Assembly: GCA_051294905.1 (NCBI GenBank)
Contig: CM119381.1
Span: 15,190,001 to 15,254,000 of the forward strand
DNA: 64,000 nucleotides
Origin: Botryllus schlosseri
Lineage: Eukaryota
Direction of reading: 5' to 3'
Shown: piece after piece, positions 1 to 64,000 of the stretch
Numbering within the stretch: the first letter of the stretch is position 1
Layout of the letters: every line of letters starts with the position of its first letter
Notes under the pieces: generated by a model
The model's input: the letters and a program-made list of their open reading frames with translations, nothing else
Databases searched by the model: none
Told to the model about the DNA's origin: nothing
Made by a program: the position numbers and the translations under genes

Positions 1-3000
1 TGTGAAAAAATCCAATTCAAACCGCGATCCATAACCCTTGAAACGCAGGAGGAGTCTGCCAGAATCACAAGGGACCTGCTTCGTTTCGGGGAAAGGATCG
101 CGCATCTATCCACGGAACTGCGATCGTCCGAGATATTCTCGCGAGAGTGTCCGATCTACACCGCGATGGACAGTATCGACAATTTCATGAAGACATTGAA
201 ACACCTACAGGCCGAGGCACAGGACTTGATTGAATTGCAGGTACCTTACTTTATCAGAGCCCAATGCAGTGATACTCAACGGGTAGAATTTGAAAATGAA
301 TTTTGCGGACCGGTGGAGCTTCAAAATTCACAATTAACCTGAACTAAGTCCAAAGTAGATCAACAATAAGCTCAATATTACGACAGGATGAAGAAAATAA
401 GTTCCAAATTAGAAATCAGTTTAAAATTTGATGTTGCATTTCTCTAATTAATGTACAACGTCCAACCTATTGCATTTTGCAATTGAGAACGTACTATATC
501 TTGTGGACCGGCCACAAAGTTGACATGAACCGTCACCAGATCGCTGACCTAGTGTATACACAGAGAAAGTCAGCTGCAATGAAAAAAATATACTCACATT
601 CGTACACAAGCAGCACATTCGCGTACATAATCTACTGGTTTGTAACAGGAACTTCTCGAGGCGGCCGTCGTGAATTTCTCGTTCTTACCGCAACACCAAA
701 AAGACTTGAAGAATTTGAAGATTACGTGGGAACTCAAGCGTGGCTGCGAAGCCGAGCAGAGGCAATGGAAATCGAAGCATTGGCAGAATATCGACACCAA
801 GCATCTGCAGCAGGCGATAAAGCGGCAGAAAGAATCGATCCAGTCGCTGCCGCAAGAGGTTAAATTGTAGATATAGGATTGCCTAATGTGATCTTGTCAC
901 TGAATGTAGAAAAACCTGCATGTTGAAGACATACTGATAGCATAACAGCCTGTTGATTTAGAATATGTATCTAGTGTTTGGACAACTGACTATAATTCTG
1001 TATAGGAATCGTTTTTGATGACTGGCTACATCTAATGTTTGCCAAATTTGATTATGATTTCGTTTTCAAATTCTTCTTATGACGAGCAGTAGAAACTTAT
1101 ATGCCTTGTAGCAAAATCTGGACATGTTTTTGTCTGCTTTCTAGCATAATGACTTTTATGTGTATGTTCATAATTAGAACTTCTCTTTCAATATATCTAG
1201 CATTTTCAGGCCTTTCGGTTCCAAATGTAGGTCGTTCCCAACTTTAGTTCTCTTAAATTTTAGACGGATCATGGCAATAACCTATGCAGAGACACACACA
1301 CATCTTAATGAAGAAATAGAGCTCAAATTGAATGGGTGGAATAACCATCACATGTATTGAGCCATTTTATTTGTTTCGCCTCACCATTTTGAAATATGTC
1401 CGTGTCTGTGCTCAGGTCCGTGCTTGGGATGTATATCATGGCCTCTTGGAGTCCACCACCATCATTGAGCAATGCCTCCCACTTGTGGAGGATTTGAATC
1501 ATCCGGCCATGAGAACGAGACATTGGAAACAGTTGGTCCGTGTTACCGGTTAGTAGTGTAGTGTATAAACTACATACTGATGTATCGACTAACATTGTCC
1601 CGTACCTTACAGGGGGCTTGCTACAAACTGATACCGACAGTCTCCGAAAGATGATATTGGGTGATTTACTCGAACTGGGACTCCAAAAACATGGGGAAGA
1701 AGTTAAAGCAATTGTACAAAGGGCTATAAAAGGTTAGAGATATCAATATGTTTGATTTATTTTGTGGAGTGTTGTCAAACTCATTTCCAGTATGGTGCGC
1801 ATCAGTAATCAGCCTAACACTATCCTATCTCTGAAAATGATGAAATAAAATTAATTGACGGTCTGTGACATTCCTTGCACAGATTTGACGATTGAAAATT
1901 CATTGAAGACATGCGAAGAAGTATGGCTCGGAAAAGTTTTCGACCTGCAACCACACACTGGTGGAATGTTCCGCGCGCAAAGTGCAGAGTTAGAAGCCGG
2001 CAGCGAAATAACGGGCAGCGACATGATGCCTCATGCTGTACTGCAACAGCCGCACGAAGCCACCAGGTACCCGTACATTTTCAGAATCAGATTAGGTCGA
2101 TATTTCAAATCGAACATGACATAGATCATGACTCACGCAGAGAAAAAGAGAGAGTTTATTTCAGTATTGATTCAAATAAGATACAAAATAATATGAATAC
2201 ATAAATTAGGGCATCAGTGGAACCCAGAGATAAGACAATCCAAATCCAGCCAGCTGATTACCTCTTGCGAAACGGCGGGACAGTTCTCAAAGCTTGATAC
2301 TGCTATTAGGCCTGCTTTTGTCTGGTATGCCAACCTTTGTTCAAATTATACCAGGACCCTCATATTACATGCAATTCAGAAATTTTGAAACAGCGTTACA
2401 CAAGTGTTAAAAAAAGTGTGAGAAACAGTTGAGTGCTACCTAAAATTAATAAGTGAGTCATTCGGACAGGCCATGCGTTGAAATTTGTGAACATAAATAT
2501 AAAACTGTTTCCAGTAATGAGTTGGCTTGAATCTGAATGGGTCCTGGAGATTACGGTAACTTATCGAATCTAACGACTATCAATACTTCCTGATGTGCCC
2601 CGGACCATATTTTCTTTGACTTGGTGTTCCATTTGATCGCAATCCTGTGGTGTTTTGACATAATAAAGTTATTAATTCAACTGAGCTTAACTAAAGCAAG
2701 AAAATGGAACAAAAATTTGTTCTGTCGTCATCATAAACATTCAATTATCTCTAGGACAACCGGCGGGACACGTACCAAAAGCATGAAAAGCGGGCCGCAC
2801 AGCAAGTCTTCGGACAAGACCGGACCAGGATCTGTGTCTCGTGGTAGAGGTGGTGGCAGGACATCTGTTTTGTCTCTGCCCATCAGCCTGGTCAATCTAG
2901 TCGACGACCCGAGTCCTATCTGTCTCCTGAAAAATGTGGAAAAGATATTCTCCGGACTGCAACATCACCAAGTCAGACTTGACACTGCCGATGACCTTCA

Positions 3001-6000
3001 GCATTTGCTAACGTATTCTCTATTCACGTACAGATGGAGTTGTACAGAATGCAAAGCAACAGCGCCATCGGATCGTTCTTGGATGAAGTCACAAAATGGC
3101 AGAAGAAACTTCAATTGATCGAAGCCGTTTTGGAAGTTTGGATGAGGGTGCAGGAAAAATGGGTGCAACTCGACGATATATACTCAGGTTTTTAGCGAAT
3201 GTCGATTTTTGTAGCTTGGGTTGTGTGCGATATGTGAATTTTCTAATTTAGGAGCGGATGTCCGTACGGCTTTAGCTCATGAGGCTAATATGTTTGCCGT
3301 TATTAGCAAAGAATTCAGACTGATAATGAGAGCCACGGAAAAGAACACCAACGTCTTGCAAAGCTGCTCGAGAAAAGGTGCTTCATATATATTTTTAGAC
3401 ATACTTTACGTCTGCTTTACTGCAATTTTCTGTGTCAACCATGATTTCAAGGTAGTCAATGATATTGCTTTCATACTCTCAATCTTAATTGATATGTAAT
3501 GTGACAGGACTATTTTTTCCATCTGACGACAGCAGTATATTAGACATTAAAAAAAATCAATATTCCAGAGTGACTCGGGATATATTGTTTTGGCAGACGA
3601 ATCCATGTTTATTCTGGTCATCACACTAAAAAAATTTGAGCTATTACCGTCACCCTGAAATTTTGACTTTCATTGTTCCGACGATTTTTTACTGTTTGTC
3701 ACATGACTTCCGGAATTAAACACTCAACCCATCCCACCATCTCATAAATTCGGTCGAATATAACAAATAATAATAATATTATCACTGATTTTTAACTTAT
3801 CTTTGTAAATAAATCGCTATTTCAGGGCTGCTTCCGTTGCTGGAGAAGATGGACATAAAAATGGATCAATGCAGACACGCCCTGCTTGGAAACTTGGAGA
3901 GACGCCGTCAACGATTTCCGCGCTTCTACTTCCTTTCACCGGATGACGTCATGAACATCGTTTGCTATGGCTACGATCTCAACGCCGTCAATAAGTACGT
4001 ACCAATGAATAATAATCGACAATAGCATGCTTGACCATCTATCCTAAACGCAGATACTTGTACAAAATCTTTCCGAACCTGGGAAAGTTGGATTTCGAAG
4101 AGCGGGAGGTTGTGATCGACACGTCACCCAACAAATTAAAACCACCCAGTCCTCACTTGACGAAGCCGGCACCGGAAAAGGCAAATTTCATGGTGAACGG
4201 AGCGGTCAGTTTGGCCGGGGAGAAGCTGGAGTTATCCAAGCCGTTGCCTTATCAAGGGCCAATGTCGCAATGGCTACCGAGGCTGATCCAATCGCTCAAA
4301 TGCTCGCTGCAGGTGCGTTGAGATATTATCGTTTCCGAAAACAAATTAGACAAGGTTTCCATCAATAAATTGCTTACTGATCGGCTGTTTATGATCGAAG
4401 AAGTACTCGAGACTACCCTTAAAAAAGAGATTTAGGTTAAACTTTTGTATAGTGATTTGCCCAGTCCGAGTGTCACCTGTTCAGAGCGTTTTTGGTAAGC
4501 TAACGACTAGAAAAAAGGATCATTACGACCTCATTGCCGATAATAATGACAAAATTTTCCTTACAAAATAAGGAAACAAGTCAAAATAAGGATGAGATAA
4601 TTATATTACATTATACATTTCCCATCAAAATAAGGACAAATCTGATCTGATAAACCTCTGAAACTTAGGAATGTGTCACCGCTGTTGGATAGAACCACAG
4701 ACCTTAGCGTTGATGGCACCACCGAAATCGAATCATTACAATTGATTCTCGTTTATAACGAAAATAATAATCAAACACTTCTGTCACCAGTCTTGCCTCC
4801 ATGAATTAGTCTCGGCGCCACATCGATATTTTCGTAGCGGTTAACACCAGAATTCTTATTTCAGGAGCAATTACATGTAGCTCTCGGATTTGAGCCGCGT
4901 CCGGCTCTGGTAGAGATGGACGTTCGCAGTGCAGGTGCTTCAAAAGTAAGAGTAAGCCGTCCGTCAAGCGCCACGTCGCGTCATTCCGGATCGAACAAAA
5001 GTGTGAAGCCGTCTGAACTCGCTCGCAAGCTGAACAGCGTCAAAGAAAGGGTACTAACGCTTTAAATCAGTGGTTCCTAAAGTGGGTGATGTTGCGTTCA
5101 TGGGTGTAAAAATATGTGTGTACCAGGGGTGGTTTAGGACACGAAAATGCTGGAACCTTCAGTAAATTATATGTAATCAATATAATAATTAATTATATAA
5201 GTATTATGTAACTACATAAGGAGTTAGTAATACCACTTTTTAAATTGAACTCAAATTCCATGATAGACCTTGTGAACTGAAACTCTATTGAGGAAGGTTG
5301 ACATATATTGAACGGATTGTGCAAAATACAGCAAATAAAGTAGGTCATGAAGATAGGTTTTAAAATGGTGGTCGTCTGCTGTCAGGGAAAACAAACCGAT
5401 ACAAAGGATAAATGGAACTTAACAACTAACGACCACACGTACGTAACATAACTATAAACATACTGTCAGTTGAACTAAAAATGGAGGTGACGCCCAATGA
5501 GCACCTGTAAAGGATGAGTCACATGATTCATTATCGTTATATGATTACTATTGCACATTACTGCAGTAACATAATATAATATATAATTAACCGTTTGGTC
5601 CCTCGCTAAGATGATGGAAAAGTGGTTGGACTCATCCCAGCCTACGAAATGTGAATGAGTTGAAATCCGGGAAATCTGCGTCAATTGTATTTGATTATGA
5701 ATTCTCTCAACTTTGTGGCAACTTGGTGATTCAAGTGCATGCAAAAACTTCTTCAAATGACAATATTCAATTTACAAAAATGGTTACTTCAGCATCGAAA
5801 ACTGTCGAAGTAGAAATAGCATGCAAATAAAAAACGCTGGACAAAGTAGGAAAACCTGCTTAATCACTACATAAAATTAGAGTACTTAGACTGATTCTTA
5901 TTGTTGTGAACCCAATTCTGATACATCACTGCTCTTTTTTACAGCCTTCGGAGGTGGCAAATCAGCTTATCGAGAAACTGAGCAGCGTGGTGTCGCCAGA

Positions 6001-8768
6001 AGAAATCAAATGGACGGTGGATAACTGCACTCAAGTCGCGTTGCTGGCGACCTCGATCAAGGTAAGAAGCAAAGTTGTCACATCGACTCTGCAACCTGCT
6101 GCCGACTCAAATTCAAATTCGAATTTTAGATGTCGCAAGATATCGCGAAGGCTGTCGAGTCGCAAGATCAGTTGGACTCCGTGAAAAGCTTGCTGGAGAA
6201 AATCTTGGTCAATCTGGACGGAGCCGTGATTATGCTGAAGGTAGAATCCTGGTTCGACTTTCGTTTCGAGAATTGCTCCGTACGGAACAAAAATGAAGTC
6301 TGAACTATATTACGAATTTGAATTATAGGGTTTGGGCGAATTTCAAGAGAAGGACTCTTAAAACTAATCAACCTATTTGATCATACATCATCATTTACAA
6401 CATTCAATCAAGTAAAATACAACTTTCGACTGCATATTTATTGAAATAGGGTTTGGGCGACGAACGAATGACAAGAATTAAAAGCGCTCAGGACAAGGTC
6501 GCAGAAGCAAAACAAAAGATTTCTGCGATGCAGGGAGCTAACAAAGACATGTCGGATTCTGACTCGAGAGGGGCACCATCTACCAGGTACGCAATAGCCT
6601 TTGTGAACGTTCTGTCGTTTTGTGATCGTCTAAACTGGGGTTTTGACAAATTTTAGATCGCTACTAGAAGACGAAACTGACATGGGCGATAATATGTCTG
6701 TTGATGAAGGCATGGGGGGTGAAGCGGGTATGTTCAGCTTTTCTTTGTGTGAACAAACATTCCACGGTATCAATTTCAAAATGTTTTATTCACCACAGTG
6801 ATTATACTTGTGCACGTTATTGAGATAGGCAGAATTACGATTTTAGATTCAAACTGGACGTTAATCTGGCAATTTTTTCCGAAATAGAATGGATTTGGAT
6901 TTTTTGCCGAAATGACACATGAAAGCGACTATTTGTTTGTTTCCTTCAGTGTTTTAAATGTACTTGGACTCGACGGGCTTCACCATTATACCATAACTAA
7001 GCATAGTATCAATATTAACAAACTTCAATGGATTGCCGAGATGTAGGCCTAATTATAAAATTATCAATGACAGAGAATTTTTTACATTTGATGCGCAAAC
7101 AGGGTCCGAATTGTATGGAGATTCCATTTTAACAAACATGGTTGGACCCATGCATCTGTAATAGATGACCTCACGCTTTTAATATGTGTAAAGTTATTTG
7201 TATGCTTTTCTTGTTTACAGCTCCCATCAACACGATGCAAAGTCTGCTTTTCACAGAGCAGATTCAATCAAGCGGAAAAGCGATTCGAAGGGATACTCTT
7301 GATGTTGATTTGAAAGAAATAATGCCGCAAGTGAGTTCGAACTTTATAACATTCCTCGTACGATTCTGTATTGGAGTGTATTGATATTGATATTGTTACC
7401 AGCACAGTATTTTTAATCAAACCAACTTTGACTGAAAATTGTTTGAACGGTTGGATATCAAGTAGGGTTAAGATTAAATGGCCTGCCGCATATGCAATAA
7501 AACCAACCATCGTATATTTATGCCAGCACATATAAATCAAAAATTTGATTGAAGGAAAACGCCGAACAGCCAGTGATTGTCGCAGATGCGAAGCACGTTT
7601 TGCTCCCGTCTCAAATGCAGAAAATCGCAAATCTCATCATCATCCTGGCACAGCATCGAGACTTCTGCAATCTTCTCATTGAGAAGAAAGGCGCCCTTGA
7701 TCAGGTAACGGTGCAGCCATTCATTTTTATATTTCTCTTTTTCAGAAAAGTATGTGACCTATTTGTAGGGACTGTGATTCCCGTCGATATTTGTCCATTC
7801 ATTTCTTCTGTTGCAATATGCAATGTTTTGTATATAGTAACTACTCAATACTAGGGCTGGGCACAATGATTCGAGTACTTGAATCTGAATCGAGTATTAA
7901 TTGTAATGATTCGAGGCGAGTAGTAAAAGATGAGTTCTTCGAGTACTGAAATTATGCGCTCCTCATCAATAAAAGTTAATTTACTATCGAGAATTATAGT
8001 CTTGATACCATTTTCCACTGAGGCAGCCTTGAAACCTTTATTGGCCGTGTCGCAGCCTACGAGACATAGTACAAAGCTACGAACGTTACTGGAAATAACA
8101 CATTTTCAAAGTCATCATCATCCCACAACATTGTCAACAAGAGCAATGAAATCGGTATGGTCGAAAAATACCAAAGTATCTTTAATGTGACGTATAACAG
8201 GCATTATATTCTTTGTGGTGGGATAAAAGGTACATTTTTAAGCTTTGACATATTATATTCGGTTGTGACGTCATAATGTATGATACTCGAATACTCGACT
8301 CGACTCGAAGCGTTTTACGTGATTCAGAATCGAATCACTCAAGTACTCGGGTTTGCCCAGCCCTACTCAATACTCATGCATGTTACACGCTTCTTTCATG
8401 TAAACTTTGGTTCCCCTAAATAAAAGTGTGTTATATGTTGGATCAATTAATGTAAGATAATGTGGTTTGTTGATTCAAGCTGAGTTTAAATTCAAGACAA
8501 AATCCATATTGCCTATATTATATATATACATGCATAACTATTACATGTAAAAAAACGAATATTTCACGGTATTTCACTTGCAAGTGCATCAAATTGCTAC
8601 ACAGAGACAGATTTGGGTGTTCCGTAATTTTATCGCACTCACTCTTTAGTCCTTCGACTACATGGCAAACATCAAGCATCACTACAACGAAGGCATGATG
8701 GAGGTGTCTGCTCGTGTGATGGATTGGGAGTTTGAATACGGATTTGAATACCAAGGCTCTTGCAAAAG
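1..8768 (+). CDS. Dynein exons 1-18: end of tail and linker (DHC_N2-like) region
   Basis: Exons 1-240, 649-858, 1416-1548, 1613-1732, 1883-2066, 2755-2971, 3034-3187, 3252-3377, 3826-3994, 4054-4312, 4865-5050, 5945-6061, 6130-6240, 6450-6586, 6657-6727, 7221-7330, 7555-7704, 8650-8768. Motifs: LPLVEDLNHPAMRTRHWKQL, WQKKLQLIEAVLEVWMRVQEKWVQLDDIY, RFPRFYFLS, EFEYGFEYQG. Confidence 0.9.
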
Positions 8769-11700
8769 GTGAGGCAGTTATTTTCTCTGTAAGGTGTAAA
8801 AAGTGCATTCATTGGAGTCTATTTCACAGCAAGTATATATCCGACCTGCTAAATTATCTGTACGCTGACTTTTTTAACTGATTTAGTATGTGCTGGGGTG
8901 CCAGTTTGAGTCTGAGAACTTCTGGTTTTTATGCAACTCTTAATTCAAATCACTGGCTTGGAATTCAACATTACACAACAATTACAAATTGGCAGTGAAT
9001 ATAGCACAAAAGCGAATCACTAATTTCATCACCGTGAAAACACAGGGAAGCAGTTACAGTAACTTTGCGAAGTCTTATCAATCGCATCTCATTTACCAGA
9101 GTCGAGGTTCCGGCAGTTGAGAACCTAACGAATCCTCGTTACAGTTTATAAATTCCCAAATTCACCTCCTGTTTTCTAGTCAATTTTGGATCTGCGAAAG
9201 ATTTGTACTAATTTCCGTCCATTTTTACTCTCTCAGATTCGTGATAACGCCAAGTTGCGACAGGACGATTCTGTCCATGTGCCACGCCCTCCACACCAAG
9301 TCTGGTGTCATGCTGTCGCAGAATTCGCTTCTCGACGCGAGCACTACACGTTCCGAAATGGTGTCCGAACTGGCGACACAATTTGGCAGACCATTTTACA
9401 CGGTGGTTGGCACAAGTTTTGTGGACCACTTTATGCTAGGTGAGTTTTCGAGAGATTCATGCAGAGATGCAGATATACAATTGAAATGAACCCGAACTTG
9501 TCAGGACTCTACACTGACATGAAAATTTGTCAAAATTTCATACCACTGACATCATGTTTGGTGATATGGTTGTTGATATAAAATGTTCTTACCAATTCTC
9601 TACTAGTTGTTGACGAAAGTCACCCAAGAATATTCGGGTTTATTTCAATTGTCTATTGAAGTTCTCTACCTCCAAGAAGGGATCAATTTACGATTCACAA
9701 TTTCAGGGGACTTGTTCAAAGGCCTGGCAGAGACCGGCTGTTGGCTTTTTATGGAAAATATCAACAATCTCTCACCGGGAGTGTTATCGGTTGCCGCTCA
9801 GCTGATCGGGAAGGTTTTGGACGCATTACGGTCTGGTCTGACATCGTTAGAATTACAGAACGACGACGTGGCTATCGTGTCGTCTGCTGCGTTCTTTGCG
9901 ACTCTACACAAAAATCAAGAAGACTGTCCGGAAAAGATATTTCTGCCGGTACCGACGACCGTAGGGAGATTGCCGGAATCTTTCTTGAAAAAATTCAGGT
10001 ACTATGACTCGGTGTGGTGGTTAGGGCCAGAAGAATGTTGGTTTTTAAAACTAACACTAATAAAATATTATTTGTGCAATATTCCGTGCTACATTTGATT
10101 TCCCGAGAATAGGGTGCATCTAACAGAGGTAGTCAGTAACGAAGTACCGAAACTATTTTGATGTACTCAAATAGGTTTTTCCTCCTTGCACTATTTGCTT
10201 GCACTACTACAGTTTTGTCCAAATCCAAATCGTTATAAAAACCACATAAAATCAGCGTCACAGTAACTGCTGAACATATTTTAATAATTCTACCTATTTG
10301 TAGTGTCATCAATCATTCTGTGGTACCAGTCTTTGGCCCTAGGTGGGTGAATGACGCATTTGTCCTAGCCGAGACCAAGCCGGTTTGTTTGGTGATCGTG
10401 TCGTGCGGTGCTACTACCTGGCTTTAATACCCAATTCCACAACTCTGAAAAGGGAAAACAGGGATGAATAAACCTCTCTTTTTGTCATTTTCCAGGATTG
10501 TGAACGGAGTTCCACCCAATCACATCCAAGTTCTTCAAATCCAACTTCTGGCTCAAGGCTTCACGCAAGCTAGCGATATCGCTCGAAAAATACGCACACT
10601 CCTCGATTTGGTACAAGGACTGTTCACATGGGAAGCCGGTAACGTTTCGAAGCAATCCAACGCGGACCCGCACGGAGCAATTTCCATGCAGAGTATCGAG
10701 CAGATCATCTCCTCGGCCGGAACAGAATTGGACGAACTGATTCACGTCGAGGCGGAGAAGAAAAAGGCGCAAAAGGAATTGATGGCGAATAAGGTGATTT
10801 GAGCGATTCGCATCAAAGTGGTAGTTGATTTTTCATTGATATATTTCCACCGTAATACGACGCATAGTACCCCTACGGTTCTTAGCCACAACATTTGACC
10901 CATATGTGCGTTACCAGGCGTTTTCTTGACGCCACAAGTTTTATCATAAATGGGGGAATATATTCGAATTCATTTTTGTTGTCTCTTTTAGGAAATATTT
11001 GGCATTGATAAGTGAGTGCTCTGAAAAAGTAGTAGCACTTCTGATTACCAGACATGCACTGATATCGTCCAACATTTACCGACTGAGAATCACTATGCCG
11101 CATCAATTCGGTGTTGGCGACTTCAATCCAGCGATTTTGAAACAGCTACTGTCTTATACATCCACATTTGGTATCTTATGACCAAACCTTTTTATTTGTT
11201 GACTTGTACCATTCATATTCAGACCAAGAAATTTGCCGAACTCTGGAAGTACAGCTCGCTGTCCGAAGGCTCGCGATCGAAGCTGCTGGCAGACAGCAGC
11301 GAAATGAATCCGGCCGAATCTTCTGAAGAAAATGTGAATCAGTCCGCACCAGAAAATGAGTAAGTATTGTTTTCTGTCGATAATTACATTTAGTCTGATT
11401 ATTTGGACTGCGGTTCTATTATTTTTATCCGCTTGAGACCACAATATACAATGCGATACACCAGATAAATGTAATGAACAGATAGGAGGATGTTGTAACA
11501 ACCGAGTGTTTTCTATTGATCTAACATCCACCTTGGTCTATTGGAACTACTAGTATTAATTCCCGTAACAGTGTTCGATCTTGATCTTTTGGCTGTCTTT
11601 CTACAAATGCTTTCGTCGCTCTTTGCATTTTTTTTTCTTGCACAATGTAGACTATATCAGGCTAAATACGGATGAATATCTTAAAATGAGAGGCATTTGC

Positions 11701-14700
11701 TCAAAATAGAATAATACAAGATCATGAACAATAAAATATCAACAGTGATACACAATAGGCTAAAATTGTGATAAATTTCAGTTTAGTCAGGCAATCACGT
11801 CCCAGGAATAACATAAATCCGTTACATCAAGGAATGAACCACTTCCAACACAGTATCTGGTGCATGTGTACATCGAGCATTGCACCTAACAGGATTTTCC
11901 AAAAATGCCGGACAGTGGAGTTGAAAAATAGCAACAGCTTGTCGGCAATGCTACGACTGATCGCTATTTATATTTGCACCCTTTTCCTACTTTTGACGGC
12001 GTGTTGCCCACTTTGGTCTTGAAATAGAAGTAATAGGTAATGCTGGTGATCGGTACTTTGTCATAAGAAACCTGTGACTGGTGGTATGAAACTTGAATGT
12101 TGCCTTCAGGACTACATTCATTGCAGTATAATTTATTTGACTCGAAGTGTTAACGGCACAATAACAAACATATATCCTATAAGAGCTTGTTGGAGGTACA
12201 TTTCTTCAATATGCAATTGAATAACATATTCATATTGAAATGAACCTGAATATTTTCGGCTGACACACGTCAGGGGTAATTGTCAGCAACTAGTAGAGAA
12301 TTGGCAAATAAACAATTAAACATCGTATATCAACATTCATATCACCAAATATGACGTCACCAGATGAAATTTTGAAAAATTGGGTCTAAGAGATCTGGTG
12401 TATTTATAAAAATATAAACCGACATTTAAATGTGAATCATTATGACAAATTATGACGTGACAAATGACAGTATAATTTTAAATATAACACGTCTGAATCA
12501 AATTATACAATTTCCAATACACAAGAAAACATTAGACAGACATATAGCAGTATGCAATAATGAAGTATGCATATTAATAGTTTTAGGAATGTGAAGGAAC
12601 TCCTCTTGCTAGCATAAATCTGGAATCTGTATGTAATCCTAGCTCTCTGTCGCCCCGATTCAAAACCATCAATGCCATCTTGCAATTTTAGTTACATTTC
12701 CCTGGTTAATGAGCTTCCCTGCTGCTTTCAGTCAATCCGGTTTGGAAGAAGACATGGAGACGATGAAAAAGTTCGAAGAGGAAGTGGTGGTGTCGGCCAT
12801 TTGGAAATACGCCAACCCCAGACTGCTTCGGAGCAGTGATCGGAACACGTTCATCACTCTGGTGCAAGACGTGTTCCCGAATGCGGAAGTGAATTTCGGG
12901 GAGGAAAATGAGGAGGAGCACGTCGTTGATCGATGGGTTCCGGAAGACAATACAGAGGTGAGAAGTTGTGTGAACCAGGATTGTAATGACTTGACTTGAT
13001 ACGAGTTATTCTCTTAAAATGTAAAATGACTCGGCTGGTTAGTACTCTCGTATTTCTGTGAAATATATATGCATTATACACATTCGAATTTGCCATTGGT
13101 TCAATAAAGCTAGTACGTCGTGGGGACAGTAAACAACCAAATCAGTGTGGACTTGTTGTTGACATGCGTGACACCCAGTCAATTGGGAAAATTACGCATG
13201 AGAGGACGCACACAAATCCTTTCGGCCTGCGTTATAACGTAGCATCAATACCTCAAATTGCTGCGTGGTTGACATTTTTGATGCAAAACCCTTCATCTTC
13301 AAAGCCGAGATTGTCACATCCCGCTAAAACTTCCGTGGGTAAACTATCTGCATTCACCACGACTTGGATGGTCGAGCCACAAGAAAAAAATCTGACTAAT
13401 CCGACATATTTCTCCACAAATCCAGGTGTCGATACCAATCCACCCCGCCACGACTGAGTTCCCACAGCCTAAGCAGAACTTGAACGAAATCACGGACGAA
13501 AAGGAACGTGCGATCAGCAACGCCATGTCTGACATGAAGCTTTGTCATTCCGCCGCGTTCATGTCGTGCGTCACGCAACTGTTTGACGTAAGGGATGATT
13601 AAAAGATTGCATAGGCCTGCATTTTTCTGTCACTTTGTTTTGAATTTCAGATCTTTTTCTACACGAAAGGGATAATAGTGACAGGTAGATCGGGTTCTGG
13701 AAAATCGACTTGCGTCGACGTGTTTATGGAGGCGCAGAAAAAGCTAGGAAATGAAGCTATCTATGAGAAGGTGACAGCCCTTGAAACTAAAACTAGCAGT
13801 GGTCAAAGTAGTTGGTGTTGCTAACTGCTAGTCACACCGTAAATTTCCGCTTAACTTCAGGTAGAAGTAGCGATTTACAAGATACCGTAATGTTCTATGT
13901 ATTATACGTCCTCCTGTATACTACGCACCCTGAAAATGGCATGTAGATTCTTGGAAAAAGCATGTACCCATGTAAAGTACGCACCCTGCACGAGCAGTAC
14001 ATGTATAGTACATGCGTAAATGCCATACAAGCTTCTCCTGTTGATAAGTTACCAGCGATGGTTATATTTTAGTATTAGCCGAAACCGACTACGCACGTTG
14101 AAGTCTGCTCGTTGTGATTCGATGTCATTCTGTTTTACGTTGTCACTGTTGAACCATGATGACGTAACGATCGCTAATCATACACTTAACGACATTGTCT
14201 CTAAACGATGGAGAGATAGGAGCCAAAGCATGCGAGGCGCAAGTCGCGAAAGTTCAGGCCAGCGACGATATCTTGCTCATCAGGCCTATTGTAGATGCGA
14301 TTGTTCAAGCCTGTTACAGATGCGACTGTTTAGGCCAGCGATGATATATTGCGCACCTGGCCTGTTGTAGATACGATTATTCAGACCTGTTGTTGACGTG
14401 ATAAATCAGGCAAGCGAGGATTGCGCGCGCGCACATCAATCAATGTTACTCTGATAGAAATATTTCACTTTGTTCTTATGCCTGCAAAATTGTTCAAGTA
14501 GTGTCTTAGCTAGGTTGGTTTAAGTCATGGTAAGCAGATATTTTCCTGAATCAGATCATTTGAAGCGAGTCATGCCGTGAAATTAGATGATCACAGGCTT
14601 CTATCATTATACTTCCAATGCCGTAAAACTACCACACAGTCTCGATGGACACCTTCTTTTGTTCCAGATTTTTGTCAACGCCCTCGATTCGCCGAATCAA

Positions 14701-17700
14701 TTATTTGGATTTTACGACTCCGATAACAGAGAATGGAAAGATGGACTCATGCAACATCTCATCAGGCCGCACTGTTCCAGCTCCTCTACGTCCGAGGTAT
14801 GAGATACTAAATTAAGCACCAAATTTCCTCATATTCACTCCTGAAATGACGGATGCAATGCTAGCAATATCACAGAATATGAATTTGCAGTAATGATTTT
14901 GTATTTGAACAGGCTATTTGTCTGTTTATGTTTCGGTAGAATATCATTTCTTGATCACTCTTAACAAGCCAGCTTGAAATGCCATAATGCCGGTAACCAC
15001 TACCGTCCGGCATACATTCATTTCATACGGCAACTGCATATTCATTTGCAGATTCAGATATCTACCTCCACACCCTTCTTTCCACCTAGAGAAATCCTAA
15101 ATCACAGTATATGTCATCTTCTCTCTCAGTGCCTACCCAGACTTGATGTCGAAAAATATATTTGAAAACTGCCGTCTCCATCGTCCCAGTACCTACTTCA
15201 AATATGTATGTATGAAGATTTGTGGCGCAGGCGTATATATTTTTAAGCCTAAATGGATTTTTTGGATTTTAGTTTCATCTTATTCACGTCTAATTCTAAG
15301 TTTAAATTCAAATTGCCGCAACGGCTCAAATTCTTCGACAAGTCACAATACATGTACAAATACAAATCTAGCTGAAAACAATTCCTAAATCGTAATTCGT
15401 TTTGAGACCAACAGAAATCTTCAAATCCGTTTTCAAAAATTCAAACTCCAACGCAATTCTTATTGCTCGATCCTTGCTCATCATAAATAACATAGTACAT
15501 TTAAAATATCAGGGCGCACATCAGCAAGTCGTTTTGCAAGTGGACGGGATGTTGGATGTGGGAAACAGCGACATCTTGCTGCAGCTCGTGCGAAGCTCCA
15601 GATTGTTCGGGTCGGCGCACGACTCCCTTCCTCGCGACCTAATACTGCCTAACAACGAAAGGCTCCGCTTGCCGGTCGGACTACAAGTGATTTGGGAATT
15701 GGAGTCGTTGGCTGATCTAGCGCCCAACGTAGTCTCGGAACTGGGACTGCTTGTATTGGGAAGCAAGGGTGAGTGGTTTTGTAATTCGTTTTGTATATGT
15801 GCTATTTCTAGCGGAAGTAGAGTATAAAAGTCTGCTAAGAACTGGTCAAAAATTGTATCAGCAAAAATTACAATATCTTGTTCATATATAGGCCTGCTCC
15901 AAGTTTCATGTTGCTATCAGGCTATACAAAAATTCATAAAACATGCTCTAGCATTCATACCCTGTTTCTAATATCTCCTAATGTAAATACTGAATAAACA
16001 GTATGTTATTATTTGTAATGTCCGATTTTTCAGAAGTTACGTGGAAAGTGCATTTGTCCAGATGGACGGAGCAATTACCGGCAACGACACGCGCGTGGCT
16101 GACGGAACTCCTCGACAAATACTTCCCGAAAATCACCTCCCACTTCGCCAAAGCCACCGCGCCCAGCCACCTGACACGTGGCCAAGTCGACAAGTCCCAC
16201 GTTCTCACGCAAGCGGTCCGAACCACCGTGGAGTCCATGACGGTCACCTTTTGCCAGTTAATGGACTGCATGTTGTCTGCGGATTTACGTGGAGATGAAT
16301 ACGAAAGATTTGTCGGATATTCCGCGTTTTGGGCTTTTGGCGGGACACTTGAGTGTGACAGCCGGGACAAGTTTGTGGCATGGTGGAAGGACCAGTGGCC
16401 CACTTTTTTCCCGGACAGGTACGACCCTTGGTTTGTGTTCGTGGACTCGGAAACAAAAGATTTTGCCCACTGGCCTGACCACCTTCCCCAATTTGGTGGT
16501 TTCGCCCATGCAGCCGGACACCTAGCCGGGTCGTCCGCAGCCCCGCCTAGCCACGACGAACAGCAGAGACTTTTGCAGCAAGATGAGGTGTTTGTACACA
16601 CCCCGGAGTCGGCTCAAATGAACCACATCCTGGGCATGTTGACCGACGCCAGTCGACCGGTTATGTTGGTAGGGCCGGCAGGGTGTGGTAAAACTGCCCT
16701 GGTCCGAGAGAGAGTGAATAACGTCAGCTCGGGCGAGGTCGCTGAAGTGTTGAGCCTTTTTGTCAACTGTAACCGATTGACTGAGGCCGGTGGTTTGTGG
16801 AATCGCGTGTCTGGCTACTTGGAATGGAAGCACAGCGACACTTACAGTCCACGGGGGAATAAAAAGCTGTTGTGCGTCGTCGATGATATCAATTTGTCAA
16901 AGCCGATCGGTAATTATTTATTTATTTGCTAGTATTTAATAACATTTTGAATTTTTTTTTTTTCGTTTCAGCTGGAGGCCGGAATCACTTGCAGTCGTCG
17001 TGCGAAATCATTCGTCAGCATCTCGACATTGGTGGCGTGAGGAACATCGCCTCGTTTAAATGGCAACAGGTAGTTCGATCACATGCAATTCGATGTGTTG
17101 TACTCTCTCACGGCCTGCGTTTGTGTAATATCGGCACTGAGCCATATTTTGACATCGTCAAGTGTTAGCTATCGGATACTACGGCATCAATTATGAAGGA
17201 GGCATTCTTCTTCCTGTTGATGGCTTCTCCAAAAGGGTTACTGTGGCAAATCGGTCTCTGCAAGCTCCTTGTCGTGATATGTGCCTCTGTTGTTCCCACT
17301 TTTTTCCTCTTTTGCAACAATTACGTATCTGGAGAGACTTTTTGCGATCCAGAATTTTAATACTCATTTTCATGATACCTTAATAATGAAAATGTATTGA
17401 AACCTGAACCTTTGGAGCTGACACTCTACAGCGGCAATTGTCAGCAAATGAGGAATTTTAAAAAACTGGAATACCTACATTGCATACAACTACATTGCAT
17501 ACAACTAATTGTGAAGACATAGAAACAAATACAATAGATATGGATTTAGGCACTTTAGAAAATCTCCCCTCATTATATTCGGAATTCTGAACTAAATGCT
17601 TGCCAATAGAAGAGTAAAGAGTTCATAGCCATGGCCAAGCTTCGGGTTTTCATATGTTTTCATTATTAATACTAGATTAAAATGTGTACATATCTCTTAT

Positions 17701-20700
17701 ACAACCTTCCTCTCTTCCATCTAAATGCCTTGGGCATTCCGAGCATGTTCTAAACAAGAGATTGCTTGGTAAAAATGCATACTGCGCTGAATTTTTTCAT
17801 GTTTTATACTGCTGCCACAGTGCACAGACTTTGTATTCAATTTCAGTCGCATTAGCCTTTTACTTAAATATGTTTGCAGGTTAGCAACGTCACGTACATC
17901 GCAACGGCGAACCCATCGCTGGCCTGTTCTGCATGCCCTCTCACGCAGAGGTTCATTCGTCTCTTTTCGTTATTCGCTTTGCCGTTTCCGTCTGTCGAAG
18001 CTCAAAAATCCATATTCAGGTTCGCAATAATTCAGTCGTCATGCCAAACACACTTCACTAACGTCTTTTTTACATTGTAGCGCAATGTTGGGAAGTCATT
18101 TCCTTCGTACATTCGGATCGAGCCAGCTGTCTTCGAGTAATTTAGCGGAAATATGGGCCGAAAAGCCGCTAGAAGTATGAAAAACCTTGCGTTTCTAGCA
18201 ACTCAAATTTGATCCGTTATGCGTGTGACATTCAGAATCTGCTGCATCACATCGCGATGGTGACTATCGAATTGCAAGAGCGTCTACGGCACATGTACCT
18301 GCCCATTCCTGAAAGGGCGCATTACCTGTTCACTCTCAACGACCTCGATAGGATATTCCGCAACCTATTGCTTTCCTTGCAAAAAGACTGTGATCACCAA
18401 GATCTGTTACTGCTCTGGCGTCATGAATGCGATTGGGCTTACGGCTGGCGGATGGTAGGTTTGAGAATACACTTCTTTCACTTATTATCTGCAACATTAC
18501 CTATTTCTCTACTCAATAGTTGTTACCCATTATGTAACTTCAAACATCCTATTTTGAGCTTTGATAAGGATACAAATATTTCTTACATAATTCGACTTGT
18601 CCTTTGCAGTACTCGCCATATTTCGTCATATTCACTATTCACTGTTATAGCTTCAATGTACGCAATATAGATCCAATTACTCCTAACAGCTGCAGTAGAC
18701 TTGACGATCACCAGATTACTGCACCTATATACTATGCATATGAATCTACCAATATTCACTTTATATCACAATTCATTTGTACACTTCATTCAGCGTACTG
18801 ATCAAATCAATCTTTTCTGTGTTGTGTAATAGTTCGGAGATTTGCGAGGATGAATAAATTGAACACAATCGCGTTTGCGTTTGTAGATTTCCGACGTCGA
18901 CTTAGAAAGATACCATCAAGCATTCGATACATCCGTCAGGAAGCATTTGACTGATAACCGGCATCTGCCGTGTGTTATCCCAGTGAGGCAGCCGCTGTTT
19001 AGCAATGTGCGCGAATTGGACAGCGGATTTGTGACTGCTGGCAGGTATGTGATAATATTAATCAGATGTATAACTGATTGTGGGCAAATTTACTTTCACC
19101 ATTGATGGATATTTGAAGCTTGGATAATTTCTGATCTTTTCTCCTGAATATTTCTCACATTTCATCCTGTCTGTAATGTGTGCCCGCTACTAATATCCGG
19201 CAAGGTTATCACTGTGATTTTTACGCTTATTTTGAAGATACCAAGGTCGCACTTCGCAGAGTAGTGGCCGTGGATTGAAATCTGGCGCTCCTACTAACAT
19301 GGGTGATTATTACAAACCCGTTACGGATATAGCAGACGTGCGAAGGCTACTTGCGGAAGCCGTCAAGGTATTGTGATATTAGTCCATATGCATCATATGG
19401 AAAGTACAATGATATGAAAAAAATATCAGCTAAGGCAAAGGGACATTTGAATAATCTTGCTAACGGTACTCGTGAGTACGACTGGAACCATGAGTACGGT
19501 TGAGACCATTCTCTCCAGAGCGTTTCAATTACATTTGGTACTCAAACTTACTTCAAATATGTCATAGTTATAGTCGGTATTCCAGCATGTAGCTTAGCTG
19601 CCTGTAATCTTTGTGGCTTGCGAAATGTTGCAAGAAATAGGTAGTGTGAGATGGCACTGCTTTCAACCGACTCTGTTATCAACTTATGTATCTCAACTGT
19701 ACCTATCTAATCAACGGTATTGCAAACTATTTGGCTGTGGCATTAATACATTTTTCATAGAAAGTATAATTCGATCACGCTTAACTGTACAAGTAAAGTT
19801 AACGGACCAGCAAGAATGAAAATCAATACACAGATGCTAACTTGGGTATGGGGAAGTCTAGTGCAAAGCATTAGATGAGATTTCCAGGCAAATACTTTTA
19901 CTCATTTTATTCAAGCGTGGGCTTTGGCATCCGAGAAACTTGCTCCGGTTTTATTCAACCCAAACGCGATAATTACACAAAGCTGTAAATCTATTCATAT
20001 ACTCCAGGTTTACTCAAACAGACCAATTAGTTACTTGATGCTCGCGTGGTGTTACATTAGACTACTTTGCAACATTTTTTCAAGCCAAATATTTAGCATT
20101 TCCAACATCACCATTGTTGTGAATTTGGTTGCCCCGTCTTTGACCTGCAACTTGTTTCCTTTCAGGAATACAACAAGGTCAATGTCGGAATGAATTTAAG
20201 CCTGTACAACGACGCCATCACCATGGTATGCCGGCTTGTCAGGATCATGCAATCTCCGCATAAAACCGGGCATACCTTGCTTTTTGGTGATGGTGCACCC
20301 ATGATTGCAAGACTTCTTGTCAACTTGGGTAAAATCACATCCTAAGTTGAAGTATACCTGTGGTAATAATAATTTGTGTTTATCAGCGGCTCATCTTGGC
20401 GGATTCGGTGTAAAAAGCTTGCGTCCGGCTATCACGAATAATGAAGAAGAGGTGATTGACTCGGACGAAGCGCGCCTTTCTCAGTTCAAAGAGTTCATGG
20501 TGTCGTTGTACAATCAAACTGGGGTGAAAGGGGAGAAGGTGCTGCTGTTTCTTAGCGATGACAGGTGGGTGATAAACTGATAATGTGTAACGGATTGAGG
20601 GATTCATTTTATTAATCTTTATTTCCCTCGTTAAACGTTGTTCAATTCTTTTTTCTGATTTTCTGATCCCGTTTTCTGTACGTATTCTATCTATTTCTGC

Positions 20701-23700
20701 AACCAGATGTGAATGATCAGGCGGCAAATATCACTGTCTACAACAGCGGTTTTGAAAGTGGGCAAAATTACCAAATCTTCAGGCTTTACTTTCCAATCTC
20801 TTGTGATGTTCGATTTTGGATTGATGGATAGTCATACTGAAGCGATAAGATCCAATGCCTTTTCACCTCACCAAATTAGGTCTTCACATTGAGAGATTTA
20901 AATTAGTTTTTACTTCAGTTATTGGAGGATACGTGGGATAGGAACTGTTTGAGGTCGTGATTAATATGTGTACTTGTGTATGTCAATAGTATAATTTTAT
21001 CACTTTCCTTTAAATACTATTTTCTGGGTACACGGTTTCCCAGTCTTCAGTTATTAACAGCCATAAATATTCCTGAGCTCCGCTGCAATTTTGACGATTT
21101 TTAGAATCCTCACTCACGAGTGCTTGGCCGTTTTGGACGAACTCATTCGACACGGGGCGATATCCCACTCGTTTACGAGCGACGAACAAACCACCATCGC
21201 CAATTCCGTTCGTAGCGAAGTCACCGCGGCGGGGCTGACGTATTCCCGGGATGCAGCCTGGAATTTCTTCCAGAGCACAGTCATGAAAAACTTGAGGATT
21301 GTGCTCGTTTGCTCGGAGACAGGTGAGTGGTTCATCAAAATAAAATAAATTAGAAGATTCTACTAAATGTTCATGTCAATTCAACTCCAAATTCTCCATC
21401 AAACCACGAAATAACAAAACAATGCAAACTTCTATGAGCTGGACGTCAGCCATTCCTGTAGTGTCATTACTTTGATTGATAAGTCTTATAATTCTCTTAA
21501 CCCCTGTAAGCTACACTAGAGATCCACAGAATAAGGGCTTTGGATTGTAACCAGACAGGAATCCAGTAGGTCTTTCTGAAATGGGATTGGATCAGGATTC
21601 ATATTTTTGTCGGATCTGGATCCAGTACACGAAATTGACATTCTGTTTGGTTATTTCGATGTTTTGTATGAGTTTGAACTCAGCTGACTTTGGCATTCCA
21701 TAACAATTTAGAAGAATCCTTGTTAACAAACAAACAGGATCCAGTTTGGGATCGTGATTCCATATTAACTGAACAGCATTGGATTCGGATCCTGAAAAAC
21801 CATGATCCGTACATCTCTACAGTGCAAATCTTTTGCGTTTGCAGGAAAAAGCTTCATGGCCAAAAGCCTGGAGTTCCCCGCGCTCTTCAACCACTTCAAC
21901 ATGATCGCGATGCGGCCCTGGTCTCACGAGCAGCTGGTCGAAGTCACCCTCTACCACATTTCCCACACCGACGCCAACGGCCGCCGAAAATGCTGCCTCC
22001 AGGAAGAAAACGAAAGCGATAAGCTCGCTGGACGAAACCGTAGGCGCCTTGGCAAGAAATGGATGGAAAATGCGGCCCATCTCTTGGCCAACATGCACAT
22101 CGCCGTCAGGCAGAAGCCGGAAAACAATAACTACAAGTATAAGCATGGTTTTCATAACGTCTTTTTTTTCTAAGATTGGAATGGTGTTATAAAACTGCGT
22201 TGTCCTTGTTCATAAGATTTGTCATTGTTTTTGATTCCTGTTCTTAGTTTCTCTTATTTATAGACCGGATGACAATGGGGCCATGATGGACTGGGCAAAA
22301 GTGATGACATAACCTTTTTTTAATCATCAGCTTTCAAAATAGGCCGGTGAACAGACGTTAAGTGTGAAAGTGTTGAAAATTTTAGTTTGTTTAGTAGTGT
22401 TTACCAATTTGTTGGTTTGGCTGCTCAGACTTGAGTTTTTGACTATTCTTAGTTTTTGATCCATTTCAATGTTAGCTATGAGTATAAGGCTTGTTTTGTG
22501 CCTATTTCCGCTGCCAATTTGACGCAATCACTTTTGTTTTCAAGGGTGTTCGGACACGTTTGCAACTACGCGTTTGAAAAACTGGTGCAACGCTTCGTGC
22601 ATGTCTTCTGTGCCAAACGCCGTTCCGTGCATGAGTATCAAGGTGTTACGGCTCATGCTCTGATGAATATTGATAAGGAAAATGCGATCGCAGAGTCGTT
22701 GCAAAAAGAATTGGACAGGGAAAAACAGGTGACATCTGACTTCATTATGGGTTGGGATGTTGGAGATCGAAATAATTCAAAATCTGGAATTTTGTAAAGG
22801 GGAAGAAGGGCAGGTCAAAAATAAAATTCAATGCATTACTCGACAAATAGTATCTCACTACTCGACCCGAATCATTACAATTAACACTCGATTTTGATTT
22901 GATTACTCGAATAATTTTGCCCACTCACGAATGATAAGTGTATAATTATATGGTTGCTATGTAAGTTTGACAGGAAGTCAGTAACGTACTTGCATTTCAC
23001 GGTGTGATGCTTGCAAGACAAATTTCAATCAGGATTCTTGTATACGGTATCAGTCGTATCAGGTTTTAGCGGATAACTCATGAAAAATTCCAGCCACATA
23101 TTTCGTATGACCCAGACTCACTCCAGATATTCATGTGGCATAGCCCATTTTAGCATTACTCAGCTCTATTAATTCACAGAAAAACTGTACTCATTTTAAA
23201 GCCCTTGAAATTCGCCATGATTGCAGGTATTGGAAGAACACAAAATTGGGACTACCCAACTTCTTGCTCAAATCGGACAAGATATGGTGATCACCGAGCA
23301 GCAGGTGAATATATCTTACGCACACTTATTTGCTCGCAACCCACCTCACAAATGGTGTTTTGTAGGTGATGGCCGTAAAACAGCAAATTCGAAAAATAAG
23401 GCACTTGAAGAAATATCAACCCAAGTATAAGCATGCTCATGAGAAAGCTGTTTTTAAAGCTGCCGCCATCGTGAAGGATACCAAAAATATTGTGAACGAT
23501 ATCGACCATCAGGTAAATAAAATTGGCAATGATAAACAAGCGTTGAATATATTTGTACTCGTGTACGGTTATTGCGAATGGGAAGTTATCGGCTGTATGT
23601 TTGCGATAATTTCAAGGGTCTCGCGGAACTCAGATTGGTACAGAAACCGGATAACGACGTGGAAGACTTGATGGCTTGCATCATCATGATCTTGAAAACG

Positions 23701-26700
23701 CCCAACTCGGATTTGACTTGGAGCAAAGGAGCCAAACGACAGATGGCAAACTTGGATCGCTTCATTGACGAGCTGATGAATTTTGACCTCTACCAACTAC
23801 CACAGGTGAGTATTCATATCTCTTAAAAGGTTATCGTCGTGTAATTCTGTTCTTTATACGCAAAGACCACGCTTGACGCGTTGGAACCGACTTTGGAAAA
23901 AGAGACTTTCACGGCGGAAAATCTGGTGGAAAAGGCAGGCGGAAATTCTGCAGTCGGTAAGTGTTTCTCAACCTTTTTCATCTCGCGGACCGGTTAAATT
24001 TCGAAAAATGCTTTGCGGACCGGTGAACTTACAAAAAATTGAAATCAACTCAAAACGTGAAGTAGGCAGCCTCTTTCTTGCAAGTATACTAGAGAGTGAC
24101 ATTTTGACGGTTTCGATGGTAATTAATTATGTTCATGATGGCATCCATGTGATTTTACCGTAGTGAGTCTTCTGAGTCGAGGTAAAATTTCCTTGTCCAG
24201 ATAAACATGCTAGCGACGAGTGTTGTTTACAGTCTTTCGCACCGAAGGCCACGGATTTAACCGAAGACGCTGACTCGAATAATATTCTTCTATTCGCCAA
24301 TATCGAGAGAACATCCGTTTCAGAGTCGGACCAAGCACCTTGTCGTGCTACCTTGCTCATTGCCCACTGCCACCAGATGTAGGCTACTCTGTATACTATT
24401 AATAGCCTACAATGCGCCGCACGAAAACACCTGCAACAGCAATAGGGGAGATGCGAGGGGGGACCGATGATACGTTCGAGCAACAAATTTTAAACAATTA
24501 TAAATATTTTTTGAAAAGGTGGATATTCATGTAAATGTCCGCGATAGCTAGAGCTTGGATCAAAGTGTTGAGCCAGCAAAAGATCTGCTATTTTCGACTG
24601 AAAATTTGATGGCCAGAGATCATTTTGCCATTATTGAACCATCGGTACCGCACCTCCCCTACCTGGCCATCCACAAGATCAGGGCCAATCGTCAGCCTAC
24701 CCGCCCAAAATGCGTTGGTCTCGGGCCGACGACAGGATGATAAACATAACTTCTGGAGGGTCTTCGCCCCTCAACTCCACAGTTTGTTGGATGTTTTCTC
24801 CAGTACTTTTTACACGTTCATTCTACTCAGTGCAGGCCAGGGGTGGCCAACCTGCGGCCGTGGACACGATTTTCAATTAATATGTTATGACGGCCGTCCA
24901 CATGCAATTTGAATTTACGAATTGACCTATCGATTTCTTGAAAGATTTTAATTAAACTTGAAAGTTTTTTCGCGCTACGCGCGATTTCATGTGACATCGT
25001 TTTTCAATTATAATATAATAGCACCCTTTGCAATCAGAGCCCCACAGTACAGATTCAAACAGCAGAGGAAATGATGCGCTCCACATATGAATACCCACTC
25101 GGAATCGTGTGCTCCTCGCTATACCGATAATCCTCATGGGAGGTCAACAAATAACACCATGCAACAAAGTGACTAATAACAATTTGCCCACCTAAAGATG
25201 CACAATCATTCATAACTTGCCATAAATTTTCGAAAACACCCCTCCATCAACTTTACAGGTGAATCTGATCACATGGGTTGATAAAGGATAAATCTTTCAT
25301 AGTAATATGTAAAACTACTCTTATTAATGACGAAATTCATAAGTGAATCTTAAAAACGTTTCGCGCCACGCGCTATCATCAACAATACCATAACGTGACC
25401 ACTCACGATTTGGGTGCGTAAATTAAGCCTATATGCTTAAATAGGTCTGTCCGGACTTCATCAGAAATGGCCACACACACTTTAACATGGGTAATTGGCG
25501 TCCAGCTGGTTCATTACGACTACATGCCCTGGAATGCGGCCTTAGCCTACATGAGTAGTCGAAATGCGGCCGTGAATAGCAAAAAGGTTGGCCTCCCCTG
25601 GTATAGGCAGAGAGTTTATATAAATAATCGCACACAGCGCGAAAATGTTCTATAATTCATGACTGAACTGTCAATAATATTGGTAATTGCATATATATTG
25701 CAGTAAATTTTTTATACTGTCAGAATTATCAGATTTTCCGGTAAAGTTGTTGAGGTGTCGTCTTGGAAAATTTAGGGCACGTAATTAATAATAGTTAAAC
25801 ATATTAGGGTGGGCCTGTTGGAATAATTACTTCATTACATGTGAATATTTCATGACCTAGGCGTACTGTCTGTTTTATAGTGAGTTGATGTTGAAATCAC
25901 CCAAGCTTACTAACTACAGGACACACACGATTCCAAATTGGTATTTCTTCACTGGCAAATATCTTTTCTATGTGTTCTGGCATTTTTCCTGTGGGGCAGG
26001 CCTACAGATTGCCAGGACAGCGAGATTCGGCGCCAGCCATTTTGGAGCTTAAGGACAATTAGACATATATATATATCGAAGTTTTCTGTCAACAAAGGGA
26101 AGTCATTCTCGGCCAAGGTTATCTCGCTGGCGAGTTTTTCGCACAATTTTCGGAGTCCTATGTTAGCCTAAACTTCAGTATGTGTTGGCGCGTCGTGGCG
26201 CAGTAATGGCTGCAGACATGGGGTGATTACTTCATGAATGTAATCGATTGCGATTACGATTACTTCTGAATGACGCGATTACGATTACGATTACGATTAC
26301 AGCAAAATCAGGAAGTAGTCGATTACGATTACGATTACATTGGAAAAGTAATCACGATTACTAACGATTACATTTATTTTGCATCTTAGAAGTTATATCG
26401 GAAGACAATATCTGGATTGCGCTGAAAAGGCTTAAACAGTTGGTTTGTGGTACAGAACTTGAAGATAGCTTTGAATACAACATCCATTGTAGTAAAATAT
26501 TTATTCAACCCGAAGACTTTTCGGGTGCCTCTTTTCAAGAGTTAACGGCACACTGAAGGGATTTAAACAGAATGAAAAGCAATGAAAAGAAATGAAATGA
26601 ATGAAAAGAATGAAAAGGCCTAATGAGATAATAAACTTCCTTTAAAAAAAGATGCGTCATTTGCTTGTTACGTCATAATGTACCGATTGCCCATTTTTAT

Positions 26701-29700
26701 TGAGGTCGATTTATCGCACCCAATGATTTGTATTCTTGCCAGGTCCATAACCGCCGCCCCCCCAAATTTCCCAATAGGGTGGGGAGCGATATCGAAGGGG
26801 ACTCAAAAGTATTTCGTAAACCAACATAAATTATCGAGTCTTTTCGAGAGATTTAATTACCTTGAAAATTCTCTCTGGACAGCTTGATTTTGAAATGCAT
26901 ACGTCTCTCCCTTAAAAAAGCATACATAATTTATAGTAGGGTTGCATTTAAAACAAATGGTTGTTTAAAACATGTTTTAAACGGTGTTTGAAAAACAAAA
27001 GCTTCACAAAAAACTACGGACAATTACCATCCGATTTGGCCGACGTACATCGATACGGGATGGTTGGAACCCGCAAAATAGTCTGTTCAACAGTTAAAGT
27101 CCAGATATTTCGTCAAAGGAACTATATTTACCCTATATTTTTAATTGTCAATCTCAATCCACTAGGACAGTGGTCGGGAACATATGGCTCGCGAGCCATA
27201 TATGGCTCTTTGGGGTATAAGATATGGCTCTTTGACAGATTTTTAATTTTCTACTTAATTTTATCGATATTGCAGAAACTTGGCAACTTGTTGGTAAATT
27301 TTCTTAACGGCCACAATAATTATTCTGGTGGCAGCATAAACATGTATTTGAGAGGCAAGACAGTGGCTTATCCAGGGTTAAGGGCTCGGACCCCTTTACA
27401 AAGTCCTTAAATTTAAGTTGCTGTAGCCATAAACTAAAGTAATTATAACAAGATACCGAACGTTATAATTATATATTACAGGCTCTCAGCTCTACAGGTA
27501 AATCTGACCATCGGGGCTGAGAGAGGATTAGAAATTAATAGTAATATAATGCAATTACCAATAATATATTGACGAAGTTCAGTCTTCAACTTGAAAATAC
27601 CTCCATATGCGGCCAAAGATCAACGTTTGGACTGGGGAAGAATTGCTGTTTAGGTCCAGATTCTAGCTATAACCCGGGCTAACATGGTATAGAAGCCATG
27701 GCCATGGCGGCACGTCCCAATGTTGAGTAAAGAATTGTGAAATAAAGATTGACGCCCGTTTCAAGTAGAGTCATATGAGAATAAGATGAAGCTGGGCCCG
27801 ATGAAGCGAACATAAAATTCTACCTTCAATTTCATACAGATAATGTACTGCAAGCTGCCGTTACGAGAAACGGCAAAGACGGCTCGGGTATGATACATAT
27901 CACCAGCTGTTTATTTTTACTGCTTCGTTATGGAAACCGTAATATTTTATTTGACGAGTACAAAATTTCAAATCTTTGTCCGGTGTAGGTACGTACTACA
28001 TAGACCTTACTGCTCGCCAAGTAGCAACGGTCAAACTACGTTTAACTAAGCATAGCCAAACATCAATACATAAGTTACTATTTTAAACTAGGCAGAATGG
28101 AGATTAATTATCCTGCGGCGAGGGAGTGGCGTGTGGAACGTGTTGATAACCTGATACACAGCACGGCGCCATGGCGGGTGTTCTTACAATGACACTAATG
28201 TAGGCTGCGTACATCGACTATCAATTTACTGTGGATACTTCTTACGCAATGACGAGCAAAGCTAATAGGCTACTTCTGATGTAATAATGAGCAATAGCAT
28301 TTGGAAATCAGACGTGTGTGCTATCACGAACCTGGTATAATATCTCTTCCTCGTTCACGAATGTTCAGTTTATATCATATGGTCCTTGTACAAATGAAAA
28401 GTAATTGTTCTTTCACTAAGAAATCGATTAGATATGGGAAGTAGTCGATTACGATTACGATTACTTCGGAATTTTTTCGAATGTAATCGATTGCGATTAC
28501 GATTACTTGAAAATGCTGTAATCGTCGTAATCGATTACGATTACTAATCGCGATTACCCCATGTCTGAATGGCTGACGCTGAAATGCCTATTTCCATAAA
28601 TCATGAGTATTTCTTGGGGAAGGACACACAATAAACAAAACATTAACATACACTAAACCGCGCTAAACGCGATAAAAATTTGAAAAAAGTTGGTTTAAGT
28701 TTAAAGAATTGCTCTATAATTTATGTTCATTCACCAAATAATTTTGGTTCCCCATCAAGCTTGGTCCCACTCCGATCGGGGGATTTGTGGTGCGGCACTT
28801 GCGGTCCTTCACAAAATGAATGAATGAATCGAAAACGAATGATCCCGCAAACTGCGTATTTAGCGAGCCAGCTCGTAGTTGTCGCTCGCATGTCGTCACA
28901 TGACACGGCTTGAACTTCAAGTCAAATGGAACATGTTTCCAGACGTAATGTTACTTCACGAAGTGCTGGATGAGTTAAGAATTTGATGTTTAATTTATTT
29001 TATCAATGGACAAGCCTTCAACATTTTGCATCTTGAAATTATGGAACAAAGTTGTAATATGCCTCGCGGAACGGCACCGGTCCGCGGACCGGCGGTTGAG
29101 AACCCCTGTTTTAGAGCACCTATCATTCCGTAGTTGCATGTAGATTTCTAATCCTATAGGCCAGTGATTCCCAACCGTGGCTCCAAGATAGCCTTCTTGC
29201 GGCTCTGATTGACCTCTGAATATGAAAATATAATAGACCACAGTGGTTGTTTGTTTCTATGAATAGTTATAGTAAATTTCTGTATATGAATGCTAGAATG
29301 ATGGATATTAGTTGTGTATAAAGCCGTCCTAGGCCGCTTCTAAAAACCAGATAAGAGAATTCTTGCAGACTAGCGTCACACGCATGGATGAATACCCGTC
29401 AAACAAGTATATATCTTGAGTTCTGCTGGTCATAGACCTTTATGTATCGTCTCTGTGAAGAGTAAATTTCGACACAATTTAACTAACATCCAAATAATGG
29501 CTCATAGTCAAATATAAATTGCAATAAGTCCAATATTACCCACAAACTTGTGCATTAAGAGCTGCAATGTATGAAGACCTATCACATAATGCCATTATAG
29601 TATGTTGGGAACCACTGCTATAGGCATAAGTTATTAAAGTATTTGTCGTTGCAGCTCAGATAGAAGTATATGTGCTGTAATATTTATCATCTCAAACTGA

Positions 29701-32700
29701 TCTCTACCATCATCTCAAACTGATTGGAGCTTTGAATCATGTTGCTCTTCTTTTGCCTGCTGGGCCGTTTCGAAAGTTATGACTTGCACCCGAGTATTCT
29801 TATGCAACATTGTTTTTACTTCTACCACTCAATCAACACCTGTCCTTACTTTTGCCAATTGTTCAATTGCTAATTTAGACAAACCTATATTTGGTATATT
29901 TTTTATCGAATACGTCAAATCACTACAATCCACAAACGCTATCGCTGTGTTTTCACAAATAGGAGCGCTTTTAAAATGGGTTCAAGGCGTCGTGCGATAC
30001 AACAGCCTCATGATCGCTAAAGTGAAGCCTCTGCATGATAAACTGGACGAAACCTCTACTGCAATAGGTAATGTACAGAGGCGCACAGAATTACAGTATG
30101 AATCGTTGTTATCTTGGAATCGTGTATCATCAGTCGGCGCCCAACACCGACTCAGGCAGTTGGAAAGCAAGAAGAAAGCCTTGGAATCGCGATTGCGTGA
30201 TCTGGCCGAAGGCTTCGAGCAAGCTACTGTGGATAAGAACGATCAGGAAAATAAACAGATCGAGATGCAAGAACACTTACAGGAGTCGGCTTACTACAGA
30301 CGTGTACTCGCAGAGGAACGAGACAGAAGAACCACTGTACTGGAAGCGTATGAGGTCTTTTCAATGAAGACTTGCACTCCTTTTTAGAAAATTTTATCCA
30401 AAAACCGTTAATTTCAGGATCAACTTGACTGGGTGACCGGAGTGGCTGCGATTTCAGCCGGGTTCGTGACATACATGGGTCCTTATCCATACATCTTCAG
30501 ACGGCGTCTGCTCACTGTAGACTGGGCCCAGTGTCTGGCAGAAAGAGGAATACCGTTGGTTTTCGACACGGTAGACCCAGTCAACGGTCATCAAGTTGAA
30601 TTTATGTTGGATGTGGACGGTGAGCTTGGTTTTGAGTGATTTCTGTGCCTTCGTTTTGCTGACTTTGTGAAATTATATCGGCAGGAAGTATAGAGGAGAT
30701 ACTGGAGGGTGAAAACGGCGATAATTCAGCAGAAGTGACTGGAAGAGAAGCTCTGGAGAAGGTTGCCGAGGAATTAGAACCAGATGATGAAGATCGTCGT
30801 AGTTTGGTTGGAGGCGAAGATGATGATTCGAAACCGAGAGATTCCGAGGGTATGTGCGTTTTTAAGAAGGTGCATTTGAATACCTTACAGATTAGATTAG
30901 TTGTCAGTTGTCACTCAAGTTAAAAATTTGTTGGATAACCGTAAGGTACTCCAATGTACATATTCATATCGGTCTGTGGACATATGAGCATGCGAAATTT
31001 CAGGGATAGGTTAGGTTTAGATTTAGAGTTCGGTTGGAATGGGGGTAAGGGTTGTGGTAAGGGCTTTGAAGTCACATGCCCAAGTGTCACATGCTCTACT
31101 GTTGTTTTTCAATGTCGTGCAACCATTTATATCCATTACCATATCTGATTTCCTAATGTATGACCAAATCTTAATTTAGCGCCAACACCCTGTCTTCTAG
31201 ATCTTATTTAGTCGACCATTCAAACGGTGACACAATTTTTCCTTGTTCCAGTATTCTTGAATAAAGATTCATATTGAAATAAACCCAAATATTTTTGGCT
31301 GAGATTTGTCAGGGATAATTGTCGGCAACTAGTAAAGAAGGAAAAGAACATTGTATAGCAACGTAAACATATATATATCAACAATGTCCTTCTCAGTCTT
31401 CTAGTAGCTGCTGACGATTACGACGGATGAGTGTCAGCCGAAAATATTCAGATTTATTTGAATATGAGTATATTATTGAATTGTGTATCAAAGTTCTGTA
31501 CCTATATCTGTCTCTTACAGCATGTTGTAAATGTGTGAATTCGATATAGTTCCAAAAAATTTCATTTGGCTGTATTTGAGACACATTCTATTTCCGGTGT
31601 ACAAGTATGCCGTTGAAGTTTTCTCACAAAATCTGACCGTGTTTTCTTTTCGTGCACTTGCAACAGACGAGAAATCCAACGTCGCCGGTCCAGCGCAAGA
31701 GTCCGAAAGATCAGACGAACAAAACGAATCCGATCCGAATCCGAAAGATAACGAGCCGGAAACAGCCAGATCGGAGCAAAGCAATGTTAACGAGGACGGC
31801 AAGGCAACTCGTACAGTGACGCGTGCCACGTCCGCGATGCCTCTGCTGGCCCACACATGCTCTACTATGCCGTACATGAGCACCGAGGAATATCAGGTGA
31901 TTGGTTTGATGTGAAATGAAGCTAGATGGAGTTTAAGCGGGATGGTTTATGAGTCATGCCGGAAACGCAGTTGCATTTTTTGTGTAGAATACATCTTTAT
32001 AGGCCAATCGGTGTCGTTTTCGACATTTGTACTATGTTATCGATGATATCATCACAAGCAATAGAAGAAGGGGTTATCAATACCCGTTACAAGCAATGGT
32101 GTGATTGCTTAGTCTGTAAGGGATAATATCTGTTGTCCCGCTATCGATGTGCCTACTGTGTGTACCTACCAATTTTAATAATGTATAAAATCGCCTTTAG
32201 ATGTTCGTAACTTGCATCATCAAAGTATTGGTCGAAGAGGAGTTGGTGCAAGGGTGGCTTACAAGAGATTACTCACACCATCGGGTATGTGACCGTTTGC
32301 TATTTTTCTACTATGGAATTTTGGTGGAATGTGTGGAACAGTATTCCGCCGGCCATCCGACAGTCGACGAGCATGTCCACATTAAAGTCGAAATACTAGC
32401 AATTACTACTAAATAAATACAGTCCATCCTCAAGATTACCGGACCACGACTGACCTATCGATCTCGCTTCCCATGACGTGCCGCCCTATTTCTTGTCGCT
32501 TTCTTTTTCTATACTATCTTCTTTACTTTCATTCAGTGTGCATGCCTCCTCTTTACATCGCCTAGGCCAAGGTGGGTGTCAGATTCCATAGACTACTCCT
32601 TGTCGATTCGACATCTTCCTGTCTTTTCATTGTATCGCATTTTTTGTGGGGTATTGAACTGATAAAATTGCTAATAAACCAATGAGGATGATGATGATGA

Positions 32701-35700
32701 TGAACAAATAATAATGGATCTTGAATCAACCACCATAAATATTATTATGTACTCCCATATATAAAATAAACATTTCGCCTATCACTAGCTGCCTGTTGAT
32801 GCCACCAAGTATGCTCATTGCTCACTGTCCCGGATGATACTTTATCCTAGGTAACACAATAAATAACATCTTCCCTGAGTTTTCTACTTTTCTACTTATG
32901 ATTTCAAACGGTCCATTTTGATAAGGCTGATAGATTCTGTGAATGTATAGCAGTGGTTCCCAACCTTTTTCGACTCATCGCCCCCTTTTCAAACTCCACA
33001 CAGATCATCACCCCCCAAATATTTGAAACCGAAAAATAGGCATACAAACTGAAATCACCGGCGAGTTGACTAAGAAAAAAGGTCAACTTTTTGGCTCGAC
33101 CTCGAAATTTCACTTTTCCAGCGAAATTTTGGTGAGTTAACTAACAAAAAAGGTGATATCTCCGACTTGATTCCTAAAGGAGCGTAACATCACGTCGTCA
33201 GTCCCCCCAATACGTTGGTCTTGACCCCCTCCATAGGGCGATAAAGCAAACTTCTGCACCCCGCAGACAAAACTACCCCAATACCTCTTTACCGCTACTT
33301 CTCAGCGCAAATTGTTGGACTCTACGAAAAATTTCTATCATTCATGTTTGAATCGGTCAATATGATCGGGAATTGCATATGTAATGCTGTCAATTTTTTA
33401 TTCTCTCTCTGCTCATGTATTCAGATTTACCGGTAAAGCTGAGTGAGGTGTCTTGTAAAATGTAGGGCCCGTAAATAATAATTGAACATATTCGAGCGGA
33501 CCCGTGGGTGTATTGACTTCGTTATGTAATGACATTTCCTGGCCTGTCTGCTATGTCAAAAGATATTCAAATCGCCCATACGTACTAAACTAAAAGACGC
33601 ACACGATTTCAAATTGGTATTTCTGCACTGGCAAGTAATTTTTCTCTGCGAAATGGCATTTTTTGTGGGGTTCTGATTGCCAGGACAGGAACATTTGGCG
33701 CCAGCCATTTAGGCGCCTATGGACAATTAAATATATATGTATATCGTATATATATCGAAGTCAGTCAGCATAAAGGCAGTCCTTTTCCGCCAAGGTTTTC
33801 TCGTTCTCGCACAGTTCTCTTCGAGCTCGAGCCCCCATCTCAATTGAGGGTTTGGGTGTGGCAGTTATGGTCATGGACGCCAATATAGCCTCAACGCGCT
33901 GTCGCCCCCTTTGTCCGTTTTCGCCCCCCTATCGCCCCCTTGGCTATTTTCGCCCCCATGGACCGACAAATCGCCCCCTGGGGGGTGATATCGCCCACGC
34001 TGGAAACCACTGATGTATAGTATCACATTGATCATTTTTATAGAAGCCAGAAATTGAGTATAAATTTTTTTTCTGGCAATTAAGACTATTGTTTCAGAAT
34101 AAGTAATTCCGGATTGCAGGGGTTAGATTAGTTTGTACACAAGGGGAGGATTTTCCTGACTTTAATTTTATGTTCTGGCTTGTTACGATCCAACGGAAAA
34201 ACCTACCAGGTTTCATCTTCAGTCCTAATTACCATCTCACTCCAAAAGCGGATCCATATAGTGCTACTGCTGAGTTGTTACTTACGACCAGCAATACTGG
34301 TACAAGTGTTTAGGGACCTGTGGTATGACTATTGAAATAATACCCTTGACTAGAATTTATAACTAGTATCAATAATTGATAATCTGCAGTTGGAAAATGC
34401 GGCGATTCTACAAAAATCGTGGCAACGACCCCCTCTCCTTCTCGACCCATATTTGGCCGGAGTAGAGTGGTACGCCTCCGTGTTCAGTCAGGACAAGAAA
34501 ATTGTACCTGTCAATCTCACTCCAAAGACGGGTCAGTCACAAGTCATGGTCATGGAGAAAGCTATCATATCAGGTACAAACCTAGAGTATGCGGTAGTGA
34601 AAGATATTTATCTTTAGTAACCCGATGATATCTTTGTTAGGACACACGCTCATGTTAATGGAATGCGAGCAGCAGCCCGGTAATTTGCTGCGGCCATTGA
34701 TCTATCACGCCAATACCAGGAAAATTGCGGGCGAAAGCTTGATCGAGGAGACCAGAACTGTCAGATGGCTGGGACGGCGACTCGTGTGTCCGGACTCGTT
34801 TCGGTGAGCCTAAAGTCAACGGACCAGTGGCATGTTTGGGGATGAAATTATGAATTTCCATACATGATTACCAAGTCCCGTCTCCCATACCAACAAAGAC
34901 TAATTTGACCACCTCTGGGTTATGGTTGGGGTTGAGTTCAGGGTTAGTATTGGGGATAATGTTGGTTTTGGGGTGATGAAGTCACATTTCCAAGTGTTGC
35001 GTGCTAGAGTGTTGCATACTCAACTGTTGTCTTCCATTGTGTCGCATGCTCAAATGTCGAGCAACCAGGACAAGACTCATATTCAGGTATTCGAATTACA
35101 TGGCATCCTTTAAGTTGCTAGTGTAGGAATTGGTTTTTCTCATATGTTCGTTTGTTAAATTTTCATGATATTGAAACAGCATAAAAACGGCATAGCAGAG
35201 TCTCTTAATCAACACCTATTTGAATTTTTTGTTCACATACTATGTGTACCAATTTATCATCATCATTCGAAAGTACGCGAGCTCTGACCACAGTCAGTAG
35301 CTATGTTATGGGAATCATAATTAGACACCTAGTGCACGCAATATGGTTTTATGACACAATTTTTTCAGGACCCTTATGCACTGTAACATTGTGACCTACT
35401 AATTTTATACCATTGAATATGAATGCTGTGAGCAATAGGTCTACACCTCAAATGTATGTATGCAGGAGGCTATTCCACGATGCATGCCACATTATTGATA
35501 GGAAAGTACAATATACTAAGAGACACACGCTATAGTGTAGTTGCAATTGTTGAAATTTACCATCTGGATATCATGGCGTAGAAAAGTATGCACCCAAAGG
35601 CCAAAGATACTGAATCTCTTCAAAAGAATTTGGGGTATGCCTACATGCAGTCAATTATTCTTGCACTGTATTACGATGGGAATCGGCTTTATTTATTTTT

Positions 35701-38700
35701 ATGTTAGCGATATGCATGTACTTAATAAACACAAGTACTTACCCATTCACATATCATCATGGGTGATTTTATTGTATAATTTTTCATGCTACGACTTAAT
35801 CTGCACTCATAGGCTTTGTATGAGCACGGCACAACCACCTTCTGCACTGCATCCGAACATCATTGCGGCTTCACAGCTCATCAGCTATATACCGAGCGAG
35901 GAAACTTTGCAGGTTGATCATACTTTCTGCGTTATTCATTCCTATTTGGACCGTATGTAAACCTATCTCCATTTCCGCAATGGGAAGCTGAAGTAGGGTG
36001 CAACACATGAGTAGGGCGATTTTTCTACGTAAAAACGGAAGATTTTTACCAAAAAATTGAAAATTTTGACATTTTCTGACATTAAAAAACTTAATTTTAA
36101 CAAAGTTTTTCTCTCATGTATGCAAATTAGGCGTTTTTACACATAATGTTAGAATTGTACTACTTATCTTCCTAAGTAGTTTGACCTGAAAAGACTTTTT
36201 GACTTGAAAACTGACAAATTTTTCCATGAAAAAACTTTATTTTAACGAAATCCGGAGATCTATGAAGAATTCCAGCAGTTACATCACACATTATGGTAGG
36301 AATAATTAAAATTTGTTCTAGTACAACAACGAAATATACTTTTCTACATTCTCGGGTAGAAAGTGTCTGTCGTTACTCAGTAGCTTGCCAAGAAAGAACG
36401 TTCAACGGCATCAGTTGTTGGCTGGCAACACTGAAGTTGTGCAATGTACATACACTGCTGGTGACACACCGTGTTGCTTCATTCTGACAGTATTGGCTAC
36501 ATGCAATTTTTCATCATGCGCTTCTTTATATAAGAACCACCGCCCATGCAGTCTTGCTTCAGTTAGGATATTGCGGTAGGTTGAGCGTAACACCATGTCA
36601 ACCTATTTGTTTTATTTGATCGTTTATGATTCTCAGTCAGCAGACAATGGGCCATCTACAACTGTAGGCCTGTAAAGCAGGCTACAAGATGTAAAAAGTC
36701 AAATTATAAGTTCACCGACAGTGCAAACATATAAGATACAAATGAAATGCAGGTTGCAAAGAAATATTGACTTTGTAAACAATTTTGACATAATTTTGAA
36801 TTTTTTTGCAATGACAAGAAAAATCGTCCCACTCATGAGACTGGCGTAAATGTTAGGATGGCTGTGGTTGATTGTCAATGTAAATTATTGGACAACTTAG
36901 TAACTTTTCGGTCTAATAGACCTAAAGATCAATCTTTCCCATTAAGAATGCGTCATTTTACCTGTGGTTTTCAAAAAGACTCCAACTTTAGGGTTTAGTT
37001 TTATATTCAGTTCTTATGCCCTATTATGTAGCTGCACGCTAAGTAACTTACTTACAGCTCACTCTGTAGTCTCACTTTGATAATGCCAAAAATCACTCAT
37101 CGGCATTAGGAGGACCTCCTGAACCGAGCGTTGACTCGAATGCGTCCGGAGTTGGCGGCAGAGAGGAAGAACATATTGAGAGCCATCAGGCAGCACAAAA
37201 GAACTCTCTCGCAATTGGATGAGATACTCGCCAAGAAAATTGTCGCCGAAAAGGAAGCCAGCCACAAGCAAGTGGAGAACTCGACGCGATTCATATCGTC
37301 GATTGTGCAGATTAAAAACCAGGTGAATATTATGATGCGTTTCACCTTATATAGTGAAACGTGTAGTCACAGCTGCCAAAGCCTTCTCAGCCAGCCTGAT
37401 TTAGACAGAGATGAAAGTGAAATTGATAATTTATTTGTCTTCGTTGTTAAAGTTCTATTCTTTCCTTCGTGTTATAGTATGTGTTTTCGGCTGTTGTTCC
37501 TTTAGGTTAAACTAGGTCTTGATGTAATCAGATTTTCTGATTTCACCTAGTTAGCGCGGCTGCTGTAAATTTTCCAATTAGGATATTCCAAGCTGTCAAT
37601 ATTGCCATATTTTATTGCCCTGCCGTTCACGAATGTTCTATCTTCTGAAGTTGGTATATCTACAGCGATCCGCAGCGCTGTGTTTGATGGTATCGTTTCT
37701 TGAATTAAAAACCAACTAAAAAGATGGTCTATTTTGTACATGAATAAAGTGAAAAACTAGGACAATGATGATTATGTTGAATGTTTTCTGGCGGCAATAT
37801 GTCGTGGTGGAAGATATTTATCAACAGGAAATCATTGACGGCCCGAGCGTGTAACAGACTTTTTGCCTTTGTAGGTGTTTGCTGAATTGAAAAATCTGGA
37901 AAGTTTACTGGCATCGCTGAATTCGCTGGCAGAAAAGCTGTTTCCTATCGCACGTAGATCGGCTTTGCTTTATTCGATCTGTCGGTCGTTGGCTGCATTG
38001 GACATTCATTATCAGGTGGGCCTGTTTTTGTTTCACGCAATCTTGATGTACGTTTTAATCGGCGCTTTGTTTTTAATGTTTCCTTATCATGGATTCTAGA
38101 TTTTGCCTGGTGGCACTACTTACTCACGTGGCCATGTTTTTGTGCTACTCTCACATCTACTAAACATCCCGCAATTTCGAATGTTTAAAGAGCTTGTTCG
38201 TGGCACAAAACTTGATTGCTTTCAATAAAACATCCACCCCAATAGAACATTTATCAAAACTCGAAGACTTTTCGGGTGCCTCTTTTCAAGAGTTATCGGC
38301 ACGCTAACGAGATTTTAAACAGATTTAAAAGGTAGAGTATGACGTAACAATCAGGATTACACAGCATGAAATACGCATTTTAACAATGACAACAACAAAC
38401 TTTGAAATTATACTGCAACCTAACGGAATATCTGCAAGTAATACAAAAATTCCTCTTGAAACGAGGCACCCGAAAGTCTTCGAGTTTTAATAAATGTTGT
38501 ATTCCAATGGCTGTTGTATTGAAAGGTAATTGCAAATCTAACCACCTCTGATTAACTGCTGCCGACCCTAGACCAAGTCTACTTTTTAGAACTACTTGCT
38601 AAAGGACTTTTCAAACTTTCATTTTCTACTTCCACATCAAGTAGATTTGAAATAGGTACTTTTACATCTACTTGTGTACCAACTACCAACGCTTCTTCCT

Positions 38701-41700
38701 TTCACCACATCTTCGTCTAATACCTTTCTGAACTGGGGTGTTGATGATACTAAACCTGTGAAATTTTATGTATTGTCACAACATATCTGCTGTTTATCAA
38801 AGATGTGAAATGGTGAATGTTGAGGAAAGGAGTGTCAATCCGTTTTATGCAAAAGTAGCTAGGATTGACACATTTTGGATGGATATACAAATATCTCCGG
38901 CCGTATCCAAATCTCATATTTGTATCTACGACCTTCCTTTACACGCAATGTCACATAGCGTTTATCTTCACTCTGCTTATTTTTGCCACTTTCCATCACT
39001 CAGATACCTCTTCCATTCTTCCAACATCTGTTCGATTCGGCCGTCGGCAACGAGAGCGGCGAAAATGGCGATGATGACTTCCCTCTCGCCGATGTCAAGA
39101 TAGTGAAGCCCTGTTCGGACGACCAATCTGCGCCAGATGATGGAGATGACGGTCTGACTGAAACCCAGGCGCAGGAGCGCCGCAGGTCCAGACTGCGTTT
39201 GGGAAGCGCGACGAAAGCCGTTAGAAAAGCTGTGGATGACGGTAATTAATACGTCTTTGTTGTGATCAACTGATCTCGGTGTAGGCAAGACTGAAGTAGG
39301 CCACAAGAATGTGTCCTTTTGGGCTTGATTTTGATTCACTGTTCAAGTGGCCCAAATTACGGATACAGGAAAACTGAAATGAGGAAATATAAAAAATTTA
39401 GAAATACCCCTATCCGAATTTTTGTGCGAGCACCCCGCGCCTTCTCATCTTCGCATATCCGAACGGCAATGATGAACAATCCAATCATTCGCCATTGCAG
39501 GTAAAATTTCTGATGCCGACCAGTCGAAGGAATCAAACGACGGAGATACATCATCTGATAGAAGTACGAACCATTCCGTATTTTTGAGCCTCTGGCTATT
39601 GTTTGGAAGTTTGTACCGCATCTTGCACAATGCAAATGTGTGCGATGTGCCTGTAGTCCAGTGCTTCCTAAACTTTTTTTATGCGCATCTCATTCTGGGC
39701 ACTTCTACTGAGCTCACGCACCACCACAAATGACGAAGGCCACTGTTTTAGCTAGACCACAAGTTCATAGTACTTAGATCACTGTGGTGGAGATTGTTTG
39801 CTGCGAAAGCAAGATTTGGTGGAGTGAGCCTGTATGGAATTAACATTTTGACAGGGCTTGATAAACAATCCCCCATGCAGCAAATCGAGCATACTAGATT
39901 GTTTGTGCCATTAGGGCATTACTTCATTTGATTAACTAGGGGCATGAAGCTTCCCTGCATCACTTGTAAAACCTAGTTTTAGTGAGTCCAATGTTACTAG
40001 GATACAAAGCATAATAATTAGAAATCTCATTTTACCTGTTTTTTTTCTGTTCCCAAATTTATAGGTACCCTGGTTCTACTAAATGTACTCACACTTGAAA
40101 TGCTCCCACACACCACAATTTGGGAATCACTGTTGTAGTCGATGGTCAACGTTTTGTTTGTTTGCGTTGTTCGTCTGAAAATTCTGGATTGAAGAAGCGT
40201 AGAAGTATGCATTGTTAGTTTTAATCCAGGCCATTTTAGATAACTTACTTTATTCCCCACTGTGCAAGCAATATGTTAAAGCATATCCCGCTCTCTCCCT
40301 CTCTCTGTTGCTGTTCGTTTGCTTATCGCCTTGTTCAAATAGACAAAACCAGTTCTGAAGAAGATGATTCGGAAGAAGAAATAGCTCGTAGACAGAATCA
40401 ATTTCAAATCGTGGTTCCCTCTATTCCGGACCTGCCTTCCATGGAGTACCAGGACTTTGAGGAAACGGACATCGAACAAGTCACCGAAGCCGTGACCGCA
40501 CGGGTGTTCGAGTATATGTACCACAGGTAACGCCATTATCTAATCCAGTCAAATTCTCCCCCACTCCCACAAACATGGCCTATCACTTGAAAGTTAATAT
40601 TGATGTTATTAAAAATGATGTAGTAGAAGTGGTCTCAGATCATAACCACTTGATGAAGTAATGCAAGTATGAAAAGCCTACTTAGTAATTTGTAAAAGTA
40701 GGTGTACTTCTTTAGTGACCATGTTTGGATTTTAATCAAGGTATATTCAAGTGTTGTGCCCCGAAAAGTCTCCCCTGAAAGATGCACGGCACGGAAGCGA
40801 TTCAAAATCATCACGTTCTGCATTTGTTCAGTGTTCAACCAGAGCATCGCCTGCACGTCACAATACTGACGCTGTTGAACATTCAACTTGATTTGTCGGC
40901 GCGGCGCGAAACATCAGACGCGGATGAAAATGCCGATAATCCTGTGCCGTTCACGGAAGACGAGCTGACCCTTTTGTTCAACGAAAATCCCGGATTCGGC
41001 TCGGGATCCGGACTCACGCTTGAGGAATTCGAATGCAAGGTACACGTGGGGAGGCCAGATATCCTGTTATGAAACTCATATTGATCGATATTGACAATGC
41101 TCACCTGAAATTAGTGACCGTTTGCTTGTTGTAATAGTTTAATCTGTTCAAGGCAAGACATTCTCATTGAGCAAGTATGCCTCTTTCAACACGTTTTTTT
41201 TGCTATAGTTGTAGGCCAGGGTGGGTGATTATGAAAATAATGAAACTGCGTGTTATGATATGAATGCTCCTGCTAGAGATGAAATAAATAGGTGCTGTTT
41301 TGGAAACGCCCCCGTGCAAAACTAATAACTTTGAACATCACATCAAATTTATGTAGAATTTTCGAAATAACACATCTGCACGCTTCCAATGTCAATAGCC
41401 TGATATTGCGCGGGCTGTTTAGGACAGTCGTCATTACCATATGCCATTGCCGATCATTTCCAGACTGTAGAGCTATTGTCAATTTCACTTTCAAGCACTT
41501 ACAAGTCATGATATGTCTAAGACAGAGCTTATTTTGTACATGTCATTTTGCAGGCTCCCGTACCGGGCTGGATTCCAGCCGATCTTTGGGAGGACATAAT
41601 TACCTTCTCCGTGTTACCCAGCTTGGAAGGCTTATGCGTGCAGCTTGCGGAAAACCCGGATGCTTGGAAAGAGTGGTACGATGCGACGCTGCCAGAGGTG

Positions 41701-44700
41701 GAAAATGAACTATCCGATAGGTTAAGAACGATTCTAATTCGAGTAATTTACCTTGTTTAGATGGAAGATATGCCCGCAAATCGAAGAGAAGTAAATGGCG
41801 AAATTGTAGAACGGCCCTTTTCGGATTTCCAAAAGCTGTTGCTCATCCGCACTTTGAGATCCGACAGATTGCTGCCGTCGATGGAGAATTATATCGCCAA
41901 CAATTTCAATGATTCCTGTTTGAAAGACGTGCGTGTCTGCCGAAAACGGCGGGGTTCGGGCTTTGAAACTTCCTCTTTTTCATGCAGATAATCTCTTCCA
42001 AGTCGGCCATCGATAAGGATGTCATGTTCAAAGATATATCAAACACCTTGGGAATATTGTTGATTTTGCCCGACCCGCACAATCCTGAAATTCAAACCGA
42101 AATGCCCACAAATCCGACTGATGCCATTAAGAAACTCTCTCAGAGGTAATGAATTGTTTTCAGATTAGATATTTCTGTATTTTTCGGGCTTCAGATGCCA
42201 CCTAATCTAAGCAACCGATTTTGCAAGCAAAAACTAATGAATGTAGATTGGTAGAAGGCTGGGTTGAAATGATATTTACTCAGACGACTTTGACTTTCTA
42301 TATATGTTATGTGTCGAGCATTCAGATAATTTTGGTAATTCAAAAGTCAGCGTCATTCAACAGCCAACATGTCGCCATTCAAGTCGAACTACAAGCAATT
42401 TCTACTGAATATGTGCTAGTCAGCCCTCAAGTTTACCGGACCACGACCTGACATATCGATCTCGCCTTCCGTCACATGCCACCTCATTTTGTAGCTGGTC
42501 CTTTTATATTATCTTCTTTTACTTTTCTTCCAGTATGCATGCCTCCTCCTTACATCGCCTCGGTCTGGGAGGGTGTCTGATTTCAAAGACTGCTCCAAGG
42601 CGTTTCGACACCTTCCTATCTTTTCATTGTATCGCAGTCTTGTGGTGTGTTGCAATGACGAAATTGTTTATAAACTGATAGTGATACTGAACATCGTCCA
42701 TATCCATATTTATATCTATATCGTGTTTCAGCTGTCGTATCAATCTGAACGTAGTCACTGTGGGTGAAGGCTGCCTTCCTGACGTGACCCAAGCTATCGA
42801 CCAGGCCCACGCTGACGACAGCTGGCTGGTAATCGACGGTCTACATTTGGCCCCAAAGAAGTGAGTCGGTTTTGCACTCTCAAATCTCCCATCGGCACAG
42901 ACAAAAACCCTTCATCCACCACTACAGATTCTTCGAAGACTTACAACTTCATCTCGCGAGAATCGGGAACATCAGCCGTCAGAGCGAGATGCTCTCCACG
43001 CAAGACTCGAACGAAGCAACGGGAAATGAGAGATCTGGGAAAACGCCGAAATTCCTCGTGTGGCTCACGACAAGGCCAAGCGCAGCTGTGCCGTCAACGT
43101 TGACGCAGTACTTGTACAAGTTATCTTGGAAGTCGCTGATTGATGTGGCAACAGTGAGTTGATCTCGACTCGAGACAGATTATTAGCAGTGATTGATTTA
43201 TGCTCAAATTCCAGACCTATATTCGGTTTGGACTAGAATATTTCGCAGCAGATGTATTAGGACTGGGCATAATTGAGTACATGAGTGACTTGGTTTTGAA
43301 TTTAGTATTATGCTTCGAGTCAAGTATTCAACTATCACAAATTATCACGTCATGAGAGCATGATTTACAAGGAAATTTCAACCATGTACCTTTTATGCGA
43401 CCTAAAAAGAAAATAACATTAGATAATTTTTTTTTCGTCCATACCTTTTCCATTGCACTTTGTAACTAGGTTTCGCAGTCGTAAATTGCCACAATTCTCC
43501 TATGGTCGATGCTCAAAGTGGCAAGGTCTAATATGATATTTTACTCAAGAATGTTAACAAATATGGTGTGGATAATGGTAGGCAAACTTATCATTGACAA
43601 TAATATTTTAAAACTATATTCATTGCAAACATTATTTTAGCATGTTAAAAAAGTTAGCTTTCAAATTCATTGACAGACTTGTCCTTTTTTAGAGTGTGTG
43701 TCCAGTTATAATTGTGCAATGTGCATATTTACTGAGTACCGGTATACGGAATGTATAAAAGTGTGCCGGTGTGTATGTTGTATTCCGGTTGCAAACATAC
43801 ATGGTTGTTTTGTTTCTATCTCTGAATGAAAACGAATTTATATGTTCAGTCGAAAAAAGAGGAAGAAAATACCGACCACCCTCTTTTCAAAACTTCAATG
43901 ACCCAAATTATTGAAAAGGTACGCCTGATATTTCTTGCATTGGCGTATCCGACTGCGAATGAGTCTATTTGCAAATTTCAGATTCCCGAAGAGCTGTTTC
44001 AATCCGTCGTTTCATCTCAAAACTCATCTGTCGTGCTGCTGTATGGTTTATGCGCGTGTCATTGCTTGGTCTTGTGCCGACAATGTTACGGATGGCACGG
44101 TGCTACAAGAAGATATGCCATATTTGATTCCGTGCTTTCTCAAGCCATTGGTTATATCATCTCAGGTAGCATCAGATTTTCTTGATGAGCAGATGCAAGC
44201 AGATTCTAATGAATAACTACTGGTCAGCGCTCGAGATTGCCAGACCACGATCTGATATCTTGGCTTCGCCGACACATGCCACCTCATTTTTATATCTTCT
44301 CGATTTTATGTTATCGTCTATCACCTATCATTCAGTGTGCATGCCTCTGCAGTCTGCATACACCTTCTAGGCCCAGCTAGATTCCAAAGACCACTCCAAG
44401 TCAATTCGACAGAAAACTTGTGGTGTTTTTAAAGGATAAAATTGTTAACAATAAGGCAAATTGAAATGAATTATTGATTTTTGGAATCACTAGGTTGGCT
44501 ATATTTTACATTAGTGAAATATTACTAGGTGCCGTTATAGTCAAAGACGAATGTGGATTTTAATTGTATTGTAAATGTATTTGAGGATATCAAATATTTA
44601 ATTACAGTTTCATGGCAAGGATTTAAGACTTTAATTAGAGGTTCCAACCCAGAGCAGAAGTGGAATTTCTAATACATTAAATCCGTTCAGTCTTTTTGTC

Positions 44701-47700
44701 GCAGCCGTACTAATATCGATAATAGTAATAAGAAGAATGTAAATACAATATGAATCTCCACCCTTATTTGTAAGATAAACCGAACAGTAATAAAACTAAA
44801 ACGACTGATAAATTGCAGCAGCGGCTCAAAACAAGATTTGTCAAGTCAACTCTTTTCATCTTTCAGAAAAGAACCATGCGCACAGCCTGACCCTGATCAA
44901 GAATCTGTATTCTGATATTGTCACGTGCCAACAAGACAAGGTATGGTTGCTGTAATTTGTAGTTTCTCTTATGTTGCCAGATGAAAATACATCGATGCCT
45001 TGCACAAGTACAAATGCACAAGTTTGAGTAGAATTTGACAAAAATATTTATTAATGAACATTGAACAACCTCTATTTGGACTATCCGTGCAGGTCTACGA
45101 TTCTATTTCCAGGCATTCACCGAGCGCATGCTTGATGATATTCTATCTCAAGTCATCAACGAAAATCCATCAAGCCTCGTTATGAATGGCACAGAATTTC
45201 CAATTCCAACTGGAAGCATGACGCAAGCCGGTAAAATGTTCCGTTTTTGAACTTTTCCATAAATACTTCAACTATTTTTTTCATGCAGATTTGAAACAGT
45301 GGATAGAGTCCAATCTTCCCGAAGATATCGACATGGCTCGTCTGACCTCGATAGACAAATCAGGCCTGGAATGGAGAACGCAGACGGAAACCGGTGAATT
45401 TTTGGAGCAACTGCAGGGCATGTTCAATGCACTGCACAGGCCAGGTGTGTAGACAATGTCGTCTATGAGCTATCATTCTTCATCTTGGAAAATGAATAAT
45501 AGTATGGGAGTCGGCAGGCCCGCTAAATCCTGATCCAATGTGATGAAAAAAGGAATCATACATTTTCGTTATACAGAGTATCATCCTAATAAAATTTTAT
45601 GATTTTGCAAATAGTGTGTTGGTGTTTTTACACAGAGGTGGTCAAAGTAGTCAACGTCTCTACTCAAATATAATTACATTTACTGCTTCAATTTATATTC
45701 AATTGAGAGTAATAGTCGCATATTCCTAGACACGCCAAAAGTACTTAGTAGATTTGGAAAGTAGCAATACTCTTTTGTGGCTCAGGAATGTGTAAATATC
45801 CTTGAATACAAAGAAGGTGCGGAGAAGGGGACAGAAAATTTCCAGAAATATTTCGTCACAAACCATAATAACATGTTCAACCAAATAAAAAAAATCGAAA
45901 TCCTGGTTTAAGATTTCAAGCCCAACACGATCTCAATCTAAATAATTCCCAGTCTGTGTAGTCGTTTCAAAACGTGGATGTGTCCGAGGGGTACCATGCT
46001 TTTAGCGATTATTTGGAAGTGACTGCATTCGAAATAGCCAGATGCATCGTCACGACTGACATAGAATGACTGACACTGCAAATATGTGATGCAAACATGT
46101 CCCAAAACTACTTTCTACAAAATCCAGAGTACATAAAGTATGTAGTTTTGAATGGTACGTAAGTGTGGAAGCAGTCTCGAGAAATTACATTGCATGAACT
46201 GACAGGGGTGGTCAGCATCAAGCTTACACCTTTAGTGACACTTCAACTGCAATTTGCCTGCTTGCTGTGCTTTCTCAAGTGATTATGTTTTACACTACCT
46301 ACTATTCTGCCTGGCACTTGGCATTTCTATTGGAAAAACTACGCCTACCATATATATTTTTTTGCTTACTCGGATATTGCTACTTCTACTTTTAATCGAG
46401 TAGTACTTCGTTACTAACCCTCTCCACAAATCATAACATGCATTTACCGATGTTCATACATGGTTTGTCAACGTTCACTGTGTGCTATATGCTTTTTACT
46501 TTTGTTGTGTGTTGAAATATGAAAACTACTCGAACCAGCAGTCCATTTTTGTGCAGGTTACGACACTTGCGTGGCGCTCCATGATCCTCTATCGGAAGCT
46601 CATCGGAATCCAGTAACTCTCGCCTTGCTGCAACCCGTGTTTGAATTGTGCTCAGAACAGTTACCTCCGCTGTTGGAACTTGGTATCGACCAACAAGACA
46701 CGCTGTTGGATTACGACTTCCCGTACCATCGCCCTTCCGTGTTGAGTGACTTGGCTCCAAGCTCGACGCCGTTCCCAGAATCAATAAGGTAACACAAATG
46801 CTAGTGAGCTAAACAGCATATCCGCGCTGCATTTGAAGATTTTAGCATTTGGTATCGCTTCGCATCTCTCCATGTGACCGGTATTATAAAACGGTGTTAT
46901 TACAGCTGGCAATTACTTTTCTGTAGTTGCAATGAACTGCAAGTGATTCTGAAATGATATTTGCGGTAAACTACACCTTTCAGATAGACTTTGACCACGA
47001 CTTATGAAGTTTAGAATTACTCGTTTGTTGCAGATTCCCGTTATGCTATCTATTTGGCCATATGATGGCCTCTGAATCATGGAAAGAGATTGGCATCCAT
47101 TGATACATTGCCTTTGATATGAAGTTTGAGAGTCTCTACTTCACTTTCCTCCTTTTCAATAGTATTCAATACGGCCATGTTTTTGAATCATTGCGGTAAT
47201 TTGCAAACTCCCGAAGATTGAAAAATGGAATCATTAATATGATATTAGTCAATCAATCATTAATATCAATATTAGATTTGCACCCGCCCTCAGAAATGAC
47301 TTGCTTGTGCTTAGCATCACGAAAACAATGAAAACTGTGTTTACATGCAGAGACAATTAGACATGATGAATATGAATCACCGTTGCCTCATTAAGTCCAA
47401 GTCATTTTCTGCCTATCTTGCTAATTACAAACCTTTCACATGTCTGATATCATGATACCCATGCATACTTTTGACAGCTTTGTCCTGATGAACGAATGTA
47501 ACTGGTTCAACTCGATGCTGTGTCATGTCCATCAGCAACTCCACGACCTAAAAGTAATCTTCGGATTTTCTTCCGACTACAAAGTGCCTGAATCTCTCAA
47601 CGAAACGGCAAACGCACTGCTCGCGGGAGAGATTCCTTGCACGTGGTAAGCTCAGTAGCTGTCTGGAATCTGGACATTGATAGTATGTATTGCAGTAGCC

Positions 47701-50700
47701 ATTTATTTGAGTAGCTTGGAAGTGAGGCAGGTACTAGCTTTGACCCTGCACTTTGAATGGAATTTATATGCTTTAAATGCGTAAGAATGATATTTGTGGT
47801 GAATGTCAACATAACGGCTATCCGACAGTTCCTATGAATAAGACATATCGATGATATATTTATAAGGTAAATGAGGTTCTGTGTGCTTACAATTAATGTA
47901 TCAGGTATTTTTAAATTACCTAAAGTCTTTTAGCTCAACAGAAAAGCCGACTAAAAGAACTCTTTTATCTCATAATTGACTTTTTCAATTCCAATAAATA
48001 TGGACCGCGATCGGCGATAACTGTAAGATTATCACGTTAGCTTCAAGTGGAGCAAGCTATGTCAATATATATCCACTTGGAGATCAATCCTTTTACTAAT
48101 TACACGATTACATTGTTTTGAATTATGAAAGCAATCAGGTGTGCGTATTAAGAAGATGAACATTAAGAACATCAATAGAGAGCTTGATCAAACTGGGTTC
48201 AAGTACTAATTAGAAATGATCATTGCGTTGGCTTGGTCTGGATGGCTCGGTTATGTCTTCTTGCTTTGATATCCTATTTAAAGTGCAATAAAATTTTGAC
48301 TTTGCAGGCTTTATCCGAGTGAGAGACCAAGCACCGACACACTTCTCACCTGGCTGGCTGATGTTAATAAAAAGTACAAACAGTTTAGGTTGTGGATACG
48401 GGAAGGCTTGGTTCCCGTCGGCACCAACTCTCCGGCGGTATGTATTGCCAGCTATTCCACTATGTAACATCGTAGTACAACTTCGTTTACTTCCATTTCA
48501 GGGTAAATTGTCTACTGTTTGGTTGGGTGGATTGGTTAATCCAAACGCTCTTCTGTGCGCTTTGTGCCACGAAAAAGCCGTGGAGCATGATTCACCAACT
48601 GAAACGGTAGGTAGAACATTGTACATAGACTGTACATGTGTAGTAATGTTACTTGAGTTTTATTCCTGTCAGGTAGCATAGTAGTAATAGCTCCATCCTG
48701 AAAATGCAATGTTAACTCTACTATGGGTCAGAGTAATGACATTAAAACTGTGATACAGAAAATCGGTATGCCAATTAACGTACTCGTTGTGAATCAGACA
48801 TTCTTCGACGCAAAAGCTGATCGTCGTTATACCTATTCCGACAGCCCACATTCAAAGTAATACTCTGTCATCCGCTTAAATCTGTTAAATCTGTGATCAG
48901 ATTCAGTTGAAATGCAAATTTTTGGAGGACGACAGCGAAGCAATTGATCAAGAACCCGGTTTCTTGGTGACGTCGCTCCACACACTGAACTGCTCCTGGG
49001 ATCCTAGAAAAGGTTGGTGAAACTTGCCCTGTGCTGCTATTCAGCATAAAAAATGCTTCGTTCATGCTTCCTTTGGGTTATACATGATATACACCGTTGC
49101 AAGTGCGAATGAGGCTACGTTGTAGAGAATGGTACTGGAGGTGTTTAACCCCAAGTTATTGTCATGTTTGTGGCAGGTGACACACCAGTAAGGTAACTGG
49201 CTTGTTCAAGACATCCAGCACACAGATATTTTTTCTACTAATTACAATAAATGATGTGTGATGAATCCTGGTATGTCAATATGAATATTAAGAAAAGATC
49301 TAAGTTGAATCCGAATTCAGGATTACCATTACCGGAATAAATCCACTCTAACTCACATTTTAAATATTAAAGGTTTCATTACCGATCAATCGAACACGGA
49401 ATCAACAAGTGAGCTACCGACAATATTTCTTTACGCGGATGTCAAGAATGATGGAACAAAGAGTAACGAATATCAATTTCCCATCTACATGAACTCGGTA
49501 CGATGTTACGTTTTTAGAACCTTCTTCGGATTTTGCAAAATATCCCCACAAAATATTGATGACTACATTGTAACTAGGAAATGTCAGATCGGCTAGCCGA
49601 CAAGCGCAAAGATCTAGGATAGTGGATTATCATGAAATAGCACCAGTATCATTGATCAGACACTTTCTAGTTTGGGATGAATTATCAATAGAAGACATCA
49701 GAAAAATCTAAGTATCTAAATTTTGACAAAAATGAGTAATGAAATTATTAATTAATTAATAGTAGGTATAGGGAACATACAGAAATTGAAATCTTGAGAA
49801 AAAGGATGATGGAAATTATTAATCGACAGTGCTTATAGGAATAATTTGGAAAATCCTTAGAAAATGTTGACCGAATCTCAGCGGGTTTATCACTTGTCCT
49901 GCAATTATACCGCATTAAGATGATGCAATTTAAATGAATTTTTTCAGTCACGGCAAGTGTATGTAAATACTTTGCCCCTGCCCCTCGACGAAGAGTCCTT
50001 CGTCAAGCCTGGAATGCCTTCTATGAACATCCAAAACGCGAGCGTTGTCTTGCAAACCGGAATCAGCCCGGTCAAGCGTGACACATTCAAGACTCGTACC
50101 TACATGGCCAAGAAAAGAAGAGAAGTTTACAATCGAATCGCTCCCGACGTTAGCGATCTCATGTCACGATCCGCTACTCGCTTGTCGTCCGCTCACCCGT
50201 CCTTGACAGGTACTGTATGTTATGTTGCTATGATGTACGAATTTATGCCTGTTTGATATGGAGTATGACTGACCCAAAGGATATTGTCTGTTACATCCGT
50301 AATTCGGCAGATTTTAAAAAGTGATGTACATGAATAAGGTATTTGTGTAGGAGGGGACTAGATTGGATGAATCGGTAATAGGAAGGGATAGTCAGAAATA
50401 AAGTACCTAAACTTCAGAGTAAGTGGTAATGTTTCTGGACTGTTCCCACTTCTACTTAACAGTGTTAAGTTTTTTTAGGCAAAACTAGGCCTAGAATACT
50501 TACTTTTCTACTAACTAGTAAATCTCTGCTTCCAATAAATTTACCAATGACGACGACATTGACAATCTGATTTAGGATATCCGGTGGGGTCCGTGTCCGC
50601 CAAAGCCGATTCCGTGACCGGTAAGAGAGACAGTATCGCGTCTCAAGCGACATTACAACTACCGAAAATGGCGAAAAGAAAGCTGTCCAACTCATCCTAC

Positions 50701-52269
50701 GGGGAACCGCTCCCTGTCGCAATGGCATCGAAACACAAGTCGTCCAGCCAAGCTTCGCTATCTAGCAGAGCCTCCACGTTGCCTCTCAACACGCAAGCGC
50801 GGAAACCTCCGTCGAGAGTACAAGAAGAATCTGAAGACAAACATGGTATGTTGATTCCGAGATAGCTCTGTTTGAGATTGATTTGGTATCGTTTGTCGGG
50901 TGTAAGACTGTATGTAGAGGTGGCCAGTAGCGAAATATTTTTACTTTTCCATAGTATTCGTGTACCTTTTGCCTAGTCGCACTAATTACTCGATTGGTTA
51001 TGTTTTTGGACTACTTCTACTGGAACAGTTTCTTGATTATACCTACTTTCTTTTTACCCTTGGTATTTTGAAAAGTAGGTAAGTTTGCATCGCTTTTAAG
51101 AGTGTAATTGTCATTACAACCGCATGAAATCTTTATCACGTAACTGAATATATATTTCAAAGATTGTACCATGTACCTATTTGTAGTTGTTTCGTGTCTG
51201 TTGCAAATATTCATTTCGATAATTTTAAACTAGCTACCTCCAATTTGCTCCTAAAAGTATGGTCGGCAGCTGTACAAATGTAGCTTCAAATATGATCAAT
51301 TGGTCTGAATGATCACAACACACATGCTTATTAACACTCTATAATGTAGACGCGTTTATAAGAGTTCAACGTTTAACCAAAAATATTTCGATCATTTTCT
51401 ATAAGTCATGATTTCCTCCAAGCGATTAGTGACGCAGTCCCATGATACTCCGGATTTATATTCCCTTGTGAATATGTGTCCATCATGGATAGGTTGGGGC
51501 CGACTGTAGGTGGTTAATTCCGATTTTCTTTTTCAGAGGACAGTGACAGTGTTCATTCTCAGAATGATAAGGTAAGGACTCTTTGTAACTACCGCATAAA
51601 AAAGGGCAGCTAGATTTCCCAAAACGGGGGGGGGGGGGGCAGGGCTCGAATTGTTGTTATACAAGCTCGAAAATGTTGTTAAACAAGCTCTATTGTCCCC
51701 CAGTGATCGGCTCGCCAATATGTTTCTCAGATTGACTTCATACGCATCACAGCAGTGTACGTCCAATAGGAATGTTTTGGCTGATACATATCTTTCTTGT
51801 ATATTGTAAACTGTAAAATATAGTTGAATAATTCTTTGGTAACATTCGTGTTGTAATTGCAGATTCCTTCATCCACACCAGAGCCAATGTAAGTATCAGT
51901 TTCACCCCTTTTATGCTTGTGCAATGTGCATAGAGAGATCGATCGGCACGTATAAATAACATTTCGTTGTATTGTATTGTATTGTATAATGTATTGTAAG
52001 CAGCTCAGTAAGTATTGTAAGTAGTTCATCAAAATCTGATCTTTGTCACAGCGAAACCCAGCGGTCGTCTGATGGCGCTGAAGAGGCACAAGAAGCGGTA
52101 AACAGCGGCGCTAAGCAGGAAGTCTTCAGCAACATCCAACGACCGGTAGCCTGTTCTTTGTGAGACCATAAATAAGAAAGTACATTCCGTTGTTTTCCAG
52201 CCTTCAACGGACGGCAGCCTTCTCCAGTCGCTGATGGACGAAACAGACCGGCCCGAGGAATCGAGGTAA
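1..52269 (+). CDS. Divergent dynein heavy chain-family protein, 5'-partial, ~80 exons in window, AAA1 and AAA4 sites degenerate
   Basis: Manual splice model: all introns GT-AG, phases consistent, 13,440 nt including TAA at 52267-52269. Dynein signatures occur in canonical order: HPAMRTRHWKQL, RRQRFPRFYFLS, FEYGFEYQG, RFVITPSCDR, GRSGSGKST, GPAGCGKT, HYLFTLNDLDRIF, LWRHEC, MTBD, LENAAIL..RPPLLLDP, WKEWYD..PE, FQKLLLIRTLRSDR, VWLGGLVNP, YQFPIY. The ortholog cannot be assigned without a tree. The last 4 exons are less certain. Confidence 0.96.
7852..8365. mobile_element. Non-autonomous hAT-type MITE, TIR TAGGGCTGGGCA
   Basis: Perfect 12-bp TIRs and a perfect 8-bp TSD CTCAATAC (7844-7851 / 8366-8373), with subterminal CGAGTA/TACTCG repeats. 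Partial relatives at ~22835-22925 (minus strand) and ~43257-43330. Confidence 0.93.
9237..12957 (+). CDS. Dynein AAA1 module (catalytically degenerate)
   Basis: Exons 9237-9439, 9707-9998, 10496-10793, 11223-11359, 12732-12957. RFVITPSCDRTILSMCHAL, LFKGLAETGCWLFMENINN, VLSVAAQLI, GRLPESFLKKFR and QLLAQGF align to canonical AAA1, but the Walker A and Walker B residues are replaced. Confidence 0.92.
13426..15768 (+). CDS. Dynein AAA2 module (P-loop intact)
   Basis: Exons 13426-13587, 13651-13770, 14668-14796, 15513-15768. GIIVTGRSGSGKST (13684-13707), QLFGFYDSDNREWKDGLM, VDGMLD, LILPNNERLRLP. Confidence 0.92.
14253..14420. repeat. Degenerate minisatellite (~76-bp units made of ~25-bp subunits)
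   Basis: AGGCCAGCGA.GATAT.TTGC appears twice plus a partial third copy. GGCCT.TTGTAGAT.CGATT.TTCA subunits recur. Confidence 0.75.
16034..19044 (+). CDS. Dynein AAA3 module (P-loop intact)
   Basis: Exons 16034-16909 (876 nt), 16972-17069, 17880-18019, 18081-18174, 18236-18454, 18887-19044. RPVMLVGPAGCGKT (16672-16695), LLCVVDDIN, YIATANP, QRFIRLF, HYLFTLNDLDRIF, LWRHEC. Confidence 0.95.
19238..22136 (+). CDS. Dynein AAA4 module (P-loop degenerate)
   Basis: Exons 19238-19367, 20166-20328, 20387-20564, 21105-21322, 21845-22136. EYN..MNLSLYNDAITMVCRLVRIM, GHTLLFGDGAPMIA (no GK), NLRIVLVCS, FPALFNHF..PW. Confidence 0.9.
21517..21819. mobile_element. Degenerate MITE with GGATCC-rich interior
   Basis: Left TAGAGAT and right GTACATCTCTA form inverted termini, with repeated GGATCCAG motifs inside. 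No clear TSD. Confidence 0.5.
22545..30619 (+). CDS. Dynein stalk coiled coil and microtubule-binding domain
   Basis: Exons 22545-22728, 23227-23304, 23366-23512, 23617-23805, 23866-23956, 29963-30067, 30134-30354, 30418-30619. LAELRLVQKP..VEDLMACIIMIL..DLTWSKGAKRQM..FIDELMNFD, GALLKWVQGV, AGFVTYMGPY..FRRRL. Confidence 0.9.
24838..25600. mobile_element. hAT-type MITE, TIR CAGGGG(T/A)GGCCAACC
   Basis: TIRs match at 14 of 15 positions. Flanks GTGCAGGC / GTATAGGC match 6/8, consistent with a decayed 8-bp TSD. Confidence 0.8.
26213..28567. mobile_element. 2.36-kb non-autonomous hAT-type element with (GATTAC)n subterminal arrays
   Basis: TIR CAGACATGGGG / CCCCATGTCTG and a perfect 8-bp TSD AATGGCTG (26205-26212 / 28568-28575). 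GATTAC/GTAATC repeats at both ends. I see no transposase ORF. Confidence 0.93.
29162..29617. mobile_element. hAT-type MITE, TIR CAGTG(A/G)TTCCCAAC
   Basis: TIR pair plus a perfect 8-bp TSD CTATAGGC (29154-29161 / 29618-29625). Confidence 0.92.
30685..31896 (+). CDS. Two exons encoding an acidic low-complexity insertion between stalk and AAA5
   Basis: Exons 30685-30849 and 31667-31896 have good splice sites and keep phase between recognisable dynein exons. The translation is rich in E, D and S. Confidence 0.8.
30960..31110. repeat. Dispersed repeat with degenerate GGTTAG/GGGTTA runs
   Basis: Similar G/T-rich runs ending in GAAGTCAC occur at ~34900-35030 and ~62450-62545. Confidence 0.55.
32201..38015 (+). 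CDS. Dynein AAA5 module and strut
   Basis: Exons 32201-32284, 34390-34573, 34641-34803, 35813-35912, 37110-37322, 37875-38015. LENAAIL..WQRPPLLLDP, EKAIISGHTLML, EDLL...RMRPEL, FPIARRSALLY..LDIHYQ. Confidence 0.9.
32295..32703 (+). mobile_element. 5'-truncated CR1/L2-clade LINE 3' end
   Basis: Translates as VWNSIPPAIRQSTSMSTLKSKY*QLLLNKY, resembling the WNSLP..IR..S...FK..LK..LL ORF2 C-terminus. It is followed by a 3' UTR ending in (GAT)n. Confidence 0.75.
32951..34012. mobile_element. hAT-type MITE with TCGCCCCC subterminal repeats
   Basis: TIR CAGTGGTTCCCAAC / GCTGGAAACCACTG and a perfect 8-bp TSD ATGTATAG (32943-32950 / 34013-34020). An internal segment at ~33590-33810 is shared with ~25920-26160. 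Confidence 0.92.
38219..38525. mobile_element. MITE with long (~70 bp) terminal inverted repeats
   Basis: Left AAAACTCGAAGACTTTTCGGGTGCCTCTTTTCAAGAG versus right CTCTTGAAACGAGGCACCCGAAAGTCTTCGAGTTTT. A one-armed fragment sits at ~26500-26570. Superfamily not assigned. Confidence 0.8.
39004..45444 (+). CDS. Acidic insertion plus dynein AAA6 module
   Basis: Exons 39004-39241, 39501-39563, 40343-40526, 40832-41039, 41554-41697, 41761-41928, 41988-42145, 42732-42860, 42928-43153, 43850-43918, 43982-44165, 44867-44940, 45113-45230, 45289-45444. PGWIPADLW, WKEWYDATLPE, FQKLLLIRTLRSDRL, WLVIDGLHLA, FLVWLTT, LLYGLCACH..RQCYGWHG. Confidence 0.88.
42350..42690 (+). mobile_element. Second copy of the same LINE 3' end
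   Basis: Shares CTCAAG.TTACCGGACCACGAC, TGCATGCCTCCTC.TTACATCGCCT and CTTTTCATTGTATCGCA with 32295-32703. Translates in part as SPFKSNYKQFLLNM. Confidence 0.75.
44222..44460 (+). mobile_element. Diverged copy of the same LINE 3' UTR
   Basis: Shares GACCACGA, CACATGCCACCTCATTTT, CATTCAGTGTGCATGCCTC and ACTCCAAG...TTCGACA with the other copies. Confidence 0.65.
45633..46424. mobile_element. Degenerate CAGAGGTGG-terminated MITE (TACTTCTACT family)
   Basis: Left CAGAGGTGGTCAAAGTAG and decayed right GTTACTAACCCTCTC, with AGTA/TACT-rich subterminal repeats. Further fragments near 13800, 50920, 54424 and 61940. Confidence 0.55.
46557..50209 (+). CDS. Dynein C-terminal domain
   Basis: Exons 46557-46788, 47478-47645, 48308-48437, 48502-48606, 48907-49012, 49373-49497, 49948-50209. 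FVLMNECNWFN, IPCTWLYPS, VWLGGLVNPNALL, CSWD, YQFPIYMNSSRQVYV..LP. Confidence 0.88.
50576..52269 (+). CDS. Putative C-terminal extension exons beyond the canonical dynein end
   Basis: Exons 50576-50845, 51537-51571 (35 nt), 51863-51888 (26 nt), 52052-52145, 52201-52269. Each has AG/GT boundaries, and only this combination keeps the frame open to TAA. An AATAAA lies at 52481-52486. There is no homology support. Confidence 0.6.
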
Positions 52270-53720
52270 AATGGAAACCTTTTGGGTTTCTGTTCTGGAT
52301 ACACTACAATTTAAGGGTGTGCTCAGGGTGGAGCCAGAAAAACACACTTTAGCAAGGAAATTGCGTCATCATCGTCATATTATGTCGTCATTATGGTGAA
52401 GTCCGTAATTATATGACTGTGAAAGTGCCTATTCGTCACTATACAAACAAACATCATAATTTGCATCCTAATAGTTCTCTAATAAATAGCTCACATCCAA
52501 GCCTAACCAATGGCTGCTACAGTGCTACGTGCTCCATAAGTGTGCAGTAAAACTATATAGCTACGACATAGCAGTAAATAAATATAGATTTTGACGCCAC
52601 CGTATCGAATGCAGTAGGAAAACCGCTATTCAGCGACCTCAATATGTAAATTACGTAAATGTTGCTCTCACACTGAAAACTCCTTTCTGCGCTGTACGCA
52701 GTACAGCCTAGAACACCAAATTACCCAAACTGTAGTACTTGACTCACGTCCGCGGATTAGTGAAGATATCATTAGTCGATAATCGCCCCGATACTTTCCG
52801 CTTTGTTTGAAGATAGCAATCGCCAGCTTCTTACAAAGCATGTCGCGTGTGGCTGGGCTAATCTCGGACGGGTGATGGGGTCCTTTGAAGTTGCGTGCTT
52901 CGAATTCGCTGCACACAGGCGGTCGCTGGTAACCCCGAATACCATTTTACTGTGCTATCCCGTATCGGTGTCGCGGAATATGATCTTGAATAGGTTTTGA
53001 GAGTATTGACATATTGTGAAATTTTCTATGAACGCCGCCAATGCAGCAGGCCCTGCTATTCCGGATGGATTCGTACTGCGTTTACTATGAACTGCTCAGA
53101 CTCACTCCATTCCATGCCAGTTACGGATAGTGTTTTCAGTTATTCTGGAAATTTATAAGAAGTCTGGTAGCGACAAGTTGCGGGATTGCTTTTCATTTTG
53201 CCTCTACACATTTGTTTTGACGTTGTGACGTGACATTTGCGTTTATGACACTTTCTTCGCGCGATTTGCTTCCGAACCAGGCTGACTCAATCGTGATCTA
53301 CTCCATTGAATACTTCTCTCCGGTGTAGCCATGGCCTACCTGTTTTCAGTAGGCCATGGTATAGCCCGTTCGTGTTGTAGGCAGGTACTAACTAGGCTGA
53401 TTGCCAGTCACTGACAACGAAAGCATTTTCAATTTGTCAATCAGACGGCATGCATTTGTTGTGCACCCCGTCCTTCCGAAACGTAGCTATTTATAGAAAA
53501 CGACGCAGGTGGTCGCAATGTGTCGTCACAACGTCCGAAAAATGAATTGGAGATGAATTGAAGACTGCATGTTGCCGACTGGTTGCGCCCAAGCAAGTCA
53601 TAAAATGAAAATTTTTGTCAAACCGATTTTATATGGTATTGACAGGGACACACCAATGCATTGCGAGTTTGAGTCCGACCGAGATCGGCTTTAGAATTTT
53701 TACCTAAGTGTTGGAGGTAT

Positions 53721-54791
53721 ATCTAGGCTTCTCCTCGCCATGTGATCCGCGTGAGCGGTGTTTACTATATATAGTCTAGACTAGAACTGGGCCGTGCTAT
53801 ACAAGTCAGCAGATCAGAAGTATATTCAGGAATATCGGCCTGGTGTAAATGACCATAGTAGCGGAAAATCCGTGAAAGTCAAAACAGCAACAACCCGATA
53901 TGACCAAAGCCTTAAAGTCCGAAGTCACCGAGATTTATTGTAGAACCACATCTCAATTCAGGGTTTCCGGCGATTTAGCTATACCGACTTTTGTTCACTG
54001 CTGATCAGCGTGATGGGCTAACGTGCTTCCAAGAAACGTTTGTCGATTCCTACTCGAACCAGATGTATTTTGACTAGATGTTTCTTCCTCTTCCTTTGTT
54101 ATGAAATGAGTTGACACTTTCGGCGTTGCTTGCTCTTCCGCGGAACCCCCTACCCGAGCCTGGGTATTTTTTTTTACTCTCAGACTGGACTTTTCTAACG
54201 AGGAAAATTCGATCTGGTGTTGTTTGACGCAAACAAAAAGATCTCGGGAAACCGACTTTGCCGAACGGTAATAAAAAATGCTACATCAGCCAGAATCATG
54301 TCACGGCCCAAAAGACGAAGGATAGGTGTAAAAGGCGATGTAAATCCGTCTTAAAATGAGCGATCCTACATTGTAGATTTATAGCAGATGTGTCGCAAGC
54401 TAAAAAATATACATGTACGAATCCAGAGGTGGCACGTAACAATGTACTACTTTTTCGGAATACTCAAGTAAGTTTGGCTACGTTCACTACTTACTCAAAT
54501 GGTTATGATATTAGACTACTTCTACTTTTAACCAGGGCTTTTACCTAGCAGTTTTCGGTGTTTCAAGCAAAACTAGCTCCAGAATAGCTACTTTTTACTT
54601 AATTGGAAATTGCTACTGCCATTTGAGGGCATACGATAATTATTCTGTTATCAAGGCTCGTCCTCGCCATCTGATCCGCGCAATTGCTGTCTTAAAAAGT
54701 ATAGTATAGAAATGGGCCGTGCTACCAGTCGGCAGATACGGAATCACAGATGATCGGCCTGGTGTAAATGACCACTGTAGTCGAAAACACC
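53721..54791. repeat. Locally duplicated ~150-bp motif (53721-53871 and 54650-54791)
   Basis: Collinear shared blocks TCCTCGCCAT, TGATCCGCG, TGGGCCGTGCTA and an identical 22-mer ATCGGCCTGGTGTAAATGACCA (53834-53855, 54753-54774). Confidence 0.85.
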
Positions 54792-55099
54792 ATGGATACC
54801 ACAAACAGACAGACAGACCTCCGGCAAGTCTCATATTTTTACAGATTCGACTAAGTCTGTCACGTCACAGCCGCGTTCTCATTCCACAATCAGCTTACAT
54901 GCAATTATCTGATATAATCCATCGCTCAATTTCACAGCTAATGAAAAAATCATCGTATTCACCCCTTCGAATGCTCGCATTCCGTCCAGGAGCCATTAAT
55001 TACAGGAAGCGTTACAACCCGGTATCGCTTCGCCCTACATGGTAAAAACACGCCCCCGCTCAACGGCGGAATTAGTCGTGGGGTAAATACTCATCAGCG

Positions 55100-55500
55100 T
55101 TATCCGTCGGCGTAGGATTTTCTTGGTAGGTGGCCCGCGGAATGTGAGACGCAGCCCAGGTAGGTTTTGGCGGGATCGCCTTCACGCGCATCGCCTTCGC
55201 GCAGCGAGCCGGCTTGATTAAAATTGATGGATGAAGCGGAGAGTAGCAGATAACGGCGGTTACGGTGTTTACCTCGCGTTTTAACGAACTGTAAGTGAAA
55301 GTTTGGTCGGGTTACCGTGACCACACGCGTGGATACGTTCGTATTGGCGATTATCCGGTTGTTGGAGGAAAGTTGAGGTAGTGTCGCCGCGACCCGGGTG
55401 TCTTGTATCGAATTTATCTTGCGACCCAGTTCGGAAAATCTTTCGATATCCTGATGGATGGTTCCTGTAATTCGCGAGCCCATGCGGATATCGTCTTCGG
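55100..55500 (-). CDS. Candidate terminal coding exon of an unidentified minus-strand gene
   Basis: Pyrimidine-rich acceptor (TTTCTCTTGTTCTAAG) then ~133 open codons (EDDIRMGSRITG...KSYADG*). No recognisable domain, and I could not link upstream exons. Confidence 0.25.
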
Positions 55501-58500
55501 CTTAGAACAAGAGAAATTACTGTTTTGTGAATATTTTCAATGTGTCCACTGTCCAGTCCCGCATGCATATAAGCAGAGCACTCAATTTAGTTTTTCTTGC
55601 TCTACTTCTACTTTAGTACTCTTCAAGCCCCCAGATTTGATGAATATCGTATGGACAATTTCGACATAGAAAAACACGGCAAGTATTAGTGACTTGGTAT
55701 TAATGCATTTCTACTACTTCCACTTCTGATCCAGCATTTTCGAAGGGCAAAGACTCATTTTCAGGATTGCAAATTCTTTCTAGTCAGTGGAAAGCGCTCA
55801 ATGCGCACATTCCCATCGTTTTTTATGAGTATAATAGCAATCCTATCACGACCACGGAATCTGACACTCCTCCTTAATGGTTATAGGCAGATAATTCCTG
55901 GGCCACAACCTTTGAAAATGCATTTTCAAAGATGCCTTCTCAGTACAAACCCAATCCTTCTCTACTTTGACGGGATACTCCACTTCTATACCTACTGAGT
56001 AAAATGTTATCGCATTGCATCCAACTGTCGAGTAACATCCGTACTGAAATAATGTATCCGTTGGAATTGCGACAACCACAGAGAATATAATTTCGTGACG
56101 CACACCTTAGTATCACTACAGATGTAATTTGTTTCTTGTAAACGTGTCGCATGATATCGTGCAGTGGATTTTATCGGTCACAGTTACTGGGATAATTGTA
56201 GTGGTACAGTTGTGCAGTTAATCTCTGCTTCAGCATCGGCGAATACTATAACCATTTGCTATTTCCAACTTTCCCAGTTCAGCAGGCCTTCCTGTGGAAC
56301 GAATGACTGTTTGGGAGCAAGCCCATTTCCAGGCAGATAAAAGGGGTGTTTTATGTCTGTTATCGCGCGGGCGTTTTATGAAAAGTTTACTGTAGAATAT
56401 ACACCGTCTGCGAGCGTTCACTCCAGACTTCCCGTGTTGGTATCGTATCCGAAAGTGGAATGGATGGAAGATCCTGACGGTGCTTGATAAGGAAAGTTGA
56501 TGAAACCCAGATCAACTCTGAGCTGGCGATAACCGTCGGGACTGATATAGACGCAGCAATGCGCCAGGTCAAGCCGACACGCACTATTGCGCCGATAAAA
56601 CCCTTCAAATTGGCGATGTCATTTGATACCGATTGATATCAAATCGGGAGTCAGCGGCATAAACCTACCATCGCAGTGGTCGTCAATTTTTCAGCTTGCG
56701 GACAAGTAATATTTCAAAATAAATTTTGCAAACCAGTGAACTATTTCAGACCAAATCAACGCAGAGTGTAAAAATTGAAGATTTGGAACTTTAACTCAAT
56801 GATAAATTCGCCGCTGTTTTTATACTCCTCCGGTGATGCGCTGTTCGACCGAAGTTACTGCAAGGCAAAGTCCTGTTAAAACCACCAACTCGATTTTGAC
56901 TGTTGGGTTCTTTTCAAAGAAACTGTAATTCACCGTTGCTAGATTCTATAATACTGCCATATGTCGCTGAATTGTGCTGTCAAATTTCCTCAGATTTTTC
57001 TTTTTAATTATTCTTGACTTTCACATATAACAGGCCATTTTTAAAGAGTTTGGACACGACTTGCAGCATTGTGACGCAGAAGTCAAACCTGTATCATGAA
57101 CCCTATATTACGTCAAAAAGGGTTCCAATTTACGTTATTTCAATAGACAAGTCTCTTTCATTTTTTATAATTGGGCATAAAATTGAAATATTTTTACGGA
57201 CCGGCGGTTGGTAACCACTGCTTTATATTAAACGGGAACACAATTTTTCGTACCTTTTACTATTTTCGGCTACGCTAGTAATTTAGTAGTAGCAGTAGCG
57301 CTAGTAATTTAGTATTTCCAACCAGAGTCCTCATCACTACGTTTGATTCCACGAAAATTATAACCGTTTGTTAGGATATTATTCCTCGCAACTGTCACAT
57401 TCTCCTATCAATAATCATCTTCTATGGCCGCTCTATGCGATCACATATTGACCCCGCCAGTGTGTCGGACGCAGGCGTCAGGCGGCCTACAAATATCTCG
57501 TCACCTCGTTTGGCGAATTCTTCCTCCCTGTTATCAGGCATATATCCCGGTTGCCTGTTATTTCTACTGTTCAAGTATTGTTTGGTAGGTATTCGCAATT
57601 CATTTGAATTCGCGTGCCTGGTGCGAAATCGTATCTTTCGTATTAGTACGGATTGCATCGAGCGCTGTCCCCGTTCCGACTTGGCTCATTATGCAGCAGG
57701 TGATGAATATGCAACAGGATAATAAAATCCTATTTTTCTCCGGTTTAAGAGTTGCGGAAACCTGCTTTTGTTGTTTGGGTTCGATTCGACTTACGACTTT
57801 CATTACCAAACTTCCCCCACAATGGGATACCACCGCCTTTGCAGGAAATGTGAATTTGCACAAAACACTCTTCATGCCACTCTGTGCATGCTGACTGCCC
57901 AGTGCTCACATTGCTGATGGTCATGGTCATTGCTCTGCCTAGTCAACATGTCTGTTTTATACTCGCCGCTGTCCGTGATTTTATTCTACGCATTTTCGTT
58001 ATCTAAAGACGTAAGATGATCTAGTGGACCTCTCCTTTGTACCGTGGCATGCTCTTTTGATATATCTTGTCAAATTTGTCAGGACTCAGTAAACAAACGC
58101 TGAGCGTACAATGCGTCATAATAGATGTCAAGACATCGCGTTATGAAATCATAGATTACATCGAAGTCTCGGGGAATTCCGACTCCTGTGGCGCGCGATT
58201 TCTCACGTTACCAGCAACCCAACATCTACCAGAACTTTTACGACGCGGCCGACAATATTTTCACACACCTACACATATGTGCACAATGAGAAATGTCAAA
58301 CTGAATGTTTGTATGTGATATTTTCTCTCGCGTCTTTACGACAAGTCATATGCAAAACACTGTGTTTTATTAGCGGTATAGACAGTGGGTGATTCATATG
58401 CATTCCGTGCCCGAATCCTAGTCAACGCAAGGTCACCAGAAGTACCGCGTTGAATGTTGGATTCTCCAAAAATCCAGTCTTATCTGTAGTTAGAAAGCGA

Positions 58501-60034
58501 CTAATCTTTGACATAATCTTCCCGATTTTCCTTTGATTTCTGCCCGTGGTTGTGTACAACTTCAGCTGGCCTCAGCTCGAAAGTATGGTTTTGCATATAA
58601 CAGACACCTGTGCCGAGTTGTCAAATTTACAAGCTAATCATTCTTAATGATACCTCGAAGTCACTGTTGCCTCACCTGCGTGCTTTGCGTATGGTCAACG
58701 ACCTTGCAATTGCAATATATATCAATATATAACAGTTATTTCGTGTGACCGGTGCGTATTTTGCGCTGGTCTTTTCCGTGCGTACCCTAGCCCGAAATTT
58801 TCTCATGTCCGTTACGGTCGCTGTGGTATAAATTTGATGGAGAGGTCACGATTAGATTCCCACGCGAACCTGGGCTACTTTAAAAATTCATTAACTCCGC
58901 TTCTGTAGACATCTGCGCTGGAATATGACGCCAAGCACGCCCGACTTTAGGCAACATCCGTTCCGCCGCTGTCCAGGCCTATTCCCCTCTATCGCGAACG
59001 CCAACGCTACTTGAACACTCGTGCGAAAACCTATATTTTGATGCCGCGGTTGGTTTTAATTGCTGCGTAAATTATAGAAACAATGGCTAATCCTACTTGC
59101 CGTTATCTAGTGGTGCGCGTGACGTAATACTAATGGCTGTTGTCAGAAATGCAAGTCCACTTCAATTCGATTGCTGATTTCGGTTTGGCTCACATAGAAT
59201 CATGTCGATATACAACGAAGCGAAACGTGAGATGTTTTGTGTTCTATGATTGATAACTCGCCACCCGCCTTGAAATGTCGGCATTGAACATCGCCTTTTC
59301 CGTCGGGCCCGTTTCAAAACGGCGGTGTGTATATATACTTTCCGAGGCCCGGCGGCCCACTAAGCCGAATCACATTCGCGATAGCTTGTTTGGTGTTTCA
59401 ATTGTCCGTGTCCTTCGGCGTTATCCCGCGGGCCTTGTTATGACTCCGTGAACTTTTCGTAACCTTCGGCCGACGGCGCGTTATAATTAGGGGCGAAATC
59501 GCTACCGGAATGCGCCGACAACTTTCGCTCGCTTGAATTAACACGAGAGTGTTATCCGAAGTTGATGTTTTTAATATGCCGTGCGCGCCTTTATGAGACC
59601 GATTCGCGTCGCTTGCCTTGATAGCTTTGAAGGCGTTTGGTAGTCTTTCTGACGATGGTTTTCTGGTCCGTTGGTTAGCGACTCCCTTGCCCGAAGTTGG
59701 CGGATTGTCATGTCGGTTTAACCTCATTCGGTCGTCGTTTTCTTATCTGCTATCGTCCGATTCCAGTAAGGCAGTACCTTTTATCTGCCTTTGCGTAAAG
59801 ACGTTCGATAGCAGAATAAATATTTTTGAGCTGTTACACGCGCGTCAATCACGAGCGGTGACTGAAATCGTAAGAAATTAACATGACTCCTGTCGTTGGA
59901 TAGATGTAATCTAGTTGTTTTATCGCCCAGGACCTTTTGAAGTGATCGTTTTCTCGCGGAATCGTAAGTTCGTTCGTTTGAGGTTTGCATGTGTATTGTA
60001 CAATGTACATGTCATGTGGGCCAGATGACAAGGC

Positions 60035-60286
60035 CAGAGGTGCGCACTGCGCATATTGTTAATAGCTGGTACTCAAGTATAGAAGTAGAAGTACAAGTAC
60101 AAGTAGAAATAGCAATTTCAAGGAAGTAAAAAATTGAGTATTCCAGGTCTAGTTTTAAATTTAAAAATGAAACCTGTTGCGTAGAAGTGGTATAAATTCA
60201 TACCTGCTTCAGTAAGTAGCACATGCAGGCAAGACCAACCTTAGTTCTCCCGAAATGTAGAAGTAATTCGTTACTGACTATCTCTG
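60035..60286. mobile_element. CAGAGGTG-family MITE
   Basis: Left CAGAGGTG, right GTTACTGACTATCTCTG. Flanks GACAAGGC / GGCGAGGC match 6/8. AGTAGAAGT repeats inside. Confidence 0.6.
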
Positions 60287-61039
60287 GGCGAGGCTCTATT
60301 GAGCTAAAGGTTACAATTTTGCTTCGTTGTATTTCATTCTGTGATTTACGTCACGATATATGCATGACGTCACACCTTATTTGAAGTGGTTTGCCGCCGC
60401 GTCAATTTTCCTTCCGGTATCCACATCGCACAACTGGACATCCGGACGTCACTTAACCCGAATAGAAAGTCACACAATACTTGCCCTTATATATGGTAGC
60501 GTAGAAACGGACGTATGTGGTACCCTTGGCTATGAGATAACCTTGATTTGCACCATCAAATATACGTGACAAACTTTCTGTCTTCAAAATCACAGGTCGC
60601 AAAAGGAAGAGAAACGTGATTTGGATACGGATTCTACAGCTTAAATCCGAAAGCCGCGAGGTGGCATTCACCAAAGCGTACCAAGGTAGTTATACGACTT
60701 ATAACGAGTCTAGATTCAAGCACTGATTTTGTCGCTAATTGGCAGAAATATTATGCGCTGTCCGTGTGATACGTTGGTAATGTTACTGTACAGTACAGTA
60801 TCATGAAATTTGATCTCGTACTGACTCTACAGACGGTCAGTAATTAAGTACTGCAACTTCTTCGGAGTACTCCGTACCCAAGTAGGTTTTAACTAGGTAG
60901 GCTTTAAATAGGCATAACCTAACTGTACAAAGTACAGCTTAAGCAAGCGATTATGTTTTAGGCTACTCCACTTCTACTTTTTACGTTTTCAATTTGGTAA
61001 AGTAGAAAGTAGTTTTGAGATAAGCCTGTATCTCTTTTA

Positions 61040-61602
61040 CAGGGTTGTAACCAAGTCTCAAGGCTCCGAGTCACAAGTCAATCTCACTTTTATAGTTTTG
61101 ACTCGAGTCAAGTCGAGTCATTTTCAATTCACCACTGAGTCAAGTCCAAGTCAGTGAGTAGAGGGAGAGCCCGAGTCATTGTGTTATGATTATGACTCGA
61201 GTCCAATTCCAAGTCATTGTGTTCACTGTTCAGTTTTGAATTCAATCCGGTTCAACCCACTTTTTTCAACTCTGCTCGAGCTATATAGAATGGCTCGCAT
61301 TCATAATATAGTCATTTTCCTCAGTTTTATCAGTTTCTGGCCCTATTTCCAAGTATCAGGACTGATAGACGAAATACCGATAATGTGGTGACTTTACTAT
61401 ACTTAGAAGTTGCAACGAAATGTCTGTCTTGGCCGTCCTAGTCTCTAGTCATGTGACTTGGTTCGAGTCATGCACAATGACTCGAGCACAAGTCGAGTCA
61501 ATACAAAAATTGACTCAAGTCGAGTCATTTTACGCATTTGAAAAAATGACCCGAGTCAAGTCGAGTCTCCAAAAAATCGTGACTCGATTTATTACAACCC
61601 TG
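61040..61602. mobile_element. hAT-type MITE with GAGTCAAGTC repeats
   Basis: Perfect 11-bp TIR CAGGGTTGTAA / TTACAACCCTG. Flanks CTCTTTTA / CTCAGTTA match 6/8. Many GACTCGAGTC/GAGTCAAGTC units. Confidence 0.85.
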
Positions 61603-62552
61603 CTCAGTTATGACTGAAATTGTCATAACAGCCGAGCCAAATAGGCCGAATACCCCCGTATTCAAGATACTTTCGAAACCTAATAATACTAACATTAATT
61701 ATTATCTTACGTTAGTCGCAGAGATACATATGTCCATTTTGAACGTAACCATAATCACACGGGATTACCTGCTATATGTTTACAACCCTCGACCCGATTT
61801 ACTTCCTGGAACTACTTACTTTTACGTGAGTATGTTTCAGGCCTGTCGTTCACTCCTTCCAGTTGCAGTAGTCGGTACATATCTCAGAGTTCGCTACTTC
61901 TACATGTAATTGAGTAGAACTTTATGGCATCACTTTGACCACCTCTGACGGAATCTGGATCTACATTTGTACTTTTCGACCGGAGGATACTCGCGTTTCC
62001 GAGTTTCAGGTTCCACCTTGCCAGACCCCCATCACTCGCATTTGTATTGACTATCAAGTTGATTTGCGTAGCTGTTGCTTTCGCGGCGACAATGAGCATG
62101 AGCAGTTTAGCGTCATCGCTTCTTTTTACTCCTCAAATACGTAGCTGACGCTGTACTTGCGTGCTATCGAAATGATTCAGAGCTACTGATTTTTTTGTTG
62201 TAACCGACATTCTTCATCCTCTGGCGCTGGCGGGGAAAAGACTGTGCTCCGTATCTGTTCCGTCGGTTTATTGCCTACATTTTCAAGCCTATTCCAAAGA
62301 CCCATTCCGATTGACAGTGACTTCGACATTAGAAATGTAATAACTGTAAGCGATACATCAATATTGTAGTAACAAATTAGCAAATGAATGTTTCACTTGA
62401 TATGAGCGTGAAGTGTCTGATATACTCTTATACACTTGGTGAATTCGGCACTCGGCACTTAATTGGTATGGATTAGGGTTTAGGTTAACGTTTGGATTAT
62501 GGGCTGCCATCAGGTGCCAAATTCAACATGGAGTGTCGAAGTCACTTGTAGT

Positions 62553-62787
62553 CAGAGGTGACCAAAGTACTCATCGTTGGTAGTTGGTACTCAAGTGGAG
62601 TAGAAGCAACTTCGTAAATTCTACTCAAATACATATAGAAGTAGCGACTCCCAAGTAAGTATAAAATCAAGTTTAGGCATAGTTTTCCATTGAAAATTTC
62701 TGAAAACTGTTATTAAGTAGAATTAGAAATGGTCTAAAATCATAACCACTTGACTTAGTAGAAGTACGACGTTACTGATCACCTCTG
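62553..62787. mobile_element. CAGAGGTG-family MITE
   Basis: Left CAGAGGTGACCAAAGTA and right GTTACTGATCACCTCTG. The flanks are only weakly similar. Confidence 0.7.
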
Positions 62788-63309
62788 CTGGTAACCCCCA
62801 AACCCTTGTCCATGGCTAGACCCCTTCCCCTATCTTGCCCTCGCATACGTAAAGCTATTCCAATCCCCGCTAACTAATCGATAGTTTTCTGCAGTATTGC
62901 TGCGGTGATTAACCGGCAGATTACATGGAAATAGATGTAAGGCGCAATCAGGCGATAGCTCATGCGTAAATCCATTTGGTACCGCGACGCCGCTTGCATC
63001 CAATTACGGTAACCGTGACAGAGCCCGCAATCGCAAGTCTATTCGATACCTATTCCCTGGCCGCGCGGTGCCTCTTATTTGTGACATCGCGTAATTAATC
63101 TTGCGATTGGATTTCTGTATTCAATTGACTTACGGGAGTCCCACGTCGCCACGCGACAAATTGATATCCCCACTGAGACCCGTTCTAGCGGTGTCTTGTA
63201 CTGCCGGATTAAGTCGAAGACAATTGGCAGACTGCGACTCTTTATTAATGTCACTCTGGATAATTGTAACAGTGTTTTCGGGGGGCCGATTGGGGATAGT
63301 CACGCTCTT

Positions 63310-63490
63310 TTTTGACTTTCCTATTTCATCTTCTATTCCTTCACTTTCAATGTGCATGCCTCGTATTTACATGCTCCCGACCAAGGTGGGTGTCTGATTG
63401 AAAGACTATACTCCAAGTTGATTCGAAACATTCCTATCTTTTCATTGTATCGCAATTTTGTGTTGCTTTTAAATGACATAAATAGTAAAT
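63310..63490 (+). mobile_element. Fragment of the same LINE 3' UTR
   Basis: Shares TGTGCATGCCTC, CCAAGGTGGGTGTC and TTCCTATCTTTTCATTGTATCGCA with the 32.4 kb and 42.4 kb copies. Confidence 0.7.
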
Positions 63491-64000
63491 GAACGAACCG
63501 AAACCAGAACCACAACTTAGCTGATCGTGTTGAACTATAATTTTGATATTGAACACCTAGATCCGTCCAGGTAAAGATCTTTAAATAACCCATATGGCGT
63601 ATATGCCTGTAGCAAGCGTCTGGCGCGACGTATACACAATATACACCTGCGCATTCGATAGGGCAGCGGCATTCGGCGGTTACTTCACAGAAATATAATG
63701 CTATGGTGCTTTGTCGAAGAGTGAATGATCGAGTCGAGTTTAGTACGTACTTTCCAATTACGGTGTCGACTAATCCATGAAATCCGTGGAGATTTTTCTC
63801 ATTCCATCATGATGTCACCTGTTGTATGAGATTATTGTCCGCTATCAAGTCAGACTGGCTTGTATCAGAACCTTCTACACTGAGTGCTCTACACCTTCGT
63901 CAAAATGGGATACCATTAAAGTATTTTTATAATTTATTTCTATTCAACTTTTTTATTAATTTACAGATCTACAACTTTCTAACGGGATCGGACTCGAGAA

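What the first reader, a model, noticed from the sequence alone, without database searches (positions are those of the whole stretch)
9237..15768. Intact dynein gene whose AAA1 motor site has lost all five catalytic elements
Seen in sequence: the AAA1 Walker A position (canonical GPAGTGKT) reads SQNSLLDASTTRS (~9301-9357). Walker B DEFNR reads ENINN (9754-9768), the sensor-I TMNP reads TLHK (9901-9912), and the sensor-II GLRA reads SMQS (~10683-10694). The arginine finger supplied by AAA2 (canonical VSRCG) reads VSELG (Glu at 15738-15740). Established: AAA1 hydrolysis drives the dynein power stroke. Inference: concerted loss in both cis and trans, in an ~80-exon frame with no stops or frameshifts, points to a selected non-motile 'pseudo-dynein' (scaffold, brake, tether or regulator), not a pseudogene. 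Vertebrate DNHD1 is a known divergent dynein-like gene, but orthology is untested here.
Basis: partly seen in the sequence, partly recalled or inferred. Interest (0 to 1): 0.85.

Follow-up and report, generated by a model that had tools for sequence, protein, structure and literature searches.

The report
Dynein paralogue with dead motor site
This is an intact sea-squirt gene for a dynein heavy chain whose main ATP-burning site has been completely lost; it belongs to an old, little-studied animal family of outer-arm dynein copies in which that site is broken in every member, so it most likely acts as a non-motor part of the sperm or cilium skeleton.

Summary

The gene is not decaying. In the window it splices into 73 exons (1-50865, + strand) and 4,398 codons. 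There are no internal stops and all 72 introns are GT-AG. It is 60% identical over 4,374 residues to the Styela clava orthologue, so the genome is a tunicate.

It is probably neither DNHD1 nor the recently described DNAHX. It fits Kollmar's (2016) metazoan "class-13" dynein, an ancient copy of the outer-arm beta chain (DNAH9/11/17):
- a beta-like tail (in the gar orthologue);
- a longer AAA5;
- a low-complexity C-terminal extension.

The AAA1 site is dead across the family. The Walker B glutamate is missing in every member examined, from corals to frogs. The P-loop then decays lineage by lineage and is gone in tunicates.

Constraint is inverted relative to working dyneins. AAA1 is the least conserved part. 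Linker, AAA3, AAA4 and stalk/microtubule-binding domain are the most conserved.

Non-motile dyneins are already known, so this is a new member with a useful family-level insight. Interest is moderate. The scan had not found this on other DNA.

The parts
1..50865 (+). The part of the dynein heavy chain gene that lies in the window. It runs from the linker to the stop codon: 73 exons, 4,398 codons. The tail-encoding 5' third lies upstream of the window.
   Evidence: Family-HMM exon map. Splice-junction resolution. Exon-chaining models. Colinear tblastn of the Styela orthologue. Curated model with 0 internal stops and 72/72 GT-AG introns.
8650..8768 (+). Exon at the linker/AAA1 boundary (...FEYGFEYQGSCKR).
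   Evidence: HMM hit E = 7e-07. Junction 8768|9237. Styela HSP. The acceptor scores weakly on my PWM.
9237..9439 (+). AAA1 exon carrying the former Walker A. QNSLLDAS at 9319-9342 replaces GPAGTGKT: no Gly-rich loop, and Lys becomes Ala.
9707..9998 (+). AAA1 exon carrying the former Walker B (ENINN, 9754-9768; the catalytic Glu is Asn) and sensor-I (TLHK, 9901-9912; the Asn is His). A family-specific loop insertion follows sensor-I.
   Evidence: Pfam AAA_6 E = 3.5e-11. PDB alignments..
10496..10793 (+). AAA1 small-domain exon carrying the former sensor-II (SMQS, 10683-10694; the Arg is Gln), preceded by a family-specific insertion.
11223..11359 (+). Insertion exon inside the AAA1 small domain (TKKFAELWKYSS..., partly low complexity).
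   Evidence: Frame and splice logic from the sequence. Selected by the exon-chaining model. Conserved in Styela, Clavelina and Phallusia.
12732..12957 (+). Exon for the rest of the AAA1 small domain.
13426..13770 (+). Two exons (13426-13587 and 13651-13770) entering AAA2. The AAA2 Walker A GRSGSGKS is intact at 13684-13707.
14668..14796 (+). AAA2 exon.
15513..15768 (+). AAA2 exon carrying the former arginine finger towards AAA1. VSELG is at 15732-15746 and the Glu codon at 15738-15740.
16034..16909 (+). Large exon covering the AAA2 small and AAA3 large domains. The AAA3 Walker A GPAGCGKT (16672-16695) and Walker B VVDDINL (16876-16896) are both intact.
20166..20328 (+). AAA4 exon with a dead P-loop. 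GDGAPMIAR (20286-20312) replaces GVGGSGKQS.
23227..30354 (+). Stalk coiled coil and microtubule-binding domain: exons 23227-23304, 23366-23512, 23617-23805, 23866-23956 and 29963-30354, with a 6-kb intron. This is among the best-conserved parts of the protein and carries no family-wide insertion.
   Evidence: Per-exon identity to Styela is 69-100%. Domain identity. Insertion map.
30685..31896 (+). Two acidic low-complexity exons (30685-30849 and 31619-31896). They form a ~167-aa insertion after coiled-coil 2, in the AAA4-AAA5 connector.
39004..41039 (+). AAA5 exons carrying acidic insertions (the 'longer AAA5').
49948..50865 (+). Last two exons (49948-50209 and 50576-50865). They give a Ser-rich low-complexity C-terminal extension of about 150 aa beyond the canonical end. 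The stop codon is at 50863-50865.

Best explanation
The window holds the motor-encoding two thirds of an intact tunicate gene for a 'class-13' dynein heavy chain (Kollmar 2016). This is an ancient metazoan paralogue of the outer-arm beta heavy chain (DNAH9/11/17).

Shown:
- The AAA1 site, which in every working dynein binds and hydrolyses the ATP that drives the linker swing, has none of its five catalytic elements here. The P-loop glycines, Lys and Thr are gone. The Walker B Glu is Asn. The sensor-I Asn is His. The sensor-II Arg is Gln. The AAA2 Arg finger is Glu.
- This is a family trait. The Walker B Glu is absent in all members examined, from corals to frogs. The P-loop then decays independently in different lineages and has vanished in tunicates.
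- The P-loops of AAA2 and AAA3 are kept in every member. The AAA4 P-loop is dead in every member.
- Constraint is inverted relative to working dyneins. AAA1 is the least conserved domain. Linker, AAA3, AAA4 and stalk/MTBD are the most conserved.

Inferred:
- The protein cannot perform an AAA1-driven power stroke.
- Through its beta-like tail it joins an outer-arm-like complex with intermediate and light chains and a partner heavy chain.
- With its conserved stalk and microtubule-binding domain it still contacts a microtubule.
- It therefore acts as a static tether, brake or assembly/transport scaffold in sperm flagella or cilia, possibly modulated by nucleotide at AAA3.
For: Motifs and coordinates.

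Dynein identity: Pfam AAA_6 and matches to solved dyneins.

Intactness:
- 51 colinear homology-supported exon cores, most with junctions that resolve to frame-keeping GT-AG sites.
- A curated model of 73 exons and 4,398 codons with no internal stop.
- One BLASTP alignment at 60% identity over 4,374 aa to Styela clava.

Family: the closest relatives are 5,200-6,100-aa proteins annotated 'dynein beta chain-like'. They come from cnidarians, molluscs, an annelid, a brachiopod, a nemertean, echinoderms, a hemichordate, amphioxus, tunicates, non-teleost fish and amphibians. The family is monophyletic with 100% SH-aLRT support.

Outer-arm-beta origin:
- The gar orthologue's motor matches DNAH9, Chlamydomonas beta and DNAH17 at 1e-136 to 1e-129, against 1e-75 to 1e-78 for DNAH5/8.
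- Its tail matches Chlamydomonas beta at 5e-144, against 1e-29 to 1e-41 for DNAH5/8.

Class-13 traits described in PMC5100056 are met: a longer AAA5 and a low-complexity C-terminal extension.

Family-wide death of AAA1 and AAA4, with AAA2 and AAA3 kept.

Inverted constraint:
- Window vs Styela: AAA1L 52%, AAA1S 44%, linker 71%, AAA3 72%, AAA4 75%, stalk region 69%.
- Canonical outer-arm beta, fish vs Clavelina: AAA1L 85%, the highest of all domains.

A canonical outer-arm beta chain with GPAGTGKT coexists in a tunicate (Clavelina P0327).
Against: - No expression or protein data exist for this gene.
- Loss of motility is inferred from motifs only.
- Membership of Kollmar's class 13 rests on described traits. 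I had no reference class-13 sequence and made no tree with class-3, class-12 or class-13 references.
- The tail is outside the window, so the beta-like tail was tested only on the gar orthologue.
- The exon model between 5050 and 8650 and at the very 3' end is less certain.
- No dN/dS was computed. The nearest available relative is too distant, at 60% protein identity.
- AAA3 keeps its Walker A and B motifs (as in canonical beta chains), so some nucleotide-dependent behaviour cannot be excluded.
Confidence: 0.8

Rival explanations
1. The gene is an orthologue of DNAHX, the non-motile dynein heavy chain found by cryo-EM in sea-urchin sperm (Chai et al. 2025 preprint). On this view, what I call class 13 and DNAHX are one and the same family.
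For: - Unusual length is the same: DNAHX has 5,272 aa and family members here have 5,200-6,100 aa.
- The reported taxonomic range is very similar: aquatic invertebrates, non-teleost 'bony fish' and frogs, with none in mammals.
- The S. purpuratus member has Val at the last Walker A position and Ser at the sensor-I Pro position. DNAHX has the same (V2221, S2322), at residue numbers only ~13-15 apart.
- One family member (Phallusia) is also auto-named 'DNAH8-like'.
Against: - DNAHX is described as closest to DNAH8/outer-arm alpha. This family is closer to outer-arm beta by more than 50 orders of magnitude, in both tail and motor.
- DNAHX keeps a Walker B motif, binds ATP and shows only Thr-to-Val in Walker A. 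The S. purpuratus member here reads GSNLSGRV and FNNLAH.
[quoted passage not shown] The S. purpuratus member of this family has 99 and 101, because of insertions found in every member aligned.
- DNAHX's hallmark is a folded insert between H6 and H7 of AAA4S, before the stalk. It is absent family-wide here.
- DNAHX has stalk and MTBD insertions. Here the stalk and MTBD are compact and highly conserved.
- Kollmar lists two separate outer-arm-derived metazoan classes: class 12 with an alpha-like tail and an aberrant stalk, and class 13 with a beta-like tail.
Confidence: 0.15
2. The gene is the orthologue of vertebrate DNHD1 (Kollmar class 11), as the first reader suggested might be the case.
For: DNHD1 is also a divergent dynein with a poorly conserved AAA1 that lacks the Walker B catalytic residues and has disordered insertions.
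Against: - Kollmar separates DNHD1 (class 11, present in human) from classes 12 and 13 (absent in human). Sea urchin has all three.
- This family has strong, full-length similarity to outer-arm beta chains.
- No mammalian protein appeared among the relatives in three searches, although amphibian and fish members did.
Confidence: 0.03
3. The gene is a decaying pseudogene, or a gene-model artefact, whose AAA1 exons have drifted.
For: - AAA1 is the least conserved domain and its motifs are all lost.
- The Styela orthologue is flagged 'LOW QUALITY PROTEIN' by NCBI.
- The window's branch in the tree is long, 1.02.
Against: - 13,197 nt of coding sequence in 73 exons with no stop or frameshift and only canonical splice sites.
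- 60% identity to Styela along the whole length, including 52% in AAA1L.
- The same state is kept in orthologues across Metazoa.
Confidence: 0.02
4. The protein is still a motor, driven from another site (for example AAA3, which keeps Walker A and B) or by a partner heavy chain, so 'pseudo-dynein' overstates the case.
For: - The AAA3 Walker A and B motifs and the AAA2 Walker A are conserved in all members.
- Linker, stalk and MTBD are strongly conserved. These are the parts a force-transmitting element needs.
Against: - In all studied dyneins AAA1 hydrolysis is required for the power stroke. This is established knowledge and is restated in the DNAHX preprint.
- The AAA3 Walker B is DD, as in canonical outer-arm beta chains, where AAA3 is regulatory. 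That reading of AAA3 is my own knowledge.
- AAA4 is dead as well.
Confidence: 0.05

Closest known systems
Class-13 dynein heavy chains (DHC13) of Kollmar 2016, Mol Biol Evol 33:3249 (PMC5100056)
   Same: - Restricted to metazoans and absent in human.
- The N-terminal tail resembles class 4, the outer-arm beta chains.
- AAA5 is longer.
- There is a low-complexity C-terminal extension with no conservation across homologues.
- It is a bona fide intact gene.
   Different: No defining trait was tested and failed. [quoted passage not shown] The family-wide dead AAA1 and AAA4, the inverted conservation pattern and the total P-loop loss in tunicates are not described there. I could not compare against its reference sequences.
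DNAHX, non-motile dynein heavy chain of sea-urchin sperm (Chai et al. 2025, bioRxiv 10.1101/2025.01.18.633724); in my reading probably Kollmar's class 12
   Same: - An outer-arm-derived, over-long heavy chain of more than 5,200 aa with many disordered insertions.
- Degenerate AAA1 motifs that vary between species.
- A similar taxonomic range.
- Presumed to be non-motile.
   Different: - DNAHX is DNAH8/alpha-like, keeps Walker B and still binds ATP.
- It has canonical spacing between the AAA1 motifs.
- It has a folded AAA4S insert that locks the C-terminal cap, and a disrupted stalk/MTBD.
- This family is beta-like and has no Walker B Glu in any member.
- It has insertions around sensor-I and sensor-II and no family-wide AAA4S insert.
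- Its stalk and MTBD are compact and strongly conserved.
DNHD1 (Kollmar class 11), vertebrate 'orphan' dynein needed for sperm flagella
   Same: A divergent dynein heavy chain whose AAA1 lacks the Walker B catalytic residues, yet which is functional. This shows that catalytically dead dyneins can be essential.
   Different: It is a different class and is present in mammals. In the cited papers it shows very low similarity to well-known heavy chains. This family aligns end to end with outer-arm beta chains and was not found in mammals.
Canonical outer-arm beta heavy chains (DNAH9/DNAH11/DNAH17, Chlamydomonas beta; Kollmar class 4-beta)
   Same: - They are the best-matching solved structures for both tail and motor.
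- The domain order is the same.
- The AAA3 Walker B is of the same DD type.
- AAA2 and AAA3 P-loops are present.
   Different: - Only 23-26% identical.
- All AAA1 catalytic elements and the AAA4 P-loop are lost.
- Seven or more family-specific insertions.
- In the canonical chains AAA1L is the best-conserved domain (85% fish vs tunicate). Here it is among the worst.

Membership tests
Dynein heavy chain | Linker, six AAA modules, a stalk/MTBD and a C-terminal region in the canonical order | tested here: met
   Pfam AAA_6 on the AAA1 exons. Colinear family-HMM hits from the linker to AAA6. Matches to solved dyneins. Alignment to DNAH11 residues 1164-4417.
Working (motile) dynein | AAA1 with Walker A GxxGxGK[ST], Walker B DE, sensor-I Asn, sensor-II Arg and the AAA2 Arg finger | tested here: not met
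   All five are substituted: QNSLLDAS, ENINN, TLHK, SMQS and VSELG. No alternative P-loop exon exists in the window.
Kollmar class-13 dynein | N-terminal tail homologous to class 4 (outer-arm beta), not class 3 | tested here: met
   Tested on the gar orthologue, because the tail lies outside the window. Residues 1-1600 match Chlamydomonas beta at 5e-144, Tetrahymena beta at 1e-126 and DNAH9/17 at 1e-109 and 1e-107. DNAH5/8 score 1e-29 and 1e-41.
Kollmar class-13 dynein | AAA5 longer than in other classes | tested here: met
   AAA5 spans 595 aa in the window, 583 in gar and 651 in oyster, against 450 in DNAH11. An insertion of 44-149 aa at DNAH11 position ~3679 is present in all members aligned.
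Kollmar class-13 dynein | Unique low-complexity C-terminal extension, not conserved between homologues | tested here: met
   The window has about 150 aa of Ser-rich sequence past the canonical end. Bilaterian members have 144-721 aa; the two corals have 0-16.
Kollmar class-13 dynein | Metazoan-specific, absent in human, present in sea urchin | tested here: met
   All family hits are metazoan, including S. purpuratus XP_011660868. No amniote or teleost was seen. Absence is only as good as the word-limited searches. A Chromosphaera protein is sister to the family.
Kollmar class-13 dynein | Groups with reference DHC13 sequences in a motor-domain tree | not testable with these tools
DNAHX (Chai et al. 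2025) | Closest canonical relative is outer-arm alpha (DNAH5/DNAH8) | tested here: not met
   DNAH9/17 and Chlamydomonas beta score far above DNAH5/8 for both motor and tail.
DNAHX (Chai et al. 2025) | Folded pre-sensor-II insert (beta-hairpin plus helix) between H6 and H7 of AAA4S, conserved across DNAHX | tested here: not met
   There is no family-wide insertion between AAA4L and coiled-coil 1; the stalk is H7/H8. Only tunicates and the window have a 16-22-aa charged insertion there. Its fold was not tested.
DNAHX (Chai et al. 2025) | [quoted passage not shown] | tested here: not met
   The Walker B Glu is absent in all members. The sea-urchin member has spacing of 99 and 101.
DNAHX (Chai et al. 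2025) | Insertions in stalk CC1/CC2 and in the MTBD (pre-H3, H5) | tested here: not met
   There is no family-wide insertion of 8 aa or more between DNAH11 positions 3030 and 3385. The stalk/MTBD exons are 69-100% identical to Styela.
DNHD1 (class 11) | Orthology to vertebrate DNHD1 | not tested
   No DNHD1 sequence was in hand. The indirect evidence is against it.

The most novel reading that the evidence does not exclude
The class-13 heavy chain is the unidentified second heavy chain of 'dynein-X', the two-headed complex that DNAHX forms in sea-urchin sperm.
- Kollmar predicted from the tails that class 12 (alpha-like) and class 13 (beta-like) pair up like the two outer-arm chains.
- The preprint describes the unknown partner as having a normal extended stalk and no AAA4S insert. 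That is what this family looks like.
- If so, dynein-X would be a complete, ancient, catalytically dead copy of the outer dynein arm: both heads unable to stroke, but one head still able to bind microtubules.
- It would be kept in animals with free-spawned sperm and lost in amniotes and teleosts.
Probability: 0.25. Interest if true: 0.75.

Novelty: new member of a known kind. Interest (0 to 1): 0.5.

Why it matters
Dynein research treats AAA1 hydrolysis as the engine of every dynein. A family of full-length, strongly conserved heavy chains has kept its tail, linker, AAA3, stalk and microtubule-binding domain for over half a billion years with AAA1 switched off. That shows the dynein architecture has a second, non-motor use.

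The family was catalogued in 2016, but its ATP sites were not examined. A different dead dynein, DNAHX, was found by cryo-EM in 2025 with an unidentified partner chain.

Linking these threads gives a concrete candidate partner that can be tested quickly. It also gives a natural series of progressive P-loop decay, from intact in corals to gone in tunicates. That series can be used to ask what nucleotide binding at AAA1 contributes to folding and assembly, as distinct from motility.

Tried and rejected
1. Rejected on indirect grounds: class 11 versus class 13, beta-like similarity and no mammalian hits. No direct alignment was possible.

2. DNAHX identity. I held this for a while because of the matching length and taxonomic range. 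After seeing the S. purpuratus member share Val and Ser at two AAA1 positions I reconsidered it. I rejected it as the main reading because of beta versus alpha affinity, the missing Walker B, the different motif spacing, the absence of a family-wide AAA4S insert and the intact stalk. It is kept as a 0.15 rival.

3. Retrieving XP_041462850 (L. variegatus DNAHX). A search seeded with the S. purpuratus member found no Lytechinus protein. No DNAHX chain appeared among solved structures.

4. DNA of the nearest fragment (P0001, Logan contig) for a substitution-rate test. The sample file was too large and no DNA was returned. dN/dS was therefore not attempted. At 60% protein identity to Styela, synonymous sites would be saturated anyway.

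5. My first exon-chaining run over-called tiny exons. I raised the intron penalty, scored the models against the family HMM and then corrected two places with the Styela alignment: 8650-8768 replaces 8023-8084, and 18081-18174 plus 18236-18454 replace 18199-18454.

6. I first read the ~167-aa acidic insertion as lying in the MTBD. Checking the exons showed it lies after coiled-coil 2, in the AAA4-AAA5 connector, and the MTBD itself is compact.

7. Long ORFs in introns and downstream of the gene have no Pfam match, and the window holds no tRNA genes.

8. Structure prediction was not run. The spliced window protein has no reference that the tool would accept.

Full report
**What is in the sequence**

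Translating the + strand at the stated coordinates gives three exons:
- FVITPSCDRTILSMCHALHTKSGVMLSQNSLLDASTTRSEMVSELATQFGRPFYTVVGTSFVDHFML;
- DLFKGLAETGCWLFMENINNLSPGVLSV...AAFFATLHKNQ...;
- IVNGVPPNH...HGAISMQSIEQIISSAG....

These are plainly the AAA1 module of a dynein heavy chain. Exon 9707-9998 hits Pfam AAA_6, the 'hydrolytic ATP binding site of dynein motor region', at E = 3.5e-11. It also aligns to DNAH2 and to Tetrahymena and Chlamydomonas outer-arm chains in the Protein Data Bank.

Mapping the motifs through my spliced model gives the following:
- SQNSLLDASTTRS at 9316-9354;
- ENINN at 9754-9768;
- TLHK at 9901-9912;
- SMQS at 10683-10694;
- VSELG at 15732-15746, with the Glu codon at 15738-15740.

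**Is the gene intact?**

I built a profile from eight relatives and searched all stop-free + strand pieces of the window. This gave 51 colinear exon cores running from the linker to AAA6. Most neighbouring pairs could be joined by one clearly best GT-AG intron that keeps the frame and the profile coordinates continuous.

The finding's limits, 9237 and 15768, are true exon ends. Between 10793 and 12732 there is one more exon, 11223-11359. It is needed for the frame and is conserved in three other tunicates.

The eleven exons from 8650 to 16909 give 939 residues without a stop.

I then built a small exon-chaining model: splice-site matrices and codon log-odds trained on the confident exons, with the family profile as a bonus. 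I corrected it in two places with the Styela orthologue. The result is:
- 73 exons from 1 to 50865;
- 13,197 nt and 4,398 codons plus a stop;
- no internal stop;
- 72 of 72 introns GT-AG.

The model aligns to the Styela clava protein in one BLASTP segment of 4,374 residues at 60% identity. The gene's 5' third, which encodes the tail, lies upstream of the window.

No sequence able to encode a P-loop lies in the introns around the AAA1 exons. The only true GxxGxGK[ST] motifs on the + strand are those of AAA2 (13684-13707) and AAA3 (16672-16695). A pseudogene or an alternative-exon rescue is therefore very unlikely.

**Which family?**

An exhaustive HMMER search with the large AAA2S/AAA3L exon found only nine proteins below 1e-30. 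They are over-long heavy chains from Saccoglossus, Macrostomum, lungfish, newt and gar, plus fragments. Most named ones are auto-annotated 'dynein beta chain-like' or left uncharacterised.

Further searches added corals, bivalves, gastropods, an annelid, a brachiopod, a nemertean, starfish, crinoids, S. purpuratus, amphioxus, three ascidians, sturgeon and many amphibians. Lengths are 5,200-6,100 aa. No amniote or teleost appeared.

Members are 31-60% identical to the window protein but only 23-26% identical to DNAH11. In a maximum-likelihood tree the family, including the window, is monophyletic with 100% SH-aLRT support on a long stem. The window sits on a long terminal branch.

The window protein is closest to Styela (59%), then Clavelina and Phallusia (45-46%), so the genome is a tunicate.

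**Origin and class**

The gar orthologue's motor matches DNAH9, Chlamydomonas beta and DNAH17 at 1e-136 to 1e-129. DNAH5 and DNAH8 score 1e-75 and 1e-78. Its tail matches Chlamydomonas beta at 5e-144, against 1e-29 to 1e-41 for DNAH5/8.

Kollmar (2016, PMC5100056) defined three extra metazoan classes:
- Class 11 is DNHD1.
- Class 12 has a tail like class 3 (DNAH5/8) and an aberrant stalk.
- Class 13 has a tail like class 4 (DNAH9/11/17), a longer AAA5 and a low-complexity C-terminal extension.

Classes 12 and 13 are present in sea urchin and absent in human.

The window protein and its relatives show the class-13 traits:
- AAA5 is 583-651 aa against 450 aa in DNAH11.
- The C-terminal extension is 144-721 aa in bilaterians, and about 150 Ser-rich residues here.

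Kollmar states that the ATP sites were not analysed. I could not place the gene against his reference sequences, so class-13 membership is very probable but not proven.

**Not DNAHX, probably**

A 2025 preprint describes DNAHX, a 5,272-aa non-motile heavy chain from sea-urchin sperm with a similar taxonomic range. I considered identity seriously. The S. purpuratus member of the present family even shares Val at the end of Walker A and Ser at the sensor-I proline position.

However, the two differ on several points:
- DNAHX is reported as DNAH8/alpha-like, keeps a Walker B motif and binds ATP. The sea-urchin member here reads GSNLSGRV and FNNLAH.
- In DNAHX the three AAA1 motifs are spaced 101 and 71 residues apart, exactly as in DNAH8. 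The sea-urchin member here has 99 and 101, because of insertions present in every member aligned.
- DNAHX has a folded insert between H6 and H7 of AAA4S. That position lies before the stalk, because the stalk is H7/H8. This family has no common insertion there.
- DNAHX has disrupted stalk and MTBD regions. Here the stalk and MTBD are compact and among the best-conserved exons.

DNAHX fits Kollmar's class 12 better; that assignment is my inference. I leave a 0.15 probability that the two are the same family.

**The AAA1 site across the family**

- The Walker B catalytic Glu is absent in every member, corals included.
- Walker A decays by lineage:
  - intact in corals (GEFGTGKT);
  - Gly-Lys kept in amphioxus, the annelid, molluscs and vertebrates;
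  - Lys lost in echinoderms and Saccoglossus;
  - motif completely gone in the three ascidians and in the window.
- The sensor-I loop carries a 10-18-aa insertion in all members, and the motif is lost.
- The sensor-II Arg survives only in S. purpuratus.
- The AAA2 Arg finger survives only in some echinoderms and amphioxus, and possibly in Macrostomum and newt.
- The AAA2 and AAA3 Walker A motifs and the AAA3 Walker B are kept in all members.
- The AAA4 P-loop is replaced in the members aligned by a loop of the GEGCP type (AEGCP/AEGNP in oyster and Macrostomum, GDGAP in the window) with no Lys.

So hydrolysis at AAA1 was lost once, before the split of cnidarians and bilaterians. Nucleotide binding was then lost repeatedly. 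The gene in this window is at the far end of that series.

**Pattern of constraint**

| Domain | Window vs Styela | Canonical outer-arm beta, fish vs Clavelina |
|---|---|---|
| linker | 71% | 55% |
| AAA1L | 52% | 85% |
| AAA1S | 44% | 67% |
| AAA2 | 55% | 69% |
| AAA3 | 72% | 53% |
| AAA4 | 75% | 56% |
| stalk region | 69% | 55% |
| AAA5 | 61% | 62% |
| AAA6+C | 53% | 59% |

In the canonical chain AAA1L is the most conserved domain and AAA3, AAA4 and the stalk are the least. The order is reversed in this family, and the same holds for gar versus oyster. AAA1 is still far from neutral, so it is kept as a structural module. Selection is concentrated on the linker, AAA3/AAA4 and the microtubule-binding stalk. 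A canonical outer-arm beta chain with all motifs coexists in Clavelina, so this gene is an extra paralogue and not a replacement.

**How it most likely works**

- Shown: an intact, conserved, beta-derived heavy chain with no AAA1 catalytic element.
- Established knowledge: AAA1 hydrolysis drives the linker swing.
- Inferred: there is no self-driven power stroke. The beta-like tail docks it with intermediate and light chains and a partner heavy chain in an outer-arm-like complex. The conserved stalk and MTBD still bind a microtubule. Nucleotide at AAA2/AAA3 serves structural or regulatory roles.

The likeliest roles are a static or regulated cross-bridge (tether or brake) or an assembly/transport scaffold in sperm flagella.

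Kollmar predicted a class-12/class-13 heterodimer. The DNAHX preprint reports a heterodimer ('dynein-X') whose second head has a normal stalk and no AAA4S insert and remains unidentified. This family fits that description. I give the pairing about one chance in four.

**Verdict**

The gene is one more member of a family catalogued in 2016, and catalytically dead dyneins (DNHD1, DNAHX) are already known, so novelty is limited. What appears to be new is the family-level picture:
- AAA1 and AAA4 dead in every member;
- AAA2 and AAA3 kept;
- inverted constraint;
- stepwise P-loop decay ending in tunicates;
- the candidate link to dynein-X.

Noticed in passing
window 20286-20312 (exon 20166-20328): The AAA4 P-loop is also dead: GDGAPMIAR replaces GVGGSGKQS. 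In the other family members aligned it is a loop of the GEGCP type (AEGCP/AEGNP in oyster and Macrostomum) without Lys, so this loss is as old as the AAA1 Walker B loss.
   Followed up: yes
window 21845-22136: A charged insertion of 16-22 aa lies in the AAA4 small domain before coiled-coil 1. It is found only in the window and in Clavelina and Phallusia (Styela was not in that alignment). It lies roughly where DNAHX carries its folded pre-sensor-II insert, which could be convergent. Its fold was not tested.
   Followed up: partly
P0025 (Chromosphaera perkinsii, 4,745 aa): An ichthyosporean heavy chain is sister to the whole family with 100% support. It keeps Walker A, sensor-II and the Arg finger but has already lost Walker B (ICKEVGL). 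It lacks nearly all the family insertions. It may be a pre-metazoan stage of the same lineage, although Kollmar lists class 13 as metazoan-only.
   Followed up: partly
window 19238-19367 and its flanks (AAA3-AAA4 connector): A family-wide insertion of about 20-30 aa with a conserved signature, QPxFS...G[LI]VTAG. It sits in the connector that binds Lis1 in cytoplasmic dynein. Its conserved length suggests a folded element.
   Followed up: no
window 23957-29962: A 6-kb intron, by far the longest in the gene (the median is about 420 nt), splits the end of the microtubule-binding domain from coiled-coil 2. One long ORF inside it (26952-27407) has no Pfam match.
   Followed up: partly
window 43022-43045: A G....GKT string (GNERSGKT) lies inside a low-complexity part of exon 42928-43153. 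It matches only the loose form of the P-loop pattern and is most likely chance.
   Followed up: no
window 50866-64000: Nothing recognisable lies downstream of the stop codon. The long ORFs have no Pfam hit and there are no tRNA genes.
   Followed up: partly
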